A stretch of DNA of 64,000 nucleotides, from positions 7,162-71,161 of the forward strand of contig CAZQCC010000004.1 of the NCBI GenBank assembly GCA_964592055.1, in the 5' to 3' direction. Below are positions 1 to 64,000 of this stretch, piece by piece (position 1 is the stretch's first letter; each line of letters opens with the position of its first letter). This DNA is from an uncultured Ignavibacterium sp. (GTDB lineage Bacteria > Bacteroidota > Ignavibacteria > Ignavibacteriales > Ignavibacteriaceae). The position numbers and the translations under genes were made by a program. The notes under the pieces are model-generated. The model ran no database searches and had not been told where the DNA came from. It worked only from the letters and a program-made list of their open reading frames with translations.

Positions 1-249
1 GATGCAATTCATCCGAATGATCATACCGAATATATTAATACCGGATTTGAATATGCCTGGAATGAAATAATTCATGTTCGTGCTGGGTATAATTCTTTAT
101 TTGAGAAGGATTCTGAAAAAGGGTTAACTCTCGGCTTTGGATTGAATTACAGGATCATCGAACTTGTAAAAGTTAAATTAGATTATGCTTATCAGGATTT
201 TGGCAGATTAAATGACGTGCATTATTTTTCAGTCGGAATAAATTTTTAG
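1..249 (+). CDS. C-terminal fragment of an outer-membrane beta-barrel protein (PorV/PorQ-like T9SS-associated family suspected)
   Basis: Frame 1 is open from the window edge to TAG at 247-249. The translation ...GLTLGFGLNYRIIELVKVKLDYAYQDFGRLNDVHYFSVGINF has an alternating beta-strand pattern and a terminal Phe typical of OMPs. Confidence 0.45.
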   Translation, partial: DAIHPNDHTEYINTGFEYAWNEIIHVRAGYNSLFEKDSEKGLTLGFGLNYRIIELVKVKLDYAYQDFGRLNDVHYFSVGINF

Positions 250-286
250 AAAGTAATAATTTTATTCGCGATAGAATTAAATTCAT

Positions 287-319
287 AGAGGTCTTTCTTT
301 TGAAAGGCCTCTTTTTTTT
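287..319 (+). terminator. Rho-independent terminator of the partial OMP gene
   Basis: AGAGGTCTTT (287-296) pairs with AAAGGCCTCT (303-312) with one G-U pair and a 6-nt loop. A T-run follows to 319. Confidence 0.7.
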
Positions 320-347
320 AACATAATTAAATTGAAAAGAAACTTAA

Positions 348-962
348 ATGAGAACTAATCTCAAGAACAATGAAAAAATAATTTTCAAAACACATCAGCA
401 TTGGGTGGTATTGATTCCATCATTCGTTATCTCATTGATTATTTTTCTGCTTTTTATTTTACTTTATTCAGTTATTGCGGATGCAAATTTTTGGCTGGTA
501 ATTATTGGACTACTTGCTTTTGGATATTTTGGCTTTAAACTTTTAGAACGCAGATATGATATCTGGATAGTAACCAATCTCAGAGTGATAGACGAACAAG
601 GTTTGTTTTCAATCAGCGTAAAGGAAAGCCCACTAGAAAAAATAAATAATGTAACTTATCATCAATCACTTACAGGAAGAATCTTTAAGTTTGGCGATAT
701 TGAAATACAGACTGCCGCAGAAATGGGTTCAACAACTTACTACAAAATTGCCCGGCCAAACGAGCTCAAAGATTCAATTACTTCTGCTCAAGAAGAGTAC
801 AAACAGAATGTTTTAGTAAATCAGGCAAGTAAATTTGCTGAAAGTATTGGTAATAATGAATCAATTAATGATACAATGGAATGTCCGTTTTGCGCTGAGA
901 GAATTAAAATTAAAGCAAAGATCTGCAGGTATTGCGGAAAGGATCTGCCGCCGGTAAATTAG
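348..962 (+). CDS. Membrane protein with a bacterial PH (YdbS/YdbT-like) domain and a C-terminal zinc ribbon
   Basis: Two N-terminal hydrophobic helices are followed by RRYDIWIVTNLRVI, as in bPH_2 proteins. The C-terminus carries CPFC-x10-CRYC. Confidence 0.55.
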   Translation: MRTNLKNNEKIIFKTHQHWVVLIPSFVISLIIFLLFILLYSVIADANFWLVIIGLLAFGYFGFKLLERRYDIWIVTNLRVIDEQGLFSISVKESPLEKINNVTYHQSLTGRIFKFGDIEIQTAAEMGSTTYYKIARPNELKDSITSAQEEYKQNVLVNQASKFAESIGNNESINDTMECPFCAERIKIKAKICRYCGKDLPPVN

Positions 963-2590
963 TTGCCGCAAACCTGCTCAAATACACGTTTAAAATTACT
1001 GCCTAAAAATTTTGCAACTTCCTGTTCGGTATAGCCATGCTGTAATAAAGCTAAAGTCAGATCAGGAAATTTACTAACATCTTCTAATCCAAGAGGAGTA
1101 ACTTCAATTCCATCAAAGTCGGAGCCGATAGCTACATAATCAGTTCCAACTAAATTTACTATATGATCGATATGAGCAATTACATCTGCAATTGATGCGT
1201 TTGAACTTCCGTTTAAGAAATACGGATAAAAAACAATGCCGATCACTCCGCCTGTATTTGCGATATCCTGAATTTGTGAATCGTAAAGATTTCTGTAGTG
1301 ATCGTGAATACTGCGAGCCCCGCTGTGTGTTGCAACTATCGGATTAGTTGTAATTGAAAGAATATCCTGAATAGTTCTGATACCAGTATGAGAAACATCA
1401 ATGATTACTCCGAGTGAATCAAGTTTACGGATAACCTCTCTTCCAAAGATGCTTAATCCCTGTATCAAAGTTCTGTTGTCCTTTGCCGATATAGCCCAAC
1501 TTGTGCTGTTGTTCCAGGTAATAGTTAAATATCTCATTCCGGAATCGTAAAGCTGGTAGAGTTTTTCAAGATTATTCTCTATGTGATGACCGCCTTCAAC
1601 TCCTATAACAGCAGCTATTTTATTCTGGCTATTAATCGCTAAAGATTGCTGCATTGTAGTTGCTTTTGCAATAGTAGAAGGGTTCAATGCTAATTCAGTA
1701 TTGAAAAGATCACGCATAATCAACGCCTGATCAAAATAGTTAGTGTAAGCTGTTGGACTAACCCAAATTGAAAAGAATTGAATATCAACTTCGCCCATTT
1801 GCATTCTGGGAATATCGGTATGATTATAAGTGTGCAGATCAGCAAGATGATAATTGGGATCATTAACCATTACTTCAAGAACATCATTGTGAAGATCAAT
1901 AAGAGTATATTTTGAATGTATTGTTTGAAGCAATGTTGAAAAGTTTTCTCCACCATTAATTGAGGCAATTGTCGAATCAGCTGCAAAACCAAATTTATCT
2001 ATTACAATTTCAAGATCAATGGCGGCACTGAGAACATCAGAATTGTAAGTATTAGAAATCCCTGTACGAATTTCTCCCAGGCCAATTCCATTTCCGCCAT
2101 CAAGTTGAAGCATTTTTTTTGTTAATGACTGGTTACCAAAAGATATTGTATAAAGATAAACTCCGGCGCTGCCTTTGCTGAACCAATCCACTGTATAAAT
2201 GCCACTGCTTAGGAGCATACTTTTTTTATCGATGAGTTCACCAAGAATATTGTGTACAGTAATTGTAACCTCTCCATTAACCGGGATTGAAAAATTTATT
2301 TTTGTGGAAGGATTAAATGGATTAGGAAAATTTTGATCTACTCTGAAATCGTTAGGTAAATTATATATCGGATCGACAGAAACAGCCATAACATCATACT
2401 GCCACGTACCTCCAATATCCGTAAAAACAGAATCTGTAATCCCGTTAGAAAAATTTTTTATCCGCACTCTTGCATCTTCAATGGGTGAATTACTTTTAAG
2501 ATCCTTAACATTGCCTGTTATTGAGATTGTTTGTGCGTTTAATATGACACCAAAAAAATAGAAGGACAATAATATTAAAAGAGATTTCAT
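959..2590 (-). CDS. Secreted membrane dipeptidase (peptidase M19) with an N-terminal extension containing an internal T9SS-CTD-like domain
   Basis: Signal peptide MKSLLILLSFYFFGVILNAQ. M19 motifs DLHNDVL, IIDVSHTG, ATHSGAR and IGSDFDGI occupy residues about 228-543. Residues about 85-165 read NFPNPFNPSTKINFSIP...GVYLYTISFGNQSLTKKMLQL. Confidence 0.7.
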   Translation of the reverse strand: MKSLLILLSFYFFGVILNAQTISITGNVKDLKSNSPIEDARVRIKNFSNGITDSVFTDIGGTWQYDVMAVSVDPIYNLPNDFRVDQNFPNPFNPSTKINFSIPVNGEVTITVHNILGELIDKKSMLLSSGIYTVDWFSKGSAGVYLYTISFGNQSLTKKMLQLDGGNGIGLGEIRTGISNTYNSDVLSAAIDLEIVIDKFGFAADSTIASINGGENFSTLLQTIHSKYTLIDLHNDVLEVMVNDPNYHLADLHTYNHTDIPRMQMGEVDIQFFSIWVSPTAYTNYFDQALIMRDLFNTELALNPSTIAKATTMQQSLAINSQNKIAAVIGVEGGHHIENNLEKLYQLYDSGMRYLTITWNNSTSWAISAKDNRTLIQGLSIFGREVIRKLDSLGVIIDVSHTGIRTIQDILSITTNPIVATHSGARSIHDHYRNLYDSQIQDIANTGGVIGIVFYPYFLNGSSNASIADVIAHIDHIVNLVGTDYVAIGSDFDGIEVTPLGLEDVSKFPDLTLALLQHGYTEQEVAKFLGSNFKRVFEQVCGN

Positions 2591-4156
2591 TTATCTTCTT
2601 CTTCCTCCGACGCCGAGTACACCCAATAAACCACGAGCGATTTCCCTCACTAATGTTCTGCCAACCTGCTTCGAAAGAGGACTGTTAATAACTTTATCGA
2701 TTGTGCTTTTTTCTGTTCGGCGATTTGTGCTTGTTTTTCTTTGAGACGATTGAGGAAATTTATATTTAGTTTCTTCCGGTACTTTTAATTCCAGATCACG
2801 AGCTGTTTCAAGTTTTTTATTAAGAATTTCATAAGCGCTTTCCCTATCAATCACATCATTGTATTTTTTGTAGAGTGTAGACGCACTGATTCTGGTATCA
2901 AGTTCTTCAGGAGTTAAAATATCCATCCGTGATCGTGGTGCACACAATAAAGTTGCGGCTAGTGGTGTCGGTACTCCTTTTTCATTTAATGTGCTGATTG
3001 CGGCTTCACCAATACCAAGTGAAGTCAGCAATTCATCAGTTTTGTAAAACTCAGATATCGGATAGTTCTCTGATGTCAGCTTTATCATTTTTCTATCCTG
3101 AGCGGTGAACGCTCTTAAGGCATGCTGTATCTTTAATCCAAGCTGGCTTAAAACAGCTTGAGGAACATCTGTTGGATTTTGAGTGCAGAAATAAATGCCA
3201 ATTCCTTTTGATCTGATCAGTTTTATTATTGTTTCTATCTGATCGAGTAATGCTTTGCTAGCTTCTTTAAAGATCAAGTGTGCTTCATCGATTACAATAA
3301 CAAGTTTTGGTTCTGCTTTATCGCCAAGTTCAGGAAAAGTAGAATAAATTTCTGCCAGCAGAGATAACATAAAAGTAGAAAATAATTTAGGTCTGTCCTG
3401 CAGATCAATTAAACGTAATACCGAAATTATTCCGTAACCGTTTTCATCAATTCTAAGCAAATCTTCTACATCAAAGGATTTTTCACCAAAGAATTTTTCT
3501 GCCCCTTGCTGTTCAAGCTCAACAACTTTTCTAAGGATCGTTCCGATTGACGCGGGGGAGATAGAACCATAGTCTTTTGATATTTCCTGTTTACCTTCTG
3601 CCGCAGCAAACTGCAGAAGTTTTTTCAGATCTTTCAGATCAAGCAATGGTATATTGTTATCATCGCAATACTTAAACAACACTGCAATCAGTCCCGATTG
3701 CGTATCGTTTAGTTCAAGGATTTTAGAAATAAGAATTGGTCCAAATTCAGAAGCAGTTGCACGGAGTCGTGTACCTTTTTCATCTGATAAGGTTAAAAAC
3801 TCTACAGGGAATCGTTTTGGAAAAAAAGGTAATCCGATTTTTGAGTGCCGGTCCTCGATTTTAGGATTGGTTGTTCCTTCTGCTGCAATACCACTTAAGT
3901 CTCCCTTAATATCCATCAATAAAACGGGAATACTCTTTTCAGAAAGAGCTTCTGCAAAAACCTGCACTGTTTTTGTTTTACCTGTACCGGTTGCCCCGGC
4001 TATTAAACCGTGCCTGTTAATTGTACTAAGCGGAACTTTTACAAGAAGACTTTGCTGTGCTTCAGTGTTGTAAATAGCAGTGCCAAGCACAAGTGAATCA
4101 CCTTTAAATGAATAACCATCTTTAATAGAGGTGATAAATTTTTCTGCAGAGCTCAT
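2591..4156 (-). CDS. HerA-like / DUF853 (YjgR-type) P-loop NTPase
   Basis: RHGLIAGATGTGKT Walker A, LVIVIDEAH Walker B-like motif and a basic C-terminal tail. Its stop codon abuts the start codon of the dipeptidase gene (2591/2590). Confidence 0.7.
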   Translation of the reverse strand: MSSAEKFITSIKDGYSFKGDSLVLGTAIYNTEAQQSLLVKVPLSTINRHGLIAGATGTGKTKTVQVFAEALSEKSIPVLLMDIKGDLSGIAAEGTTNPKIEDRHSKIGLPFFPKRFPVEFLTLSDEKGTRLRATASEFGPILISKILELNDTQSGLIAVLFKYCDDNNIPLLDLKDLKKLLQFAAAEGKQEISKDYGSISPASIGTILRKVVELEQQGAEKFFGEKSFDVEDLLRIDENGYGIISVLRLIDLQDRPKLFSTFMLSLLAEIYSTFPELGDKAEPKLVIVIDEAHLIFKEASKALLDQIETIIKLIRSKGIGIYFCTQNPTDVPQAVLSQLGLKIQHALRAFTAQDRKMIKLTSENYPISEFYKTDELLTSLGIGEAAISTLNEKGVPTPLAATLLCAPRSRMDILTPEELDTRISASTLYKKYNDVIDRESAYEILNKKLETARDLELKVPEETKYKFPQSSQRKTSTNRRTEKSTIDKVINSPLSKQVGRTLVREIARGLLGVLGVGGRRR

Positions 4157-4180
4157 TGTTATTCCTTTTTAACTATCTAA

Positions 4181-4213
4181 ATAAAACGAAAGGGAAGCTA
4201 AAAACTTCCCTTT
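4181..4213 (-). terminator. Rho-independent terminator of the mscS-like gene
   Basis: On the minus strand, AAAGGGAAG-TTTTTAG-CTTCCCTTT forms a 9-bp stem (4189-4213). It is followed by CGTTTTAT. Confidence 0.6.
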
Positions 4214-4232
4214 GATCAAATTAAATTATTTG

Positions 4233-5042
4233 TCAATGACGAATATGAACATCTCTCTGTGGAAATGGAATGGAGATATTCTCTTCATCAAACTTTTTCT
4301 TTACCTGTTCTATTAACCTGAACCTGGTTTCAAGGAACTTTTGGTTCAAGACCCACGGTCTTACAAAAATGTTTACAGAGCTGTTTGCCAATTCTCCAAC
4401 AGCAATAGTTGCCGCCGGTTCTTTCAAAACATCCGGGTCATCATCAATTATCGAATGAAGTATTGACTTGGCTTTATCAATATCGTCTTCATAACTAATT
4501 CCAAAAACGAGATCAATTCTGCGGGTTTCTTTTTCAGAATAGTTAATTATGTTATCATTAATAAGCTTTGAGTTTGGAATGAAAATTACTTTGTTATCGA
4601 TTGTGATAAGAGTTGTGTTGAAGATCCCAACTTTTTCAACGGTTCCGCTTACACCACCGCTTTCAACAAACTGTCCTACTTTTATCTGTCTGAAGATAAT
4701 TAACATTACACCGGCTGCAACATTGGATAAAGAACCCTGCAATGCTAGTCCGATAGCTAACCCGGCAGCACCCAATGCAGCAATTAAAGATGTTGTTTCA
4801 ATTCCTAATCTTGAAACTGCCGCAATTATAACGAACAGGTATAAAGAGAACTTAAGCGCACTTGTTAAAAATCCAACTAGTGTTACATCAACATTTCTTT
4901 TATTGAGTACTTTCCTTAATAATTTTGTTAGAGATTTTGCAATCCAGAATCCGATAACTAAAATTGCAATTGCAGAAACAATCTGAACACCGAAATCGGT
5001 GATGTATTTTTTTAACTCGGGTAATAGTTCTTTCCAATCCAT
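4233..5042 (-). CDS. mscS: Small-conductance mechanosensitive channel (MscS family)
   Basis: Three N-terminal TM helices are followed by GTVEKVGIFNTTLITIDNKVIFIPNSKL, a typical MscS beta-domain signature. Length is 269 aa. Confidence 0.75.
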   Translation of the reverse strand: MDWKELLPELKKYITDFGVQIVSAIAILVIGFWIAKSLTKLLRKVLNKRNVDVTLVGFLTSALKFSLYLFVIIAAVSRLGIETTSLIAALGAAGLAIGLALQGSLSNVAAGVMLIIFRQIKVGQFVESGGVSGTVEKVGIFNTTLITIDNKVIFIPNSKLINDNIINYSEKETRRIDLVFGISYEDDIDKAKSILHSIIDDDPDVLKEPAATIAVGELANSSVNIFVRPWVLNQKFLETRFRLIEQVKKKFDEENISIPFPQRDVHIRH

Positions 5043-5056
5043 TATATCATTTTACA

Positions 5057-5908
5057 TTAAAATAGTGAATAGCTGAAACCTAACTGTAATGCTTCTCTAA
5101 GTTGTGTTTTTCTTGTCTGACTGATCTCATGAAGTACAGTAACTGCTAAGTTTACATTTATATAATCATTTACTTTTGCTGTTACAATATTATCCCATCT
5201 AACATCCCAAACCTCAAGAGCATCAAAGCGCGTGAATAATCTTAAGAAACTGTAATATGTCATATTGGGAAGAAATTCATATTTCACTTCAGTAACAGAT
5301 TCGATACCGGTCTCAAATTTAAAGTCTTCGATCTCATTTGGTGTTTCAGGATCATCGGTATAAAATGCGGCAAATTTATTAGCAAAAGTCTGCTGGAATG
5401 CTATACCCAAACGGGTAGTAATTATCTTATTTTTATCGTAGGTAAAACCAATTGCCTCAGTTAAGTAACCAGGATCAAAGAAATCTACTATTTGAATTGC
5501 TGGATCAACTTTATAATCGTAGCCTTTAGTTAGTGCACTTCTAAATGTAACGGCAATGTAAGGATCAACTGCCCAGCCTATATCTCTGGAACCAACGCTT
5601 TCAAAGTAAATATCATTCTCCGTAGTTCGGTATCCAACATCCTCTAATTTGGTGCGACCAAATATTGCATTTAATCTGTTTTTCCATTTCCATGGTGCAT
5701 CCAGATAAACGGCACCAAGATTTGTATAAACTGCAAATGCAAGAGCATTTGTTCCACCTTGTGCCCAGTTAGAAAATGCTGTTTGGCTAAGATTTAAACC
5801 TACAACACCGGACATATTCCAGCCATCTTTAAGCAGTGAATCCGGAATTTCTTGCGCATAATTATTAAACGTGATTATTACAAAAAGCAAAAGAAAGAGT
5901 CTTCGCAT
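5057..5908 (-). CDS. DUF3078-like outer-membrane beta-barrel protein
   Basis: Signal peptide, GLNLSQTAFSNWAQGGTNALAF motif, alternating strands and terminal ...GFSYSLF. Confidence 0.45.
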   Translation of the reverse strand: MRRLFLLLFVIITFNNYAQEIPDSLLKDGWNMSGVVGLNLSQTAFSNWAQGGTNALAFAVYTNLGAVYLDAPWKWKNRLNAIFGRTKLEDVGYRTTENDIYFESVGSRDIGWAVDPYIAVTFRSALTKGYDYKVDPAIQIVDFFDPGYLTEAIGFTYDKNKIITTRLGIAFQQTFANKFAAFYTDDPETPNEIEDFKFETGIESVTEVKYEFLPNMTYYSFLRLFTRFDALEVWDVRWDNIVTAKVNDYINVNLAVTVLHEISQTRKTQLREALQLGFSYSLF

Positions 5909-5952
5909 AAGTGATACCTTTAGATTTTCAATGATATTAATTAAAATCTTTA

Positions 5953-6219
5953 TTAAATAGCTACATCAACTACTTGTTTGAGCTTAAACGGAAAATCAAA
6001 ATAAAAAAAGTCTTTATCTTCTTTTACAATTTTATCTTTAGTTAAAAAATAAGAATCAATCATATTGGAATCTTTTAAATCACAATAATTAAAAAACAGA
6101 CCGTCTTCAAAATAATATTTTGGGAGCCTAATTTTTTTATGGGAAAATAAATAAGCCATATCAACAGCAACTTTTCTAAGAAAGCCGTTGCGATTTACGT
6201 ATAAATAGATTGTTCTCAT
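5953..6219 (-). CDS. Hypothetical small protein (88 aa)
   Basis: The ORF has an ATG start and a TAATTTTG (TAnnTTTG) box 19 nt upstream. No recognisable domain. Confidence 0.3.
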   Translation of the reverse strand: MRTIYLYVNRNGFLRKVAVDMAYLFSHKKIRLPKYYFEDGLFFNYCDLKDSNMIDSYFLTKDKIVKEDKDFFYFDFPFKLKQVVDVAI

Positions 6220-6237
6220 TTTCTTCTAATTATTGGA

Positions 6238-6245
6238 CAAAATTA
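6238..6245 (-). promoter_or_regulatory. Bacteroidetes-type -7 promoter box (TAnnTTTG)
   Basis: The minus strand reads TAATTTTG, 19 nt upstream of the ATG at 6219. Confidence 0.4.
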
Positions 6246-6312
6246 CTCATATTGTACAAAAACTAAAAACTAAAACTACTTGATTATTTTACAAATCAAA
6301 TGATAATAAAAC

Positions 6313-6320
6313 TATATTTG
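6313..6320 (+). promoter_or_regulatory. Bacteroidetes-type -7 promoter box (TAnnTTTG)
   Basis: TATATTTG lies 22 nt upstream of the ATG at 6342. Confidence 0.4.
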
Positions 6321-6341
6321 CATATTAAATACGGATAAATA

Positions 6342-8021
6342 ATGAGACTATACATAAAACTATTATTACTTCTAATAATATCTGTAAATCAAAATATCGC
6401 TCAGGTTGAAACAGTTCCATCTACCAATGGAGTTTATATTTTTCTTAAAGAAATGAAAGTTAAAGGTGTATTAGACTTTATTAGAGAGGATGATCCGGTA
6501 CTATCCAGATTTGAAATTAAATTTCTATTGAATGAAATATCAGATCATATTTCAGAATTAACCCGTACTGAAGCAAAACTTCTGGATAAATATTTATTTG
6601 AGTTTTCAGATTCCATTCATCCTGATTCATCAACACAATTATTTAATCCACAGAATAGTTTCTTTTCTGATCTGGACCAGATGATTACTGACAAAGTTAA
6701 ATATTTGTATGTTTACCGGGAGCCAGGCGCAAATGTTTACTTTGAATGGCTCGGACATTTTTATCACGGTCAGGATTTCTCACAGGAAAGTGCAGTAAAT
6801 TCTAATTTGTATGATATCGGTTTCAGGATAAGAGGAACGGTTTTCAATCAGCTTGGGTACAACCTTTCGGTTTTAAAGGGTGGAGTGAGCGGAAACAGGT
6901 CTTTTGCAGAAATTATTGAACCGAGGCTGCTTACAAGTTTTAAGTGGATTGAGAATATAGAAAATATTGGTAATTATGATTTTACTTATGGATATCTTAA
7001 ATATCACTCCGAGCCTGTTGAAAATATGCATCTTGCAGTACAATTAGGCAGGGAAGATATAACACTGGGTTATGGGTATGGAAGTAAACTCATCCTTTCC
7101 GGAGATAACCCAACAATGGATTTCATAAAATTTAATTTCGATTATGGAATAGTTAGTTTTTCTTCAGTTCACGCATCAACCACAGGTTATTTTAGCTTTG
7201 ATAGAGAAGAGCGCTATACAAAGTTTTATGCACACAATCACTTAAAACTTAAGTTTGAAAACCTTTTTGATATTGGGATTGGTGAAACGACTATCTATTC
7301 GGGTAGAGGCATTGATCTGAGCTATCTGGCACCCGTTACGTTTTACAAGTTTATTGAAATGGGAATTCAGGACAGAGACAACGGCAACATCTATTTTGAT
7401 CTGCAGACTAAGTTTGTAAAAGACCTGGAACTTCAAGCTACTTTTCTTCTTGATGAAAATATTTTAAGCAACCTAGCCGATCTGAATAAATTCACTAATA
7501 AAACTGCTTACCAGCTTGGAGCATTTTGGTATCAACCAATAGGGATAAATGATTTATCCCTGATATTAGAGTACACTAAAATCCGGCCTTATGTTTATAC
7601 ACATTATGATATAAAGAATAATTACACCGCATTTGGTGCAAATCTAGGTCACAGAATAGGTCCAAACGCAGATGAAATTATGATCCAATCTAACTATAAC
7701 TTTAACGAGTGGATTAGATTAAGTGCTGAATATCGTTATCAGAGAGAAGGAGAAAATGTTTTTGATGAAAATGGAATATTAGTAAAAAATGTAGGCGGTG
7801 ATATTGCATTATCTCATGGTTACGAGCTAACGACTGATAGAGCATTTTTTTTAGATGGAGAACGTGTTAATTCAAATTTCTTTAAGCTGGGAATGCGAAT
7901 TGAACCAATACGGGATTTCATCTTCGAAGTATCATATAATCATCTGAACAGAGAAAATCTGGCCAAAAATCTTTCTGAAAATCTAAGCTATGCTTTATTC
8001 AAGTTTACACTTGAGTATTAA
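6342..8021 (+). CDS. Outer-membrane beta-barrel protein, Wzi-like (capsule assembly family suspected)
   Basis: Signal peptide, then an N-terminal helical region (VYIFLKEMKVKGVLDFIREDDPVLSRFEIKFLLNEI) resembling Wzi-family N-termini. A long amphipathic-strand region ends in ...FKFTLEY. Confidence 0.4.
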   Translation: MRLYIKLLLLLIISVNQNIAQVETVPSTNGVYIFLKEMKVKGVLDFIREDDPVLSRFEIKFLLNEISDHISELTRTEAKLLDKYLFEFSDSIHPDSSTQLFNPQNSFFSDLDQMITDKVKYLYVYREPGANVYFEWLGHFYHGQDFSQESAVNSNLYDIGFRIRGTVFNQLGYNLSVLKGGVSGNRSFAEIIEPRLLTSFKWIENIENIGNYDFTYGYLKYHSEPVENMHLAVQLGREDITLGYGYGSKLILSGDNPTMDFIKFNFDYGIVSFSSVHASTTGYFSFDREERYTKFYAHNHLKLKFENLFDIGIGETTIYSGRGIDLSYLAPVTFYKFIEMGIQDRDNGNIYFDLQTKFVKDLELQATFLLDENILSNLADLNKFTNKTAYQLGAFWYQPIGINDLSLILEYTKIRPYVYTHYDIKNNYTAFGANLGHRIGPNADEIMIQSNYNFNEWIRLSAEYRYQREGENVFDENGILVKNVGGDIALSHGYELTTDRAFFLDGERVNSNFFKLGMRIEPIRDFIFEVSYNHLNRENLAKNLSENLSYALFKFTLEY

Positions 8022-8228
8022 AATTTTCAATCAAAGAACAATAAACTAATCCAAACTCTTGATAGTAAAATTATTTGCTAAATATTAACCTTCCCTCAAT
8101 TCTGAAATAAAAAAACAGGCTATTCCTATAACTGAGAAGAGAATATCAACAACAAGTTTCGGAAAAATAAATTAATTGCAAAAACTCTAAAAATTCGCAA
8201 TATCAAATAATTGCTTTATGTTAATATT

Positions 8229-8243
8229 TGGAACGGCATTTGA
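8229..8243 (+). promoter_or_regulatory. Weak sigma54-like -24/-12 candidate (TGGAAC-N5-TTGA)
   Basis: TGGAACGGCATTTGA has GG-N10-GA spacing and sits 42 nt upstream of the ATG at 8285. The -12 GC dinucleotide is not conserved. Confidence 0.15.
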
Positions 8244-8284
8244 TCTTAAAAACAAGCAAATAAAAAATTCATTGAGGATAGCTT

Positions 8285-10285
8285 ATGAAAAAATCAATAC
8301 TTCTGTTCTTCTTTCTGGTTACTGTTGGAACAATGCTCAGCTTTGCTCAAACAGTTACATTAAGCACATATGGTGTAGCACCATATGATGTTTCAGTTGA
8401 CACTCTAGAACAATATTTCGATAGACCATATAACGGACTAAAGAATGTTGGAGTGAATACTAAAGTCTATTTAAAAGTAAAATCTACTTTGGCTTTTACT
8501 AACCCAACCTGGGAGGTAATTGAAAAACCAACCGGTTCAACTGTTCAATTTGGTAATGCAAAAGTAATCGATACTTCTAATCAGATCATTACTTTTATTC
8601 CTGATCTAGCGGGAACCTATAAAGTTAAGGTAACAGTTGATACAAAAACAGCTGAAATGGTTTTTAATGCCGCTCTTTATTGGGGAGTTGAAGGCGGACC
8701 GGTTTCATGTAAAACCTGCCATCAAAATACTATCAATAATATTCCTGATCTTTACAATGCATGGGTGAACACCAATCATGCTATTGATACCAAAAAAGGA
8801 CTTGATGGAGAACTTAGTAGTCACTTCCAGGAATTTTGTTTAGCTTGCCACTCCACGGGCTACGATCCTGATGCTGATAATGGTGGTTTTGATGATTTTC
8901 CATTTGTATTCCCATCTGTTTTACAGCCGGGAACCTACAACCAGATGGTTGCACTTTATCCTGATGCAATGGCAAGAGCAAATGTACAGTGTGAAGCCTG
9001 CCACGGTCCAGGAAGCAATCACTTAAGCCAGATAGATAATGCTAAGATCGATGTTACACTATCTTCAGATGTTTGTGCATATTGCCATAAAGAAGGTTCA
9101 CATCATAATATACCATTACAATGGGATCTTTCTGTTCATGGAGCTGGAACTCATTTATATTCTGGTGCCAGCAGATACACCTGTACACCTTGCCATAATG
9201 GTCAGGGATTTGTTGATTTTGTAAAAGGTGATCCTCAAAGCGTTCAGGTTAACATTGCAATTACTTGCGCAACCTGCCATGATCCTCATTATGCAACAAA
9301 TGCACATCAATTAAGAACTGTTACAGCTACCATGAAAAACGGATTAGTAGTTGATAATGCTGGTAATGGCGGCCTTTGTTTGAATTGTCACCAATCAAGA
9401 CAAAACGCTGTTCCATTCGTAGAGAATTATTTAGTGGCATTAAATTCCAGATTCGGTCCTCATCATGGTCCTCAGGGAGATATGCTGATTGGAACAAATG
9501 CATATACATGGGGCGAAACACTTGATCAGTCACCACACTTTGCAGCTATCGAAGATGCTTGTGTTGGCTGCCATATGTACGAAAATAATAACCCACTTAA
9601 TTCAGAATTAAGCGTTGGAGGACATACGTTTAGTATGGTTAACAGTTTAGGTGAAGATAATGTTGAAGCCTGTGCAGATTGTCATGGTAACGTCGGTACA
9701 GATTTCGATCAGAAAAAACTATACATAAACGGCAGTGCTGATCTTGATAAAAATGGTGTTGCTGAAGGATTACAAATTGAAGTCGAAGGTCTGTTGCATC
9801 AGCTAGCAACTTTACTACCTCCTTACGGTTCACCGGATATTAATGTAATCGATTCATCCTGGACACTTGATGAAGCAGGTGCATTATATAATTACAGAAA
9901 TATTGAAGAAGACAGAAGCTTTGGTATGCATAATCCAAGATTTACTGTTGGTTTATTGTATCTTTCGATTGGTAAATTAGGTGGAACGGTTAGCATCGAT
10001 GATTTAAATTCTGAATTACCAAGCACATATGCTTTATCAAACAATTATCCTAACCCATTTAACCCAACAACCACTATCAATTTCTCAATTCCTGAGCAGA
10101 CCAATGTTAAAGTTATAATTTATGATGCACTTGGTAATCAGGTTGATGTAGTTGCAAATGAAGTTAAATCCGCTGGTAATTATAGTGTTAAATGGAATGC
10201 AGTAAATTATGCTTCGGGAATTTATTTCTACAAACTTGAAACTGATAATTTCGTCCAGGTTCGTAAGATGGTTCTTATGAAATAA
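8285..10285 (+). CDS. Nine-haem c-type cytochrome with a T9SS C-terminal sorting domain
   Basis: Signal peptide and 9 CXXCH motifs (CKTCH, CLACH, CEACH, CAYCH, CTPCH, CATCH, CLNCH, CVGCH, CADCH). The C-terminus reads NYPNPFNPTTTINFSIP...GIYFYKLETDNFVQVRKMVLMK. Confidence 0.85.
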   Translation: MKKSILLFFFLVTVGTMLSFAQTVTLSTYGVAPYDVSVDTLEQYFDRPYNGLKNVGVNTKVYLKVKSTLAFTNPTWEVIEKPTGSTVQFGNAKVIDTSNQIITFIPDLAGTYKVKVTVDTKTAEMVFNAALYWGVEGGPVSCKTCHQNTINNIPDLYNAWVNTNHAIDTKKGLDGELSSHFQEFCLACHSTGYDPDADNGGFDDFPFVFPSVLQPGTYNQMVALYPDAMARANVQCEACHGPGSNHLSQIDNAKIDVTLSSDVCAYCHKEGSHHNIPLQWDLSVHGAGTHLYSGASRYTCTPCHNGQGFVDFVKGDPQSVQVNIAITCATCHDPHYATNAHQLRTVTATMKNGLVVDNAGNGGLCLNCHQSRQNAVPFVENYLVALNSRFGPHHGPQGDMLIGTNAYTWGETLDQSPHFAAIEDACVGCHMYENNNPLNSELSVGGHTFSMVNSLGEDNVEACADCHGNVGTDFDQKKLYINGSADLDKNGVAEGLQIEVEGLLHQLATLLPPYGSPDINVIDSSWTLDEAGALYNYRNIEEDRSFGMHNPRFTVGLLYLSIGKLGGTVSIDDLNSELPSTYALSNNYPNPFNPTTTINFSIPEQTNVKVIIYDALGNQVDVVANEVKSAGNYSVKWNAVNYASGIYFYKLETDNFVQVRKMVLMK

Positions 10286-10316
10286 TTCCTTTTTTTGTTG
10301 GTTAGTAGTTAGTTAA

Positions 10317-10351
10317 GAAAGAGCCCGTGTTCACACGGGTTCTTTCGTTTT
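10317..10351 (+). terminator. Rho-independent terminator of the cytochrome gene
   Basis: GAAAGAGCCCGTG-TTCA-CACGGGTTCTTTC forms a 13-bp stem with one G-U pair. It is followed by GTTTT. Confidence 0.8.
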
Positions 10352-10483
10352 AAATCTGCCCGTTAATCCTAATTTTTCTTACGGAATTTTTTACGGTACA
10401 AAAAATTTTAGTTTGTCAAGTTTTTAGCTTGTTATTAACTTCGATATAGAATTTAACTTATTTAATCAAATTGGAGCATTTTT

Positions 10484-10735
10484 ATGAAAATTTATCGAAT
10501 GAATAAAATTCAAAACTCAAATAACAGCAAAACTCTTGCTTTCTTCGATATTCAACTTGATAACGGTATAATAATTAAAGGATTCAGAGTTATTAATGGA
10601 AGCAAAGGGCTTTTTATTTCTGCACCTGATGAAAAAGGTAAGGATGGTAAATTCCACGAAACAGTTATCCTGCCAAGAGAAATGAAATCTGATCTGGAAA
10701 AATTAGCTTTAGAAGAATACAATAAAATGGCGTAA
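10484..10735 (+). CDS. SpoVG-family protein
   Basis: 83 aa. LAFFDIQLDNGIIIKGFRVINGSKGLFISAPDEKGKDGKFHETVILP parallels the SpoVG core. GGAG RBS upstream. Confidence 0.5.
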   Translation: MKIYRMNKIQNSNNSKTLAFFDIQLDNGIIIKGFRVINGSKGLFISAPDEKGKDGKFHETVILPREMKSDLEKLALEEYNKMA

Positions 10736-10814
10736 CGGATTATTTGTTAATTGTCTTGATAATAAAATTTCAGAACTATTCAAATAATTTTATCTAGTTT
10801 ACAGAGGAGAAAAT

Positions 10815-13652
10815 ATGATACCAAAAGCTTATTCATTTGTTTTAATATTCATTCTATCAATCTGCCAAGTTATATCAGCTCAGACAGAATTTAAATTAGA
10901 ATTTGAAAAATATACACTAGCAAACGGTCTTGATGTAATTCTGCATGTCGATCGTTCTGACCCAATAGCTGCAGTTTCAATTCAATATCACGTCGGCAGC
11001 AACAGGGAGGTGCCTGGTAAAACAGGTTTTGCTCATTTATTCGAACATATAATGTTTCAGGAATCCCAGCATGTACCACAGGATCAATTTTTTAAACTGA
11101 TTCAGGGGAACGGCGGAACTTTAAATGGCGGTACATGGCAAGACGGTACCGTCTACTTCGAAATTGTTCCAAATAGTGCTCTTGAACTTGCACTGTGGCT
11201 TGAGGCCGACCGGATGGGATTTATGCTTCCAACCGTTACTTATGACGCATTTCTTAACCAGCAGCAGGTTGTACAAAATGAAAAAAGACAGAACTATGAT
11301 AATCAGCCTTACGGACATTCAAGCTACATAATTGGTAAAATGCTGTATCAAGATGGACATCCATATAATTGGACAACAATTGGTTCGCTTGAAGATCTGC
11401 AAAATGCAACATTAAAAGATGTACACGAGTTTTATAACAAATGGTATGGTCCAAACAATGCAACTCTTGTTGTTGCTGGTGACTTTGATGTTGAACAGAC
11501 TAAGGAATGGATTGAAAAATATTTTGGAGAGATAAAATCTTCTGCTCCGGTTGAACCTTTAAAGCCGATGCTTACAAAATTGGAAAATCCTAAGAGAGCT
11601 TACTATGAAGATAACTTTGCACAATCTCCTGAGCTTACAATGCTGTTTCCTGCGGTAGAAAATTTTTCTGATGACAGTTATGCTCTTGATGTTTTAGCTG
11701 ATTTAATCGGTAGAGGTAAAAAATCACCTTTATATAAATTATTAGTTGAAGAGAAAAAACTTGCCCCATCTTTTTCAACCTTTAATAACAGTGGAGAAGT
11801 AGCAGGTGATTTTAGAATACGTGTAAGAACTTATCCCAATAAAAATTTAACCGAAGTAGAAAAAACAATCTTTGAAGCATTTGCAAGATTTGAGAAGGAA
11901 GGTTTTACAGAAAAAGATCTTGCAAGAACAAAGGCTGGAATCGAAACACAATTTTATAATTCTATTTCAAGCGTCTTAGGTAAATCGAGACAGCTTGCAA
12001 CTTATAATATCTTTAAAGGAACACCCGATTATTTAAATACTCATCTTAACAAAATTCTTTCTGTTACAAGTGAAGATGTTTGGAGAGTGTATAACAAATA
12101 CATCAAAGATAGAAATTATGTGCTGCTCAGTTTTGTTCCCAAAGGTAAAACTGAATTAGCAGCCGAAAACTCTCAATTGTTTGATGTGCCTGCAGACAAT
12201 ATTAAAACATATACCGAGGATGAGAAACTTGCTATTCGTAATAAACCGGAAAATTTGGTTAAGGTGGAGAAGCTCGCATCTTCATTTGATAGATCCCAAA
12301 TGCCATCAAACGGTCCTGATGCTTTATTAAAAGAACAGGAAATTTGGGACGAAGAACTAAATAACGGTATTAGGATACTTGGTATAGAGCATAATGAGTT
12401 ACCTTTATTTGATTTCCAAATAGCTATAAGCGGCGGTATGCTGCTGGATGATCCTGGCAAAGTAGGTACAGCAAATTTAGTAGCCCGGATGATGATGCAG
12501 GGCACTAAAACTAAAACTCCACTTGAACTCGAAGAAGCAATTCAGGATCTGGGTGCAAATATTTTCATTAACGCATCAGACGATGAAATTGTGATTCGGG
12601 CTAATTGTCTTTCTTCAAAATTTGCAGAGACTTATCAGCTGGTTGAAGAAATAATATTCGAGCCAAGATGGGATGAAAAGGAATTTGAAAGACTTAAAAA
12701 TGAAATAATAGAAAGCATAAACAGATCAAAAACATCTGCAAGTACTACTGCCTCAAATGTTTTTGCTTCGTTGGTGTATGGAAAAGATAATATCCTTTCA
12801 AATAGTATAATTGGTAATGAAATATCCTTGCCATCTATTACTATACAGGATTTGAAAAATTATTATGATCAAGCCTTCGATCCTCAAAATACAAAAATAA
12901 GTATTGCAGGTAACGTTTCTGAATCGGTAGTAATTGATAGATTTAAAAATCTTGAAAAGAGATGGCTGAAAAAAGGTACAGAAGTTAAACTGCCAGCTGC
13001 ATTTAGTAAGTATGAAAAAGCAAAAGTCTATTTCATTGATTTTCCAGGTGCAAAACAATCTGAAATAAGAATAGGTGGGCTTGGATTACCATTTACACAC
13101 CCCGACTATTTTAAAACAACGGTGATGAATTATAAACTTGGAGGAAGTTTTAACGGTATCGTTAATCTTATTCTTAGAGAAGAAAAAGGTTATACATATG
13201 GAGCAAGAACCAATTTTTCAGGATATAAATATCCCGGATACTTTGTTGCGAGCTCAGGTGTTCAATCAAACGCTACATTAGAATCCGTTCAAATATTCCA
13301 GAATTCTATGAATGAATATAGAAACGGCATTTCAGTTGATGATCTAAAATTCACAAAAGATGCATTAATAAAATCTAATGCTTTAAGATTTGAAACTTTG
13401 GGCGCGCTAAGAGGAATGCTTGGCCAGATTGTTAAGTACGATCTTCCTTTCAATTATATCAAACTTCAGGAAAAACAAATTGCAGATATGTCTCTTGAGG
13501 AACACAAGATGTTAGCACAAATGTACATTAATCCAGAAAAGATGATTTATCTTGTAGCCGGAGATAAAGCTACCCAATTTGAGGAGTTAAAAAAACTTGG
13601 ATTTGGAGAGCCAATTCTTTTGGACAAAAACGGAAATGCAATTAAAGAATAG
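10815..13652 (+). CDS. Secreted M16 (pitrilysin/insulinase) family zinc peptidase, double-unit
   Basis: Signal peptide and an HLFEH (HxxEH) zinc motif followed by the downstream Glu region. The 945 aa correspond to fused active plus inactive M16 halves. Confidence 0.8.
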   Translation: MIPKAYSFVLIFILSICQVISAQTEFKLEFEKYTLANGLDVILHVDRSDPIAAVSIQYHVGSNREVPGKTGFAHLFEHIMFQESQHVPQDQFFKLIQGNGGTLNGGTWQDGTVYFEIVPNSALELALWLEADRMGFMLPTVTYDAFLNQQQVVQNEKRQNYDNQPYGHSSYIIGKMLYQDGHPYNWTTIGSLEDLQNATLKDVHEFYNKWYGPNNATLVVAGDFDVEQTKEWIEKYFGEIKSSAPVEPLKPMLTKLENPKRAYYEDNFAQSPELTMLFPAVENFSDDSYALDVLADLIGRGKKSPLYKLLVEEKKLAPSFSTFNNSGEVAGDFRIRVRTYPNKNLTEVEKTIFEAFARFEKEGFTEKDLARTKAGIETQFYNSISSVLGKSRQLATYNIFKGTPDYLNTHLNKILSVTSEDVWRVYNKYIKDRNYVLLSFVPKGKTELAAENSQLFDVPADNIKTYTEDEKLAIRNKPENLVKVEKLASSFDRSQMPSNGPDALLKEQEIWDEELNNGIRILGIEHNELPLFDFQIAISGGMLLDDPGKVGTANLVARMMMQGTKTKTPLELEEAIQDLGANIFINASDDEIVIRANCLSSKFAETYQLVEEIIFEPRWDEKEFERLKNEIIESINRSKTSASTTASNVFASLVYGKDNILSNSIIGNEISLPSITIQDLKNYYDQAFDPQNTKISIAGNVSESVVIDRFKNLEKRWLKKGTEVKLPAAFSKYEKAKVYFIDFPGAKQSEIRIGGLGLPFTHPDYFKTTVMNYKLGGSFNGIVNLILREEKGYTYGARTNFSGYKYPGYFVASSGVQSNATLESVQIFQNSMNEYRNGISVDDLKFTKDALIKSNALRFETLGALRGMLGQIVKYDLPFNYIKLQEKQIADMSLEEHKMLAQMYINPEKMIYLVAGDKATQFEELKKLGFGEPILLDKNGNAIKE

Positions 13653-13671
13653 GAAAAGATAAAAAGTAAAC

Positions 13672-13710
13672 AAAAAGGCTTTCCCGGTTACTTGTCTGGA
13701 AAGCCTTTTT
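13672..13710. terminator. Bidirectional terminator between convergent genes
   Basis: AAAAAGGCTTTCC ... GGAAAGCCTTTTT has an A-run on one side and a T-run on the other. It lies between 13652 (+) and 13715 (-). Confidence 0.75.
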
Positions 13711-13714
13711 AATA

Positions 13715-15214
13715 TTAATTAGTTTGTTTTAATTCGCAGCGTCTGTTTTTCTGTCTGTTTGCTTTTGATGTATTTGGTACGATTGGTTTATCCATCCCAA
13801 ATCCAATAGCAGTTAATCTCTCAGGATCGATACCTTTTTTGACTAGCCAATCTTTAACTGATTTAGCTCTTCTTTCAGATAAAAGCTGGTTATATTTTTT
13901 TGTGCCCTTATTATCTGTATGGCCGCTGATTTCGATTAATACTTCCTGATTCTCATTTAATATACCCAAAGCATTATTAAGAATAGTTTCTGATTCACGT
14001 GTTATGTTAGTTTTATCAAATCCAAAAGTGATATTATCAAAATTAAATATTTGTTTTTTGATTACTGGAACGTCATCTTTTTGATCCAGCGGATTAGTAC
14101 CTCTTTTTATTTCTGCAAGATCATCAACTGAACCATCATCACTATCTTTTTTATTCGGATTAGTCTTATAAGCAAAGATTTCTTCTGATTCACTTAAGCC
14201 ATCCTGATCACTATCAGCATTTAAAAGATCAGTCCCATATTTAGTAACTTCATCAAAGTCATTTATCCCATCTCCGTCGGTATCGGCATTAAGTGGATTA
14301 CTTTTTAATTCAACAATCTCTTTATGATCATCCAGTCCATCTAAATCAGAATCCATATTTAACGGATTTGTTTTCCATTTATAAACTTCATCGTAATCAG
14401 ATATACGGTCTCCATCAGAATCTATCGATAACGGATTAGTTTTAAAATTATTAAACTCTTCGCCATCAGATATTCCGTCAGCATCACTATCCGGATTATT
14501 AGGATCTGTTCCAATAGTATTTTCATCGCAGGCTAACAGCCGATCTTCATCCTCATCTGTCTTGCAATTTTCTGAAGTATAAATTAATCCTATGGATGTA
14601 CTGAAATATGAATCCCAAATTTCTTCGGTTCGTCCTTTAAATCCATCAAGTTCAAAACTTGTGCTTAAAGTTCCGCCAAGCGATAACTCAAAAAGAAAGT
14701 TTTTGCTAAGTGAAAATTCTGAACCAATTCCAATCGGGAATAAACCAGACCAACCGTTTTTCTTATCAAATTCACAATCCAATCCTTCTGGTTTGTTGTG
14801 GGAAACATAATGCATCACTCCAGCACCAGCGTAAAAGAACGGATTCCAGGATTTTAACTGGAATGGGTTTATTTTCAATCTTACATCAAAAGGAAGAATA
14901 GTAGTATTGTAGTTGCCTTGATCTATATCATTGCAGAAAGCCTCACCCGCATATTTTCCATAGCCGAGATTAAACTCAACTTCAAGCGCATCTGATAGTT
15001 CAATCGCATAAAGGATTTCAGCCAGGAATGAAAAATGATATGACTCAAAAGAAAAATCATCATTACCACCAAAACCAACATTTCTAAATTCATTTTCTGG
15101 AAATATCTGATTGTATCTTACTCCAAATTTTGTGCCCCAATCCTTAAACTGGGCGTTACCTTGCGTGCTAAAAAGAATAGCAATAAGTGAAGTTATCAGT
15201 ATTATTTTTTTCAT
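13715..15214 (-). CDS. OmpA-family protein with an N-terminal beta-barrel, thrombospondin type-3-like Ca-binding repeats and a C-terminal OmpA domain
   Basis: Repeated DxDxDGxxDxxE motifs (DSDADGISDGEE, DSDGDRISDYDE, DTDGDGINDFDE). The C-terminus reads ISGHTDNKGTKKYNQLLSERRAKSV. Confidence 0.8.
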   Translation of the reverse strand: MKKIILITSLIAILFSTQGNAQFKDWGTKFGVRYNQIFPENEFRNVGFGGNDDFSFESYHFSFLAEILYAIELSDALEVEFNLGYGKYAGEAFCNDIDQGNYNTTILPFDVRLKINPFQLKSWNPFFYAGAGVMHYVSHNKPEGLDCEFDKKNGWSGLFPIGIGSEFSLSKNFLFELSLGGTLSTSFELDGFKGRTEEIWDSYFSTSIGLIYTSENCKTDEDEDRLLACDENTIGTDPNNPDSDADGISDGEEFNNFKTNPLSIDSDGDRISDYDEVYKWKTNPLNMDSDLDGLDDHKEIVELKSNPLNADTDGDGINDFDEVTKYGTDLLNADSDQDGLSESEEIFAYKTNPNKKDSDDGSVDDLAEIKRGTNPLDQKDDVPVIKKQIFNFDNITFGFDKTNITRESETILNNALGILNENQEVLIEISGHTDNKGTKKYNQLLSERRAKSVKDWLVKKGIDPERLTAIGFGMDKPIVPNTSKANRQKNRRCELKQTN

Positions 15215-15297
15215 ATGATATCTGATTTTTTACTTTACATTTTAATTGTCTTATCTTTTTAATTATCGATAAATAGCACAAATAGTTAAGCCTGAGC

Positions 15298-15371
15298 AAA
15301 AAAAACCCCGAGACATAAGTTTCGGGGAATTGCGACGTCAGAAGGCTGGGGGAATTGCCTTTGCTGACGTA
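15298..15371 (-). ncRNA. Candidate structured RNA (small RNA or 5' leader/attenuator) ending in an intrinsic terminator
   Basis: Minus strand: the imperfect hairpin ACGTCAGCAAAGGC-AATTCCCCCA-GCCTTCTGACGT is followed by CCCCGAAACTTATGTCTCGGGG plus T8. It lies between the RND terminator and the OmpA-family gene. Confidence 0.35.
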
Positions 15372-15480
15372 AGCATTGCTTAACTAACTAACTATTTCTG
15401 TTCAACTAATTATCGAAAACTATTCGTATTAGTTTAGGCCTTAGATTCATATTTTTAATGCGATTGAACTTGAACCAATA

Positions 15481-15508
15481 AAAAAGGCGAGATTAAACTC
15501 GCCTTTTT
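15481..15508 (-). terminator. Rho-independent terminator of the RND efflux operon
   Basis: AAAAAGGCGAG-N6-CTCGCCTTTTT sits 5 nt after the stop codon at 15513-15515. Confidence 0.8.
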
Positions 15509-15512
15509 AATA

Positions 15513-18500
15513 CTAAACTTTCTCTCTACTCATCGGGTCAACAAATTTTGCCCTAGAAGTGATATAATAAAATGCGGGAATAACGAATAGGGTCAAAACA
15601 GTCGAAACCAATAAACCCCCTATAGCAACTATTCCCAACGGCATTCTCATTTCTTTACCAGCGTCTCCAATCCCAATCGCTAGAGGAAGCATACCAAGAA
15701 TGATTGCAATCGATGCCATGATCTGTGGTTTTAGCTTTGTCGGCGCTGCTTCAAGTAAAGCATCCTTTGGCAGATAGCCCTGTTCTCTTCTTAGCTGATT
15801 AGTGTAATCAAGAATTAAAATTGCGTTATTAACCACAATTCCTATAAGCATGATTATTGCCATTAATGATGTAATGCTGAATGCGGTATTTGTAACGAAC
15901 AGCGCAAGTATCACGCCGATTAAACCAAGAACTACTGTTATCATTATCATTACCGGCTGCCAGAAACTTTCAAGTATTGCAGCAAGCAGCATATAGGTTA
16001 ATAATACAGCTAAAAGAAATGCAAACATCATATCTTTGATCATGTCGTTCATCATTTTAACATTACCACCCCAGGAAAATGAATAACCTGAAGGTAGTTC
16101 TAATTCAGTGAACCTTTTCTCGATTTCGTTTGTAACGGTTCCTAATGGATATCCGGGAGCGGCAGCGCCGGTAAACATAATTGATGTAAACTTGTCTCTG
16201 TGAAGAATCTTTGTAAATCCATTGGTAAACTCCACATTAGCTAATTGTGCAAGCCTGAATGAACCATACGGAGTTGCAACAGAAATATTCGCAATCTTTT
16301 CTGGTGAATTAACAGATTCATCATTAAGCGTAACTGTAATATCATACTCATCGCCAGACTCACGATATTTGGCTGATTGTATCCCTTCAATACCAGCTCG
16401 TAGCGATAATGCAAGTTCAGTAATAGTGATTCCTACCTCAGTTAACTTTTCTCTTCTGGGATAGACGGTAAATTCAGGCTTGCCTGCGCGTGAACTATTA
16501 TCAAAGTTTATTAAACCGGGTACATCTTTAATTTTTTCAACCGCTTGATTTTTTAATATTTCAAGTTGATCTAAATCCTGACCAAGTAGGAAAAATTGAA
16601 TTGGGGCTTCCTGACCACCCATTCGGGAACCCACATCAACTTTAACATTAGCGTTAGGTATATCTGTTAAATCTTTAGAAATTTTAGAGATCATATCCAT
16701 TATCTTTTGGTCGCGTTCATTAGCTTCCGAAAGCTGGACATCAATACTTGCCATATTAGTACCAACATCAAGATCACTTAGCTTACCAAGATTAGTAAGA
16801 ATATGTATTACTTCAGGATGTTTTTTAACTCTTTCCTCAATTACTCTTACGGTATTTGCAGTCTCTTCAAGGTTGAAACCGGAAGGCAGTTCAACGGTAA
16901 TGCTTATCTTTCCATCATCAGTAGTTGGAATAAATTCAAAACCAAGCTTTGGCCCGAATACAATCATAACAAAAACAAATATTAAAATTGATGCGATAAC
17001 GGTTAGTGTACTTCTAAGTTTAGAATGAAGCACATAGCCAAGCATTCTCTTATACCACTCTGTTTGCCTGGTCTCAAACTTGTTAAACCAGGTAGCCAGT
17101 TTTCCGGTTTTATGCTCTTTCGATAGGATGATTGATGAAAGTAATGGAGTTAAAGTGAAAGACATTATCAAAGAAAAAATTGTTGCAAAAACAGCTGCAA
17201 GTGCAAGTTCCCTCAACCATAAGCCAACCATTGATGACATATTAGCTATTGGCAAGAACACAACGATATTGGTTAGAGTTGAAGCAAGTACCGCAACACC
17301 AACCTCAGAGGTGCCTTTAAATGCAGCCTGTTTAATTGTTTCTCCCATCTTTTTGTATCTAAAGATATTTTCAAGCACAACAATAGAATTTGCAACAAGC
17401 ACTCCCACAGATACAGAAAGACCCATAAGCGTCATCATATTGAGCGATAAACCCGATGCTTGAAGCAACAGGAAGGTAGAAATAATTGAAGTAGGCATTG
17501 ATAATGCAACTACCAGTGTTGAACGCCAATCGTGTAGGAATAGGAATAAGATCAGCGAAGTGAAAATTACTCCAAGATAAATATTACTCATTGTATCATC
17601 AAAACTGCTTTGAACGAAATCCGATGCATCATTAACTATTTCAAGTTTTGCACCTTCCGGTAGAGCATTTTGAATTTCCGGTAGCGAACTTCTAATTGCA
17701 TCAGCAACCTTTACTACGTTTCCATCACTGCTTTTTATTATTCCTAATCGAACAACATTTTCATTCCTGAAATTTTCTTTAACATTATAAAATGTAGCAC
17801 GTTGTCTGATATCTTTACCGGAATCAATTACATCAGCAATCTGTCTGATTTTTTTTGGACCATACGCAGTGGGGATATCTAATTCGCTTATGCTGTTAGG
17901 ATCCTGGAATTGTCCCTGAAGTCTAACTGTATACTCCTGATTGCCAATTTGAAAGTATCCACCAGGGATATCCATATTATGTAATTTTAAAATCTGGCTA
18001 AGTTGAGGTAGAGAGATATTATTTTCATAAACGATTTTGTTATCAAGAACTACTCTAACTTCGCGTTCCTGTCCACCGGTAATCTGAACATTAGCAACAC
18101 CATCGATCTGAGAAAAACGATCCTTCAAAGTTTTATCAGCAATTTCATATAACTGTCTTGGATTTAAGTTTCCACTTAAAACGAGGTCAACAACGGGAAA
18201 AAGTCTTATATCTATTTTTTGAACTACTGGTTTTTCGGCATCCTCAGGAAGTTCATTAATTATCTGATCTACTTTATCTTTAACTTCCTGGTTAGCAACG
18301 TTAACATCTTTTGCTAATTGAAATTCTATAATGATGACTGAAGCTCCATCAAGGGAGTAAGATTCAATTCTTTCTATCTGGCTGATAGTAGAAACGGCAT
18401 CTTCAATTCTTTTAGTAATTAGAGTTTCAATCTCTTTTGGTCCGGCACCAGGATAGACAGTCTGGACTGTAACGTATGGTATTTCCACATCCGGCTGAAG

Positions 18501-18605
18501 GTTAAGATTCAATCCAAAATAGGCTATGAGACCAAAAATTAGAAAAACTAAAATTCCTACAGTTGTAAGAACAGGTCTGTTAATTGATACTTTTGCGAGA
18601 AACAT
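15513..18605 (-). CDS. RND efflux transporter permease (AcrB/HAE1 family)
   Basis: 1030 aa with a 12-TM plus two large periplasmic loop layout. The N-terminus MFLAKVSINRPVLTTVGILVFLIFGL is typical of AcrB-like pumps. Confidence 0.9.
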   Translation of the reverse strand: MFLAKVSINRPVLTTVGILVFLIFGLIAYFGLNLNLQPDVEIPYVTVQTVYPGAGPKEIETLITKRIEDAVSTISQIERIESYSLDGASVIIIEFQLAKDVNVANQEVKDKVDQIINELPEDAEKPVVQKIDIRLFPVVDLVLSGNLNPRQLYEIADKTLKDRFSQIDGVANVQITGGQEREVRVVLDNKIVYENNISLPQLSQILKLHNMDIPGGYFQIGNQEYTVRLQGQFQDPNSISELDIPTAYGPKKIRQIADVIDSGKDIRQRATFYNVKENFRNENVVRLGIIKSSDGNVVKVADAIRSSLPEIQNALPEGAKLEIVNDASDFVQSSFDDTMSNIYLGVIFTSLILFLFLHDWRSTLVVALSMPTSIISTFLLLQASGLSLNMMTLMGLSVSVGVLVANSIVVLENIFRYKKMGETIKQAAFKGTSEVGVAVLASTLTNIVVFLPIANMSSMVGLWLRELALAAVFATIFSLIMSFTLTPLLSSIILSKEHKTGKLATWFNKFETRQTEWYKRMLGYVLHSKLRSTLTVIASILIFVFVMIVFGPKLGFEFIPTTDDGKISITVELPSGFNLEETANTVRVIEERVKKHPEVIHILTNLGKLSDLDVGTNMASIDVQLSEANERDQKIMDMISKISKDLTDIPNANVKVDVGSRMGGQEAPIQFFLLGQDLDQLEILKNQAVEKIKDVPGLINFDNSSRAGKPEFTVYPRREKLTEVGITITELALSLRAGIEGIQSAKYRESGDEYDITVTLNDESVNSPEKIANISVATPYGSFRLAQLANVEFTNGFTKILHRDKFTSIMFTGAAAPGYPLGTVTNEIEKRFTELELPSGYSFSWGGNVKMMNDMIKDMMFAFLLAVLLTYMLLAAILESFWQPVMIMITVVLGLIGVILALFVTNTAFSITSLMAIIMLIGIVVNNAILILDYTNQLRREQGYLPKDALLEAAPTKLKPQIMASIAIILGMLPLAIGIGDAGKEMRMPLGIVAIGGLLVSTVLTLFVIPAFYYITSRAKFVDPMSREKV

Positions 18606-18617
18606 CTAAAATCCTTT

Positions 18618-19664
18618 TTATTGAATAACGTTAAGTTTGCTTCCATCTTCTAATTGAGATGCACCTTTAATAATAAGCATGTCTCCTGGATTTAATCCTG
18701 TTTTTATTTCATAGAGAATTCCAGAGTCGTTACCGTTGCCTATGTATCTTTTGGAAGCTTTACCATCTGCATTAACAAAAACATATGAGCCGTTTTCATC
18801 ATTCATTATTAGATTTCTTTGCAAAATGATTGCCTTCGGATTTTCATATGTTAAAATTTTTATTTCGTTTGTCAGTCCGCTTTTAAGAATACCTTTAGAA
18901 TTATCAAATTCAACTTCAACATAAAATGCTTGCCTGGTCGGATCTACAGCAAGAGCAATTTCAACTATCTTACCAACAAATCTTTGTCCGCCAAATTCAG
19001 TAATTGCAGTCATACCTTTCTTAAACTGAACAATTTCTTTTTCCGAAACCCAGATCTTGCTTCGCATTTTAAATAACTGAGCCACTGTAAAAAGAGGAAC
19101 TTCGCTTTTTACACCATCACCGGGATTTACTTTTAAATCAACTATATAACCATCAAATGGAGATTCAATAAACAACATTTTCTTTAGCGACTCATAATTT
19201 CTTTTTGATACAAGGTATTGAGTTTCAGCTCCTTCAAAAGCAGCAAGTGAGGTTTCACCAGCATCATACAAAGCTTTTAATCTAACATAATTCTTTTCTG
19301 CATTTTCAAAAGTTGTTTTAGCCTGATTGTACTGTAATGCCGGGTTATCAGTATCAAACTGAATGATTACTTGTCCTTCTTTTACATAATCTCCAATCTT
19401 AGCGTTAACCTTTGTTATGTTGCCTCCAACCATTGCGCCTTTTGTAGCTTCTTTCACACCGGTTAGTTTAGAAAAGAATGTAAGATATTTTTCAAAAGGC
19501 TGGTATTTAATTTCCTCAACTTTTACAGGGAAACCTTCTTCATTTCTGATATCTTCAGAACTTTTTGTATCTGAATTTTCACTTCCGCAACCGGCTAAAA
19601 GTAAAAGTGCTAAGAATAAAATTGTTGTTCCGATTATTGATTTTTTAAATAATATTTTTTCCAT
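18618..19664 (-). CDS. RND efflux periplasmic adaptor (membrane fusion protein), lipoprotein
   Basis: Lipobox LLLAGC plus biotinyl-lipoyl-like and beta-barrel segments. It is positioned between the TolC and RND genes. Confidence 0.85.
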   Translation of the reverse strand: MEKILFKKSIIGTTILFLALLLLAGCGSENSDTKSSEDIRNEEGFPVKVEEIKYQPFEKYLTFFSKLTGVKEATKGAMVGGNITKVNAKIGDYVKEGQVIIQFDTDNPALQYNQAKTTFENAEKNYVRLKALYDAGETSLAAFEGAETQYLVSKRNYESLKKMLFIESPFDGYIVDLKVNPGDGVKSEVPLFTVAQLFKMRSKIWVSEKEIVQFKKGMTAITEFGGQRFVGKIVEIALAVDPTRQAFYVEVEFDNSKGILKSGLTNEIKILTYENPKAIILQRNLIMNDENGSYVFVNADGKASKRYIGNGNDSGILYEIKTGLNPGDMLIIKGASQLEDGSKLNVIQ

Positions 19665-19698
19665 CTAATAATTTCTCCTGATACTTTGGATTTATTTC

Positions 19699-21138
19699 TT
19701 ATTCAATTTCATTAAAGTTTACAAAATAATCTGAGGATGTTCTCCCAAGTATTTGTTCAAGTTCAAATTTTGTAACTATGTAACTATAGGTAGTTTGAAT
19801 TTCATTTAAACGAGCCTGCTTTAAGGCTAGGTCTGAATTTTGAATTTCGATCTGGCTGCCTGCACCTTCTTTATATCTGATAGTTGCAATTTCGTATGCT
19901 CTTTGGGCAACCTGTACTGTACGTTTTTGAGCATCCAGAACTGATTCAACTCTTTTTAATTCCATCAGCTTGGATTTTACATTAAGTATAGTATAGTCTT
20001 TAAGTTGATTCAATTGTTCTTCTGTCTGCTTGTAAACTATTGTCGATTGCTGTACTGCATTTTTTGTCCGGTTCCCTTGCCATAGGTTTATCGATAAGCT
20101 AAGCCCTACGGTTGCTGAAGAGTATGTATTAAAATCCCAATTGTCGGAAGAACCGGCATATGAATATTGCCCAAAAGCTGCAAGAGTAGGCCAGTACTCA
20201 GAAACATCAAGATCTACAAATGCTTCATCAACTTGTTTCTTAAGATCAAGTGTTTTAATCTCAAAATTTTGCGTCAAAGCTTCATTGATTAAATCACTTT
20301 CTTCTGAAAAATAAAATGGTTCATAGCTAAAATCACCTTGTACTTCAATGCTTTCAGATTGCTCAATACCTAACAACATTTTTAATCCATCTTTAGCAGT
20401 CTTCAAATTGTTTTCCATTTGCAATAGAACTGGTCTGATATTCTCAACCTGAACCTCAGCTTGAAGCATATCAAATTCGGAAACCAATCCTTGTTTATAA
20501 AGAGCTTTTACATCATCAAGATTATCCAATGCATTCTCAAAGCTTTGTTTAGTTATTTCAAAAACTTCACTTGATAACAATACTCCATAAAATGTTTTTT
20601 GTACCGATAAAACTGTTTTGGAAACTGTACTATTAAGATCAGCCTTAGCAAGATCGTAATAAATTTGTGAGGCGCCAATTCCTCTGAATACTGTAGAACT
20701 GAATAGTGTTTGAGTTAAAGTTACATCAGTAGAAAAGTTGTTAGACTGAGCAAAAGACTGCAATACATTATTCATTGGTCTGAATTTATTGTCATCTCTC
20801 GGGATAACATTTTCATCAAAAAGAATTGAATAAGAGGCGTTTGTGAGTAATGCTTCAAAATCAGGAAACAACATCTTTGGCTTTTTCAGAAAATGAGAAA
20901 AACTGCCGGACAAATCTAGACTTGGTAAAGCATACCCAAATGCTTCATCAACGGCAGCCCCTGCTTTCTGGACATTTAGAACTGCAATTGAAATATCTCG
21001 ATTTTTCTTTAAAGCTATATTTACAGCTTCATCAATAGTCAAAATTCTTTCCTGTGCAGATGAATTTATATTGAATAAAAAAGTAAGAATAAAAATGGTT
21101 AGAGAAAGTTTTATCAGTGGTGTTTTTTTATTTTCCAT
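19699..21138 (-). CDS. TolC-family outer-membrane efflux protein
   Basis: Signal peptide and two repeated coiled-coil/beta OEP halves. First gene of the TolC-MFP-RND operon. Confidence 0.8.
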   Translation of the reverse strand: MENKKTPLIKLSLTIFILTFLFNINSSAQERILTIDEAVNIALKKNRDISIAVLNVQKAGAAVDEAFGYALPSLDLSGSFSHFLKKPKMLFPDFEALLTNASYSILFDENVIPRDDNKFRPMNNVLQSFAQSNNFSTDVTLTQTLFSSTVFRGIGASQIYYDLAKADLNSTVSKTVLSVQKTFYGVLLSSEVFEITKQSFENALDNLDDVKALYKQGLVSEFDMLQAEVQVENIRPVLLQMENNLKTAKDGLKMLLGIEQSESIEVQGDFSYEPFYFSEESDLINEALTQNFEIKTLDLKKQVDEAFVDLDVSEYWPTLAAFGQYSYAGSSDNWDFNTYSSATVGLSLSINLWQGNRTKNAVQQSTIVYKQTEEQLNQLKDYTILNVKSKLMELKRVESVLDAQKRTVQVAQRAYEIATIRYKEGAGSQIEIQNSDLALKQARLNEIQTTYSYIVTKFELEQILGRTSSDYFVNFNEIE

Positions 21139-21422
21139 TTAGATCTCTGAATAATGAACTGATTGAAATTATGATCTTCACTGTTCCCAATATTCAAGTC
21201 CGATTTGATTTTAAGAATATTGAAAAATTTGATTTTCAAATCTAATTAAGTATCACTAAAAATTTTTTTTCAATCTCACATTAATCATCCTATGTGATCA
21301 AAATCAATCTTTTACGATTAGCAAACATCGATAGATTTTAAAAGTGAAATGGTGAACCGGATAACAATTACGGATTTATAATTAAATTATTAGTACATCT
21401 GTAAAAGCAGTATCATTTTAAG

Positions 21423-21430
21423 TAAGTTTG
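21423..21430 (+). promoter_or_regulatory. Bacteroidetes-type -7 promoter box (TAnnTTTG)
   Basis: TAAGTTTG lies 22 nt upstream of the ATG at 21453. Confidence 0.4.
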
Positions 21431-21452
21431 TATAAAACAAATTGAAAAAATT

Positions 21453-22892
21453 ATGGATCAGTATACTATCGAAAAATTAAAGGCCATTGTTGGTACTCAG
21501 AACTTCTTCGATTCCAAAGAAGATAAACTAGTTTACTCTTATGATGGTACGCCTGTTTACAGGCATATGCCGGAAGCAGTGCTTTTCCCTGAAGATGCTG
21601 AACAGATATCTAAAATATTAAAGCTTGCAAACCAGGAAAAATTCAATGTTGTTCCTCGTGGTGCCGGTACAGGTTTAAGCGGTGGTTCAATTCCGGTTGA
21701 TAATTCAATTGTTGTTGTTATGACAAAATGGAACAGGATTATTGAAATTGATACCAGCAATTTAACTGCCTGGGTTGAACCCGGAGTGGTTACGGGAACT
21801 TTCCAAAAACAAGTTGAAAAAATTGGTTTATTCTATCCACCTGATCCAGGAAGTTTAAATGTTTGCACAATTGGTGGAAATGTTGCAAGTAATGCAGGTG
21901 GATTGAGGGGATTGAAATATGGTGTTACTAAAAATTATGTAGTTGGTGTAGAAATGGTTCTTCCCAATGGTGAACTGCTAAAAACCGGTGGTAAAAATAT
22001 GAAGGACGCGGCCGGGTATAATCTTAAAGATTTTATTATTGGCAGCGAAGGTACCTTGGGAATAATAACCAAAGTACTGTTGAAACTAATTCCCAAACCA
22101 ACCAAATCAATTACGCTGCTGATATTTTTTAACAAACTTGTTGATGCCGGAAAAACTGTTTCAGATATAATCGCTTCGCACATCGTTCCATCAATGATGG
22201 AATTTCTGGATAACACTACAATAAACTGCGTTGAAGATTATACTCATATTGGTCTGCCAAGAAATAGTGAGGCCGTTCTGCTAATTGAAGTCGATGGTCG
22301 TGGTTCCGAAGTACAGGAAGATGCCGAACTGATAAGAAAAATAGCTGTTAAAAATAATGCATCAGCTCTTAAAGGTGCGGCTGATGAAGCAGAGGCAAAT
22401 ACACTTAAAACTGCTAGAAGAAGTGCTTTCAGTGCTCTTGCTAGAAAAATGCCAACGACCATATTAGAAGATGCAACAGTACCAAGAAGTGAGTTACCTG
22501 TGATGATCGAAAAAGTTACTAAAGCTGCAAAAATGTTTGATGTTATGATCGGGAATTTTGGGCATGCAGGCGATGGAAATTTACATCCAACTTGTCTTAC
22601 AGATGAGCGGGATAGCAAAGCTCTTGAAAAAGCACACAAGGCTTTTGATTACATTTTTAATGAAGCTATAAAATTGGGCGGTACAATTACAGGTGAGCAC
22701 GGAACAGGTTTGGCAAAAAAACATTTTCTTGAGCAAGTTGCAGGACCAGCCGGTGTTGATATGATGAAGAAAATAAAATGTGCGATTGATCCAAACAATA
22801 TTCTTAATCCCGAAAAGATATTTACTATCTCACCTAAATGTGAAGGTATTTTGCCTCTTAAGCGCGAACAAATAAATGAATTTCATGCATAA
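21453..22892 (+). CDS. FAD-linked oxidase, GlcD-like (glycolate / D-lactate dehydrogenase subunit)
   Basis: FAD-binding PCMH motif VVPRGAGTGLSGGS and C-terminal GEHGTGLAKK. Confidence 0.8.
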   Translation: MDQYTIEKLKAIVGTQNFFDSKEDKLVYSYDGTPVYRHMPEAVLFPEDAEQISKILKLANQEKFNVVPRGAGTGLSGGSIPVDNSIVVVMTKWNRIIEIDTSNLTAWVEPGVVTGTFQKQVEKIGLFYPPDPGSLNVCTIGGNVASNAGGLRGLKYGVTKNYVVGVEMVLPNGELLKTGGKNMKDAAGYNLKDFIIGSEGTLGIITKVLLKLIPKPTKSITLLIFFNKLVDAGKTVSDIIASHIVPSMMEFLDNTTINCVEDYTHIGLPRNSEAVLLIEVDGRGSEVQEDAELIRKIAVKNNASALKGAADEAEANTLKTARRSAFSALARKMPTTILEDATVPRSELPVMIEKVTKAAKMFDVMIGNFGHAGDGNLHPTCLTDERDSKALEKAHKAFDYIFNEAIKLGGTITGEHGTGLAKKHFLEQVAGPAGVDMMKKIKCAIDPNNILNPEKIFTISPKCEGILPLKREQINEFHA

Positions 22893-24195
22893 AGAAAACG
22901 TGCATTCAGAGTTATTAAAAATTTTACCTCACGATGATATACTTCAACAATGTATTCATTGTGGAATGTGTTTGGCAACCTGTCCAACTTATGATCTGAC
23001 CAAAATGGAGCGTTCATCGCCTCGCGGAAGAATTGCCATGATTAAATCAGTTGCACGCGGTGAGCTGGAAGTTAGCGAAGCTTTTGCAGACGAAATGAAT
23101 TTTTGCCTTGATTGCCAAGCTTGCGAAACTGCTTGCCCGGCTGGTGTGAAGTATGGAAGAATGGTTGAAACAGCTCGTGTAGTAGTTGATGAAGCAGGTT
23201 TTGGAATTTCCAAATTAAGTTTGATTATTAAACGGTTTGCATTACGAAGACTTGTTGCCTCCAGAAATGGATTAAAAATCGTTTCAAGGTTTTTATGGAT
23301 CTATCAAAAAATTGGTTTGCAAAAATTTGTCCGATCAACGGGAATTCTTAAAATCTTTTCAAAAAATCTTGCAGAGATAGAAACATTATCCCCAACAATA
23401 GCAGATGAGTTTTCAGATAAACAAATAAAAGAAATTGAAATGCCGGATGGGGAAATAAAATACAAAACCGCCTTTCATTTCGGATGCTTGATGAATACAA
23501 TGTTTGCAGAAATTAATATTGATACCATTGAAGTTCTGAAAAAATGCGGATGTAAGATAATCACTCCTAAAGATCAGGTTTGCTGCGGATCATTATCCGG
23601 GCATAATGGTGATATGGAATTTGCACTTAAACAGGCAAGAAAAAATATCGATGCGTTTGATAAACACGATTATGATTTCTTAATTTCAAACTCAGCTGGC
23701 TGTGGAGCTTTTATGAAGGATTATGCGCACTTGCTGGAAAATGATCCTGAATATGCTGATAAGGCAAAGAAGTTTTCATCAAAGATTAAAGATATTACTG
23801 AGTTTTTTGCTGAACAGAAACCTGTTCTAAACTTCAATTCGGAATCAATGCCTGATACTGTAACTTATCACGACGCCTGTCATTTAGTCCATGCACAAAA
23901 AGTCTCAAATCAACCAAGAGAAGTTATTAAGTCTTTACCCGGGGTTAAGTACACGGAACTGGAAGAAGCCAGCTGGTGCTGCGGAAGTGCAGGTATCTAT
24001 AATGTTATTCGATATGACGATGCAGTTAAACAACTGGAAAGAAAAATGCAAAACATTATTAATTCAAAAGCTAAAATTGTTTTAACCGGAAATCCGGGAT
24101 GCATGGGGCAAATAAAACATGGAACAAAAAAATTTAATGTTGATGTTGAAGTGCTTCATCCTATCACTTTTATAAAACGCCGTTTGTCGAAATAA
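22876..24195 (+). CDS. Fe-S oxidoreductase, GlcF-like (two 4Fe-4S motifs plus two CCG domains)
   Basis: CIHCGMCLATCP and CLDCQACETACP clusters, with CCG-type motifs (VCCGS, WCCGSAG). It overlaps the upstream gene by 17 nt. Confidence 0.75.
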   Translation: MNFMHKENVHSELLKILPHDDILQQCIHCGMCLATCPTYDLTKMERSSPRGRIAMIKSVARGELEVSEAFADEMNFCLDCQACETACPAGVKYGRMVETARVVVDEAGFGISKLSLIIKRFALRRLVASRNGLKIVSRFLWIYQKIGLQKFVRSTGILKIFSKNLAEIETLSPTIADEFSDKQIKEIEMPDGEIKYKTAFHFGCLMNTMFAEINIDTIEVLKKCGCKIITPKDQVCCGSLSGHNGDMEFALKQARKNIDAFDKHDYDFLISNSAGCGAFMKDYAHLLENDPEYADKAKKFSSKIKDITEFFAEQKPVLNFNSESMPDTVTYHDACHLVHAQKVSNQPREVIKSLPGVKYTELEEASWCCGSAGIYNVIRYDDAVKQLERKMQNIINSKAKIVLTGNPGCMGQIKHGTKKFNVDVEVLHPITFIKRRLSK

Positions 24196-24217
24196 ATAGT
24201 CAGAAAAAATCTTTAAA

Positions 24218-25423
24218 ATGAATTCACTCAGAAATTTGAAGGTGATCGAACTTGCTAACGTGCTTGCCGGACCCTCAGTAGGACAATTTTTTGCTGAGCT
24301 AGGTGCTGATGTAATTAAAATTGAAAATTTACTTACTAAAGGTGATGTTACCCGAAGCTGGAAAGCATCGCAAGAAAAAAATACTGGAGATATATCAGCC
24401 TATTTCTCTTCTGTTAACTGGGGAAAAAAGTCCGTTGCATTAAACTTACAGAAAAATAAAGCGGTAGAAATTGTTCACACGCTCGTAAGAAAAGCTGATA
24501 TTGTTATTTGCAGCTATAAACCTGGCGACGCCAAAAAATACTTTCTAGATTATAAAACTCTGAGTGATATTAACGATAAAATCATCTATGGGGATGTTAC
24601 CGGTTATGGAAGCAATGTTTTAAGATCAGGCTATGATGCAATTATTCAAGCTGAAAGCGGATTTACTTTTTTGAATGGACAGCCATATGGAGAGCCAATA
24701 AAGATGCCGGTAGCATTAATGGATATTTTGGCAGCACATCAGCTTAAAGAGGGGATACTATTAGCATTAATAGAACGGATCAATACAGGAAAGGGTTGTA
24801 AAGTAGATGTATCGCTAATTCAAGCTGGGATTGCATCACTCGCAAATCAGAGTGCAAATTTCCTGGTAGGAGGATTCATTCCGCAAAGGATGGGTTCTGA
24901 TCATCCTAATATTGTGCCTTATGGTACTGTATTTAAAACGCGTGATGAAAAAATGATTGTGTTAGCTGTTGGGACTGATAAACAATTTAAAAAATTATGT
25001 GAGGTTTTAGAGATATCGGATATTAGTAATCATCCAAAATATTCAACTAACGATAATAGAGTCATAAATAAAACCGAGTTGATAGAGTTACTTAAAGCAA
25101 AAATTTCAAATTATAAGAAAGAAACAATTTTAGAGAAATTATATAGTGTTCATGTACCCGCAGGAGATGTAAAGAATATGCAGGAAGTTTTTTTGGAAGC
25201 GCCTGCGAAGGAAATCATAATAAACTCAGGTAATATAACTGGTGTCAGGAATAAAGTATTTAAAATGAATGATAAGTTTTCTGAAATCAGTTTAAGTGCT
25301 CCGCCGCATTATGCACAACATACTAAAGAAGTGCTAATTGAAGCATTAGGGATGGATGAAGATTCGATTTTTAGTTTGGAAAAAGAAGGAGTTCTAGAGA
25401 CTTTAAAGTATAAAGAATCCTAA
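24218..25423 (+). CDS. Family III CoA-transferase (CaiB/BaiF)
   Basis: The N-terminus LKVIELANVLAGPSVGQFFAELGADVIKIE is characteristic of the family. Length is 401 aa. Confidence 0.75.
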   Translation: MNSLRNLKVIELANVLAGPSVGQFFAELGADVIKIENLLTKGDVTRSWKASQEKNTGDISAYFSSVNWGKKSVALNLQKNKAVEIVHTLVRKADIVICSYKPGDAKKYFLDYKTLSDINDKIIYGDVTGYGSNVLRSGYDAIIQAESGFTFLNGQPYGEPIKMPVALMDILAAHQLKEGILLALIERINTGKGCKVDVSLIQAGIASLANQSANFLVGGFIPQRMGSDHPNIVPYGTVFKTRDEKMIVLAVGTDKQFKKLCEVLEISDISNHPKYSTNDNRVINKTELIELLKAKISNYKKETILEKLYSVHVPAGDVKNMQEVFLEAPAKEIIINSGNITGVRNKVFKMNDKFSEISLSAPPHYAQHTKEVLIEALGMDEDSIFSLEKEGVLETLKYKES

Positions 25424-25430
25424 CTGCACT

Positions 25431-26690
25431 TTATAGTTTCTCATCCCAAATTAAATGATCAAAAGTTTCTCTGCTCCTTATTATATCAAATCGATCTCTA
25501 TCAACAAGAATTTCAGGAGGTCTTCTCCTGGCATTATAATTTGAGCTCATCACCATTCCATAAGCACCGGCAGACATAACAGAAATCAGCTCACCGGATT
25601 TTATTTCATTTATCTCGCGGTCACGTGCAAAATAATCTCCGGACTCACAAACAGGTCCAACAATGTCGGCTATAAGATTTTTTCTATCTACTGCTTTGTT
25701 AACAGGTTGGATGTGATGATATGCCTGATAAATTGAAGGACGCAGCAGATCATTCATTGCTGCATCAACAACTATAAAGTTTTTGTCTCCATTTTTTTTG
25801 TTGTAAAGCACTTCGGATATAAGAACTCCGCCATTCGCGGTAAGATATCTTCCGGGTTCAAAGATTACATCGCAATTAAGTTTGTTAAAAAGTGGAATTG
25901 TTTTTTCTGCAAATTCAAAAATGCTAAAAGATTTTTCATGATTGTAACTTACACCTATTCCTCCGCCCACATCAAAATGTTCCAGTCTTAATCCATCTTT
26001 TTCAATCTCAAAGTATAGATAGGAAAGCTTTTTGACTGCTTCAACAAATGGTTCAATTGAGGTGATTTGTGACCCAATGTGCATATCGATTCCTGTAAAT
26101 CTGATATGCTTAAAATGATCTCTGTTTTTGTAGATGGACAAAGCCGTATTGCTATCAATTCCAAATTTATTGCTCGATAATCCGGTTGAAATATAAGGAT
26201 GTGTTTTAGCATCAACATCAGGATTAACCCGAATTGCAACAGGTGCAACTTTATTCATTCCAGCAGCAATTTTGTTTATCAGTTCTATTTCCTCAACAGA
26301 TTCAGCTTTGATCATCAAGACATTACGATGTAAGCCAAGCTTAATCTCATTTTTAGTTTTGCCAACGCTGGTAAGAATAATTTTTTTTGGATCAATACCG
26401 GTTTTTAATGCACGGTAAAGCTCACCCTCCGAATTTGCATCTAAACCGCTGCCAAGCTTTACAAAAGTATTAATAACACTTAAGTTAAAATTAGCTTTCA
26501 TTGCGTAGAATATTTTATACTTGGGTGAATTGAAAGCTTGTGCAAATTCTTTGTATTGATTGAAGAAATGATTTTTGCTGTAAATGTAGAGGGGCGTACC
26601 ATACTCTTTTGCTAATTCATTTACATTTATTCCTTCAACGTAAAGTTGATTGTTTTTGTAATTGATATTTTCGTTTTCAAAGTACTGCAT
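25431..26690 (-). CDS. lysA: Diaminopimelate decarboxylase
   Basis: PLP-lysine region YAMKANFNL, GGGIGV, the CESGD motif and a length of 419 aa. Confidence 0.85.
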   Translation of the reverse strand: MQYFENENINYKNNQLYVEGINVNELAKEYGTPLYIYSKNHFFNQYKEFAQAFNSPKYKIFYAMKANFNLSVINTFVKLGSGLDANSEGELYRALKTGIDPKKIILTSVGKTKNEIKLGLHRNVLMIKAESVEEIELINKIAAGMNKVAPVAIRVNPDVDAKTHPYISTGLSSNKFGIDSNTALSIYKNRDHFKHIRFTGIDMHIGSQITSIEPFVEAVKKLSYLYFEIEKDGLRLEHFDVGGGIGVSYNHEKSFSIFEFAEKTIPLFNKLNCDVIFEPGRYLTANGGVLISEVLYNKKNGDKNFIVVDAAMNDLLRPSIYQAYHHIQPVNKAVDRKNLIADIVGPVCESGDYFARDREINEIKSGELISVMSAGAYGMVMSSNYNARRRPPEILVDRDRFDIIRSRETFDHLIWDEKL

Positions 26691-26716
26691 ATTATGGCTA
26701 TTCGTGATGATTAATA

Positions 26717-28537
26717 CTATTTATACAAGTGATACATTTTAGAGAGCGTTCTGAAATTCTCAATGTCTTTGTTCAAATAAGGGAGTATATCATCCACCTT
26801 TAAATTCTTCATAAATATTTCCCTTATTTTACTTGTGCCTAGAACCTTATCAAACATATCGAATCTTCCTTCATTCTCCGCAATAATGTTTCTTCCGTAT
26901 AATTCATTAACTGCTTGAGCAAAATAAAACTGGATCGGCATAAGATTAATTTTAGTATAATCTGTAACATAAATTTCAACACCATGCAGCATCTTGTCTT
27001 TTCCGAATCCATAATATGGTTTATAGGTAATTGGTCTGAATATAACTCCCTCCAAATTAAATGAATTCATTTTTGCTGCAAGTTCTTCTGATTTTATCCA
27101 TTCCGTTGCAAAAGTTTGAAAGGGCAGTGTGTAACCAACACCGATTGAAAGCACACCACGCAGTTCTCCAAGTATTCCGGAAACAGTATAATAAAATGGA
27201 GAATATTTATGGGGTATGTGTGGTGAAGTTAAAACCCACGGTAATCCGGTTTGCTCAAAATACATATCACGAGTCCAGCCTTCCATTTCTACCACTTTTA
27301 ATTTACATTTTAATTTGTTTTCAAGCAGGCCTTCTTCATTTAATAAATTCGCAAGTTCACCAACCGTTAACCCGTGAACGTAAGGAATTGCGAACTGGCT
27401 GACAAAAGAGTAATAACCATCTTCAACAATATTGCCTTCAATTCTGTTGCCGCCAAGAGGATTAGGGCGATCAAGTACAATAACTTCTTTATTATTTTCT
27501 GCAGCAGCTTCCATTACCAGACCCATCGTGCTAATGTACGTATAGGATCTGCTGCCGATATCCTGAATATCAAACACAAGAACATCAACATCCTTTAACA
27601 TTTCAGAATTTGGTTTACGTGTTTTACCGTATAAAGAATAAACGGGAAGCTTTGTTGCCTCATCAATATAAAAATCTACATATTCACCGGCAGAATAATT
27701 ACCGCGTACACCATGCTCAGGTCCGTACAAGGCTGTTAGATTAACTTCCTTAGCTTCAAACAAAATATCAATTGTTGATTTTAGATTTCTATCGACACCA
27801 GTTGGATTTGTTACTAGGCCAACACGTTTGCCTTTAAGTATCTCAAAATTTCTGTCTCTTAGAACTTCAATTCCAGTTTTAACGATTGCGCTGTTTAAAA
27901 TCGCTTTCGGATGTAATTCTGACTCAACCATATCTATAAAAGATCCATCTTCAAAATATTTGTAGAGATCCTTACCAGGGCATAAGGTTTCTGTGTAATC
28001 TTTATGAGTTTTAACGTCTTTCAAATCAACATTGTAGTGTTGAATAAGGAAAGCAGTTAGTTTAGCCAAAGATTTAAGCTGCTCGGTATTAATTCTTTGT
28101 ACTTCATAATTGCCAACTACACAGATCAGCGCATGGCCATTTACATCATAATCGGTATTCGTATCACCGGGAAAATTTATCGGGCGTGCTTCATAGATAT
28201 TGCCTTTAAGATCAATCATAAAGTGATAGGGAATATCAATCCATTTTTTTTCAGATCTGCTCCAGCTTTGAAGATTTCTTAAGTACTGAACCATATCTTT
28301 ATTTTCAGCAAATTCTTCTCCACCATGATGGATGGTAATTTTCGTGACTGGATTATTATGCAGATAGAAGAATTTTTCTTTCGGCTGCTGCCAGCCCCAT
28401 TCTGATCTTTTAATTATTTTTACATCTGCAGGATAATCCAATTCAGACATTCCCACTAATGCAATTTCGGGGGCACCACAGCAACCAAATAAAAATAATC
28501 CAAGTAAAATGATGGATAATTTTAGATATGCTTTCAT
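26717..28537 (-). CDS. Lipoprotein fusing an N-acetylmuramoyl-L-alanine amidase (amidase_2/PGRP) domain to a DUF1343 / NamZ-like exo-beta-N-acetylmuramidase domain
   Basis: ATG at 28537 gives MKAYLKLSIILLGLFLFGC (lipobox). Amidase_2 motifs are ITIHHGG, IPYHFMID and HKDYTETLCPG. The C-terminal approximately 390 aa has a DUF1343-like layout (RVGLVTNPTG...). Confidence 0.7.
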   Translation of the reverse strand: MKAYLKLSIILLGLFLFGCCGAPEIALVGMSELDYPADVKIIKRSEWGWQQPKEKFFYLHNNPVTKITIHHGGEEFAENKDMVQYLRNLQSWSRSEKKWIDIPYHFMIDLKGNIYEARPINFPGDTNTDYDVNGHALICVVGNYEVQRINTEQLKSLAKLTAFLIQHYNVDLKDVKTHKDYTETLCPGKDLYKYFEDGSFIDMVESELHPKAILNSAIVKTGIEVLRDRNFEILKGKRVGLVTNPTGVDRNLKSTIDILFEAKEVNLTALYGPEHGVRGNYSAGEYVDFYIDEATKLPVYSLYGKTRKPNSEMLKDVDVLVFDIQDIGSRSYTYISTMGLVMEAAAENNKEVIVLDRPNPLGGNRIEGNIVEDGYYSFVSQFAIPYVHGLTVGELANLLNEEGLLENKLKCKLKVVEMEGWTRDMYFEQTGLPWVLTSPHIPHKYSPFYYTVSGILGELRGVLSIGVGYTLPFQTFATEWIKSEELAAKMNSFNLEGVIFRPITYKPYYGFGKDKMLHGVEIYVTDYTKINLMPIQFYFAQAVNELYGRNIIAENEGRFDMFDKVLGTSKIREIFMKNLKVDDILPYLNKDIENFRTLSKMYHLYK

Positions 28538-28751
28538 AAACTTTCCGCTTTCGTTGACTAAAGAGATTTTAATCAATTAAAAATTAATAAAAACTATAAA
28601 TCAATAATCTAAATTAGCACTAAAGAATTGCAGGTTCAATAAAATAAAACTTTAACCGAAAAGTATTTTTCAATATTTTGTATTTAGGTTAAGATAATTT
28701 TTAAGAATCTTAAAAACATATTAATCATCACTCAAATATAACGGCAGATCT

Positions 28752-30239
28752 ATGGAACACTACGGATTCTGGTCACTATTACCTCCTTTACTTGCAATAA
28801 TTTTTGCTATTAAAACACGCCAGGTATTTGTTTCATTATTATTTGGTATCTGGCTTGGTTGGATTATTCTTAGCAATGGAAATTTAATTTACGGAACTAC
28901 AGCAACAATTCAGGCTTTAGTTGATGTGTTTAATGATGCAGGAAATACAAGAACGATTATGTTCAGTTGTCTTGTCGGGGCATTAATTGCATTCATTCAA
29001 AGATCTGGTGGCGTTGCTGGATTTGTTACTTTGGTTAACAGGTTTTTAACTCATCTTGAAAACAAAAAAATTGGGAACAGCCGTAAAACGGTTCAGCTTA
29101 TTGCCTGGGCAACAGGTACCGCAATATTTGTTGAATCGAGCATAAATACTCTTACAGTTGGAACAGTGTTCAGACCAATATTTGATAGATTAAAAATTCC
29201 CCGCGAAAAGCTTGCCTATATTGGTGATTCAATCTCGGCGCCGACTTGTATATTAATTCCGCTTAATGCCTGGGGAGCTTACATAATGGGGTTAATAGCG
29301 GCTCAAGGATTTAGTAATCCACTTACAGTTTTGATCTATGCTTTCCCACTAAACTTTTATCCGATGCTTGCAATGGCAATGGTTCTTTTTGTAATCTTAT
29401 CGGGTAAAGATTTTGGTCCGATGAAAAAAGCTGAGGAAAGGGCAATAAAAGAGGGTAAAGTTATTCGTGATGGAGCAGTTCCTCTTATTTCTGCAGATGT
29501 TGTTTCATTGGAGAAAAAAGAAAATGTTAAAGAAAGATCATCAAATATGATCATCCCGATTGCGGTTATGGTTGGGATGATGCCGTTAATGCTGCTGTAC
29601 ACAGGCTGGTCTCAAGTTGAAAATATTTCTCAATATCCCTGGTATGAACAATTATTTTTTGCTATCGGAAAAGGCTCGGGTTCAACCGCTGTTTTATACT
29701 CGGTTTTAACCTCTATTATTGTTGGAAGTATTCTTTATATCTCTCAAAAAATATTTACATTTTCAGAGACGATCGATCTGATATTTAAAGGTATAAGCGG
29801 TCTTATTCCTCTTGCATTACTTATGATGCTGGCATTTGCAATAGGGACCGTTTGCCGTGAACTTGGCACAGGTGTTTATACTGCGGAGTTGTCTAAACAG
29901 TGGTTATCACCCAACTTTGTTCCCGTTATTGTTTTTCTTGTTGCCTGCTTTATTGCCTTTTCAACGGGAACATCCTGGGGTACATTTGCTATAATGATTG
30001 CAATAGGAATACCTATGGCACAAGCACTGGATGCAAATTTATATTTAACAGTTGCGGCAGCACTTGGCGGTGGAGTTTTTGGAGATCATTGTTCCCCGAT
30101 CTCAGATACAACTATCATTTCATCAATGGCTTCGGCCAGTGACCATATTGATCATGTAAAAACTCAATTACCGTATGCTTTAACTGCTGGAACGATTACT
30201 GCAATTTTATATCTGGTGCTCGGAATAATTATTCATTAA
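28752..30239 (+). CDS. NhaC-family Na+/H+ antiporter-like transporter
   Basis: 495 aa polytopic membrane protein. The N-terminus FWSLLPPLLAIIFAIKTRQV is typical of NhaC-type carriers. Confidence 0.65.
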   Translation: MEHYGFWSLLPPLLAIIFAIKTRQVFVSLLFGIWLGWIILSNGNLIYGTTATIQALVDVFNDAGNTRTIMFSCLVGALIAFIQRSGGVAGFVTLVNRFLTHLENKKIGNSRKTVQLIAWATGTAIFVESSINTLTVGTVFRPIFDRLKIPREKLAYIGDSISAPTCILIPLNAWGAYIMGLIAAQGFSNPLTVLIYAFPLNFYPMLAMAMVLFVILSGKDFGPMKKAEERAIKEGKVIRDGAVPLISADVVSLEKKENVKERSSNMIIPIAVMVGMMPLMLLYTGWSQVENISQYPWYEQLFFAIGKGSGSTAVLYSVLTSIIVGSILYISQKIFTFSETIDLIFKGISGLIPLALLMMLAFAIGTVCRELGTGVYTAELSKQWLSPNFVPVIVFLVACFIAFSTGTSWGTFAIMIAIGIPMAQALDANLYLTVAAALGGGVFGDHCSPISDTTIISSMASASDHIDHVKTQLPYALTAGTITAILYLVLGIIIH

Positions 30240-30279
30240 AAAGACTTATTTTTAAATAGTTAATTTTAGAGGAGAATTT

Positions 30280-31194
30280 GTGAAATATTTGATCGGAATG
30301 GACGGCGGGGGAACAAAAACAAAATGTATCCTTACCGATTTTAACTTAAATCCAATTTATGAAACCGGTGGTGGTGCATCTAATTTTTTGGTTATTGGTA
30401 CTGAAAAAGTAGCCGTAACAATTCTTGAGTTGATAAAAGATTGTATTGATTCAAAAAATATTTCGATAGATGATTTACAAGCAGTTGTTTTAGGCACTAC
30501 TGGTGGTGGTCGAAGAAACGATGCTGAGTTGTTAGAAAAACAAATTTTTGCTTATGCTGAGCAAAAATCTTTAAAGATAAATAAATTCAAAGTTGAAAGT
30601 GATGCAAGAATCGCATTGGAGGGTGCTTTTTCTGGTAAGTCAGGCAGTATTTTAATTGCCGGTACGGGATCTATTATGTTCGGTAAAGATAATAAAGGAG
30701 AAATTCATCGCGTCGGTGGTTTTGGCAGATATATCGGTGATGAAGGAAGTGGTTACAGGATTGGAAGAAAAGGGTTGAATGCAGTTGCAAGATATATGGA
30801 TGGTCGTGCGAAATCTACAAAGATAGCTGATTTACTGGATCAGGAGTTTTCAATTTCAACTTCTGAACAATTAATAACAGAAGTTTACAGGAACAATTTT
30901 AATATTGCCTCCGTTGCGCCTCTGGTATTCGAATCAGCTGAAAGCGGAGATAAAATTGCACAAAGAATCCTTGAAGATGAAGCTGATGAGCTGTTACTTC
31001 ATATTACGGCTATGAAAGCAAAATTAAATGTTGATCTGCTTAAGGTTTCTTTGATCGGAAGCATCTTAACAACACCAAATTATTTTTCATACCTTTTTAA
31101 TGAAAAAGTTGTAAGACGATTAAATGATGTAAAAATCATGGAAGCGGAATATTCACCTGAATATGGTGCCGCATTAATGGCAAAACAATTATAA
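30280..31194 (+). CDS. BadF/BadG/BcrA/BcrD-type sugar kinase (GlcNAc or MurNAc kinase candidate)
   Basis: GTG start with an AGGAGAA RBS. ATPase motif LIGMDGGGTKTK and AGTGS. Confidence 0.65.
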   Translation: MKYLIGMDGGGTKTKCILTDFNLNPIYETGGGASNFLVIGTEKVAVTILELIKDCIDSKNISIDDLQAVVLGTTGGGRRNDAELLEKQIFAYAEQKSLKINKFKVESDARIALEGAFSGKSGSILIAGTGSIMFGKDNKGEIHRVGGFGRYIGDEGSGYRIGRKGLNAVARYMDGRAKSTKIADLLDQEFSISTSEQLITEVYRNNFNIASVAPLVFESAESGDKIAQRILEDEADELLLHITAMKAKLNVDLLKVSLIGSILTTPNYFSYLFNEKVVRRLNDVKIMEAEYSPEYGAALMAKQL

Positions 31195-31260
31195 CAGAAT
31201 TTCATTGCGATATTATCCGTTGAGGATAAGAGAAGCAATCTATAATTAAATGGAGAATTA

Positions 31261-32784
31261 ATGTCTGGGCAAAAAACAACTAGAAATCCGTGGGCATGGA
31301 TACCAACTTTATACTTTACTCAAGGCATTCCTTATGTAATGGTAATGTCCGTATCCGTAATGATGTACAAGAATCTTGGGGTTTCAAATACTGATATCGC
31401 ATTCTTTACAAGTCTGCTGTACTTTCCATGGTTTTTAAAATTTGCATGGGGCCCTTTCATTGATATGTTCAAAACAAAAAGATTTTGGACTATTACTATG
31501 CAATTGCTTGTAAGTGTTGCGTTATTCGGTATAGCATTTAGTATTCCCACTCCATTTTACTGGCAGCTTACCTTAATAGTTTTTGCAATTATGGCTTTTG
31601 CTTCTGCCACGCACGATATTGCCGCAGACGGATTTTACATGTTAAGCCTGGAACAATCTCAACAAGCAGCTTTTGTTGGAGTTAGATCAACATTTTATAG
31701 AGTTGCAACAATCGTTGGTTCAGGAATTTTGGTAGTGATCGCTGGCCAGCTGGCACCAACTATGGGATTTAAAGGTGCCTGGTCTGTTGTATTTATGATT
31801 ACCGGGGCAATGTTCATCCTTTTATTTTTATATCATAAATTTATTTTACCTGTTCCAAAGGACGATAAAGGTACATTAAAAGACAAAAAGCTTAGCAGTT
31901 CTCAAATATTATTGTTAGTTGGCGGATTTATTTTGTTTGCAGGTATTGCTTATCTGGCATTTTTAGCTTTAGGTTTTATCCTATCCTTGTTTAATATTCA
32001 ATCCCCCTGGAACACAATAATAACAACAATTCTGCTTGTAATATTGCTGGTGATATTGTTTAGAACATCGGTTGCAACGTTTATAGATAAGTTCGAAAAA
32101 TCTGAAAATAAAAACGAAGCTTTACTTCCGTTTATAGAATTCTTAAAAGCATTTGTGATCTTCATGCAGAAGAAAGATATCTGGAATATCCTTGGCTTTC
32201 TACTTTTCTTCAGGTTTGCAGAAGCGCAACTGGTTAAGCTTGTTCAGCCTTTTCTACTTGATCCAAGAAGTGAAGGCGGTTTGGGATTAACAACATCTGA
32301 AGTTGGAATTGTATATGGAACTGTTGGAATTATTGCATTAACTGCTGGGGGACTGATAGGCGGATATGTTATTTCCAGACAGGGATTAAAATGGTGGTTG
32401 TGGCCAATGGTACTAATTATGCACACTCCGGATCTTGCATTTGTATATTTATCTCACGTTCAGCCAACAGATTTTCTTCTGATAAATGCCGCAGTTGCGT
32501 TTGAGCAATTTGGTTATGGTTTTGGATTTACCGCATATATGATGTATATGATCATGATCTCGCAAGGAGAACATAAAACAGCACACTATGCAATTTGTAC
32601 CGGAATAATGGCCTTGGGAATGATGTTGCCGGGAATGTTTTCCGGAGCTTTGCAGGAACAAATCGGGTATCCAAGATTTTTTGAATGGGTTCTAATTTCG
32701 ACAATACCGGGATTTATTGTTGCAGCGCTTGTTAAAATCGATCCGGAATTTGGTAAAAAGAAGCAAGAAGCTGCTAAGGCTTAA
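31261..32784 (+). CDS. ampG: AmpG-family muropeptide MFS permease
   Basis: NPWAWIPTLYFTQGIPYVMV N-terminus, about 14 TM segments and 507 aa. Confidence 0.65.
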   Translation: MSGQKTTRNPWAWIPTLYFTQGIPYVMVMSVSVMMYKNLGVSNTDIAFFTSLLYFPWFLKFAWGPFIDMFKTKRFWTITMQLLVSVALFGIAFSIPTPFYWQLTLIVFAIMAFASATHDIAADGFYMLSLEQSQQAAFVGVRSTFYRVATIVGSGILVVIAGQLAPTMGFKGAWSVVFMITGAMFILLFLYHKFILPVPKDDKGTLKDKKLSSSQILLLVGGFILFAGIAYLAFLALGFILSLFNIQSPWNTIITTILLVILLVILFRTSVATFIDKFEKSENKNEALLPFIEFLKAFVIFMQKKDIWNILGFLLFFRFAEAQLVKLVQPFLLDPRSEGGLGLTTSEVGIVYGTVGIIALTAGGLIGGYVISRQGLKWWLWPMVLIMHTPDLAFVYLSHVQPTDFLLINAAVAFEQFGYGFGFTAYMMYMIMISQGEHKTAHYAICTGIMALGMMLPGMFSGALQEQIGYPRFFEWVLISTIPGFIVAALVKIDPEFGKKKQEAAKA

Positions 32785-32833
32785 GAAAAATAATTAGTTA
32801 TGGTCAATAGTTCTAATCAAGGGAGAAACAAAA

Positions 32834-34942
32834 ATGAAATACTTCATTTATTCAATTATTATTTTCATTGTCTTGATGTTTACTAATATGAATGCACAAA
32901 CAATGAATATTAACAATCCTTTTTTTTCTGAATATAAAACTCCGTATCAAACTCCGCCCTTTGATCAAATAAAGGATGAGCATTATCTGCCGGCATTTGA
33001 AGAAGGGATCAAAATAAAAAGAGCGGAACTTGATCTGATCATCAATAATTCTGAAAAACCTACTTTTGAAAACACTATAACAGCTATTGAAAAAAGCGGA
33101 GAATTATTAACAAAGGTATCCAGAGTATTTTTTAATATCAGCGGTTCTAACGGCAATGATGCAACTCAGAAAATCGCTGAAACAATCACGCCTCAGCTTT
33201 CTAAATTAAATAATGATATAGTGCTGAATGAAAAACTTTTTCAGCGCATTAAGACTATCAATGATGAAAAGGATAAACTTAATCTTTCATCAGAACAGTT
33301 AAAAGTGTTAGACAATTATTATTCTGATTTTATCAGAAATGGTATTGGACTTGATGAAGAAAAAAAATCAAGGCTAAAAGCCATTAATGAAGAATTGAGT
33401 ATGCTTAATCTTAAGTTCGGAAACAATCTTAGAAAAGAAACAAACTCAATCGGATTGGTAATTGATAACAAAGCTGATTTAGTTGGTCTGCCCGATGCTG
33501 CTATTCAGGGAGCATATGAACTCGCCAAGCAAAACGGTATGGAAGGGAAGTGGGCTTTTAATCTTCAGCGTCCAAGTTTTACTCCATTTTTACAATACTC
33601 TGAAAAAAGAGACTTAAGAGAAAAGTTATACAAAGCATATCTAATGAGGGGAAACAATAATAATGAGTTTGATAATAAAGAGATCATAAAAAAAATTATT
33701 GCATTGCGTAATGAAAAAGTGAATCTGCTTGGTTACAAAACTTATGCAGATTTTAAGCTTGAAAAGAATATGGCTAAAACTCCTGAAACAGTGAATAAAT
33801 TTTTAGCTGATCTATGGAAACCTGCATTAAACAAAGCAAAAGTAGAAGCCGCTGATATGCAAAAACTGATTGATGCTGAAGACGGTAACTTTAAATTAGC
33901 TGGCTGGGATTGGTGGTTTTATGCAGAGAAAGTGAAGAAAGAAAAGTATGCTCTTGATGAAGAAATGCTTCGCCCTTACTTCAAGATGGAAAATGTAAGG
34001 CAGGGTGCTTTTGATGTAGCCACTAAACTCTATGGAATTCAATTTAAAAAACTTAATGATATTTCTGTATATCAACCTGATGTTGAAGTTTATGAAGTTA
34101 AGGAAGCAGATGGCACTCATATTGGAATTCTCTACACAGATTACTATCCAAGAAGCGGCAAACGAGCAGGAGCCTGGATGAGTAATTTTCGCAGTCAATC
34201 AAATATGGATGGTGAATTCATCACTCCATTAATTGTTAATGTGGGAAATTTTTCAAAGCCAACGGAAGGCAAACCCGCACTTTTAAGTTATGATGAAGTA
34301 GAAACATTATTTCACGAGTTTGGACATGGACTAAATGGACTATTAACCAATACAACATATCCAGGCTCAAGAAGAGCACCGGTTGATTTTACAGAACTAC
34401 CCTCACAGATTATGGAAAACTGGGCATCACATCCGGAAGTTTTAAAGACTTATGCTAAACATTATCAAACAGGTGAATCAATTCCTGATGAATTAATTCA
34501 GAAGATCATCAACTCTCAGTATTTTAATAAAGGATTTGAAACAGTTGAATATTTAGCTGCATCAATTCTTGATATGGATTGGCACACATTGACAGATGTT
34601 ACTGATTTAGATGTTCAAAAATTTGAAGAAGAAAGTTTAAACAAGATTGGATTAATTCCTGAAATTGCTTCTCGATATCAGAGCACAAATTTCAATCATA
34701 TCTTTGGCGGAGATGGTTACTCAGCAGGCTATTATGGTTATATGTGGTCTGGAGTATTGGACAGCGATGCATTTGGTGCATTTTTAGAAAATGGTTTGTT
34801 CGATCGAAAAACTGCAGAAAGTTTTAGAAGAAACATATTAGAAAAAAGCGGCAGCGATGATCCAATGAATTTGTACATTAAGTTCCGCGGACGTGAACCC
34901 AAGCCGGATGCTCTTATAGAGAAATTGGGACTTAATGAATAA
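32834..34942 (+). CDS. dcp: Peptidyl-dipeptidase Dcp (M3 family metallopeptidase), secreted
   Basis: Signal peptide, HEFGH zinc motif and 702 aa. Confidence 0.8.
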   Translation: MKYFIYSIIIFIVLMFTNMNAQTMNINNPFFSEYKTPYQTPPFDQIKDEHYLPAFEEGIKIKRAELDLIINNSEKPTFENTITAIEKSGELLTKVSRVFFNISGSNGNDATQKIAETITPQLSKLNNDIVLNEKLFQRIKTINDEKDKLNLSSEQLKVLDNYYSDFIRNGIGLDEEKKSRLKAINEELSMLNLKFGNNLRKETNSIGLVIDNKADLVGLPDAAIQGAYELAKQNGMEGKWAFNLQRPSFTPFLQYSEKRDLREKLYKAYLMRGNNNNEFDNKEIIKKIIALRNEKVNLLGYKTYADFKLEKNMAKTPETVNKFLADLWKPALNKAKVEAADMQKLIDAEDGNFKLAGWDWWFYAEKVKKEKYALDEEMLRPYFKMENVRQGAFDVATKLYGIQFKKLNDISVYQPDVEVYEVKEADGTHIGILYTDYYPRSGKRAGAWMSNFRSQSNMDGEFITPLIVNVGNFSKPTEGKPALLSYDEVETLFHEFGHGLNGLLTNTTYPGSRRAPVDFTELPSQIMENWASHPEVLKTYAKHYQTGESIPDELIQKIINSQYFNKGFETVEYLAASILDMDWHTLTDVTDLDVQKFEEESLNKIGLIPEIASRYQSTNFNHIFGGDGYSAGYYGYMWSGVLDSDAFGAFLENGLFDRKTAESFRRNILEKSGSDDPMNLYIKFRGREPKPDALIEKLGLNE

Positions 34943-34983
34943 GATTTTTTATTGAAGCTGTCTCAAGAGTCAGAAGTACAAAA

Positions 34984-35048
34984 TTGTTATTCCCACGAAA
35001 GTGGGAATCTATTTTTTTATTGACGCCAGCCTACTGCAGGCAGGCTGG
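34984..35048 (+). repeat. Bipartite hairpin element, copy 1; its first hairpin doubles as the dcp terminator
   Basis: TTGTT-ATTCCCAC-GAAA-GTGGGAAT plus CTATTTTTTT, then 17 nt, then CCAGCCT...CAGGCAGG..CTGG. The architecture matches the element at 49695-49771. Confidence 0.6.
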
Positions 35049-35294
35049 GGAAGACAAAATAAATAAAAACAATTCAAGCTTTAGCCCAACCTAATATGTG
35101 ACTAAAGCTATTTTCATTTTAGTTTATTCTTTCCTGAACTTAAAAAGCCTGCGTGAATAATTGGATACAACAGCCTAAGTGGAGTAGAAGACTAACATTT
35201 TGAAATAAATTCGCATCTCGTCTTCGCTATGTGTAACACTTTTTATTATAAGAAGCCGGCCTTCCCAAAATGGAACAATCAATATTAAAGTGAA

Positions 35295-36485
35295 TTATTG
35301 ATTTGGTGAGTGTTCTTTCAAAAATCTTCTTTTAAAAATTATCAATAGCAAAATAAACAGTACCGTATTGATTATAACTAAATTCATAATTTCAAAAGTT
35401 GTGTGTCCAATGTTAGCTCCCATCGAAACGATTCTATGAATTGCATTCATATACGCAGTTGTTGGAATTAAATAACCAATTGCTTTAACTATTGTGGGCA
35501 TAGCAAATTTTGGCCAGGAATAACCTGTGAAAAAGAATAAAGGATATGATGTGAAAGAAATCAGAATTAAGGCATGTACTTTTTTAGAAAAGAAGTTTCC
35601 AATGATAATAGAGAGGAATGAAATTGAAAGTAATAACAAAACACTTACAATTATGAATGCAGAATAACTTCCTCTAAAAATAATTTTAAAGACTGATAGA
35701 TGAACAGAAAAGAAAACTAAAGCATAAGCTAAATAAAGTATCAGATAAAAACTTATTTTTCCTGAAAGAGCAACTAAGGGATTATTTCTGGAAAGAATTT
35801 TCAACTCAACAAATCTTTTGCTTTCATTTTCCTTTGCCATTGATTGTCCCAATCCCATAAATAATGTCTGTTGTAAAACCAGAATCAAAATAGCGGGAAT
35901 CAAAAAATCACCATAAGATTCAGATGGATTGAAAAGTAACTTTATTTCATCCTTAAGTGGACTTGACAATTCCTTCGCTTGCTCATCAGAAAATCCTTTG
36001 GATAAAAAATATTCAACTCTTATTTCCTCACCTTTATTAAAAGCAACCTCATTAACAGCTTTGTTCAAATCGTTTGAATGAAGAAAACGATGTGTATTGA
36101 GATAAATTTTTATTCTCGAGTCTCTGCTTAATTTCAAATTTTTACTGAAATCGTTCGGGATAAAAATCACACCCTGAACTTCTTCATCAATTAATTTCTT
36201 ATCTATTTCATCTAAACTCCTTAATTCTTCTTTGATATAAATCGAAGGATGAGCGTTTAATTGTTTTATCAGATTTAAAGATTCACTCGATCGATCTTCA
36301 TCATAAACTGCAACCGGAACTTCGTGTTCAACTTTGTTCATATACATCGTTCCGTAAAAGAATGAATAGAAAAGAGGAGCAGCAAGAAACATTGCAATTA
36401 AATCAAGATCGGTAATAATCCAATTTATTTCTCGTTTTATTATTTCAAATATGGAATTAATTTTTTTCATCGTATCCGATACCAT
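35295..36485 (-). CDS. ABC-2 type transporter permease (no nucleotide-binding domain)
   Basis: One N-terminal TM, an approximately 150-aa extracytoplasmic loop and 5 C-terminal TMs. No Walker A motif. It overlaps the upstream permease gene; an alternative ATG lies at 36470. Confidence 0.65.
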   Translation of the reverse strand: MVSDTMKKINSIFEIIKREINWIITDLDLIAMFLAAPLFYSFFYGTMYMNKVEHEVPVAVYDEDRSSESLNLIKQLNAHPSIYIKEELRSLDEIDKKLIDEEVQGVIFIPNDFSKNLKLSRDSRIKIYLNTHRFLHSNDLNKAVNEVAFNKGEEIRVEYFLSKGFSDEQAKELSSPLKDEIKLLFNPSESYGDFLIPAILILVLQQTLFMGLGQSMAKENESKRFVELKILSRNNPLVALSGKISFYLILYLAYALVFFSVHLSVFKIIFRGSYSAFIIVSVLLLLSISFLSIIIGNFFSKKVHALILISFTSYPLFFFTGYSWPKFAMPTIVKAIGYLIPTTAYMNAIHRIVSMGANIGHTTFEIMNLVIINTVLFILLLIIFKRRFLKEHSPNQ

Positions 36486-37635
36486 GTTGTTTTAATCTGA
36501 TTTTAATCGATAAGATTGCCACTGAAAAAGACAATGTAAAGAAAATAATTAACATCATCAGTTCATTCTTCAGATAGATAATTTCTGCATTCATTTCATA
36601 GAGTTTAATAAATCCCGATAGGAAATAAGTAAATGGAATTAGCTTTGCAATAAATTGATGAATCGGTGGCATTGCCCATAAAGGAAAAGTTAAACCACTG
36701 TAAATGAAAGCCGGAGTCAAAACAAATAATGCAACTTCAGTAGCTAAAGTTCTTTTGGGTATCAATGATGATAGCATTATTCCGAAGCTGAAACTTACTA
36801 TGATGAAAAAGAATAAATACAAAATTGTAATTATGATTGAAGATCTAATGACAATGTGAAATGCCGGAAATATTATTCCCACCAATATTAAAATATTAGC
36901 GAAATGAAAAAGCAGATGAGGAATAGATTTACCAATCAATACCGGAAGAATCTTTCCTTTCGTTTCATGGAGCGCAAATTGAAAATCTTGTTCGCCGATT
37001 TTATGATTAATGATTGGAACAGTACCCATCACTACAACCATCATCAGAATAAAAGTTGTTAATCCGGGAATCAGATATGTTATGTAACTGTAATTTGAAT
37101 TGTATAAAACATTCGTTTCAACTTTCAGTGGATTTACGAGATTCAATGATTGATTTTCAGTTAAACCACTTGACTTAAATTTTTTTAAGAGAATTCCTGC
37201 ATTAACAGTCTTTAATATTTTAGTTCCGTCATTCACTAAGCTATTGCTTATTAAAAGATTACTTGCATCAATAAACATTACAACACTTGATTGTTTCCCG
37301 GATTTGATGTCCGTACTCAACTCAGCAGAGAAGTAAAAGGCGCCATGAATTCTTCCTCCGAGAAAATCCTCTTTTAATTCTTCTTTCGATTCGCAATAAT
37401 CAACTATTTTCATCGAAGGCGAAGATTCAATGTATTGAATAAGAGTTCTGGATAAATCTGATTTGTCATCATCTACAATAGCGATCGGAATTTCTCTTAT
37501 GATTTCATTATGATAAACAATTGAAAAGCAAAGAAATATAATTATTGGAAACAGTGAATAAAGAAAAACAGTTATTCTGCTGTTGTTTATTTGATTAAAT
37601 TCTTTTTGTGCAATATTTAAAATTACTTTCAACAT
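36457..37635 (-). CDS. ABC-2 type transporter permease (no nucleotide-binding domain)
   Basis: Same topology as the downstream paralogue, with no Walker A/B motifs anywhere in 392 aa. Confidence 0.65.
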   Translation of the reverse strand: MLKVILNIAQKEFNQINNSRITVFLYSLFPIIIFLCFSIVYHNEIIREIPIAIVDDDKSDLSRTLIQYIESSPSMKIVDYCESKEELKEDFLGGRIHGAFYFSAELSTDIKSGKQSSVVMFIDASNLLISNSLVNDGTKILKTVNAGILLKKFKSSGLTENQSLNLVNPLKVETNVLYNSNYSYITYLIPGLTTFILMMVVVMGTVPIINHKIGEQDFQFALHETKGKILPVLIGKSIPHLLFHFANILILVGIIFPAFHIVIRSSIIITILYLFFFIIVSFSFGIMLSSLIPKRTLATEVALFVLTPAFIYSGLTFPLWAMPPIHQFIAKLIPFTYFLSGFIKLYEMNAEIIYLKNELMMLIIFFTLSFSVAILSIKIRLKQHGIGYDEKN

Positions 37636-37643
37636 TTTTATTC

Positions 37644-38630
37644 TTATCTCGGGAGAATAATGTTTGCTGTCATTCCTGGTCTTAATTCCGGAGTTTCTGT
37701 AACGGGCTTTAATCTTATTTCAAAAGTTTTGATATCAAATTCACCTTTCTGATTTGTCGGTCTCCAATTTGCAAAATCACCCATTGCTGAGATGTAATAG
37801 ACTTTAAATTTTATTTTCTTATCAACAAGTGCTTTAACAATTCCATAAAATTCATCACCGATTTTAACTCCATTCATTTCATCTTCTTTTATCTGAATCG
37901 AAGCCCAATAATCTTTTGTATCAATCAAACTAAGAACAGGATAACCACTTGAGATAATCTCACCCTGATTAACTAACTTTTTCTGAAGTTCACCATCAAT
38001 CGGACTTTTAATTTCAAGCTCTTGCTGATAAGCTAGTGCTTCTTTATAACCGTTCTCTGCCTGATAGTAAAGACCTTTTGCCATTTCAATTTCTTCATAG
38101 CGTGCACCCTTAACAACCATATCATACTTTGATTTAGCAGCATTCATCTGTTCGAATGCAGCTTTGTACTGAAATTCATAAACATCTTTCTCCTGAGCAG
38201 AAATCAAACTATCGCGATATAGATTCATCATTCTTTCATAAGTCTTCTTTGCAAGTTCGTATTGATGCTTTGCCTGAAGATAAAGTTTTTCAGTTGCTTC
38301 TTTTTCTTCGGGACGAGCACCATTAAGTGCCATCTTATATTTGAACTTTGCTGCTTCAAGCTGACCTTTTGCCTGTTCAACTTTGGCATTCATTTCTATG
38401 CTTTCAAGTCTTGCAAGTATCTGACCTTTTGAAACTTTGTCTCCTTCTTTTACAAAAATTTCTTCAATTCTTCCCGGAATTTTTGAAGCTACATTTACAG
38501 TTGTTGTTTCGATCAATCCAGTTACTATCTTTTCTTCATTATTGTTTGCTTGAGCAACAATTACTATCACAGCAATTATTGCAAGCACAAATGGTAAAGC
38601 AATGAGATAATTTCTAAGCTTCATTTTCAT
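37644..38630 (-). CDS. HlyD-family periplasmic adaptor
   Basis: N-terminal TM anchor, a lipoyl-like segment (GRIEEIFVKEGDKVSKGQILARL), a long coiled-coil hairpin and a beta-barrel. Confidence 0.75.
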   Translation of the reverse strand: MKMKLRNYLIALPFVLAIIAVIVIVAQANNNEEKIVTGLIETTTVNVASKIPGRIEEIFVKEGDKVSKGQILARLESIEMNAKVEQAKGQLEAAKFKYKMALNGARPEEKEATEKLYLQAKHQYELAKKTYERMMNLYRDSLISAQEKDVYEFQYKAAFEQMNAAKSKYDMVVKGARYEEIEMAKGLYYQAENGYKEALAYQQELEIKSPIDGELQKKLVNQGEIISSGYPVLSLIDTKDYWASIQIKEDEMNGVKIGDEFYGIVKALVDKKIKFKVYYISAMGDFANWRPTNQKGEFDIKTFEIRLKPVTETPELRPGMTANIILPR

Positions 38631-40078
38631 TTCTCCTTATTTTTCAAAATCGTTAAAACATTCTTAGGATTTCCGGCAGCTGAATAAAGCTCTGTCAGAT
38701 TTGAGTAGTATTCGAATAAAGACGACTCAGAATCGAGTAAAGCTTTTTCGAAAGCCAGATTTGCATCAACTACTTCTAATGAAGTTCCGAGTCCAGTTTC
38801 AAATCTTTTTTCATTCAATCTAAGATTTTCAACTGCGAGTGCAACAGTAGTTTTATTTCTTAAATATTTTTCTTTAGCGTTGATTACATCTTTAAAACTT
38901 TTGTTAATCAATAAAGAAATTTTATTCTCAACATTTTTTTGAAAAGCATTTACTTCTTCAATAAGATAATCCGCTGTCTGAAGTTTAGCATAATCTCTAA
39001 GACCGTTGAAGAGATTGATATTCAATGAAAGACCAACTGCCCAACGAGGTTCAAGTGTTGAAAGATACTCCGGATATAGTTCATATTTGCCGAAAGCAGC
39101 AAGTGTTGGTAAGAAAGAGCTTCTTTCAACATTGTATTTTTGTTCAGCTTGTTGTTTCTTCAATTCAATCAATTGAAGAATTGAGTTGTTATTCTTAGCG
39201 AGAGTTAAAAGATAATCCAGTGAATCAGCGAAATCACGAAAAATTAATGAGTCATCGATAACAATTGTTTCATTCAAGTCCATTCCCATTTCATTTTTCA
39301 ATGCTAGGTAAGCTAATTCAAGTTTATTTTTATCTTCGAATAAATTTTTCTCAGCATCAGCCAAAGCAACTTCTGCACGCAGCAGATTATGATTTGAAAT
39401 TAATCCTTGCATTAACATTTTATCCGCACGATCTCGATGTTTTTTCACTGATTCAACGACATCACTTCTGATTTTAATTACATCATTCATCAGAACAACG
39501 GCAAGATATTTTTTAGTTACTTCTTTTATTACTTCATCTTTAATTTGTTTTAACTCAACCTCAGCAGCTTTTTCGTCAAGATCAGAAAACCTTTTTGCAG
39601 CAAGAAGTTTTCCTCCGGTAAAAATTGGTTGAACTCCAATTAAAGTTGCGGTTTTATAGTCTTGCTTCTTCAACTCTTCTGTGAATGGTGGAATCAAAGA
39701 ATTTAACTGCGTGCTGTACTGATTGAATAAAAAATTTCTCTGCTCATTAGTTAATTGAGGATTACCTTGTAATAAGTTATAAATGTTTGCAAACTCAACC
39801 TGATTTTTTGATTGAAGTTGAATCATTGTCTGTCGGATTGGATCAAGGTCGATTATTATCGGATCATTTAAATGTGTGTATGAAGCATTAAGATTTATCT
39901 GAGGTAGAAAATTTCCTAATGCTTCCAGGTTCTGATACTCTTTCTGAGTAAGTTTAGCTTCATACTGTTTGATTTTCACATTGTTTTTTAATGCATAATC
40001 TATTGCATCTTCCAATGTGAGACTTTGACCATAACTTGTAGAAATAGCTAATATCAATAAGGCAAATACTTTTTTCAT
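38627..40078 (-). CDS. TolC-family outer-membrane protein
   Basis: ATG at 40078 gives the signal peptide MKKVFALLILAISTSYGQ. Two OEP repeats. A 4-nt overlap (ATGA) with the HlyD gene. Confidence 0.75.
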   Translation of the reverse strand: MKKVFALLILAISTSYGQSLTLEDAIDYALKNNVKIKQYEAKLTQKEYQNLEALGNFLPQINLNASYTHLNDPIIIDLDPIRQTMIQLQSKNQVEFANIYNLLQGNPQLTNEQRNFLFNQYSTQLNSLIPPFTEELKKQDYKTATLIGVQPIFTGGKLLAAKRFSDLDEKAAEVELKQIKDEVIKEVTKKYLAVVLMNDVIKIRSDVVESVKKHRDRADKMLMQGLISNHNLLRAEVALADAEKNLFEDKNKLELAYLALKNEMGMDLNETIVIDDSLIFRDFADSLDYLLTLAKNNNSILQLIELKKQQAEQKYNVERSSFLPTLAAFGKYELYPEYLSTLEPRWAVGLSLNINLFNGLRDYAKLQTADYLIEEVNAFQKNVENKISLLINKSFKDVINAKEKYLRNKTTVALAVENLRLNEKRFETGLGTSLEVVDANLAFEKALLDSESSLFEYYSNLTELYSAAGNPKNVLTILKNKEK

Positions 40079-40125
40079 AATAAGTTCCATAAATGAATTT
40101 CCATTCATTAAATGACTAAAAAATT

Positions 40126-40713
40126 TTAGATTAAAATTCCTTTTTTAACAATGTATTTGATATCCTGTCTCACTTTATTAAGAGGATATACATTCGGATT
40201 AAGTGCCCATAAGTGAAGTAAATGACGAACTCCGCCATAGATAAAATTCTTTGTAATACTTTTATCAAGATTTTTATTGAATGAATTACTCTTTGCACCT
40301 TCGTCTAAAATATTCTCACCAATTTCCAGAAAGTTATTATAAAGATCGTTCAGCTTGTTATTATTATCCTGAAGAAAATGCGGTTGCTCTTTAACAAAGA
40401 GCAGAGCAAGCTTTGAATTAGCTGTAAAAACATCAAACACGGTATCAATAAATCCATCAAGCTTTTCGATTGATGAAAGGTCATCTCTCTCGTAAATGGA
40501 TTTTACTAAAGAAATCAGCTTAATCCACAAGCCACTGAATATTTTTACAAGCAAATCTTCTTTACTTTCAAAATACAGGTAAACACTTCCAGTAGCCACA
40601 TTAGCAAGCTCAGCAATTTCCGAAATTTTCGCTTCGTGATAACCTTCTTTGGCAAAAACTTCAATTGCTGCTGAAATAATATCCTGTTCTTTATTTCCTT
40701 CTTTTCTTCTCAT
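40126..40713 (-). CDS. TetR/AcrR-family transcriptional regulator
   Basis: ATG at 40713 (MRRKEGNKEQ). The HTH region is IISAAIEVFAKEGYHEAKISEIAELANVATGSVYLYF. Confidence 0.8.
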   Translation of the reverse strand: MRRKEGNKEQDIISAAIEVFAKEGYHEAKISEIAELANVATGSVYLYFESKEDLLVKIFSGLWIKLISLVKSIYERDDLSSIEKLDGFIDTVFDVFTANSKLALLFVKEQPHFLQDNNNKLNDLYNNFLEIGENILDEGAKSNSFNKNLDKSITKNFIYGGVRHLLHLWALNPNVYPLNKVRQDIKYIVKKGILI

Positions 40714-40965
40714 TGTCAATATTATTATAAATGAATGATTGTTCAAAAATAACAAGTTCGAAAGTTCTCATCAATAATTTTGTTTGTCGTTTGTCAATTT
40801 ATTGATTTATATCACTTCTATAAATCTTGCTCAATTATTACCTAATCAAAAAACCATTAAAAAATATTACATAAAATTCAGAAAACTCTTCTTGTCTTTT
40901 TAAGCGTTTGAGTTAAAAGTTTTAAATGTTAATTATAAATAACTTACCATAGTAGGATAAATACT

Positions 40966-41088
40966 GTGATTGTTGCCACTCCTAAAGAACTCCTGCCTGG
41001 TGAAAACTGAGTTGCCTGAGTTTCCGATGTTGCCTCAAAATTAATTAAATACAGATTTAAATTTGTAATTGAAAAATTTCTAGATTAA
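40966..41088 (+). pseudogene. Remnant of the N-terminus of a PntA / alanine dehydrogenase-family gene
   Basis: The translation VIVATPKELLPGEN*VA*VSDVASKLIKYRFKFVIEKFLD* mirrors the family N-terminus (xIGxPKExxxGExRVAxxPxxVxxLxxxGFxVxVE). It has in-frame TGAs at 41008 and 41017 and ends after 40 codons. Confidence 0.45.
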
Positions 41089-41195
41089 ATGCCAATTAAT
41101 TATGACGGATCACAGGGGTCATTCTGATAAGAAATTATAGACAATTGAACATCGATTATCAGATTTGCACTAACATATTTATATACTTCTCTCTA

Positions 41196-41304
41196 AATGT
41201 AAAGACGAGCCGTTGGCTCATCTCAAAGAGGTATAATGTAAAGACGAACCGTTGGCTCGTCTCAAGTGGGCATAATGTAAAGACGAGTCGCTGACTCGTC
41301 TCAA
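41196..41304. repeat. Three tandem 31-bp hairpin repeats with a 39-bp period
   Basis: AATGTAAAGACGAGCCGTTGGCTCATCTCAA occurs at 41196, 41235 and 41274, separated by 8-nt spacers. Each copy folds as AGACGAGCC/GGCTCGTCT, and copy 3 carries compensatory changes (GAGTC/GACTC). Confidence 0.85.
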
Positions 41305-41360
41305 ACAGTGCTGAAAAAGCTAGAAATTTAAGGTTTTAATTAATCTAAAACAGATACTAC

Positions 41361-42560
41361 TCAATGAGTCGTCTGTACATTATAAAAACTATTATCAAGA
41401 ATCCTTTCAATTCCATTTTTCCCAACAGAAGTTAAAATTCGTTTTGCTCTGATGAAACCGCTTTTTCTATAATCGCTGTAATAAGGTTTTTCAGGATTAA
41501 AACTATTAATCTTTACTCTGCCTGCTGCGTGGATAAAATCTCCATCACCAATATAAATTGCAACATGAGTTATTCTTTCTTTTTTATCGCCGTTAGCTTT
41601 TCTGCCAAAGAAAAGTAAATCACCTGCTTGCAAGTTTTCCCATCCATTTTCAGTATCGATTAACTCACCAGTATTAACTTGCTGGGAAGCATCGCGAGAC
41701 AAAATTATTCCATTTAAAAAATAAACAGTTTTGGTAAATCCACTGCAATCCATTCCTTTGGTAGAAGTTCCTCCCCATAAATAAGGAATACCCATAAAAC
41801 GATAAGCAGTTTTTAAAATTGATTCACCTGTCGGAGAAAGTGAATTATACCAGTCATCAAATACCACCGCTTCAGATTTTTTTACAAAAGCTTTTCTTCC
41901 ATCCGGAAAGGTCACGGAATAAAATTCATTGTTAGTATTTTCAAATTTCAATATGTTGCCTGCAACCAGATCGGATACCGTCTGAGAATTTTCATCAGGT
42001 TGAGAATATGAAAAACCATATTCTTTTAGGTAAATAACTTTCTCTGAAGATTTCCAATCCACAAATTCCTTCTCATTCATTAGCTCAAATCCATCATCAT
42101 CAAGCCAGGAGACATAACCATCTGGTGTTTGAACTAAATAATAACCATCCTCGCCTTTTTTGTAAACCTTTAATGGAGTGCCGAGAATTGATTGAGTAAC
42201 CAATTCAGCAGGATGATCAGGTTTTGAACGGAAGTTTGCAACAGAGAGTTTAATTACTCCGTAAATCATACCATCCAGTTTGGGAGACGGTAGTACTTCA
42301 ACTTGATCTTCAAAATCTATCTTAGATTCCTTCAGTAATCTTGCAAGCTCAGTTTTAGCTTCAGCAAGATTAGTTTCTCCATTTAGGATGATCTTACTTT
42401 CAGATTCTGCAGCTTCAATACTAAAAATTGCAACCCGCTTATCAGGTGCAAATTTCTCTTTTACTTCAACTAAGATTGAATTTAATTTCTCCATTTTATT
42501 TTGAGCTTCGGTGTTATTAAAAAAAGTTATTAGTAAAAAAAAAGTAAATAAAATTTTCAT
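41361..42560 (-). CDS. NlpC/P60 cell-wall peptidase with SH3b domains (gamma-D-Glu-diamino acid endopeptidase type)
   Basis: Signal peptide. Catalytic Cys in GMDCSGFTKTVY and His in THVAIYIG. Confidence 0.8.
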   Translation of the reverse strand: MKILFTFFLLITFFNNTEAQNKMEKLNSILVEVKEKFAPDKRVAIFSIEAAESESKIILNGETNLAEAKTELARLLKESKIDFEDQVEVLPSPKLDGMIYGVIKLSVANFRSKPDHPAELVTQSILGTPLKVYKKGEDGYYLVQTPDGYVSWLDDDGFELMNEKEFVDWKSSEKVIYLKEYGFSYSQPDENSQTVSDLVAGNILKFENTNNEFYSVTFPDGRKAFVKKSEAVVFDDWYNSLSPTGESILKTAYRFMGIPYLWGGTSTKGMDCSGFTKTVYFLNGIILSRDASQQVNTGELIDTENGWENLQAGDLLFFGRKANGDKKERITHVAIYIGDGDFIHAAGRVKINSFNPEKPYYSDYRKSGFIRAKRILTSVGKNGIERILDNSFYNVQTTH

Positions 42561-42575
42561 TATCTCATCCAGTAT

Positions 42576-43991
42576 TTATTTGTATTCAACATTCATTTGA
42601 TAATCCCATTTATCAAAATAAAGATTTCCACCGCGCCACTCTAATTCGCCGCGCTGAAAATCTACTGTTTCACTTCTTGGGAAAATTTTGGCAGGGAAGA
42701 GAGTTTTGGAGTAATCATCGTTCACTATTAAATGATACGGATCGATACTGCCGAGGAAAAAATATTTTTCATCTTCAAATTCAGAATCAACTAATCCAAA
42801 TGATTGATCAACAGGAACCCAACCATATCCTTCGAAATATATTTCACTCCAATCGTGCAGATTAACTTCGCCTGGATGTAACATCCAGCCGCTTTGCCAT
42901 TTTGCAGGAATGCCATTATATCTGCAGAGAGTCATAAACAATAAAGTTTTAATCCCACAATCACCGTGTCCACGAGTAACACAATAATCAGAAATATTTT
43001 CTATTGTGGAGTATTCTCTTGCTCCAGCCCAGGGAATATTAGCTGAAATCCAGGTGAAAATCTTTTTAGCAAGTAAGTAAGGATTTGTTTCATTACCAAC
43101 AATCTCTTTTGAAAGGCTTTCGATTTTATCTGTAAAGAGTATATGCGGTGATCTTTCCACGGTGTAAGTATTATACAAACCTGATTCTTTATTGTACGGT
43201 TTTATTAATTCAGGTTGAATAAAATTTACTTCGTTATAATTTGTTACCTCAAGAACCATATTAAAAATTGTAGGCTGATCTTTAATTGCAGGCTTTTGCA
43301 TATACAATGTTCGCTGCTGATTATCATTACTTGCAATCAGATATTCATCTGAATTTACCGCAAGTAATTTTACATCTACTTGTCTCTGATGCCCTTCACG
43401 TGGAAAGGGAAGCCAGCACTTAATAATTTCTCCATCAGGAACAGCATTTGCATCAACTGTAACTGTGTAATTTAATCTAAACGCTACAGGTTTAACTAGA
43501 CTTTCCTGTCCGTTTGCAGATTCATCTAAAACTGTTGGGATGTAATCTTCCAGAAAAACATCAAGCGGATCTTTTATATATCCATCAACAAGCTCTTTTT
43601 GTTTTTTTGCTTCTTTGTTTATTCTGAATAAATTTGATGCTGAGCGTGCGAAGTACCATTTTTGCCCGTCAATAATTTTGAATTCAAGTGAACCATCTTT
43701 TTCCCATTTCTCAAGATCCTTTACTTTAGCTTCCGGGTAATATTTATTCACATACTTTAGTACATCTTCGGCAGATTTGTTAAAATCTTTTTTTATTCGC
43801 TCAAGTCTCTCTTTTTCAAAAAGAAGTTCAAACTTTTCATTATCTGAAAGGTTTGCAGAATAAATCTTTTCATCTATCAAAGTTGAAGCTCTATTAAATT
43901 CACCTGATTTAACTAATTCATTTATTTCATTAAATCTTGTTTGAGCGTTGATTGAAACTGTTAACATAGCAAGTAATAAGAAAGTTTTCAT
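42576..43991 (-). CDS. Transglutaminase-like cysteine protease-fold protein, secreted
   Basis: GHGDCGIKTLLFMTLCRYNGIPAKW core with downstream His/Asp (NLHDWSEIY, VPVD). Confidence 0.7.
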   Translation of the reverse strand: MKTFLLLAMLTVSINAQTRFNEINELVKSGEFNRASTLIDEKIYSANLSDNEKFELLFEKERLERIKKDFNKSAEDVLKYVNKYYPEAKVKDLEKWEKDGSLEFKIIDGQKWYFARSASNLFRINKEAKKQKELVDGYIKDPLDVFLEDYIPTVLDESANGQESLVKPVAFRLNYTVTVDANAVPDGEIIKCWLPFPREGHQRQVDVKLLAVNSDEYLIASNDNQQRTLYMQKPAIKDQPTIFNMVLEVTNYNEVNFIQPELIKPYNKESGLYNTYTVERSPHILFTDKIESLSKEIVGNETNPYLLAKKIFTWISANIPWAGAREYSTIENISDYCVTRGHGDCGIKTLLFMTLCRYNGIPAKWQSGWMLHPGEVNLHDWSEIYFEGYGWVPVDQSFGLVDSEFEDEKYFFLGSIDPYHLIVNDDYSKTLFPAKIFPRSETVDFQRGELEWRGGNLYFDKWDYQMNVEYK

Positions 43992-44023
43992 AAACGATGC
44001 CTAATTGATGACATTTGATATTT

Positions 44024-44031
44024 CAAAGCTA
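44024..44031 (-). promoter_or_regulatory. Bacteroidetes-type -7 promoter box (TAnnTTTG)
   Basis: The minus strand reads TAGCTTTG, 33 nt upstream of the ATG at 43991. Confidence 0.35.
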
Positions 44032-44065
44032 ACCTTTTCTGTGAAAATTTTCATCAAACTTTGCT

Positions 44066-44073
44066 TATTTTTG
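44066..44073 (+). promoter_or_regulatory. Bacteroidetes-type -7 promoter box (TAnnTTTG)
   Basis: TATTTTTG lies 30 nt upstream of the ATG at 44103. This argues against the TTG start at 44061. Confidence 0.35.
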
Positions 44074-44102
44074 TGGTGATAATTTTCTTCATTGGAGATT
44101 TT

Positions 44103-45239
44103 ATGAAACCTTCCGAACGTTTGCTTTCGCTTGATGTGTTCAGGGGAATAACGATTATGGGAATGATACTTGTTAATAACCCTGGTACGTGGAGTTCAGT
44201 CTATCCTCCATTGCTTCACGCCAAATGGCATGGCTGTACTCCAACAGACTTGATTTTCCCTTTTTTCCTTTTCATTGTTGGTGTTGCCGTTTCTTACTCT
44301 TTAAGTAAAAGAAAAGAACAGGGCGGAAGTATGAAAGCCTTGTATCTGAATATTTTCAGAAGAGGTGTAATTCTTTTTGCCTTAGGGATTATACTTGCAG
44401 GTTTTCCTTTTGGATTATTATTTGGACACGAATTTTCCTGGAGCACAATACGCATCCCTGGAGTGCTTCAGAGGATTGCCATAGTCTACATGATAACGGC
44501 AATTCTTTTCCTTGCTACTAATACCAAATTTCAATATTGGTTTACGGGAATCATTTTAGTTGTTTATGCTGCGTTAATGAGTTTAATACCCGTACCCGGA
44601 GTTGGATATGCGAATTATGAGCCCACAACGAATCTAGCGGCCTGGTTAGATAATCTTTTATTGAACGGACATCTTTGGTCGGGTACAAAGGTTTGGGATC
44701 CGGAAGGTATTCTTTCAACCCTTCCTGCAATTGGTACTGCTATGCTTGGAATATTTACAGGAAATTTATTAAGAAGTGAAAAAGATCAAACAACTAAAAC
44801 TGTTTGGTTATATACATGGGGAGTTATACTAATGGCCGCAGGTTGGATTTGGGATGGCTGGTTTCCAATTAATAAAAATATCTGGACGAGTTCTTACGTT
44901 CTTTACACAGGCGGACTTGCTCTGCTGTTTTTAGGATTCTGTTACTGGTTTATTGATGTGAAGAAAAAAACCTGGTGGATAAAACCTTTTCATGTTTATG
45001 GAATGAATGCTATAACTGTTTTCTTCCTTTCAGGTATAGTTGGTAGAATAATGTATATGATTAAGTGGACGGGCGCTGATGGAAATCCGATAACTTTGAA
45101 AAGTTATTTGTTTGAAACTTTTTACTTATCGTGGCTTGAACCAATTAATGCATCGCTTGCATGGGCAATATCATATATTCTTATCTGGCTTGGAGTGATG
45201 TGGATCCTATATTCAAAAAAGATTTTTATAAAGGTTTAA
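44103..45239 (+). CDS. HGSNAT-like (DUF5009) membrane acyltransferase
   Basis: ATG at 44103 with a [32 protein letters not shown]-terminal signature and about 11 TM segments. Confidence 0.55.
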
Positions 45240-45242
45240 TAG

Positions 45243-45764
45243 ATGAAAACAATAATCATTTCTGTATTACTAGTTTTTTCTTTGCTTGCTCAGAAAGCAC
45301 CACCAAAAACTGTTGACTATGTTGATCTGAAAAAGTATGCCGGCCTATGGTATGAGATTGCTAAAATTCCAAACAGTTTTCAGGATCATTGTGTTAAGGG
45401 AACCACAGCTAAGTACACACTCACTAAAGATGGCGAAATAGAAGTAATTAATTCCTGCATTGATGAAGATGGAGAAGTGGATGAAGCTGATGGTGTTGCA
45501 AGGATTGTTGATAAAAAAACTAATGCTAAATTGGAAGTAAGCTTTGTAAGCTTTCTTGGTTGGCGTCCATTCTGGGGTGATTATTGGGTAATAGGTTTGG
45601 ATGAAAATTATCAATGGGCAATAGTTGGAACTCCAAGCAGAAAATATGGCTGGATATTGAGCAGGACTCCAAAACTTAGTGATGAAATTATGTCTAAGAT
45701 AAACCAGATCCTTTTAGATCAAGGATATAATCCGAAAAAATTTGAGATAAGTAAACAACAGTAA
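45243..45764 (+). CDS. blc: Bacterial lipocalin (Blc-like)
   Basis: YAGLWYEIAKIPNSFQ lipocalin motif 1 and WILSRTP motif. Length is 173 aa. Confidence 0.7.
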   Translation: MKTIIISVLLVFSLLAQKAPPKTVDYVDLKKYAGLWYEIAKIPNSFQDHCVKGTTAKYTLTKDGEIEVINSCIDEDGEVDEADGVARIVDKKTNAKLEVSFVSFLGWRPFWGDYWVIGLDENYQWAIVGTPSRKYGWILSRTPKLSDEIMSKINQILLDQGYNPKKFEISKQQ

Positions 45765-45768
45765 TTTG

Positions 45769-45792
45769 TAGGACAGGATTAATCCTGTTCTA
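45769..45792. terminator. Palindromic hairpin between convergent genes (possible bidirectional terminator)
   Basis: TAGGACAGGATTAATCCTGTTCTA is a 10-bp stem including one G-U pair. No clear U-tract. Confidence 0.35.
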
Positions 45793-45798
45793 AATTAC

Positions 45799-47340
45799 TT
45801 ATAAAAACATTTTTGCACCTGGTCCCACCGGAATTCCCAATAGAAACCAAACAATGAACATAATAGACCAGATTATAAAAAATGTAAAAGTATAAGGCAG
45901 CATCGTTGCGATCAAAGTACCAATACCTGCTTTAGGATCGTACTTTGCAACAAATGCAATTATCAAAGCAAAGTAAGACATCATTGGTGAGATAATGTTT
46001 GTAACACTATCGCCAACCCTGTAAGCAGCTTGAACAAGTTCTGGTGAATAACCAAGAAGCATAAACATCGGAATAAAAACCGGTGCCATTACCGCCCATT
46101 TGGCGGAAGCACTTCCAATGAATAGATTGATAAATGCAGATATTATTATAAATGCTATCAAAAGAGGAATAGGTCCTAATCCTGATGATTTTAAAAGGTT
46201 GGCTCCCTCAACTGCAACGATCATCCCAAGATTCGTCCAGTTAAAGAAAGCAACAAACTGAGCTGCGAAGAAAACAAGAACTATATACGATCCTAATGTC
46301 TCCATTGATTTATTCATCCCCTTTATAACATCATTATCGCTTTTAATGGTTTTGGCCCCAACTCCATAAGCTAATCCAGCAATAACACCGCCAAGAAAAA
46401 TAAAGGTAACGATACCACTTAAGAACGGTGATTTTAAAATACTGAATGTTTTAGGGTCCCTTAAGAAACCATTTTCTGGTACTATTCCGATTGCTATTAC
46501 AGCACTAAATATTATAACGGCTATTGCGGAGTACCACAAGCCTCTTTTTTCATCTGTAGACAGTGGCTTGATCTCTTCTGCTTCTGCATTACCTTTATAT
46601 TCACCTAAACGAGGTACAACAATTTTTTCAGTAACCCATGTACCCGCAGCTGCAATAAAAAATGTTGAAACAAACATAAAGTAATAATTTGCAGCAGCAT
46701 TTACTTCGTAAGTTTTGTCTATGATGTGAGCGGCTTCTTGAGTAAGCCCTGCTAGAAGAGGATCTATCGTACCAAGCAAAAGATTTGCACTATAGCCTCC
46801 GGATACTCCGGCAAAAGCAGCAGCTAATCCTGCAATAGGATGCCTGCCGACAGCTAAAAAAATAATTGCTGAGAGTGGTACTAATAAAACATAACCGATC
46901 TCGCTGGCTGTATTAGACAAAATTCCAGCAAAAACTATAACAAAGGTTAATAACTTTTTTGGTGCTTTCAGAACTAATAATCGGAGAGATGTACCTATCA
47001 ATCCACTATGCTCTGCAACTGCAATTCCAAGCAATGAAACTAATACTGTTCCTAATGGTGCAAATGCAGTAAAGTTTGTAATGAGATTGAGAATTATTCT
47101 GTGAATTCCATCAACAGAGAGAAGACTTACAGGTTTAATTTCTTGTCCTGTACCGGGATGAACTACAGAAAAGTTGAATTGACTAACAACCCATGAAAGA
47201 ATTATTACACCAAGGGCAAAGAGTGCAAAAAGTGTGGTTGGATTAGGTAATTTGTTTCCAACTTTCTCAATTACACTCAGAAATTTTTCTATGAAGGCAT
47301 TTGAACTATTGTTCTTTTTGGCTGAATTATTTACAGTCAT
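45799..47340 (-). CDS. abgT: AbgT-family transporter (p-aminobenzoyl-glutamate / dipeptide-type)
   Basis: 513 aa. The N-terminus [27 protein letters not shown] is typical of AbgT/MtrF proteins. Confidence 0.75.
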
Positions 47341-47486
47341 ATTCCTCTCTTATCGGTTATTATTTTGTGATTTGCTGGTTAGTTTGCAATATAATAAAAA
47401 TGATAACGTTACAAGAGGAAAAAAAGTTTAATTGCAATATCCTTTAATTACTGATTCCATTGAATAAATTTTACTTTAACAACTTT

Positions 47487-49679
47487 TTACTCATGCACTT
47501 CATAGAATACATCATTATAGAAGAACTTTACATTTTGTCCCAGAGCCAGAAATTGAGCCGTTTTTGGTTCCTTGTTGAGCAAAGTAAAATATTCATCTGA
47601 GTTAAACTGAATCCGCTTTGCTTTTTTCATTTCTCGTTTTTGCAATTCACTATCGACCCAATACTTATCTTGCTGATAAAAAGCTCGGCCTAAAATATTT
47701 CTTACCTGATTTGCTAAATTTTGTTTTTGTCCTTTAGAATCAGTGTAATATAATCGTTCATTGCCTTGTTTGGTTTGGTTATAGTTTGCTGCTGAGTTCA
47801 AGTCCTGAAACTCTTTGCTGACTCTTATGCTTTCGCTTCCACTTTTTTCTTTAATTCTAAAGTAATCGGCTTCGTTTTCTCTCTTCAATTCAGGTCGTGG
47901 AGCTAATGATTGTAGTCCATCAAGCAATCTTCCACCGCGAACCCGGATTTCTTCATCTTCCATTATCAAATAACTTGTGTATGGAGTAATAATTCCGTGT
48001 TCTCTGGCAAGAAAAGTTACTTCATCGACCAATTCTTTGTTCTCTCCATTAAGTCTGATCATATCAAGCAAATAGCCAATTCTGCGTGATGCCCAGAGAG
48101 TTGGAATAAAATCATACTCTTCATTTGATTTTGCAAACTCATCTAAAAGATTAAATATTTTTTCTTTACCATTCACTTTTCCTGAGAGTGTAATTTTGGA
48201 TTTACCATTGCCTTTATACCTGCCAAAAACCAGTACGTTGGAACCTTTAAAGAGGTCTGGCAAATCTTTCGGATATGTTTGATAAACTTCAATATTATCA
48301 TAATTTAATCTTATATCACTTAAAACGGGCGATTGGATTTTATCATAAAAGTTTGAGACTTTGATTTCAATATCTTCATCTTCGCTTACATAAGTTCGCC
48401 ATGCTTTTGTTGCCTCTGCAAGTTTATCCAAAAGGTGGGTGTTGATTTCATTTCCAACTCCAAAAGTAAATATTCGGGCATCTTGCTTATTGGAGGTTAA
48501 AATCCGCTTAACAAGTTTTTCATCATTCATTTCACCGATAGTTGGTTTTCCATCGGTTATAAAAACTACAAAGTGCGGACGAATAGATTTGTTATAATTC
48601 TTAAAAGTTCGTGTAAAAGCTTCTTCAATGTTTGTTCCGCCAATTGCTTTAAGATCATCAATAAATCTTTTTGCCTCATTTAGATTTTCTTTCTCTGCAC
48701 TTTTTAATTCATTAAATAAAGAATAAGCTTCAGTTGAAAATCTAATAATGTTAAAGTGATCACCGGTATTTAAATTATTTACACAATATAATAAAGCTTG
48801 TTTTGCCTGCTCAAGTTTGTCCCCGCTCATACTTCCAGAAACATCCAGAATGAATGTTATATCCTTGTTCTCAATGTTTGATTTATCAATCTCTATTGAT
48901 GGACTTGCACTCAATAAAAAATATCCATCTTTGTTTCCGGATTTGTAAGTAAATATTGACAGACCCACTTTAGATGAATTTTTAGAAAAGTAAAGTTTAA
49001 AATCAGTGTCAGGTTTTTCATTCGTATCCTCGTACGAAATAATAGCATGATTATCAGATTTATTTACAACATCAACATTATGAGTAGGGCAGTAGATATT
49101 CTTTAATGCTTCATTAGATTTTAGATCAATTTTCACTGAAACATTTTTTAGCGGTTTTGCAGAAAATTTTTCTGTGTTTAGTGGATAAATGTATTCAAAC
49201 AAGTTATTATCAGATTCTATAGCTTGGGAATAACTAATGGATATTTTCTTTTCACATCTTGGTTCGATCGGAAATATTCTAAGTTTGAAAATATTTTGTT
49301 CGCTGTACTCAAGTAAAGCAGGATCGCGCATTTGTCTTACAATATCCTCATATATTTTCCTTGCTTTATCTGAATCGAGCAGTTCAGCTTTTGTTTCTTT
49401 GCCATTAATTTCCATAGTGAAATTATTAATAACTGCACCTTTTGGAATCGGGAAAATGTAAAAACCTTCAAGCTGGTAATTAGAAGGATTATAAAATGAT
49501 TGATCAATTTTTGTAATAGCTGTTTGTCCATCAATTTTAACATCAACATTGTGATAAACAACCTCTAATGGAAATGGATTCGGTAACGGGTTTGGGCGGG
49601 GAATCACTATGAATCCATCTGCAAACAAATTACTTGATAGAAGTAAAAATGCGATTATCGAAAATATTCTTTTAAACAT
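47487..49679 (-). CDS. Secreted VIT domain plus von Willebrand A domain protein
   Basis: VIT-like VVYHNVDVKIDGQTAITKIDQSFYNPSNYQLEGFYIFPIP. The vWA MIDAS motif is FILDVSGSMSG. Confidence 0.75.
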   Translation of the reverse strand: MFKRIFSIIAFLLLSSNLFADGFIVIPRPNPLPNPFPLEVVYHNVDVKIDGQTAITKIDQSFYNPSNYQLEGFYIFPIPKGAVINNFTMEINGKETKAELLDSDKARKIYEDIVRQMRDPALLEYSEQNIFKLRIFPIEPRCEKKISISYSQAIESDNNLFEYIYPLNTEKFSAKPLKNVSVKIDLKSNEALKNIYCPTHNVDVVNKSDNHAIISYEDTNEKPDTDFKLYFSKNSSKVGLSIFTYKSGNKDGYFLLSASPSIEIDKSNIENKDITFILDVSGSMSGDKLEQAKQALLYCVNNLNTGDHFNIIRFSTEAYSLFNELKSAEKENLNEAKRFIDDLKAIGGTNIEEAFTRTFKNYNKSIRPHFVVFITDGKPTIGEMNDEKLVKRILTSNKQDARIFTFGVGNEINTHLLDKLAEATKAWRTYVSEDEDIEIKVSNFYDKIQSPVLSDIRLNYDNIEVYQTYPKDLPDLFKGSNVLVFGRYKGNGKSKITLSGKVNGKEKIFNLLDEFAKSNEEYDFIPTLWASRRIGYLLDMIRLNGENKELVDEVTFLAREHGIITPYTSYLIMEDEEIRVRGGRLLDGLQSLAPRPELKRENEADYFRIKEKSGSESIRVSKEFQDLNSAANYNQTKQGNERLYYTDSKGQKQNLANQVRNILGRAFYQQDKYWVDSELQKREMKKAKRIQFNSDEYFTLLNKEPKTAQFLALGQNVKFFYNDVFYEVHE

Positions 49680-49694
49680 TATATCACCTTTATT

Positions 49695-49771
49695 TTGTCA
49701 TCCCGAACTTGCTTCGGGATTTATTCCAAAATGGATACTGAACCTGCTTTTCTGCCGACAGGCAGGTTCAG
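49695..49771 (+). repeat. Bipartite hairpin element, copy 2
   Basis: TTGTC-ATCCCGAA-CTTGC-TTCGGGAT, then 17 nt, then CTGAACCTGC...CAGGCAGG..TTCAG. It lies between the two vWA genes. Confidence 0.6.
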
Positions 49772-49782
49772 CGTGATTCAAT

Positions 49783-50910
49783 TTATTTTTCAAATTTATA
49801 GTTCTTTTGTTTAGCTTGTTCACGGATCGTATTAATCATAACAGCATCAAGTGTACTATCATTTTTATTCTCTAGCATTTTCTGTGCTACATATTTACTT
49901 CGTTCTTCATTAAGCTTATTAATTTTATTCTGAATCTTTTCACGTTCTTTACTCATTTTATCAACATAAGCTTTTCGTTCTTCCTTACTCATCTTTTTCA
50001 TTTCATCGGGCAATTCTTCATCCTTTAATTCTTCAATTTTCACCGATCCATCTTTTTTAGCATCAACAAGATCCCAAGTGGAGTTTCTATATTGTCCGCC
50101 AGACTTAGTTACTGATCTTTGGACCATTACCTCATTACTTAAGCTCATAGAATTTGCATCCTGTTCCGCCTGCAGTTCCTTTTTTTCTCTGCCATTATTT
50201 CCAAATGCTATGTATGTTTTATTTAGTTCCTGTCCGAGTTTTATAATTTCGTCGTCTTGTGGAGCATCAATATGAACAATCTCTGCGTTGTGATCAATGT
50301 TCATATACTTGCCATCAGAAATATCGGCACCATCTTTCCACATTGTTTGTATACCCTCATCATAGTTACCACAGAAGATTGTATTTACCACGATTCCATT
50401 CTTTACAGCTTTTTTACATGCATTCTTATAATCAACATCACCTTGAGTAAATGGTTCGTTTCCTGCAATAAAAATAATTTTTAAATCATCATTTGATTTT
50501 TTCCATTGAAGATTGTTTACAGCATCAAGAATAACTTTTCCACAATATTCCTGTCCACCATTAGTTTTAAGCTTAAATAGTTCGTCTGAAATTTTATCGA
50601 GGTCCTGAGTAAATGGAACAATGTTTCTCAAATGTCCTTCTTGAGATGGAATAGCATCTTTCCCATATTCGTATAAGGCTACAAAGAGTTCAACATTCTT
50701 ACCATTTTTCCTGGAAGTGGCAAGTTCATTAACAATTTTCCATAACTGACTCTTGGCCTGATCAATTAAACCATCCATACTATTGCTTGTATCCAGCAAC
50801 AAAGCAAGTTGGATGGAATGATTTTTTGTGAACTTTGTATCAGGAATATGATTTGAAAATGTGTTGTTAGATAGGGCAGTGATTAAAATTAGAGCAACAA
50901 AGTATTTCAT
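49783..50910 (-). CDS. Secreted vWA domain protein with a Lys/Glu-rich coiled-coil tail
   Basis: MIDAS LLLDTSNSMDG. The C-terminus reads EELPDEMKKMSKEERKAYVDKMSKEREKIQNKINKLNEERSKYV. Confidence 0.65.
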   Translation of the reverse strand: MKYFVALILITALSNNTFSNHIPDTKFTKNHSIQLALLLDTSNSMDGLIDQAKSQLWKIVNELATSRKNGKNVELFVALYEYGKDAIPSQEGHLRNIVPFTQDLDKISDELFKLKTNGGQEYCGKVILDAVNNLQWKKSNDDLKIIFIAGNEPFTQGDVDYKNACKKAVKNGIVVNTIFCGNYDEGIQTMWKDGADISDGKYMNIDHNAEIVHIDAPQDDEIIKLGQELNKTYIAFGNNGREKKELQAEQDANSMSLSNEVMVQRSVTKSGGQYRNSTWDLVDAKKDGSVKIEELKDEELPDEMKKMSKEERKAYVDKMSKEREKIQNKINKLNEERSKYVAQKMLENKNDSTLDAVMINTIREQAKQKNYKFEK

Positions 50911-51020
50911 ATAAACCTCCGTAATGGATAATCAATTAAATAATCTGCTGCTTTGACTAAATGTAATTTTACTTTGTTCCTGAATTCCTCAAGAAAATTG
51001 AAAGGGGAAGGGATTTTGAC

Positions 51021-51764
51021 CTATTCTATATCAAAATTAAAATAAGTTTTTGGAAATGGTTCATTCTTCAAAGTAAAATGCCACCATTCTTCAGGCAAGT
51101 TTTTGAAACCATATCTTTCCATAAGGCTCACCAGCAATAGTCTGTTGCTTCTTTGCTGGTCCGAAAGATTTGGATTTTCAGTGTGTGATAATTCGTTAAA
51201 GCAGTCAAATCCCGTTCCCATATCAATGCTGTTATCTCTAAATCTTTCATCTTTTGATTTGTAACATTCGCATTGATTATTCAATTCAAATTCTGGTTGA
51301 GAAGGTATGGGAAGTGGAACAATGGTCAAATCAATTGTACTGCCACGACTATGTCCGGATTTTTCTGCGATGAAACCATCAATAAATAATTTACTTTTAT
51401 CAATAGTAGGATAAAATTCTTTTTTCGTAATTGTATCAGCTAAATCTTTTGCCCAACGAACAAAATGATCAACTGCTTTTTGCGGTCTATAGGCGTCATA
51501 AACTTTTAGTGTAAAACCAAATCTGTTTATTTCTTTTTGAACTTTTAATAGTGAATCAGCGGCAGCTTGAGTAATGTAACATTTTTCTGATTTATAACCA
51601 TCAACCGTAACGCCAAGAAAGTTATGATTTGTTAAGTATCTTAAATCAAGGATGATATCGGGTATAACCTCACGAATTTCGACAAACCCATTTGGAATAT
51701 TTTGAGCACTAAGCTGACCAGGAATCGAAAAAAAAATTAGAAATAATATTAGTATTCTTTTCAT
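51021..51764 (-). CDS. D-alanyl-D-alanine dipeptidase (M15D, VanX/DdpX type) with a signal peptide
   Basis: YDAYRPQKAV, SGHSRGSTIDLT and EEWWHF motifs. N-terminal signal MKRILILFLIFFSIPGQLSAQ. Confidence 0.75.
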   Translation of the reverse strand: MKRILILFLIFFSIPGQLSAQNIPNGFVEIREVIPDIILDLRYLTNHNFLGVTVDGYKSEKCYITQAAADSLLKVQKEINRFGFTLKVYDAYRPQKAVDHFVRWAKDLADTITKKEFYPTIDKSKLFIDGFIAEKSGHSRGSTIDLTIVPLPIPSQPEFELNNQCECYKSKDERFRDNSIDMGTGFDCFNELSHTENPNLSDQQRSNRLLLVSLMERYGFKNLPEEWWHFTLKNEPFPKTYFNFDIE

Positions 51765-51778
51765 CTGTTAAGACTTAC

Positions 51779-53287
51779 TCATTCGGTTTTCCAATGGCAA
51801 TCGGTGCAAAGTTGCAATTGTTCGGCTTTATCAAGATCAATGGGATGCTGAAATTTCAATCCATCAAGATCGATCCTGGTTATACCTTCACCATCAGTTT
51901 GAGAGATAATTTTGTGGCAACTGTTACAATCATTCGAGATAACTTTCCCATCATCACTTATGTGGTTTCCGTCATGACACCTAAAACATCCCGGTGTATA
52001 AACATGTGAAATATTGTCGGGAAATTGTTTCCAGTTTGCATTCATATATGGAAAATAATTTCTTGAGTAAATCGATTGCACTACCTTGATGCTTTGATCG
52101 ATTGATTGTTTTTTTGAAGCATAAATTTCCGGGTAATTGGAATTGTAAAAGTCATTTATTCTTTGATGAATAGTTTCTAATGCGTGCTGTTTGGTTGAAT
52201 ATTTATCTTCAAGAACTTCAACAGAAATGCTTTTTATGAATGGTATAGATTCATCCACATTACCACTTGCCATCATTTGATTCATCATTTTATCAGGTTG
52301 ATGATAAATATGGGATGGCCGATTATGACAATCGATACAATCCATTGTCCTTAAATTTTCTTTGTTAAAATTCTTTTCATCAAACTTTGCTTTTTTATTT
52401 CTAAAAATTGTTTCTTTACCATCCTTCGAAACAACTTTTACCCAAGGTATTTCAAGTCTGCGTTCATCAGTATGAACGTATGTAATAATGTTATCCGGAT
52501 TCGCATGCCAGTGTACTCCTTCGATTGCGCCTAGCTCACTCTTACCGCCACCAATCTTTATCAGCATGCTCAATTTTGATTTCGTGTTATTTTCATCGGA
52601 GATATAATACGTATAATCAACCTTCTTTTCATTAAAGAAGTGAGAAGGTGTATGGCACTGTTCACACGTACCTTCTGCAGGTCTTAATGCATGAACCGGA
52701 GTTGGTATTGGACGTGAGTATTTGTTAAACAAAACCGAATAAACCTGATACGCTCCTGAAAATTTTGATTTAACATACCAGCTTGTTCCCGAACCAATAT
52801 GGCAACCAACGCAACCAACTCGTGAATGAGGTGAATCCAAGTAAGCAGTATATTCCGGTTCCATAACCTGGTGGCAAATGGTTCCGCAAAACTCGTCTGT
52901 TTCTGTGTACTCATAGGCCTTAAAGCTGCCGAAAGCGGAAAATAACATCAATACTATTGTTCCGACTGAGAAGGTAACAAACATTGCTCTTTTCTTTGGA
53001 TCGTTTAAATCGATTACCGGAAGACTTTGTGATCGGAGTTTCCCTTGCTTTTCTCTTTTCCTTTCGCGAATTATACCATAGGCTATTAGTAATAATCCAA
53101 CTATCAGGATTGAAGGGAGTATTATATACGTCAGAATCCCCATATATGTATTCTCATCGCTGCTGAAAATATCCAGTATGAAAAGAAAGAGAATTAATCC
53201 AAAACTTAAAATTGCAATGCCTGCACCAGTAAGTGTAATTGGATTATAAACGTAGTGGGGAAAAATTTTTCTCATATAATTCCTCAA
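51779..53287 (-). CDS. Inner-membrane 7-haem c-type cytochrome, ImcH-like architecture
   Basis: Three N-terminal TM helices, then CGTICH (CX3CH) plus CVGCH, CEQCH, CIDCH, CFRCH, CNSCH and CTDCH. Length is 502 aa. Confidence 0.75.
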   Translation of the reverse strand: MRNYMRKIFPHYVYNPITLTGAGIAILSFGLILFLFILDIFSSDENTYMGILTYIILPSILIVGLLLIAYGIIRERKREKQGKLRSQSLPVIDLNDPKKRAMFVTFSVGTIVLMLFSAFGSFKAYEYTETDEFCGTICHQVMEPEYTAYLDSPHSRVGCVGCHIGSGTSWYVKSKFSGAYQVYSVLFNKYSRPIPTPVHALRPAEGTCEQCHTPSHFFNEKKVDYTYYISDENNTKSKLSMLIKIGGGKSELGAIEGVHWHANPDNIITYVHTDERRLEIPWVKVVSKDGKETIFRNKKAKFDEKNFNKENLRTMDCIDCHNRPSHIYHQPDKMMNQMMASGNVDESIPFIKSISVEVLEDKYSTKQHALETIHQRINDFYNSNYPEIYASKKQSIDQSIKVVQSIYSRNYFPYMNANWKQFPDNISHVYTPGCFRCHDGNHISDDGKVISNDCNSCHKIISQTDGEGITRIDLDGLKFQHPIDLDKAEQLQLCTDCHWKTE

Positions 53288-53344
53288 TTCTTATTTAAGG
53301 AAAAGAAAGATGATATTTAATAAAGAATTTAAGTAAAGCTAAGA

Positions 53345-55549
53345 TTAAACTTCATCTGAACTTTCTTCAGATTTCATTCTTTCTTCAGCTTGTTTTCTTT
53401 TAATTCTTTCAAGTTCAAGCGGATGTTCTTCAGCCATTTCTTCTTCGGTAACGGTACCTTTAAACCAGGCCAAGCTCATCGGGTAAACATCAGGATTAAA
53501 GATTACAAAGTAGAAATGCCAAATGACTATAGCAAGAAACGCTAACCAGGCTTCATAGTAATGAATTGTTCTGGCAATATCCCAATCTAGTTTTGAGAAT
53601 ACGCCTATGTAATCAATATATATCCACATTAACAAACCAGTAACAGTCATTACTATTGTTCCCCAAACTAAAGCCCAATACTCAGCTTTTTCTACATAAC
53701 TAAATCTATCAAGTTTTGGTTTCTCTTTTGATAACCCAAGATTAAATTTTGCAATACCTATTGCATCAGTAAAATCTTTTAGAGTAGGGAACAGATCCTT
53801 AACTAATTGTCTTCCTCTTTGGGTAAATGCAATGTAGTAGATGTGGTAAAAGCTAACCAAAATCATTGCAATTGCAGCAATTCTGTGTATCCAACTTCGA
53901 TATTCAACAGCATCTGGCCAAATATCTCTAATGTGAGATACCCACCAAGATTCCGGATATCTTAACATAAATCCTGTTAGTACTAAAATCATAAAACTGA
54001 TTGCCATTGTAGCGTGTTGAATTCGCTCATTAACAGTCATTCTAAGATATAGAGCATGCCCATGTTTCTCTTCTCTAATATGGCCTAGCTGTTTTAACTT
54101 TTTAATCTTAGACTTTTTAATAAGATCAAATAGATTATGAAGGAACATGCCGCCAAGAATTGAAAAGAGTAAAGAAATGTAAATTGTGGAAATCCAATAA
54201 AGAATTGGCTCATCATCTTTTTCTAGAGTAACGTGAATGGTTCCCTTTGTAAATGTTTCATTAGCCCCCGGATGACAGGAACCGCAAGTCTTCACCAAGT
54301 TATCCTTGTGGATCATTGATGTTGGATCTGAAGACGGTTTGATGTTGTGAACACCATGACAACTACCGCAATTTGCAACTGTTGCTGATCCACCACTCAA
54401 TGCTAATCCATGATATGATTCAGAAAAAGTTTTATATCTATTTGCGGACATTCCATACTTTTCTGAAAGGGCAACAGATTCATGACAAGGCGAACATATC
54501 TCCCTTGATACATTCTGAAACGCAACTGGTGAATTAGGATCATCAGCGCGTAAAATGTTATGTTCACCATGGCAGTTTGTGCAAGAAGGAGCGTCTCCGT
54601 TGCCTTTTGCTACCAACTGACCATGAATACTTTCTGAAAATTCACTCTGAATAGCACTATGGCACTTTCCGCAAGTGTTAGGGATATTTAATCTGTTAAC
54701 AGTTGAGCGGGAATCCGTACCTTTTAAAACATTGTGTGATTCGTGACAGTCAATACAGCTAGCTGCATCTCCATTTTTTTCAATGTGAAGCGCCAAACCA
54801 TGTACGCTCTTATCATAAGCATGTATAAATCCTGTAGAAGGAGTAGTTCTGTTTTTTACATCTTCATCATCCAGATGGCAGGATAAACAAAGTTTTTCCT
54901 GAGCGATCTTTTTATCAACAATCTTATCCCCAAATGCTGATCTTGTTATTGGAGATTTATGGCAGCTAATACAATTGGGTGCAAATTTATCCCCATTCTT
55001 AAAAGCAATACCATGATTTGAATTAACAAAATGTTCTGTAGCTTCTTTATGGCAATAACCACAAGATGAAATTAAATTGGTCTGGTTCCACTTGCTGCGT
55101 GAGCTGTTTACTTTCATAACATCGTGGATACCATGGCAGCTTTTACAAGATGTATCCTGCGTTTTTCCCAAACCCTTTGATTTAATTATCTGAGGGTGAA
55201 AGGAATGCTTGGTAAGATCTTTCTGATGACAGCTGACGCACTTAACATCCTGAATATTTTCAGCGTGGGGCATCGCTTCAGCATCGAAACCTTTATGGCA
55301 AGCAATACAATTTAATTTAGAATGAGAAGAACTTTTGTATACATTTTCATCAACGAACAGGGAAATTTCTTTCCCTTTTTTTTCCATAGTGAGTTCGTTA
55401 TCACTATGGCACATTAAACAGTCATCATTCGATTGAGCATATATTTTTGGGGGTAGAATAACTAATCCGATTACAAGGAGGGTTTGTATAAATTTTAAGA
55501 TGTTTGGGAAGCATCTTAATTTCTCGTATGATGATGATTTAAGTGCCAT
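53345..55549 (-). CDS. Fusion of a 13-haem periplasmic cytochrome c domain with an FdnI/HydC/PhsC-type dihaem cytochrome b membrane domain (CbcL-like)
   Basis: Signal peptide and 13 CXXCH motifs in residues about 44-430. Five TM helices follow, with conserved His (IQHATM, HRIAAIAM, FYHIYY, TIHYYEAW, WHFYF). Confidence 0.8.
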   Translation of the reverse strand: MALKSSSYEKLRCFPNILKFIQTLLVIGLVILPPKIYAQSNDDCLMCHSDNELTMEKKGKEISLFVDENVYKSSSHSKLNCIACHKGFDAEAMPHAENIQDVKCVSCHQKDLTKHSFHPQIIKSKGLGKTQDTSCKSCHGIHDVMKVNSSRSKWNQTNLISSCGYCHKEATEHFVNSNHGIAFKNGDKFAPNCISCHKSPITRSAFGDKIVDKKIAQEKLCLSCHLDDEDVKNRTTPSTGFIHAYDKSVHGLALHIEKNGDAASCIDCHESHNVLKGTDSRSTVNRLNIPNTCGKCHSAIQSEFSESIHGQLVAKGNGDAPSCTNCHGEHNILRADDPNSPVAFQNVSREICSPCHESVALSEKYGMSANRYKTFSESYHGLALSGGSATVANCGSCHGVHNIKPSSDPTSMIHKDNLVKTCGSCHPGANETFTKGTIHVTLEKDDEPILYWISTIYISLLFSILGGMFLHNLFDLIKKSKIKKLKQLGHIREEKHGHALYLRMTVNERIQHATMAISFMILVLTGFMLRYPESWWVSHIRDIWPDAVEYRSWIHRIAAIAMILVSFYHIYYIAFTQRGRQLVKDLFPTLKDFTDAIGIAKFNLGLSKEKPKLDRFSYVEKAEYWALVWGTIVMTVTGLLMWIYIDYIGVFSKLDWDIARTIHYYEAWLAFLAIVIWHFYFVIFNPDVYPMSLAWFKGTVTEEEMAEEHPLELERIKRKQAEERMKSEESSDEV

Positions 55550-55570
55550 AGTTGATAAACTTAAACCTAA

Positions 55571-55912
55571 TTATTCACCTTTAAGCGTTAATAACCAATC
55601 AACTAAAACTTTAAGATCTTCGTCGCTTCCTTTAAAGGATGATTTATGATCTTTATCGTTTAACTTAGCTTCTTTTTTCAAATATTTTGTTAAGAATTCT
55701 GCAGTCTTATCTTTTCCAACAGCAGAAAGATCTGAAGCATCAGATTTCTTTGATTCTATACCTGCTGATTGAACTGTATGACACATCTGGCATTTGTTGT
55801 CAACAAAAATTTTCTTGCCATCATCGCTTTTCTGATCTGCGATCGTATATGCAAAACCATATAGAGCAACTATGGTCACGATTAAACCAAGATAAATCAA
55901 TACGTTTTTCAT
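55571..55912 (-). CDS. Membrane-anchored monohaem cytochrome c
   Basis: N-terminal hydrophobic anchor and a single CQMCH. Length is 113 aa. Confidence 0.7.
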   Translation of the reverse strand: MKNVLIYLGLIVTIVALYGFAYTIADQKSDDGKKIFVDNKCQMCHTVQSAGIESKKSDASDLSAVGKDKTAEFLTKYLKKEAKLNDKDHKSSFKGSDEDLKVLVDWLLTLKGE

Positions 55913-55966
55913 TTGTGTTTCCTTTGTTTTATTATTTTAGATATTGATTTTTTTAATTGCTTATTA

Positions 55967-55981
55967 ACAATTACAGTACCA
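55967..55981 (-). promoter_or_regulatory. Weak sigma54-like -24/-12 candidate (TGGTAC-N5-TTGT)
   Basis: The minus strand reads TGGTACTGTAATTGT with GG-N10-GT spacing. It sits 54 nt upstream of the ATG at 55912. The -12 GC is imperfect. Confidence 0.2.
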
Positions 55982-56180
55982 CAACTTTTATTACATTATT
56001 TGCTAAAAATCCAATATTTTTATCGTTCAGATTTGATAGAATTCTCAGCTTTGGGAAGCATTTTTCTTTCAATTTCGCATGAATTGGAATAATAATTTAA
56101 CATTTGTTTACTATCAATATTTACTGCAGTTTGTGTTCATTTGGACACATCATTGAACTGAATTAACTACAATTTAGTGA

Positions 56181-56540
56181 TTAATTTGCTGGAAGTAAAA
56201 TAGGAATTTTTGATGAGATTTCGTTGAGATCAAATGGCTTGTAAAAAATCTCATTTACAAATTTTTTAATTTTATTTTCCGATCCCATGATGTTGTTATT
56301 GAATACGTAAGTAAGGATAAGGGGAAGATCGCCTTTGCATTTCTTGATATTTTCACACATCAGCAATATCTCAGAGCTAGGTTCGGTATCTAAGATAACC
56401 AGATCGGCCGAATTACTACATACCAATGAAGAAACCACATCTAAATCAGTAGTTGCTACAACTTTATACTGCGTCTGTAGATACATCAACAGACTATAGC
56501 ATAAACTAAAATCGGGGCTGTAGATTACTATGTTTTTCAT
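56181..56540 (-). CDS. Stand-alone receiver-like (REC) domain protein with a degenerate acidic pocket
   Basis: 119 aa. ADLVILDTEP carries the phospho-acceptor-position Asp and YKPF the conserved Lys. The N-terminal DD/DE pair is replaced by IVIYSPD. Confidence 0.5.
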   Translation of the reverse strand: MKNIVIYSPDFSLCYSLLMYLQTQYKVVATTDLDVVSSLVCSNSADLVILDTEPSSEILLMCENIKKCKGDLPLILTYVFNNNIMGSENKIKKFVNEIFYKPFDLNEISSKIPILLPAN

Positions 56541-56587
56541 ATTTATTTTTATGGAACTTTCCCCTTTGGAAAAGCCGGAATAGTTTT

Positions 56588-56602
56588 ACTATTTATGTGC
56601 CA
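56588..56602 (-). promoter_or_regulatory. Sigma54-like candidate with a perfect -24 box (TGGCAC-N5-TAGT)
   Basis: The minus strand reads TGGCACATAAATAGT, about 48 nt upstream of the ATG at 56540. The -12 element is poor. Confidence 0.2.
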
Positions 56603-56763
56603 GAGTTGATAAATAGTAAATATTGCGGGTAATCAGTAGTTTTTCAATTAAAAATCAAAGGAATATAGATTAGACATTCTCGCTAATGGCAATGTTAAAA
56701 ACCCCATTTTAATAATTGAGAATAAGTCTAAATAGTGGTTTGAAAGTCTGCGGTGGATCAGAC

Positions 56764-58119
56764 TCAAATTTTGATGTCTAATTCCTTCAGTTTTCTGTAT
56801 AGTGTTGATAAACCAACTCTTAATGCATCTGCAGTTTTTTCTTTGTTATTATCATTGGTTTCAAGTGCCCGAAGAATGTAATCCCGTTCAAATTTCCTTA
56901 CTGATTCATCAAGAGAGCCATTGAACGAGAAATCATAATCGTCTGTCTTTGGTTTAAATGAAACAGGTAACTCCTGAATTGTTATCATATCGGTTTTACA
57001 AAAAATTACTGCTCTTTCAATAATATTTTCTAGCTCACGAACTTCACCTTTCCACTCATGGTTTAATATTGCTCTCATCGCTTCATTATCAATTCCCTTA
57101 ATGTTTTTGTTTAATTCTTTACGATATTTATTAAGGAAATGATCTGCTAATAAGGGTATATCCTCTTCACGTTCCTTTAATGATGGCAGATGAATATCAA
57201 CTACATTTATTCTATAGAACAGATCTTCTCTAAATCTTCCGGCTTTTACTTCTTCTTCCAAATTGCGATTAGTTGTGGTAATGAATCTGGCATTAACCGG
57301 TAGAGAAATAGTTGTTCCAACAGGAGTATATTCTTTTTCTTGTATAGCTCTCAACAATTTAACCTGCAGCTGCGGTGGCATTTCACTTATCTCATCTAAA
57401 AATAATGTACCGCCATTTGCAGCTTTCATAAATCCGTCTTTATCGGAAATAGCGCCAGTAAAAGCTCCTTTTTTGTGTCCAAACAGTTCACTTTCAATCA
57501 GGTTTTCTGAAATTGCTCCGCAATTAACCGCAATGAATGGCTTATTTTTTCTGTTACTCTTATAGTGTAAGGCACGGGCAACTAATTCCTTTCCTGTTCC
57601 ACTGTTTCCGCTAATGAGAACAGTTGAATCTGTTTCAGCAACTGCATCAATCATCTCATAGATTTTTTTTATGCTTGTACTTTTACCAACTATATTTTCA
57701 AAATCGTATTGTCTGTGTATCTCTTCACGAAGTACCTTGTTTTCTGTTAACAGATCTTTAATTTCAAAAAGGCGTTTTGCTTTTATTAATAATTCATCAA
57801 ATTCAACCGGTTTAAGAATATAATCGCTGGCTCCATTTCTGAGTGCACTAATGGCTGTATCCAATGAGCCAAAAGCAGTAATAATGATCACAGAAGTCTG
57901 GAAGTCTATGGTCTTGATTTTTTCAAGAAGCTCAGTACCTTTCATCAATGGCATTTCAATATCTGTTATTACAAGATCGTAATGATTAGCGATAATTTTT
58001 TCTAATGCGATCTTACCATTTTCAGCTTTATCAACCTGGTATCCTTCCTTTTCAAGTATGTAGAATAGGGAATCTCTGATTATTTCTTCATCATCAACAA
58101 CTAAAATTTTATGAGCCAT
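56764..58119 (-). CDS. Sigma54-dependent response regulator (NtrC family: REC, AAA+, Fis-type HTH)
   Basis: ILVVDDE...LVITDIEMP receiver, Walker A GNSGTGKE, ESELFGH plus the GAFTGA sigma54-contact loop, and a C-terminal HTH. Confidence 0.9.
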   Translation of the reverse strand: MAHKILVVDDEEIIRDSLFYILEKEGYQVDKAENGKIALEKIIANHYDLVITDIEMPLMKGTELLEKIKTIDFQTSVIIITAFGSLDTAISALRNGASDYILKPVEFDELLIKAKRLFEIKDLLTENKVLREEIHRQYDFENIVGKSTSIKKIYEMIDAVAETDSTVLISGNSGTGKELVARALHYKSNRKNKPFIAVNCGAISENLIESELFGHKKGAFTGAISDKDGFMKAANGGTLFLDEISEMPPQLQVKLLRAIQEKEYTPVGTTISLPVNARFITTTNRNLEEEVKAGRFREDLFYRINVVDIHLPSLKEREEDIPLLADHFLNKYRKELNKNIKGIDNEAMRAILNHEWKGEVRELENIIERAVIFCKTDMITIQELPVSFKPKTDDYDFSFNGSLDESVRKFERDYILRALETNDNNKEKTADALRVGLSTLYRKLKELDIKI

Positions 58120-58131
58120 TTTTATCCTGAT

Positions 58132-59556
58132 TTAATTAATAGGTAACTTAATTATGAATGATGTTCCTTCATTCAACTTACTTTTTATTTTTATATCCCC
58201 CTGAAAGCTTTTTACTATTCCATAGCTTACCCATAAGCCTAAACCTGTTCCTTTTCCTTCTTTTTTTGTTGTAAAAAATGGTTCAAAGACTTTATTAAGC
58301 TTGTCCTCCTTAATCCCTATTCCAGTATCAGAAAAAGTTAAAATTACTTCGTTATCTGTACTTTCAGATTTTACAGTGATCTTTTCAACTTTATTGTTTC
58401 TTCGTTTTTCAATAATAGCATCAACCGAGTTTAGCAAGATATTAACAAATACTTGTTGTATCTGATCCGCAATTAAAGGAAGAGGTGGAATGTTCGGGCT
58501 AAGAATTGATTCAAATACAATATCCTGTGCTTTAGTTCCAACTCTAGTTATTTCAACAGCCTCGTTAATAACTTTATTAATATCTGTTAACTCTAACTCA
58601 TAATTTGATGGTCTGGAAAAATCAACGAGATCTCTGATAATTTTAGAAATCCTGGTAACCTGGCTCTTGACCAATCCTAATTTTTCATTCACAAAAGGAT
58701 CAGTAGTAATTCTTTGAGCAACTTGTACTAAAGCAGATATCGATGCCAGCGGATTTCCAACTTCGTGTGCTATCCCTGCAGCTAAGGTACCAATGCTTTC
58801 CATTTTTTGTGTGTGGATCAACTGTCTTTCCAGGGTTCTCTTTTCGGTTAAGTCACGGTGAATTCCAAAATATCCTGAGACTTTGCCATCTTTATCTAAT
58901 ATTGGAGAGACTAGAAGTTGTGTAAAAAACGGTTCACCACTTTTTTTGAGATTTTCTACCTCACCAACCCAAACTTTACCGCTAGAGATCGTATCCCACA
59001 TTTTGTCCCAAAATTTTGTTGAGTTTTTCCCACTTCCAAAAATATTAGGATTCTTACCAATCAATTCTTCTTTTGAATATCCGCTGGCATTTTCAAAAGC
59101 TCTGTTTATGTAAATCATTTTTCCGTTTAGATCAGTTATTTGTAATGGATTCACACTATTCTCAGCAACGTTAAAGAATCTAATAAGATCAATTTCTTTC
59201 TTTTTCTCCCCACTTATATCCCTCGCAGTTACAAGCGTTAGTTTTTCTTTGAATCCTTTACTTTCAAAAGGGACAAATGCTAGTTTTACGTTTATAAAAT
59301 TCTTATTAAAGAACAGTCTTGTTTCTATTTCTCTGGCTTTGCCGGTTTTTATAGATTTGTTAAATAAGTTTTGCGTTTCATTTCTATCGCAAAGCTCAAC
59401 ATAATCAAAAAATATATCGGTCTGGCCATTCTTGATTTCTAATTTTTCACTCGAGACCTTATTAAAGAATCTAATATCTCCTGTATCATTTATTAGAAAA
59501 CACATGTCCGGAAAACCATCAAAAAGAGAAAAATCAAGTGTAATATTTTCGTTCAT
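58132..59556 (-). CDS. Cytoplasmic PAS-domain sensor histidine kinase
   Basis: No TM segments and two PAS-like regions. H-box AAGIAHEVGNPL, with N/G boxes in the HATPase_c domain (DTGIGI, GKGTGLGL). Confidence 0.85.
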   Translation of the reverse strand: MNENITLDFSLFDGFPDMCFLINDTGDIRFFNKVSSEKLEIKNGQTDIFFDYVELCDRNETQNLFNKSIKTGKAREIETRLFFNKNFINVKLAFVPFESKGFKEKLTLVTARDISGEKKKEIDLIRFFNVAENSVNPLQITDLNGKMIYINRAFENASGYSKEELIGKNPNIFGSGKNSTKFWDKMWDTISSGKVWVGEVENLKKSGEPFFTQLLVSPILDKDGKVSGYFGIHRDLTEKRTLERQLIHTQKMESIGTLAAGIAHEVGNPLASISALVQVAQRITTDPFVNEKLGLVKSQVTRISKIIRDLVDFSRPSNYELELTDINKVINEAVEITRVGTKAQDIVFESILSPNIPPLPLIADQIQQVFVNILLNSVDAIIEKRRNNKVEKITVKSESTDNEVILTFSDTGIGIKEDKLNKVFEPFFTTKKEGKGTGLGLWVSYGIVKSFQGDIKIKSKLNEGTSFIIKLPIN

Positions 59557-59680
59557 AGGAGAAAAAAATTATCTTGCAAAAATTATTGCGCTAAAATAAA
59601 CAATCCTTAACCTATAATTAAAGTAAAAATGAAGCTCTTTTTAAACAAATTTGTAAATTTCAAGTAATCAAATAAATATT

Positions 59681-60163
59681 ATGAAAGAATTTCTCCAGAT
59701 AATTAAATACAAGCTAACGTGGCTTAACGTTTTTTTAATTGTAATAACAGTAATCCTATCATTGTATTATTACAAAATTGCAGCTATAACTTTCGTTCTG
59801 TTAAGCAATTTGTATGATATTTTGGGTTATCATTTTACCCTTGTTAGAAGGACAACTCAACTTCCGGAAAAAATAATAATTCGTGCATACAGAATAAATC
59901 AATTATTGTTTGATTTTTTATTACTCGTTTTGATAGGGATGTCATTTGATTGGATTGCTGCTCTTGCTGGCTGGATGATGAAAAATTTTGGATTGCAGGA
60001 TTTATTCTATTACATTTTCTTACAGATGAAACTTCCGGAAAAATGGACCTGGATGAAATGGACTCCGTTAGGTTTCTTCAAAGGTGACTTATCAAAAAAC
60101 GAAATTATTTTACAAACCATAATCGGTGTTGTTATTTCTCTTGTAATATTATTATTAAGATGA
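59681..60163 (+). CDS. Hypothetical membrane protein (4 predicted TM helices)
   Basis: ORF with hydrophobic segments only. No recognisable motif. Confidence 0.35.
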   Translation: MKEFLQIIKYKLTWLNVFLIVITVILSLYYYKIAAITFVLLSNLYDILGYHFTLVRRTTQLPEKIIIRAYRINQLLFDFLLLVLIGMSFDWIAALAGWMMKNFGLQDLFYYIFLQMKLPEKWTWMKWTPLGFFKGDLSKNEIILQTIIGVVISLVILLLR

Positions 60164-60173
60164 TTGAGGAAAA

Positions 60174-60944
60174 ATGAATAAGAAATTAAAAGTCGGATTA
60201 GTACAATATTCTCCCGTGTGGGAAGATAAAACTGCAAATATGTTAAAGATCAAAAACCTAACTGAAAATTCAGGCTCTGTAGATTTACTGATATTTCCTG
60301 AGATGACGTTAACCGGATTCACAATGAAATCAAATCAATTTGCAGAAGAATTGAACGGTGAATCTTTTACTTTTTTTTCTGCTCTTGCTAAGCAAAAAAA
60401 ATGTTCAATAATGTATGGTGTAATAGAAAGGGGGAAAAATAATAATTTTAATGATCTCGTCCATTTGAACAACCAGGGAAAGATCGTTAATGCTTACAGA
60501 AAAATGCATCCTTTCTCCTTTTCAAAGGAAGATAAATATTACGGTAAGGGTAAAGCACTCGTGATCAGCAAGTTAAAAGGTTATGAAATTGGCCTCTCAA
60601 TTTGTTATGATCTTCGCTTTCCGGAACTTTACAGACTTTATGGAAAGGAAAAAGTCCACATCGTTATTGATATTGCCAATTGGCCGGATACCAGGATTGA
60701 ACATTGGCGAACTTTGTTAAAAGCGCGTGCTATTGAAAACCAATGCTATGTAATAGGAGTTAACAGAGTTGGCAATGATCCAAAATTAAAGTACAACGGT
60801 TTTAGTTCAGTTTATGATCCAATGGGAAATGAAATTGCAGCAGTAGAAAATGAAGAAATGGTAGTTGAGGTTGAGATTGATAGAACATTTATTAACGAGA
60901 TCCGAAGAAAACTACCTTTCTTAAATGATATTAGATTGATCTGA
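60174..60944 (+). CDS. Carbon-nitrogen hydrolase family protein (omega-amidase / YafV-like)
   Basis: The Glu-Lys-Cys triad lies in the contexts LIFPEM, YRKMHPF and LSICYDLRFPE. Confidence 0.75.
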   Translation: MNKKLKVGLVQYSPVWEDKTANMLKIKNLTENSGSVDLLIFPEMTLTGFTMKSNQFAEELNGESFTFFSALAKQKKCSIMYGVIERGKNNNFNDLVHLNNQGKIVNAYRKMHPFSFSKEDKYYGKGKALVISKLKGYEIGLSICYDLRFPELYRLYGKEKVHIVIDIANWPDTRIEHWRTLLKARAIENQCYVIGVNRVGNDPKLKYNGFSSVYDPMGNEIAAVENEEMVVEVEIDRTFINEIRRKLPFLNDIRLI

Positions 60945-60986
60945 GCAAGAATTAACTTGGATATTATCTAGCAGGATTAATGGAAG

Positions 60987-61394
60987 CTAAATCTTCTTGG
61001 TCTTGATCATAATTAAATGAATTGAAACACCAGTAGCTATCGCAAACAGAAGTATTTTTATAGGTAAACTTTCGGTTAGCAGAAAGGCAGAAACTGATAT
61101 TGTTATCCAAAGAAAAATTATGTTTATCACTTTGCTCTTAATCGTTAACCCGGTCTTATCCTGATAATTTTTTAAATATACGCCAAGTATTTTGTGATTT
61201 CTTAACCATTCGTTTGCTTTGGGTGAACTTTTAACGAAACATGCAGAAGCTAAAATTAGAAAAATTGTTGTAGGTAAAACTGGTAGAAAGATTCCAATAA
61301 CGCCTATTGCTACTAGCAGAATGCCGCCAACTAAATATGCGTACCTGTAAATCGTTGGTAAAGGTTTTACGTTTATTGCTCGATTTTCTTCCAT
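60987..61394 (-). CDS. YbaN-family (DUF454) inner-membrane protein
   Basis: GVIGIFLPVLPTTIFLILASACFVKSSP signature. Length is 135 aa. Confidence 0.6.
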   Translation of the reverse strand: MEENRAINVKPLPTIYRYAYLVGGILLVAIGVIGIFLPVLPTTIFLILASACFVKSSPKANEWLRNHKILGVYLKNYQDKTGLTIKSKVINIIFLWITISVSAFLLTESLPIKILLFAIATGVSIHLIMIKTKKI

Positions 61395-61562
61395 ACTTGA
61401 ATTTTGATCATTTAATTGAAAGACAAAATAATAATTTTTGAATAAATTGTAGTCAGGTTCTTAATTTTATTTCGTTAGTATGATCATTTGATAAATTACA
61501 TTCAAAATCTGAAAACAAAACAAGCAGATTAATAATTCCATTAACATAAAGATTGATAAAAA

Positions 61563-61961
61563 ATGTTTACCATAAAAAGAAAAATTAATTTTTTTGACTG
61601 CGATCCGGCAGGGATAATTTTTTATTCCCGCATCTTTGAGTTTTGTCATTCTGCATACGAGAGTATGATATCGAGTTTTGAACTTAAAGAAAATTACTGG
61701 ATGAATGAAGACTATGTTGTTCCAATTATTCATTCGGAAAGCGAATATGTTAAGCCGATTAAATACGGCGAGGAAATAAGCATTAATGTTCAAGTCTCAC
61801 AACTCAGGGATTCATCCTTTGAATTAATGTACACGATCAAAAGAGAAAAAACTCTTTGCTGTCACGCTAAAACGGTTCATGTTTTCGTGGATAAAAAAAG
61901 CTGGAAGAAAAAAGAAATGTATAAAGAACTTAAAGAAGGATTTAAGAAACATATTATTTAA
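61563..61961 (+). CDS. Hotdog-fold (4HBT) thioesterase, candidate DHNA-CoA thioesterase
   Basis: FFDCDPAGIIFYSRIF active-site region. It is adjacent and convergent to menE/menA. Confidence 0.55.
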   Translation: MFTIKRKINFFDCDPAGIIFYSRIFEFCHSAYESMISSFELKENYWMNEDYVVPIIHSESEYVKPIKYGEEISINVQVSQLRDSSFELMYTIKREKTLCCHAKTVHVFVDKKSWKKKEMYKELKEGFKKHII

Positions 61962-63372
61962 ACATCTTTTTGATTTTCTCTCTTTCAAATTTGCCAAGAC
62001 TAGTTTTGGGTAAATGATCTGTAAAGTAAAACCTTTTTGGGATTTTATAACCTGCTAACATTTGTTTTAGCGATTCTTTAATTACTTTTTCATCGACCAA
62101 TACACTATCAACTACTAATGCACAAGCTACTATTTGTCCCCACGTTTTATTAGGCTGAGCAAAGACACAAGCTTCTTTAATTCCGTTAATCGTCATAAAA
62201 ACTTTTTCAACTTCAATAGGATTAACATTTTCTCCACCAGTAACTATCAAATCATTTCTTCTGGATTCGATAAATAAATAACCTTCGTTATCGATAAAAC
62301 CTAAATCGCCAGAATGATAAAAACCATCTGCTAATTTATTTAAAGTTTCATTTTCATCTTCAAGATAACATTTAAAATTGCTTTTAGAATTTATCAGAAT
62401 TTCAGAATCAACAGAGATCTTAATCTGCACACCTGGTAAAGGACGCCCAACAGAAGCCGGTTTTGATTTTATCTCTTTTGAAGTTAACGCTGTAATTAAA
62501 GAAGCAGTCTCTGAAGATCCATAAACCCGATATGGTTTCCATCCCATTGCCTCAGACTTTATCATTAAATCATCATCAATAAAACCTCCACCAACAAGCG
62601 AAACCTTTAATGAATTACCAGGAACAATATTTTTTTCAATTAGTCGTTCTAATTGAGGTGATACTAAGGATAAATGAGTTGGGTTTGAAACTGAAATAGA
62701 TTTTACAAGGTCCTCAGTTTGGAATGATTTAGGGATGATTATTTTACTTCCATAATACAAGGAGCGGCAAAGGATCTGAAATCCGCCTATATGGTAAAAG
62801 GGTAGTGAAGCCAGCCAACCATCTTTCTCTTCTTCCTGATTTAAAATTGAGTTTGCATTTTCAATGCTGCCAGTCAGAGAAGAAAACGTGTGAACAACAC
62901 CTTTAGGTTTACCTGTAGATCCGGATGTAAATATAACAACCGCTTCATTTTCTACTCCGGGAATCTCAGTTGTTTCATTATCTGAATTCACAAATTTCTC
63001 ATTGTCTGCGACAATTATTTGTGCTGCAGAACTTATGCGTATATCAATTTCCCTGTCGTCGGAGATGAAGAACTTAAACTTATTATCATCCAGTAAAGAT
63101 GCAATTTCAGAATCAAGCATTCTTGTATTTATCGGTACCGGTACAGCTCCAATTAACCAGAGAGCTATTACTGTTTTGATGAACAAGACCTTATCTTCAA
63201 TGCAGATTACAACATAATCATCCTTTTTTATTTGTGTTGATAAGTATTCTGATAAGTTACAGGCTGATTTGTAAAGATTTGAATATGAAATTTTAGCTTC
63301 TTCAAGCTCAATAGATATCAAATCATTTCTTTTAAAATAATTGAAGAGATTATTTTTAGAGTTATTCCCCAT
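61954..63372 (-). CDS. menE: O-succinylbenzoate-CoA ligase (AMP-binding enzyme)
   Basis: AMP-binding motif FTSGSTGKPKGV and the C-terminal GKFEREK lysine region. Context next to menA. ATG at 63372 is preferred over the TTG at 63396. Confidence 0.6.
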   Translation of the reverse strand: MGNNSKNNLFNYFKRNDLISIELEEAKISYSNLYKSACNLSEYLSTQIKKDDYVVICIEDKVLFIKTVIALWLIGAVPVPINTRMLDSEIASLLDDNKFKFFISDDREIDIRISSAAQIIVADNEKFVNSDNETTEIPGVENEAVVIFTSGSTGKPKGVVHTFSSLTGSIENANSILNQEEEKDGWLASLPFYHIGGFQILCRSLYYGSKIIIPKSFQTEDLVKSISVSNPTHLSLVSPQLERLIEKNIVPGNSLKVSLVGGGFIDDDLMIKSEAMGWKPYRVYGSSETASLITALTSKEIKSKPASVGRPLPGVQIKISVDSEILINSKSNFKCYLEDENETLNKLADGFYHSGDLGFIDNEGYLFIESRRNDLIVTGGENVNPIEVEKVFMTINGIKEACVFAQPNKTWGQIVACALVVDSVLVDEKVIKESLKQMLAGYKIPKRFYFTDHLPKTSLGKFEREKIKKMFK

Positions 63373-63379
63373 TTTAAGA

Positions 63380-64000
63380 TCAGATCGTGCTTTCAAGAAT
63401 TATTCCAGCAGAAAAAAGAAAACCATAAAGAGCAGAAAATTTTGCGGTCAATTCAAGTGTTTTATTCAATTGTGTACCTGTAAATGCGTATAACATTTTA
63501 ACAAGCGTTATTGCCAGCGGTATAGTTATGTATGGTAGAAAGATCAATAAGTTAAAATCATATTTGAAGTGCAGTAAAAAAGGAACAAAGAAAGAGAGCA
63601 GAATAAAAAATATGTACTCAAAACGGGAAAACTCTCTTCCAAGAATAACCGCTAAAGTATTTTTACCAGCCTTTTTATCCTCTTCGATATCACGATAATT
63701 ATTGACTATTAAAATATTAGTTATCAAAGCTCCAACAGGTAAAGAAATTATGAATGACAATGTAGAAAATTCTTTTAAGTGTAAATAGTATGTTCCCACA
63801 GTGCCAACAATTCCAAAAAATATAAAGACGAAAATATCGCCCAATCCATTATATGCAAGAGGAAACGGTCCGGCAGTATAAGCTAATCCAAAAATAATTG
63901 ATAGAATTCCGATCCAAAGAATGATCAAATCAACAGCAAAGACCAGATACAATCCTAATAAAAATGATGATCCAAAAACTAAAACAATTCCAGTTTCCAT
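63380..64000 (-). CDS. menA: 1,4-dihydroxy-2-naphthoate polyprenyltransferase (UbiA family), C-terminal part; gene runs off the window
   Basis: NNYRDIEEDKKAGKNTLAVILG second Asp-rich motif and a polytopic membrane profile. Confidence 0.75.
   Translation of the reverse strand: METGIVLVFGSSFLLGLYLVFAVDLIILWIGILSIIFGLAYTAGPFPLAYNGLGDIFVFIFFGIVGTVGTYYLHLKEFSTLSFIISLPVGALITNILIVNNYRDIEEDKKAGKNTLAVILGREFSRFEYIFFILLSFFVPFLLHFKYDFNLLIFLPYITIPLAITLVKMLYAFTGTQLNKTLELTAKFSALYGFLFSAGIILESTI

What the first reader, a model, noticed from the sequence alone, without database searches (positions are those of the whole stretch)
8285..10285. Nine-haem cytochrome carrying a type IX secretion C-terminal sorting domain
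Seen in sequence: a Sec signal peptide, an N-terminal Ig-like stretch and nine CXXCH motifs. The canonical T9SS tail follows (NYPNPFNPTTTINFSIP ... GIYFYKLETDNFVQVRKMVLMK) right at the C-terminus.

Established knowledge: T9SS CTDs direct folded periplasmic proteins across the outer membrane in Bacteroidota-related phyla, often with covalent surface anchoring.

Inference: haem attachment occurs in the periplasm, so this predicts export of a haem-loaded multihaem protein to the cell surface through T9SS. That would be an outer-membrane solution for extracellular electron transfer that needs no MtrCAB-type or Pcc-type porin-cytochrome conduit. It would be a natural partner for the inner-membrane module at 51779-55912.
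Basis: partly seen in the sequence, partly recalled or inferred. Interest (0 to 1): 0.65.

Follow-up and report, generated by a model that had tools for sequence, protein, structure and literature searches.

The report
Secretion-tagged nine-haem surface cytochrome
This gene from an uncultured Ignavibacteria-type bacterium encodes a nine-haem cytochrome related to a known cell-surface iron reductase, and it ends in a type IX secretion tag, which suggests that this group uses type IX secretion to place electron-transfer proteins outside the cell, alongside rather than instead of an outer-membrane electron channel.

Summary
ORF 8285-10285 (+) encodes 666 aa: a Sec signal peptide, an Ig-like domain, nine CXXCH motifs that use all 18 cysteines, and a terminal T9SS type A sorting domain. 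The tail scores above both curated cut-offs (TIGR04183 47.9 vs 23; PF18962 41.5 vs 27).

The haem core is not MtrC-like. It is homologous to OcwA, the nonahaem surface reductase of Thermincola potens (profile E 3.6e-16), including both His-His pockets and the C-terminal three-helix bundle.

The architecture is conserved and widespread. All 120 listed homologues carry the tail, as do 70 of the 150 closest 50%-identity clusters. The tail occurs almost only in FCB-type lineages; the same core in Verrucomicrobia, Chloroflexota and Deltaproteobacteria/Myxococcota lacks it.

A PorV/PorQ-family gene lies 8 kb upstream.

The "no conduit needed" inference is not supported. In relatives the tagged cytochrome opens a cluster with a tetrahaem, a predicted roughly 24-26-strand barrel, a 14-haem and a 6-haem lipoprotein.

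The proposed link to 51779-55912 (ImcH-like plus CbcL-like) has synteny support.

The gene is also a sharply hypervariable, mosaic locus between near-identical strains.

No searchable paper links T9SS to multihaem cytochromes. All function is inferred; nothing was tested experimentally.

The parts
8274..8278 (+). Shine-Dalgarno-like GAGGA, 6 nt before the ATG
   Evidence: Sequence read directly.
8285..10285 (+). Whole gene: 666-aa nonahaem c-type cytochrome with a T9SS type A C-terminal sorting domain. It looks monocistronic, with a 263-bp upstream and a 198-bp downstream intergenic region.
   Evidence: The same protein occurs on 23 public contigs.
8285..8347 (+). Sec/SPase I signal peptide (aa 1-21, predicted cleavage SFA|QT)
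   Evidence: Sequence. Nearly all of the 34 homologues show the same A/S/G/P-Q context. There is no lipobox.
8354..8674 (+). N-terminal Ig-like beta-sandwich domain (aa 24-130)
   Evidence: AlphaFold strands. Foldseek matches Ig, filamin and S-layer Ig domains at probability 1.0. Pfam PKD and Filamin hits are weak and below threshold.
8675..9979 (+). OcwA-like nonahaem core (aa 131-565), with CXXCH at aa 142, 185, 236, 264, 300, 328, 365, 426 and 463
   Evidence: A profile of 34 homologues hits OcwA 6i5b at E 3.6e-16 across haems 1 and 3-9, then 6qvm and NrfA. Invariant non-motif residues are His 165, 246, 285, 335, 393, 418, 447, 549 and Met 229, 431, 451.
9101..9106 (+). His273-His274, aligned with OcwA HH281/282 (the distal pocket of its five-coordinate haem 2)
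   Evidence: Alignment with a numbering offset of 29 relative to PMC6703420. Conserved in 28 and 27 of 34 homologues.
9461..9466 (+). His393-His394, aligned with OcwA HH380/381 (the distal pocket of its five-coordinate haem 5)
   Evidence: Conserved in 34 and 26 of 34 homologues.
9770..9976 (+). C-terminal three-helix bundle of the core (helices aa 496-508, 528-543, 551-564), as in OcwA and NrfA
   Evidence: AlphaFold block-mean pLDDT about 89-96 here. The region aligns with the OcwA and NrfA helical regions, including the D-S-x-G-x-HN motif.
9980..10045 (+). Linker (aa 566-587, ...KLGGTVSIDDLNSELPSTYALSN) where a PorU-type cleavage would be expected
   Evidence: Position inferred from the domain boundaries. 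No cleavage site was tested.
10046..10282 (+). T9SS type A C-terminal sorting domain (aa 588-666, NYPNPFNPTTTINFSIP...FVQVRKMVLMK)
   Evidence: PF18962 41.5 bits vs 27; TIGR04183 47.9 bits vs 23. Modelled as a beta-sandwich.
10317..10346 (+). Terminator-like hairpin (13-bp stem, 7 G-C pairs) 32 nt after the stop codon
   Evidence: consensus scan only.
9047..10046 (+). Hypervariable part of the gene (haem 4 to the end of the core), where near-identical strains carry divergent cassettes
   Evidence: Against L093 this segment is 66-87% identical at nucleotide level, while the gene's 5' part, the tail and most of the flanks are 92.5-99.5% identical, apart from one 200-nt bin at 89.6% spanning the stop codon and the start of the downstream spacer. 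Against L090 the whole gene drops to 42-75% inside flanks of 93-100%.
1..248 (+). 3' end of a PorV/PorQ-family outer-membrane protein gene (T9SS-associated). The rest lies just upstream of the window.
   Evidence: The full gene on the matching contig (L001:951-1964) scores 215.6 bits against NF033709 (cut-off 90).
51779..53287 (-). ImcH-like inner-membrane cytochrome: three N-terminal hydrophobic helices, a NapC/NirT region, and CGTICH plus six CXXCH motifs. Putative quinol oxidase feeding the pathway.
   Evidence: The features match the ImcH description in PMC4251993. Homologues of 41-45% identity sit directly next to tagged cytochromes in L039, L080 and L042.
53345..55549 (-). CbcL-type architecture: a 13-haem c domain fused to a HydC/FdnI-type cytochrome b membrane domain
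   Evidence: It is 52% identical over its full length to L061:754-3021, which lies in one co-oriented cluster with a Pcc-like set and a tagged cytochrome.
55574..55912 (-). Small monohaem class I cytochrome c with an N-terminal hydrophobic segment, upstream of the two inner-membrane cytochromes

Best explanation
The gene encodes an OcwA-family nonahaem c-type cytochrome that is exported in two steps. Sec carries it into the periplasm, where the nine haems are attached and the protein folds. The type A C-terminal domain then hands it to the type IX secretion system, which moves it across the outer membrane. The tail is probably removed and the protein either anchored on the surface or released.

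Outside the cell it acts as the terminal electron-exchange module of an extracellular electron-transfer chain. Likely partners are Fe(III)/Mn(IV) minerals, humics, flavins or electrodes.

Electrons reach it from the quinone pool through ImcH-like and CbcL-like inner-membrane cytochromes, periplasmic cytochromes, and a separate porin-cytochrome conduit. T9SS here plays the role that T2SS plays for MtrC/OmcA: it places the outer cytochrome but does not replace the transmembrane conduit.

Shown: the architecture, the homology, the phyletic pattern and the gene neighbourhoods. Inferred: export, surface location, direction of electron flow and substrates.
For: Architecture and tail above curated thresholds.

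OcwA homology:
- The profile of homologues hits the experimentally characterised surface reductase OcwA at E 3.6e-16, with both HH pockets and the helix bundle aligned.

Conservation of the architecture:
- All 120 listed homologues carry PF18962.
- 70 of the 150 nearest 50%-identity cluster representatives end in the tail.

Phyletic pattern:
- The tail is present in Ignavibacteria/Melioribacteraceae, Calditrichota, Neomarinimicrobiota, some Gemmatimonadota, Latescibacterota and KSB1.
- It is absent in Verrucomicrobia, Chloroflexota, Deltaproteobacteria/Myxococcota/Geobacteraceae, Nitrospinota, Planctomycetes and Armatimonadota.
- Among the forms without the tail, several Deltaproteobacteria/Myxococcota/Geobacteraceae, Chloroflexota and short Gemmatimonadota-type proteins start with lipoprotein-like signal sequences.

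T9SS context: a PorV/PorQ-family gene lies 8 kb upstream.

Neighbourhoods in relatives:
- A Pcc-like cluster lies adjacent to tagged cytochromes in L020, L070, L088 and L061.
- Its haem-free member is modelled as an all-beta barrel of roughly 24-26 strands (pLDDT 83) that matches usher and porin barrels.
- Orthologues of the window's ImcH-like and CbcL-like genes are adjacent to tagged cytochromes elsewhere.

Other support:
- A cultured relative, Stygiobacter electus 09-Me, carries a 715-aa nonahaem member with a tail above threshold.
- PMC11708057 describes an iron-, sulfur- and arsenic-respiring isolate of a new Melioribacteraceae genus. That this isolate is S. electus is my identification and was not verified.
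- Gene-restricted hypervariability between near-identical strains fits an exposed protein.
Against: - There is no experimental evidence of secretion, surface location or metal reduction for any family member, and none was found in ten literature searches.
- Only a PorV/PorQ-family gene was found. SprA, GldKLMN and PorU could not be searched in the source genome, and the 1141-aa gene next to the PorV/PorQ gene matches no PorU model.
- The window holds no porin-cytochrome cluster.
- In the window and in L005-L007 the gene stands alone in unrelated neighbourhoods, so the conduit is inferred from other genomes.
- The two HH pockets could mean catalysis on soluble substrates rather than mineral reduction.
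- The AlphaFold model of the haem core is only moderate (mean pLDDT 73, several segments below 50), and Foldseek could not confirm the core fold.
Confidence: 0.55

Rival explanations
1. One reading: the T9SS-exported cytochrome is itself the outer-membrane solution, so extracellular electron transfer needs no porin-cytochrome conduit.
For: The gene stands alone, without an adjacent porin or cytochrome partner, in the window and in L005, L006 and L007. No conduit genes lie within the 64-kb window.
Against: - A secreted or surface-anchored cytochrome has no contact with periplasmic donors.
- In L020, L070, L088 and L061 the tagged cytochrome is co-oriented with and directly followed by a tetrahaem, a beta-barrel of roughly 24-26 strands, a 14-haem cytochrome and a 6-haem lipoprotein.
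- Ignavibacteria are already reported to carry OmbB-like porin-cytochrome clusters (PMC7399161).
Confidence: 0.07
2. It is a secreted or surface redox enzyme acting on soluble compounds (nitrite, hydroxylamine, sulfur oxyanions, peroxide or other toxic oxidants). It would use one or two open-coordination haems and serve detoxification or scavenging rather than respiration on solids.
For: - Both His-His pockets of OcwA's five-coordinate haems 2 and 5 align with HH273/274 and HH393/394.
- OcwA reduces nitrite and hydroxylamine, slowly (PMC6703420).
- The C-terminal half aligns with NrfA and octahaem nitrite reductases.
- Only eight invariant non-motif histidines serve nine haems.
Against: - There is no CXXCK catalytic motif.
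- The HH residues vary in 6-8 of 34 homologues.
- OcwA's nitrite turnover is about 1 per minute.
- Relatives are linked to ImcH-like, CbcL-like and Pcc-like genes, which points to a respiratory chain.
Confidence: 0.15
3. Same architecture and location, but electrons flow inwards: the exported cytochrome takes electrons from Fe(II), a cathode or a syntrophic partner.
For: Multihaem wires are reversible in principle (established knowledge). Nothing in the sequence fixes the direction. A monohaem class I cytochrome c sits beside the inner-membrane module.
Against: ImcH and CbcL are characterised as quinol oxidases for outward transfer (PMC4251993). PMC11708057 describes an iron-respiring isolate of a new Melioribacteraceae genus, which I take, without verification, to be Stygiobacter electus.
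Confidence: 0.12
4. The protein stays in the periplasm. The C-terminal domain would be a vestigial or structural Ig-like domain, not a working secretion signal.
For: - Core T9SS genes were not demonstrated in the source genome.
- The same window holds a peptidase M19 gene with a T9SS-tail-like domain in an internal position (aa 87-159), where it cannot act as a C-terminal signal.
- So such domains can occur out of context in this organism.
Against: - The tail sits at the extreme C-terminus, exceeds both curated thresholds and ends in the usual K-x-x-x-x-K strand.
- It is kept at 99% nucleotide identity while the adjoining core diverges to 66-87%.
- It is found almost only in lineages where T9SS is known or predicted.
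Confidence: 0.05

Closest known systems
OcwA (TherJR_2595) of Thermincola potens, PDB 6i5b: cell-surface nonahaem terminal reductase of a Gram-positive bacterium
   Same: - Nine CXXCH motifs in the same order.
- Profile-level homology over almost the whole core (E 3.6e-16).
- Both His-His pockets.
- The CxxCHM motif at haem 8.
- The C-terminal three-helix bundle with the D-S-x-G-x-HN motif.
- A predicted extracellular role.
   Different: - Only weak pairwise similarity (phmmer E 6e-5).
- The window protein adds an N-terminal Ig-like domain and a T9SS tail.
- It comes from a diderm bacterium, so it has to cross an outer membrane.
- OcwA has no such tail.
6qvm multihaem cytochrome, which I take to be OmhA of Carboxydothermus ferrireducens (identification not confirmed: the paper does not mention 6QVM)
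   Same: The same NrfA-related superfamily (profile E 1.8e-9). OmhA is up-regulated on ferrihydrite (PMC7829351).
   Different: OmhA is an 11-haem protein from a Gram-positive host with no T9SS tail, and it is more distant.
MtrC/OmcA/MtrF decahaem outer-membrane cytochromes of Shewanella, exported by T2SS
   Same: Functionally analogous: an outer cytochrome matured in the periplasm and placed on the surface by a dedicated secretion system, working with a porin-cytochrome conduit. Pfam Mtrc-MtrF_II-IV_dom scores 53.6 bits.
   Different: - The Pfam match covers only profile positions 83-168 of 176.
- No MtrC-family structure appears in PDB sequence searches at E up to 1.
- The window protein has nine haems rather than ten, no lipobox, a different fold family and a different secretion system.
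Pcc (OmaB/OmbB/OmcB-type) porin-cytochrome conduits of Geobacter, reported in Ignavibacteria
   Same: Relatives place the tagged cytochrome next to a periplasmic multihaem, a large beta-barrel and a lipoprotein cytochrome with the Geobacter CxxxxCH...CXXCH motif.
   Different: - The barrel family matches no Pfam or NCBIfam model, and homology to OmbB was not tested.
- The cluster is not in the window.
- The tagged cytochrome is an extra, fifth component with no Geobacter counterpart.
Classical T9SS type A cargo (for example RgpB and HBP35 of Porphyromonas gingivalis, and the Por-tagged glycoside hydrolases of Melioribacter roseus)
   Same: A Sec signal plus a TIGR04183/PF18962 beta-sandwich at the extreme C-terminus. 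The Por tail is already noted on M. roseus CAZymes (PMC3534657).
   Different: The cargo here is a covalently haem-loaded respiratory cytochrome. None of the ten literature searches found a paper describing such a cargo.
NrfA pentahaem and octahaem nitrite reductases
   Same: The C-terminal two haems and the helical bundle align (E 3e-9 to 1e-5).
   Different: There is no CXXCK catalytic haem, and the haem count and N-terminal half differ.

Membership tests
T9SS type A cargo (TIGR04183 / PF18962) | N-terminal Sec signal peptide | tested here: met
   The n-h-c regions and an SFA|QT site were read from the sequence. The pattern is conserved in homologues. No dedicated predictor was available.
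T9SS type A cargo (TIGR04183 / PF18962) | Sorting-domain profile above the curated threshold, at the extreme C-terminus | tested here: met
   TIGR04183 47.9 bits vs 23; PF18962 41.5 bits vs 27; aa 588-663 of 666.
T9SS type A cargo (TIGR04183 / PF18962) | Compact Ig-like beta-sandwich fold of the tail | tested here: met
   AlphaFold gives six strands across aa 595-664, block-mean pLDDT 74-90. This is a prediction only.
T9SS type A cargo (TIGR04183 / PF18962) | Genome encodes the T9SS machinery (SprA, PorV, GldK/L/M/N, PorU) | tested here: inconclusive
   A PorV/PorQ-family gene (NF033709 215.6 bits vs 90) ends at window 248, but it is below the PorV and PorQ equivalog cut-offs. The adjacent 1141-aa gene matches no PorU model. 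The rest of the genome was not available. The literature says only that T9SS 'may be present' in Ignavibacteriota (PMC11285876).
T9SS type A cargo (TIGR04183 / PF18962) | T9SS-dependent secretion and removal of the tail | not testable with these tools
   Needs fractionation or proteomics and mutants.
OcwA-like nonahaem cytochromes (NrfA/ONR/MccA superfamily) | Nine CXXCH motifs in conserved order, with sequence homology to OcwA | tested here: met
   Profile vs 6i5b gives E 3.6e-16, aligned over haems 1 and 3-9.
OcwA-like nonahaem cytochromes (NrfA/ONR/MccA superfamily) | His-His motifs over the distal faces of haems 2 and 5 | tested here: met
   HH273/274 and HH393/394 align with OcwA HH281/282 and HH380/381. 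Conserved in 26-34 of 34 homologues. Actual coordination is unknown.
OcwA-like nonahaem cytochromes (NrfA/ONR/MccA superfamily) | C-terminal three-helix bundle | tested here: met
   Helices at aa 496-508, 528-543 and 551-564 with high pLDDT, aligned with OcwA and NrfA.
OcwA-like nonahaem cytochromes (NrfA/ONR/MccA superfamily) | NrfA-type haem packing and whole-core fold similarity | tested here: inconclusive
   The haem-free AlphaFold core is moderate or low confidence. Foldseek returned only Ig-domain matches.
OcwA-like nonahaem cytochromes (NrfA/ONR/MccA superfamily) | Surface location and reduction of Fe(III) oxides, shuttles or electrodes | not testable with these tools
   Biochemistry is required.
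MtrC/OmcA/MtrF decahaem family | Ten haems in two pentahaem domains alternating with two beta-barrel domains | tested here: not met
   Nine motifs. The Pfam match is partial, covering profile positions 83-168 of 176. No MtrC-family chain appears in PDB searches at E up to 1.
MtrC/OmcA/MtrF decahaem family | Lipoprotein signal (lipobox Cys) | tested here: not met
   The first Cys is at aa 142.
NrfA cytochrome c nitrite reductase | CXXCK catalytic haem motif | tested here: not met
   No CXXCK in the protein. PF02335 scores 8.7 bits vs 24.1.
ImcH family (window 51779-53287, proposed partner) | Up to three TM helices, a NapC/NirT region, and seven haem motifs of which the first is CXXXCH | tested here: met
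   TM-like segments at aa 15-33, 47-65 and 100-118; CGTICH at aa 134 plus six CXXCH. Cytochrom_NNT scores 44.5 bits vs 24.1. The definition is from PMC4251993. Direct alignment to GSU3259 was not done.

The most novel reading that the evidence does not exclude
Type IX secretion is the dedicated export and anchoring route for the extracellular module of a distinct FCB-type electron-transfer pathway.
- OcwA-like nonahaem cytochromes are handed to the T9SS, cut by a PorU-type sortase and covalently attached to surface glycolipid.
- This would form a redox-active coat that docks on a previously undescribed porin-cytochrome conduit built on a beta-barrel of roughly 24-26 strands.
- The exposed haem core is continually reshuffled by recombination between strains while the export signals are kept.
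Probability: 0.3. Interest if true: 0.8.

Novelty: new variant of a known kind. Interest (0 to 1): 0.6.

Why it matters
How multihaem cytochromes reach the outside of diderm cells is known only for a few Proteobacteria (T2SS for MtrC/OmcA). It is open for most other phyla.

A conserved T9SS tail on a large family of OcwA-like cytochromes gives a concrete, testable answer for Ignavibacteria, Calditrichota, Marinimicrobia, Gemmatimonadota and relatives. That family spans at least 1400 homologues, and the tail is on 70 of the 150 nearest clusters. These groups are abundant in sediments, aquifers, wastewater and anode biofilms.

It would also:
- extend the known cargo range of T9SS to covalently haem-loaded respiratory proteins;
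- provide a sequence marker (OcwA-like core plus tail) for predicting extracellular electron transfer in metagenomes;
- point to an unannotated barrel family as the likely conduit.

At least one cultured carrier exists (Stygiobacter electus 09-Me), which I take, without verification, to be the iron-respiring Melioribacteraceae isolate of PMC11708057, so the hypothesis can be tested directly.

Tried and rejected
- **Foldseek of the full-length model against PDB.** Only Ig-like domains matched, so this says nothing about the haem core. Homology to OcwA rests on sequence profiles instead.
- **MtrC membership.** Suggested by the top Pfam hit, but rejected: partial match, nine haems, no lipobox, and no MtrC-family PDB hits.
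- **NrfA-type nitrite reductase.** Rejected: no CXXCK.
- **The upstream Wzi-like outer-membrane protein (6342-8021) as a porin partner.** It is conserved only among close relatives (L001-L004, L090, L091). It is absent next to homologues in L005-L007, so it was not included.
- **The 1141-aa gene next to the PorV/PorQ gene as PorU.** No NCBIfam or Pfam match for the full protein. Only a weak tail-level similarity to PorZ in its last 309 aa.
- **Conserved operon partners around the window's own orthologue group.** None were found.
- **Literature.** Ten searches combined T9SS, type IX secretion, Por or C-terminal sorting domain with multihaem, cytochrome, extracellular electron transfer, Ignavibacteria, Melioribacter or Stygiobacter.
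  - None found a paper linking T9SS to multihaem cytochromes.
  - The M. roseus multi-omics paper says nothing about multihaem or extracellular cytochromes.
- **Sigma-70 promoter scan.** No excess over shuffles.


Full report
**1. Observation**

ORF 8285..10285 on the + strand encodes 666 aa. Python counting finds nine CXXCH motifs, at aa 142, 185, 236, 264, 300, 328, 365, 426 and 463. The protein has 18 cysteines, and all of them sit in these motifs. There is no CXXCK or extended variant.

The N-terminus, MKKSILLFFFLVTVGTMLSFA|QT, is a classical Sec/SPase I signal without a lipobox.

The tail (aa 588-663 of 666) passes both curated models. PF18962 scores 41.5 bits against a cut-off of 27. TIGR04183 scores 47.9 bits against 23.

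An AlphaFold model built on 34 homologues has mean pLDDT 73. It shows four parts:
- an Ig-like sandwich at aa 24-130;
- a mostly helical haem core;
- three long helices at aa 496-564;
- a C-terminal beta-sandwich.

The gene has a GAGGA site 6 nt before the ATG and a 13-bp hairpin 32 nt after the stop. With intergenic regions of 263 and 198 bp, it looks monocistronic.

**2. What the core is**

The best Pfam hit is the MtrC/MtrF domain II/IV model, but it covers only half of that profile.

Searching PDB sequences gives OcwA of Thermincola potens (6i5b) as the best hit. With the single sequence E is 6e-5. With a profile of 34 homologues E is 3.6e-16. Next come 6qvm, which I take to be OmhA of Carboxydothermus ferrireducens (the paper does not mention that entry), and NrfA and octahaem nitrite reductases for the C-terminal half. 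No MtrC, OmcA, MtrF or UndA chain appears.

The OcwA alignment runs through haem 1, haems 3-9 and the helix bundle. OcwA's two His-His motifs (HH281/282 and HH380/381 in the paper's numbering, offset 29 from the chain index) form the distal pockets of its five-coordinate haems 2 and 5 (PMC6703420). They align with HH273/274 and HH393/394.

Across the 34 homologues:
- 30 keep all nine CXXCH motifs (four have eight);
- eight non-motif histidines and three methionines are invariant;
- the four HH residues are kept in 26-34 sequences.

The core is therefore an OcwA-like member of the NrfA/ONR/MccA superfamily, not an Mtr-type decahaem. Foldseek on the full model matched only Ig domains and adds nothing about the core.

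**3. How general the architecture is**

A search of the 5.8-billion-protein collection gave at least 1400 hits. All 120 listed carry PF18962. Those with names come from Ignavibacteriales, Ignavibacterium or Melioribacteraceae and are labelled by NCBI only as 'T9SS type A sorting domain-containing protein'. Examples are MBK7229129.1 (79% identity) and QQS37668.1 on the complete genome CP065001.1.

An exhaustive HMMER search with the core alone (aa 131-575) found 2206 clusters at 50% identity with E up to 1e-3, and 365 with E up to 1e-30. Of the 150 best representatives, 87 have nine CXXCH and 70 end in the tail.

A scan of one genome per GTDB species with a core-only alignment, followed by ORF reconstruction, gave a clear phyletic pattern.

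The tail is present in:
- Ignavibacteria and Melioribacteraceae, including the cultured Stygiobacter electus 09-Me (715 aa, nine haems, PF18962 44.8 bits);
- Calditrichota, Neomarinimicrobiota, some Gemmatimonadota, Glassbacteria, Latescibacterota and KSB1.

The tail is absent, even at E 10, from homologues in:
- Verrucomicrobia and Chloroflexota;
- Deltaproteobacteria, Myxococcota and Geobacteraceae;
- Nitrospinota, Sumerlaeota, Planctomycetes and Armatimonadota.

Among the forms without the tail, several Deltaproteobacteria/Myxococcota/Geobacteraceae, Chloroflexota and short Gemmatimonadota-type proteins start with lipoprotein-like signal sequences.

One exception is a co-assembly bin titled Ectothiorhodospiraceae (L061), which may be mis-binned.

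The literature places predicted T9SS in the FCB phyla, including Ignavibacteriota and Gemmatimonadetes (PMC11285876). The tail is thus a lineage-specific export module added to a widely used cytochrome core, not part of the cytochrome fold.

**4. T9SS in this organism**

The window contains no core T9SS gene. However, the gene that ends at window position 248 is a PorV/PorQ-family outer-membrane protein. On the matching contig it scores 215.6 bits against NF033709 (cut-off 90).

The 1141-aa gene upstream of it has no family match, so it cannot be called PorU. The rest of the genome was out of reach. This membership feature remains inconclusive.

**5. Neighbourhoods, and the flaw in the 'no conduit' idea**

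Around the window's own orthologue group the gene stands alone, and its neighbours differ between genomes.

In L020 (51% identical core, same architecture), L070, L088 and L061, the tagged cytochrome is the first gene of a co-oriented cluster:
- the tagged cytochrome;
- a c554-like tetrahaem of 184-189 aa;
- a haem-free protein of 423-443 aa with a signal peptide and an aromatic C-terminus;
- a 14-haem cytochrome (11-haem in L061);
- a 6-haem cytochrome (5-haem in L061) that starts with a lipoprotein-like signal and carries the Geobacter CxxxxCH...CXXCH motif in L020.

The haem-free protein has no Pfam match and at least 1020 homologues, mostly in Ignavibacteria. Its AlphaFold model (pLDDT 83, pTM 0.71) is an all-beta protein with 26 DSSP strand elements after the signal helix. 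Foldseek matches it to usher, AlgE and porin barrels at probability 1.0, with TM-score up to 0.55.

This is a Pcc-like porin-cytochrome conduit sitting next to the T9SS cargo. Ignavibacteria were already reported to carry OmbB-like porin-cytochrome clusters (PMC7399161).

Secretion solves the placement of the outer cytochrome. It does not carry electrons across the membrane. The proper analogy is T2SS-dependent export of MtrC/OmcA, which I recall from knowledge and did not test here.

**6. Link to the module at 51779-55912**

The 734-aa protein at 53345-55549 has 13 CXXCH motifs and a HydC/FdnI-type cytochrome b domain, which is CbcL-type architecture.

The 502-aa protein at 51779-53287 has three N-terminal hydrophobic helices, a NapC/NirT region, and CGTICH plus six CXXCH. 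These are the features that define ImcH (PMC4251993).

The first protein is 52% identical over its full length to L061:754-3021, which lies in the same cluster as the Pcc-like set and a tagged cytochrome. The second is 41-45% identical to genes directly adjacent to tagged cytochromes in L039, L080 and L042.

**7. An unexpected extra: the gene is a hypervariable, mosaic locus**

Against a contig from a closely related strain (L090), nucleotide identity is 93-100% on both sides. The Wzi-like protein is 97.9% identical and the peptidase M19 is identical. Identity falls to 42-75% exactly across 8300-10250 and returns to 100% just after the stop. The L090 allele is 698 aa, has nine haems and is 56% identical.

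Against another strain (L093), almost everything is 92.5-99.5% identical, including the 5' part of the gene and the tail (99%). One 200-nt bin spanning the stop codon is 89.6%. The exception is 9047-10046 (haem 4 to the end of the core), which is 66-87% identical.

Breakpoints at about 9040 and at the core/tail junction point to recombination that swaps the haem core while keeping the export signals. Such gene-restricted diversity is typical of exposed surface proteins. That link is an inference, but it fits the export model.

**8. Mechanism proposed**

The chain runs in these steps:
1. Sec export into the periplasm.
2. Periplasmic haem attachment and folding.
3. Recognition of the tail by the T9SS and translocation across the outer membrane.
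4. Probable removal of the tail, with surface anchoring or release.
5. Terminal electron exchange outside the cell.

Electrons are delivered by ImcH-like and CbcL-like quinol oxidases, periplasmic cytochromes and a separate barrel-cytochrome conduit.

- Shown: the domain architecture, homology, phyletic restriction and neighbourhoods.
- Inferred: every localisation and activity step.

Rivals:
- a surface enzyme for soluble oxyanions (the HH pockets; OcwA's weak nitrite activity);
- inward electron flow;
- periplasmic retention;

**9. Novelty**

Ten full-text searches found no paper that connects T9SS or Por sorting domains with multihaem cytochromes or extracellular electron transfer.

Por tails were noted only on CAZymes in M. 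roseus. [quoted passage not shown]

The library lacks most subscription journals, so prior mention elsewhere cannot be excluded. Automated annotation already labels the tail.

I rate it a new variant of a known kind: an OcwA-type surface cytochrome with a new export route. Interest is 0.6. It is conserved, widespread and directly testable in a cultured isolate, but it is a domain-level inference without experimental support.

Noticed in passing
window 8300-10250 (vs L090) and 9047-10046 (vs L093): The cytochrome gene is a sharply bounded island of divergence between near-identical strains. Against L090 it is 42-75% identical at nucleotide level inside flanks of 93-100%. Against L093 only the segment from haem 4 to the end of the core diverges (66-87%), while the 5' part and the T9SS tail stay at 97-99.5%. 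This looks like recombinational cassette exchange in an exposed protein.
   Followed up: partly
window 959-2590 (-), aa 87-159: A peptidase M19 gene carries a canonical T9SS-tail-like sequence (QNFPNPFNPSTKINFSIP...SLTKKMLQL; TIGR04183 37.6 bits) in an internal position, between the signal peptide region and the catalytic domain. There it cannot act as a C-terminal signal. The 543-aa gene model is the same on several public contigs.
   Followed up: no
window 51779-55912 (-): An ImcH-like gene (three TM-like helices, CGTICH plus six CXXCH) and a CbcL-type gene (13 CXXCH fused to a cytochrome b) sit side by side behind a monohaem cytochrome c. Both types of Geobacter inner-membrane quinol oxidase are thus in one apparent operon in an Ignavibacteria-type genome.
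   Followed up: partly
L020:10366-11637, L070:10165-11439, L061:3813-5144, L088:9001-10272: A haem-free 423-443-aa protein family with no Pfam or NCBIfam match has at least 1020 homologues. It is modelled as an outer-membrane beta-barrel of roughly 24-26 strands and always sits between a tetrahaem and a large (11- to 14-haem) multihaem cytochrome. It is probably an undescribed porin of a porin-cytochrome conduit.
   Followed up: partly
L091:9191-12616 (-), equivalent to the gene just upstream of the window start: A 1141-aa protein lies directly upstream of the PorV/PorQ-family gene, the position where porU often sits (recalled knowledge). The full-length protein matches no Pfam or NCBIfam model. 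Only its last 309 aa show a weak PorZ-tail similarity.
   Followed up: partly
P0123, P0149, P0152, P0166, P0180, P0184, P0190, P0207, P0211, P0243; L029, L037, L041: Homologues without the T9SS tail, including those from Verrucomicrobia, end in a recurrent ...(F/Y)(F/Y)RVxxxP motif. Others, including lipoprotein-like forms, end in ...TGxD(V/I)PGAxLRY-like tails. These may be other sorting or anchoring signals.
   Followed up: no
Alignment A1, N-termini (window aa 19-23): Almost all family members have Gln at the predicted +1 position after signal-peptide cleavage (SFA|Q, YSQ|S, MQA|Q). This fits the Bacteroidetes 'Q-rule', although PMC5837995 states that the rule does not hold for the whole FCB group.
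   Followed up: no
L061 (CAYPBB010000004.1, titled Ectothiorhodospiraceae, GC 52%): A bin labelled gammaproteobacterial carries one cluster with a CbcL-type gene, a Pcc-like set and a T9SS-tagged nonahaem cytochrome. Either the contig is mis-binned or the whole pathway was transferred.
   Followed up: no
L010, L035 (two tagged nonahaem genes in tandem); L015, L021, L022, L007 (additional tagged 5-8-haem paralogues nearby): T9SS-tagged multihaem cytochromes often occur as tandem or nearby paralogues, so the tagged cytochrome repertoire per genome can exceed one.
   Followed up: no
L046:12505-14043 (-) and neighbours: In a Gemmatimonadales genome, the tagged cytochrome lies near a Rieske/cytochrome b pair flanked by 9-, 14- and 11-haem cytochromes. 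This is a different inner-membrane entry point from the ImcH/CbcL types.
   Followed up: no

What the first reader, a model, noticed from the sequence alone, without database searches (positions are those of the whole stretch)
51779..55912. One operon combines a CbcL-like 13-haem/cytochrome-b fusion, an ImcH-like 7-haem membrane cytochrome and a monohaem cytochrome c
Seen in sequence: three co-directional minus-strand ORFs are separated by only 21 and 57 nt.
- ORF 55571-55912 has a membrane anchor and one CQMCH.
- ORF 53345-55549 (734 aa) has a signal peptide and 13 CXXCH motifs: CLMCH, CIACH, CVSCH, CKSCH, CGYCH, CISCH, CLSCH, CIDCH, CGKCH, CTNCH, CSPCH and CGSCH twice.
- The same ORF then has five TM helices carrying the His pattern of FdnI/HydC/PhsC dihaem cytochrome b.
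- ORF 51779-53287 (502 aa) has three N-terminal TM helices, six CXXCH motifs and one atypical CX3CH (CGTICH).

Established knowledge: Geobacter sulfurreducens CbcL is a multihaem c domain fused to a HydC/FdnI-type cytochrome b. ImcH has up to 3 TM helices, a NapC/NirT-like region and up to 7 haem motifs. In Geobacter the two genes are unlinked and serve different acceptor redox-potential windows.

Inference: both quinol-oxidase architectures appear here in one transcription unit of an FCB-type genome, with a small cytochrome c as a possible periplasmic shuttle. That would be a compact inner-membrane entry module for extracellular or high-molecular-weight electron acceptors. I cannot tell from the sequence alone whether this arrangement has been described before.
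Basis: partly seen in the sequence, partly recalled or inferred. Interest (0 to 1): 0.8.

Follow-up and report, generated by a model that had tools for sequence, protein, structure and literature searches.

The report
Ignavibacterial ImcH–CbcL-type quinol cytochrome operon

Summary
Three co-directional minus-strand ORFs encode a monohaem cytochrome c, a 734-aa protein with 13 CXXCH motifs fused to an FdnI-type dihaem cytochrome b, and an ImcH-architecture protein with 3 TM helices, one CX3CH and six CXXCH.

The ImcH-like gene more likely starts at ATG 53275, giving 498 aa.

The family assignments hold, by architecture and profile matches rather than by direct comparison with the Geobacter proteins, whose sequences I could not obtain.

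The arrangement is not special. In 71 ImcH-anchored loci from other genomes, 55 carry a multihaem-c/cytochrome-b fusion upstream on the same strand. These loci come from Ignavibacteriota, Bacteroidota, Acidobacteriota, Binatia, KSB1, Calditrichota and Dadabacteria. Published tables already list adjacent locus tags for CbcL and ImcH homologues in Desulfuromonadales relatives.

What is specific to this clade is a conserved PAS kinase, NtrC-type sigma-54 activator and small receiver upstream. Conserved sigma-54-like promoters and palindromic upstream sites lie before the receiver gene and before the cytochrome operon.

Most likely function: a regulated module exchanging electrons between menaquinol and periplasmic cytochromes, feeding extracellular-type respiration. 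Direction and physiological acceptor are unproven.

This is a new member of known kinds, of moderate interest.

The parts
58132..59556 (-). Soluble PAS histidine kinase (474 aa), first gene of the conserved regulatory block
   Evidence: Pfam PAS_9/PAS, HisKA and HATPase_c. The orthologue sits in the same position in L001-L005, L008 and L016.
56764..58119 (-). NtrC-type response regulator and sigma-54 enhancer-binding protein (REC, AAA+ sigma-54 interaction domain, Fis-type HTH)
   Evidence: Pfam Sigma54_activat E=2.9e-71, Response_reg E=4.7e-31, HTH_8. Orthologues are 70-86% identical and syntenic in L001-L005 and L008.
56677..56722 (-). Candidate activator-binding half-sites (TTCTCA ... CGAGAA) upstream of the small receiver gene
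   Evidence: ATTCTCA and CGAGAAT elements are conserved in the orthologous intergenic regions of L001, L002, L003 and L008; only one half-site is recognisable in L004 and L005. Function is inferred.
56588..56602 (-). Sigma-54-like promoter TGGCAC-N5-TAGT ahead of the receiver gene
   Evidence: TGGCA(C/T)-N5-T.G is conserved in the same place in L001-L005 and L008. It is one of only 4 matches to TGGYAY-N5-TWGH in the whole window on both strands.
56181..56540 (-). Stand-alone receiver protein (119 aa)
   Evidence: Weak Pfam Response_reg match (E=9e-4). An Asp, a Thr and a Lys-Pro are conserved across 8 orthologues at the motifs LVILD, LTYV and FYKPF, the expected receiver positions.
56042..56089 (-). 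Two candidate enhancer sites, TTCCAA-N4-TGCGAA (56074-56089) and TTCCCA-N4-TGAGAA (56042-56057), about 60-120 nt upstream of the promoter
   Evidence: The palindrome TTC(C/T)CA-N4-(T/C)GAGAA and the TGCGAA element are recognisable, in partly degenerate form, at the same positions in L001-L005. L001 reads CTTCTCAAAGATGAGAAG. Binding is inferred.
55967..55981 (-). Sigma-54-like promoter TGGTAC-N5-TTGT, 55 nt upstream of the monohaem cytochrome c start codon
   Evidence: TGGTA(T/C)-N5-TTG(T/A) is conserved upstream of the operon in L001-L005 and L008, about 45-70 nt before the ATG of the cytochrome c gene in L001-L005. L016 has TGGCAT-N5-TTGA before its c-b gene. The window match is listed. The -12 element is GT, not the canonical GC.
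55571..55912 (-). Monohaem class-I-like cytochrome c (113 aa) with an N-terminal signal peptide or anchor
   Evidence: CQMCH at residue 41. Pfam Cytochrom_C E=2.3e-8. It has no Met outside the CQMCH motif; a conserved His in the KDHK[ST][SA]FKG stretch suggests bis-His ligation.
53345..55549 (-). CbcL/MtoC-architecture protein: signal peptide, 13-haem periplasmic c domain, one linker TM helix, then a 4-helix FdnI-type dihaem cytochrome b
   Evidence: The haem spacing next to the membrane is 30/29/42/28, against 29/28/43/28 in GSU0274.
51779..53275 (-). ImcH-family menaquinol dehydrogenase (498 aa from ATG 53275; the mechanical ORF runs to TTG 53287)
   Evidence: It carries every invariant residue of a 33-sequence family alignment: the CX3CH, M142, H154, the six CXXCH, H259, H326, H428 and H481.
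51021..51764 (-). VanX-like D-Ala-D-Ala dipeptidase, 14 nt downstream. Possibly co-transcribed, but not part of the conserved module
   Evidence: Pfam Peptidase_M15 E=3e-37. It is present after imcH only in L003 among the relatives. No terminator-like site lies between the genes.
8285..10285 (+). Candidate distal partner: 9-haem MtrC/MtrF-like cytochrome with a type-9-secretion sorting tail. Association is weak (about 42 kb away)
   Evidence: Pfam PF22113 and Por_Secre_tail. It is homologous (E down to 1e-76) to a multihaem family that sits inside the c-b/ImcH islands of at least 16 related loci.

Best explanation
Identity. The region is a sigma-54-dependent operon of an Ignavibacteriaceae genome. 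It encodes an inner-membrane module that exchanges electrons between the menaquinone pool and periplasmic multihaem cytochromes.

Proposed mechanism (steps 1-2 shown at sequence level, steps 3-6 inferred):
1. A cytoplasmic PAS kinase phosphorylates the adjacent NtrC-type activator.
2. The activator binds tandem TTCYCA-N4-TGAGAA sites and opens a TGGTAC-N5-TTGT promoter. One transcript covers the monohaem c gene, the 13-haem c-b gene and the ImcH-like gene.
3. The ImcH-like protein oxidises menaquinol at an NrfH-type site on the periplasmic face, next to its first (CX3CH) haem. It passes electrons along seven haems.
4. The c-b fusion uses an FdnI-type dihaem b domain, whose quinone site lies near the cytoplasmic-side haem. 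It moves electrons across the membrane into its 13-haem periplasmic chain.
5. The two proteins therefore give two routes out of the quinone pool with different energetic cost, as ImcH and CbcL do in Geobacter sulfurreducens.
6. The small cytochrome c and outer cytochromes, such as the type-9-secreted 9-haem protein elsewhere in the window, carry electrons onward to extracellular or high-molecular-weight acceptors.

Context. The pair is one instance of a widespread conserved gene pair, not a unique invention.
For: Shown:
- ORFs, haem motifs and TM helices.
- NapC/NirT/NrfH homology of the ImcH-like core. Pfam PF03264 E=1.8e-11; family profile against NrfH 2J7A_C E=1.7e-11. M142 aligns to the Met of the NrfH CXXCHxM motif, and K175 aligns to a Lys that I take to be NrfH Lys82.
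- Motif-for-motif agreement with GSU3259 in published Table S3.
- FdnI homology of the b domain, with four His on the FdnI ligand-bearing stretches.
- CbcL-like haem spacing next to the membrane.
- The c-b/ImcH pair occurs in 55 of 71 informative genome loci over several phyla.
- The two proteins' pairwise identities are correlated (r=0.84, Mantel 0/2000).
- Synteny of kinase, sigma-54 activator, receiver, cytochrome c, c-b and ImcH in L001-L005.
- Conserved promoter-like and palindromic elements.
- No terminator-like site inside the unit.

Context for an extracellular role:
- Related loci embed the pair among a predicted outer-membrane barrel (no Pfam match), 5- to 14-haem cytochromes, Rieske/cytochrome b, CbcBA-like pairs and 10-haem MtrA-like proteins.
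- The window itself encodes a type-9-secreted 9-haem cytochrome of that set.

From the literature:
- ImcH and CbcL are menaquinol oxidases for high- and low-potential acceptors (PMC4251993; bioRxiv 10.1101/2023.05.03.539133).
- cbcBA in Geobacter is sigma-54/BccR dependent (bioRxiv 10.1101/2021.04.15.440034).
Against: - No expression, biochemical or genetic data exist for this organism.
- I could not compare the proteins directly with GSU0274 or GSU3259, because those sequences were not retrievable here.
- The 13-haem subtype is absent from the published CbcL/MtoC/MtrH list. It also lacks the sixth TM helix predicted for GSU0274.
- The promoters have GT or GA rather than GC at -12.
- The direction of electron flow is not determined by sequence. 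FdnI itself, and MtoC as proposed, work as quinone reductases.
- No outer-membrane conduit gene is adjacent in this window; the candidate is about 42 kb away.
- Anchored on the c-b fusion, only about 22 of 53 metagenome loci have ImcH downstream, so the two are not obligate partners.
- AF2 confidence is mediocre: mean pLDDT 67.5 for the c-b fusion and 61.7 for the ImcH-like protein.
Confidence: 0.68

Rival explanations
1. Electron-uptake or redox-loop module. The c-b fusion works in the FdnI/MtoC direction. It takes electrons from reduced periplasmic or extracellular donors such as Fe(II), reduced humics or a partner cell, and reduces menaquinone at the cytoplasmic face. The ImcH-like protein re-oxidises menaquinol at the periplasmic face towards a higher-potential acceptor. 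Together they form a proton-motive redox loop.
For: - The b domain aligns over its full length to FdnI, a quinone reductase with a cytoplasmic-side quinone site.
- CbcL/MtoC/MtrH homologues occur in Fe(II) oxidisers and are proposed to work as quinone reductases there (PMC6295460).
- ImcH releases protons and electrons on the periplasmic side (bioRxiv 10.1101/2023.05.03.539133).
- Tight and often overlapping gene pairs (gaps of -4, -11 or 0 nt in many loci) and correlated divergence fit a functional couple.
Against: - In G. sulfurreducens both proteins act as independent quinol oxidases with separable phenotypes, and the genes are unlinked (PMC4251993).
- Extra genes are inserted between the pair in many loci.
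- Only about 40% of c-b loci have ImcH downstream.
- Correlated divergence is expected for any two genes inherited together.
Confidence: 0.15
2. Quinol dehydrogenases that serve a dedicated soluble periplasmic reductase (nitrite, sulfite, tetrathionate, TMAO/DMSO, arsenate), in the manner of NrfH, NapC, TorC or CymA, and not extracellular respiration.
For: - The best curated-model hits of the ImcH-like protein are NrfH (TIGR03153, 52 bits) and NapC/NirT.
- Public annotation calls it 'NapC/NirT family cytochrome c'.
- CymA-type proteins are promiscuous.
Against: - All those hits are far below the curated cut-offs (52 against 134 bits for NrfH; 16 against 311 for NapC).
- The architecture is 3 TM and 7 haems, not 1 TM and 4-5 haems.
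- No NrfA, Otr, HAO, MccA or molybdoenzyme gene lies next to the operon in the window, and the window holds no other haem protein except the 9-haem secreted one.
- The recurrent neighbours in the 80 related loci are cytochromes, b subunits, barrels and regulators; no reductase family recurred, though I did not search for reductases specifically.
- Profile matches to NrfA or MccA in the PDB are weak, partial haem-motif matches.
Confidence: 0.1
3. The three genes are neighbours but not one functional unit. They would be separately transcribed cytochromes with unrelated roles, and the sigma-54-like elements would be chance matches.
For: - The gaps of 21 and 69 nt could hold internal promoters.
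- Promoter types of this phylum are poorly covered by the scan.
- The -12 element is non-canonical.
- The cytochrome c gene is truncated in L008, and other genes are inserted between c-b and imcH in many loci.
Against: - The same gene order recurs in independent genomes at 56-79% protein identity.
- The promoter-like element and the palindromes are conserved in position and orientation in 6-8 orthologous intergenic regions whose flanking sequence has diverged.
- Only 4 matches to the degenerate motif occur in 64 kb on both strands. Two of them sit in these two intergenic regions, next to a sigma-54 activator gene.
- No terminator-like site was found.
Confidence: 0.07

Closest known systems
ImcH (GSU3259) of Geobacter sulfurreducens and the ImcH family of Levar et al. 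2014 / Zhong & Shi 2018
   Same: - Three N-terminal TM helices.
- First haem motif CX3CH directly after TM3, then six CXXCH with nearly identical spacing, and about 500 aa.
- NapC/NirT/NrfH-like core.
- Ignavibacterial homologues of 496-498 aa are already listed as ImcH homologues.
   Different: - imcH is monocistronic and constitutive in G. sulfurreducens. Here the gene is last in a three-gene unit behind a sigma-54-type promoter with its own two-component system.
- Published identities between Geobacter ImcH and other phyla are only 31-49%. The identity of this protein to GSU3259 was not measured.
CbcL (GSU0274) and the CbcL/MtoC/MtrH family
   Same: - Periplasmic multihaem c domain fused to a HydC/FdnI-type dihaem b domain.
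- The haem spacing next to the membrane (30/29/42/28, then about 30 residues to TM1) matches CbcL (29/28/43/28, then 28) better than it matches the MtoC or 19-haem subtypes.
   Different: - 13 haems instead of 9, and five TM helices instead of the six predicted for GSU0274.
- This 13-haem, roughly 730-aa subtype is not in the 2018 catalogue, and neither is its 11-haem acidobacterial sister.
- Two extra invariant membrane histidines (H471, H569) have no counterpart in FdnI.
CbcBA and its regulator BccR of G. sulfurreducens
   Same: - A bc-type quinol oxidoreductase operon behind a sigma-54 promoter, controlled by a neighbouring NtrC-family response regulator, with a further response regulator encoded in the unit.
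- CbcBA-like pairs (a 7-haem c with a C-terminal TM helix, plus Ni_hydr_CYTB) sit next to imcH in Bacteroidota loci L042, L059, L074, L075 and L078.
   Different: - Here the regulated genes are the ImcH- and CbcL-type ones, which are constitutive and BccR-independent in Geobacter.
- The regulator is co-directional rather than divergent, and a dedicated PAS kinase is adjacent.
NrfH / NapC / CymA tetrahaem quinol dehydrogenases
   Same: - The quinol-oxidising core: a TM helix followed by the haem-1 motif with a conserved Met, and a Lys aligning to the one I take to be NrfH Lys82.
   Different: - Three TM helices, seven haems and CX3CH.
- Scores are far below the curated cut-offs.
- No catalytic partner gene is present.
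FdnI, the gamma subunit of E. coli formate dehydrogenase-N (1KQF chain C)
   Same: - Four-helix dihaem b fold with the four ligand histidines in register.
   Different: - It is fused to a 13-haem cytochrome c through an extra TM helix.
- No FdnG or FdnH genes are present. The database name 'cytochrome b subunit of formate dehydrogenase' is misleading.

Membership tests
ImcH family | Three N-terminal transmembrane helices | tested here: met
   Hydropathy peaks at residues 23-41, 55-73 and 101-119. AF2 helices at 16-41, 47-80 and 97-129. GSU3259 has 13-35, 45-67 and 100-122.
ImcH family | Atypical CX3CH first haem motif next to TM3, followed by six CXXCH with family-typical spacing | tested here: met
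   CGTICH at 134, then CXXCH at 159, 208, 317, 434, 454 and 494. The spacing matches Table S3 of PMC6295460 for GSU3259 and for ignavibacterial homologues. All motifs are invariant in the 33-sequence alignment A1.
ImcH family | Region of NapC/NirT/NrfH homology covering TM3 and the first haems | tested here: met
   Pfam PF03264 E=1.8e-11 over residues 100-191. Profile A1 against NrfH 2J7A_C gives E=1.7e-11.
ImcH family | Significant direct sequence similarity to GSU3259 | not testable with these tools
   The GSU3259 sequence was not retrievable. Indirect support: the query has 720 relatives (50% clusters) at E<=1e-30, all aligned end to end. Ignavibacterial proteins of the same length and motif layout are in the published ImcH list.
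ImcH family | Required for reduction of high-potential extracellular acceptors | not testable with these tools
   This needs genetics or electrochemistry.
CbcL/MtoC/MtrH family | N-terminal periplasmic multihaem c-type domain behind a signal peptide | tested here: met
   13 CXXCH between residues 44 and 426, with a signal-like N-terminus. The published family ranges from 3 to 23 haems; CbcL itself has 9.
CbcL/MtoC/MtrH family | C-terminal HydC/FdnI-type dihaem cytochrome b membrane domain with conserved ligand histidines | tested here: met
   PF01292 E=5e-16. TIGR01583 (FdnI) gives 54.5 bits, below its cut-off. The profile matches 1KQF_C at E=1.5e-11, with H512/H555/H663/H678 on the FdnI ligand-bearing stretches; the FdnI numbering H18/H57/H155/H169 is from my own knowledge. 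Foldseek matches 1KQF_C with probability 1.0 and TM-score 0.63.
CbcL/MtoC/MtrH family | Six predicted TM helices, as in GSU0274 | tested here: not met
   There are five helices. The C-terminal TM present in the 19-haem relatives and predicted for GSU0274 is absent. The published list also contains a few 4- and 5-TM members, so this feature is typical rather than defining.
CbcL/MtoC/MtrH family | Significant direct sequence similarity to GSU0274, or placement in its clade | not testable with these tools
Indirect support: the membrane-proximal haem spacing matches. The protein is 27-31% identical to 19-haem proteins whose motif layout equals listed family members. The 13-haem subtype itself is not in the 2018 list.
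NrfH/NapC/CymA dedicated quinol dehydrogenases | Single TM helix, 4-5 haems, score above the curated family cut-off, and a partner reductase gene adjacent | tested here: not met
   The protein has 3 TM helices and 7 haems. TIGR03153 scores 52.4 against a cut-off of 134.2. TIGR02161 scores 16.4 against 310.6. TorC scores 19 against 455. No reductase gene is adjacent.
Formate dehydrogenase-N / hydrogenase b subunit | Stand-alone b subunit encoded next to catalytic FdnGH or hydrogenase genes | tested here: not met
   The b domain is fused to a 13-haem c domain. The neighbours are cytochromes and regulators.
Sigma-54-dependent operon | -24 GG and -12 GC elements with canonical spacing, plus a cognate enhancer-binding protein | tested here: inconclusive
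   The GG and the TTG are present with the right spacing, and are conserved upstream of the operon in 6 orthologous loci, plus L016 before its c-b gene. The -12 dinucleotide is GT or GA, not GC. The activator gene is adjacent. No rpoN gene or transcript data were examined.

The most novel reading that the evidence does not exclude
The conserved c-b/ImcH pair may not be two alternative exits from the quinone pool. It could be a functional couple. The c-b protein has an FdnI-type quinone site at the cytoplasmic face. The ImcH-type protein has an NrfH-type quinol site at the periplasmic face. Together they would close a Mitchell redox loop, or form a Q-cycle-like supercomplex. That would let electron transfer between two periplasmic or extracellular redox pools generate proton-motive force. 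The two extra invariant membrane histidines (H471, H569) could bind a third b haem that serves this coupling.
Probability: 0.1. Interest if true: 0.75.

Novelty: new member of a known kind. Interest (0 to 1): 0.35.

Why it matters
ImcH and CbcL are the main gene markers used to predict extracellular electron transfer from metagenomes. In Geobacter sulfurreducens they define separate redox-potential 'gears'.

This window adds an ignavibacterial example and three modest points:
1. Outside G. sulfurreducens the two types are usually encoded side by side, across Ignavibacteriota, Bacteroidota and Acidobacteriota. Their co-occurrence in one locus could be a sharper marker than either gene alone.
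2. A 9-, 11- and 13-haem subtype of the c-b fusion, missing from the 2018 catalogue and annotated as 'formate dehydrogenase b subunit', is the usual partner.
3. In Ignavibacteriaceae the pair sits behind a sigma-54 promoter with its own PAS kinase and activator. Here the 'constitutive' Geobacter modules look inducible, which gives a handle for finding the signal.

None of this changes the current picture of how these proteins work.

Tried and rejected
- Single-sequence PDB searches gave only weak haem-motif hits. Profiles were needed.
- NCBIfam returned no hit to an ImcH- or CbcL-specific model. All its hits were below their cut-offs.
- I could not obtain GSU0274 or GSU3259. The genome scan returns only the best 80 loci (at least 42% identity), which excluded Geobacter. 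I used published motif tables instead.
- The AF2 model of the ImcH-like protein was too poor for a fold search: mean pLDDT 61.7, with the haem regions below 50.
- The c-b model gave only the FdnI match. The haem domain found nothing. The tools return no coordinates, so haem-chain continuity could not be measured.
- The sigma-70 and terminator scan was uninformative: fewer promoter-like sites than in shuffles, and no minus-strand terminator.
- A strict TGGC-N8-TGC search missed the promoters because the -12 element is non-canonical.
- Literature searches for an explicit description of a cbcL-imcH operon in Ignavibacteria, Acidobacteria or elsewhere found none. Adjacency is visible only in supplementary locus tags and in one figure reference.
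- I considered and rejected a dedicated nitrite, sulfite, tetrathionate or hydroxylamine reductase complex, and a true formate-dehydrogenase b subunit (see the rival explanations and membership tests).
- I considered obligate partnership. The reciprocal scan anchored on the c-b fusion argues against it.

Full report
**1. Observation**

The window has about 34% G+C. The three ORFs are on the minus strand as described.
- A script found one CQMCH in the 113-aa ORF.
- It found the 13 listed CXXCH in the 734-aa ORF.
- It found CGTICH plus six CXXCH in the 502-aa ORF.
- It also confirmed the hydrophobic segments and the 21- and 57-nt gaps.

Only four ORFs in the whole window carry any CXXCH.

One correction concerns the start of the third ORF. 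Its TTG start lies inside a GAGGAA ribosome-binding motif that precedes an ATG at 53275. The 498-aa product from that ATG has the length of almost all homologues. It is also present as that exact sequence in public collections.

**2. What the proteins are**

*The 498/502-aa protein.*
- Pfam gives NapC/NirT (PF03264, E=1.8e-11).
- NCBIfam gives NrfH, TorC and NapC models, all far below their cut-offs.
- The protein has 720 relatives (clusters at 50% identity) at E<=1e-30, aligned end to end.
- In a 33-sequence alignment down to 30% identity, the CX3CH, all six CXXCH and five further histidines are invariant. So are M142 and P144.
- The family profile matches NrfH (2J7A_C) at E=1.7e-11. M142 aligns to the Met of the NrfH CXXCHxM motif. 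K175 aligns to a Lys that I take to be NrfH Lys82.
- Table S3 of Zhong & Shi 2018 (PMC6295460) gives GSU3259 ImcH as 507 aa, with motifs at 132, 156, 205, 311, 428, 448 and 486 and TM helices at 13-35, 45-67 and 100-122. The window protein matches this almost position for position.
- Ignavibacterial proteins of 496-498 aa with the same layout are already listed there as ImcH homologues.

*The 734-aa protein.*
- Pfam gives cytochrome c7/c3-type repeats plus Ni_hydr_CYTB (E=5e-16). NCBIfam gives FdnI below its cut-off.
- A 19-sequence profile matches E. coli FdnI (1KQF_C) over its whole length at E=1.5e-11. H512, H555, H663 and H678 fall on the FdnI stretches that carry its four haem ligands.
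- The AF2 model (mean pLDDT 67.5) shows five TM helices.
- Foldseek against the PDB finds only FdnI.
- No catalytic multihaem enzyme gives more than partial haem-motif matches.
- Table S2 of the same paper lists GSU0274 CbcL as 619 aa with 9 haems. Its last spacings are 29/28/43/28, followed by TM1 after 28 residues. The window protein ends 30/29/42/28, followed by about 30 residues. This is closer than the MtoC or 19-haem subtypes.
- The 13-haem subtype itself is not in that list, and it lacks the sixth TM helix.
- I could not compare it directly with GSU0274.

*The 113-aa protein.* It is a class-I-like monohaem c. It has no methionine outside the haem motif. It has a conserved histidine in the KDHK[ST][SA]FKG stretch, which suggests bis-His ligation.

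**3. Organism**

The best named homologues of both large proteins are from Ignavibacteriales, Ignavibacteriaceae and Ignavibacterium, at 71-88% identity.

**4. Is the arrangement unusual? No.**

*Anchored on ImcH.* I used a diverse ImcH alignment to fetch 80 loci from species-representative genomes at 42-79% identity. Then I searched them with the window proteins.
- A multihaem-c/cytochrome-b fusion lies upstream on the same strand in 55 of the 71 loci that have enough upstream sequence.
- In 45 of them it lies within 600 nt.
- By phylum: 28 of 29 informative loci in Acidobacteriota, 13 of 13 in Ignavibacteria and 9 of 17 in Bacteroidota-labelled MAGs. Binatia, KSB1, Calditrichota and Dadabacteria also have it.
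- The fusion partner has 9, 11, 13 or 18-19 haems.
- Pairwise identities of the b domain and of the neighbouring ImcH are correlated (r=0.84, Mantel 0/2000). This shows inheritance as a unit, not physical interaction.

*Anchored on the c-b fusion.* The reciprocal scan of metagenome contigs is weaker.
- 22 of 53 informative loci have ImcH downstream.
- About ten more have it upstream or on the other strand.
- The pair is therefore common but not obligate.

*Published data.*
- The published tables already contain adjacent locus tags for CbcL and ImcH homologues:
  - Desulfuromonadaceae GWB2_53_15: A2X79_01190 and 01185.
  - Syntrophobacterales GWC2_56_13: A2X96_02390 and 02395.
  - Syntrophus GWC2_56_31: A2X92_08565 and 08560.
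  - Geobacteraceae GWB2_52_12: A2X80_11570 and 11560.
- In Desulfuromonas soudanensis the two genes are DSOUD_0207 and DSOUD_0214 (PMC4914508).
- I found no paper in the searchable library that states the pairing explicitly.

**5. Context in relatives**

A gene-cluster map of the 80 loci shows three recurring settings.
- *Ignavibacteria and Bacteroidota.* Many loci embed the pair in a large island, for example L015, L017, L023 and L032. The island holds:
  - a second, split 19-haem c plus a separate b subunit;
  - Rieske plus cytochrome b/b6 plus an 11-haem c;
  - a 4-haem c;
  - a predicted outer-membrane barrel (no Pfam match; the barrel call is my reading of the sequence);
  - 14-, 6- and 5-haem cytochromes;
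  - a CcsA/CcmF-type haem lyase.
- *Bacteroidota loci L042, L059, L074, L075 and L078.* These place a CbcBA-like pair next to imcH: a 7-haem c with a C-terminal TM helix, plus Ni_hydr_CYTB.
- *Acidobacterial loci.* These add Crp/Fnr regulators, a 10-haem MtrA-like protein and a barrel.

This is the gene content expected for electron transfer to the cell surface.

The window carries only the minimal trio. The genes downstream are a VanX-like dipeptidase, VWA/VIT proteins and an AbgT transporter, which are unrelated. About 42 kb away, however, it encodes a 9-haem MtrC/MtrF-like cytochrome with a type-9-secretion tail. That protein belongs to a multihaem family found inside those islands.

**6. 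Regulation**

Upstream in the window lie a soluble PAS histidine kinase, an NtrC-type sigma-54 activator and a small receiver. The same order occurs in L001-L005 (kinase, activator, receiver, monohaem c, 13-haem c-b, ImcH) and partly in L008, L016 and L037.

The orthologous intergenic regions have diverged but keep these elements:
- TGGTA(T/C)-N5-TTG(T/A), about 45-70 nt before the ATG of the cytochrome c gene in L001-L005. The window copy is at 55967-55981, 55 nt before the ATG.
- Two upstream sites of the form TTC(C/T)CA-N4-TG(A/C)GAA, at window 56042-56057 and 56074-56089.
- TGGCA(C/T)-N5-T.G before the receiver gene, at 56588-56602.

The degenerate motif has only four matches in the window on both strands. 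Two of them are these. The spacing and the GG/TTG elements fit sigma-54 promoters, but the -12 dinucleotide is GT or GA rather than GC.

No terminator-like site lies within the unit.

In G. sulfurreducens, imcH and cbcL are constitutive. Only cbcBA is sigma-54/BccR dependent (bioRxiv 10.1101/2021.04.15.440034). The ignavibacterial wiring resembles the cbcBA case.

**7. Mechanism**

Shown: the domain architectures, the conserved ligands and quinol-site residues, the synteny and the conserved non-coding elements.

Inferred from family knowledge:
- The ImcH-type protein oxidises menaquinol at the periplasmic face and is electroneutral (bioRxiv 10.1101/2023.05.03.539133).
- The FdnI-type b domain has its quinone site near the cytoplasmic haem. 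Quinol oxidation there sends electrons outward with the membrane potential and conserves less energy.
- Having both gives a high-yield route and a low-potential route.

Direction (oxidase or reductase), partner specificity and the physiological acceptor remain open.

**8. Verdict**

The suggestion that the combination is a distinctive invention is not. This is a new member of known kinds, within a widespread conserved gene pair.

It has a clade-specific regulatory block, and its c-b subtype is under-annotated. Public names for the two large proteins are 'formate dehydrogenase b subunit' and 'NapC/NirT family cytochrome c'.

The one more adventurous reading not excluded is that the pair works as a coupled redox loop, perhaps with a third b haem. 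I give that about 10%.

Noticed in passing
window 8285-10285 (+) and 6342-8021 (+): A 666-aa cytochrome with 9 haems, an MtrC/MtrF-like domain and a type-9-secretion C-terminal sorting domain. It is preceded by a Wzi-like outer-membrane beta-barrel gene. The cytochrome belongs to a multihaem family found inside the c-b/ImcH islands of at least 16 related loci. The barrel's homologue (54% identity) lies about 2 kb upstream of the kinase gene in L005.
   Followed up: partly
window 53345-55549 (-), residues H471 and H569: The c-b family has six invariant membrane histidines, not four. H471 (in the extra linker helix) and H569 (TM3) both sit in the cytoplasmic half and have no counterpart in FdnI. 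They could bind a third b haem or line the quinone site. Unexplained.
   Followed up: partly
window 55571-55912 (-): The monohaem cytochrome c has no methionine outside its CQMCH motif. It has a conserved histidine in a KDHK[ST][SA]FKG stretch, so it is probably bis-His ligated and low-potential, not a classical His/Met class I cytochrome.
   Followed up: partly
L008, about 4680-4760: In this relative the monohaem cytochrome c gene is reduced to a 25-codon remnant (MKNIVLYLLFVMSIVALFGFVFSMA, then a stop) behind the conserved promoter-like element. The small cytochrome is therefore dispensable in at least one lineage.
   Followed up: no
L042, L059, L074, L075, L078 (Bacteroidota): A CbcBA-like pair (a 7-haem c with a C-terminal TM helix, plus a 205-aa Ni_hydr_CYTB protein) and a DUF5777 beta-barrel lie directly next to the ImcH homologue. 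In L074 and L075 a 19-haem c-b fusion sits between them. All three Geobacter-type quinol oxidoreductase architectures then occur in one cluster.
   Followed up: partly
L007, L011, L015, L017, L019, L023, L032: A large island downstream of imcH: Rieske protein, cytochrome b/b6, 11-haem c, 4-haem c, a 438-aa predicted outer-membrane barrel with no Pfam match, 14-, 6- and 5-haem cytochromes, and a CcsA/CcmF-like haem lyase. Several of these loci also insert a 19-haem c plus a separate cytochrome b between the 13-haem fusion and imcH.
   Followed up: partly
window 53275-53287 (-): The mechanical ORF start (TTG 53287) lies inside the GAGGAA ribosome-binding motif of the more likely ATG start at 53275.
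   Followed up: yes
window 47487-50910 (-): Two secreted VWA-domain proteins lie downstream of the operon. One has a VIT domain and a sub-threshold resemblance to 'marine proteobacterial sortase target' proteins. They are not conserved next to the cytochromes in relatives.
   Followed up: no
PDB entry 28pb chain A, against residues of about 40-190 of the c-b fusion: The best solved-structure match to the N-terminal haem repeats is an unnamed 278-aa 'Cytochrome c' (E=4.8e-12). I did not identify its source or function.
   Followed up: no
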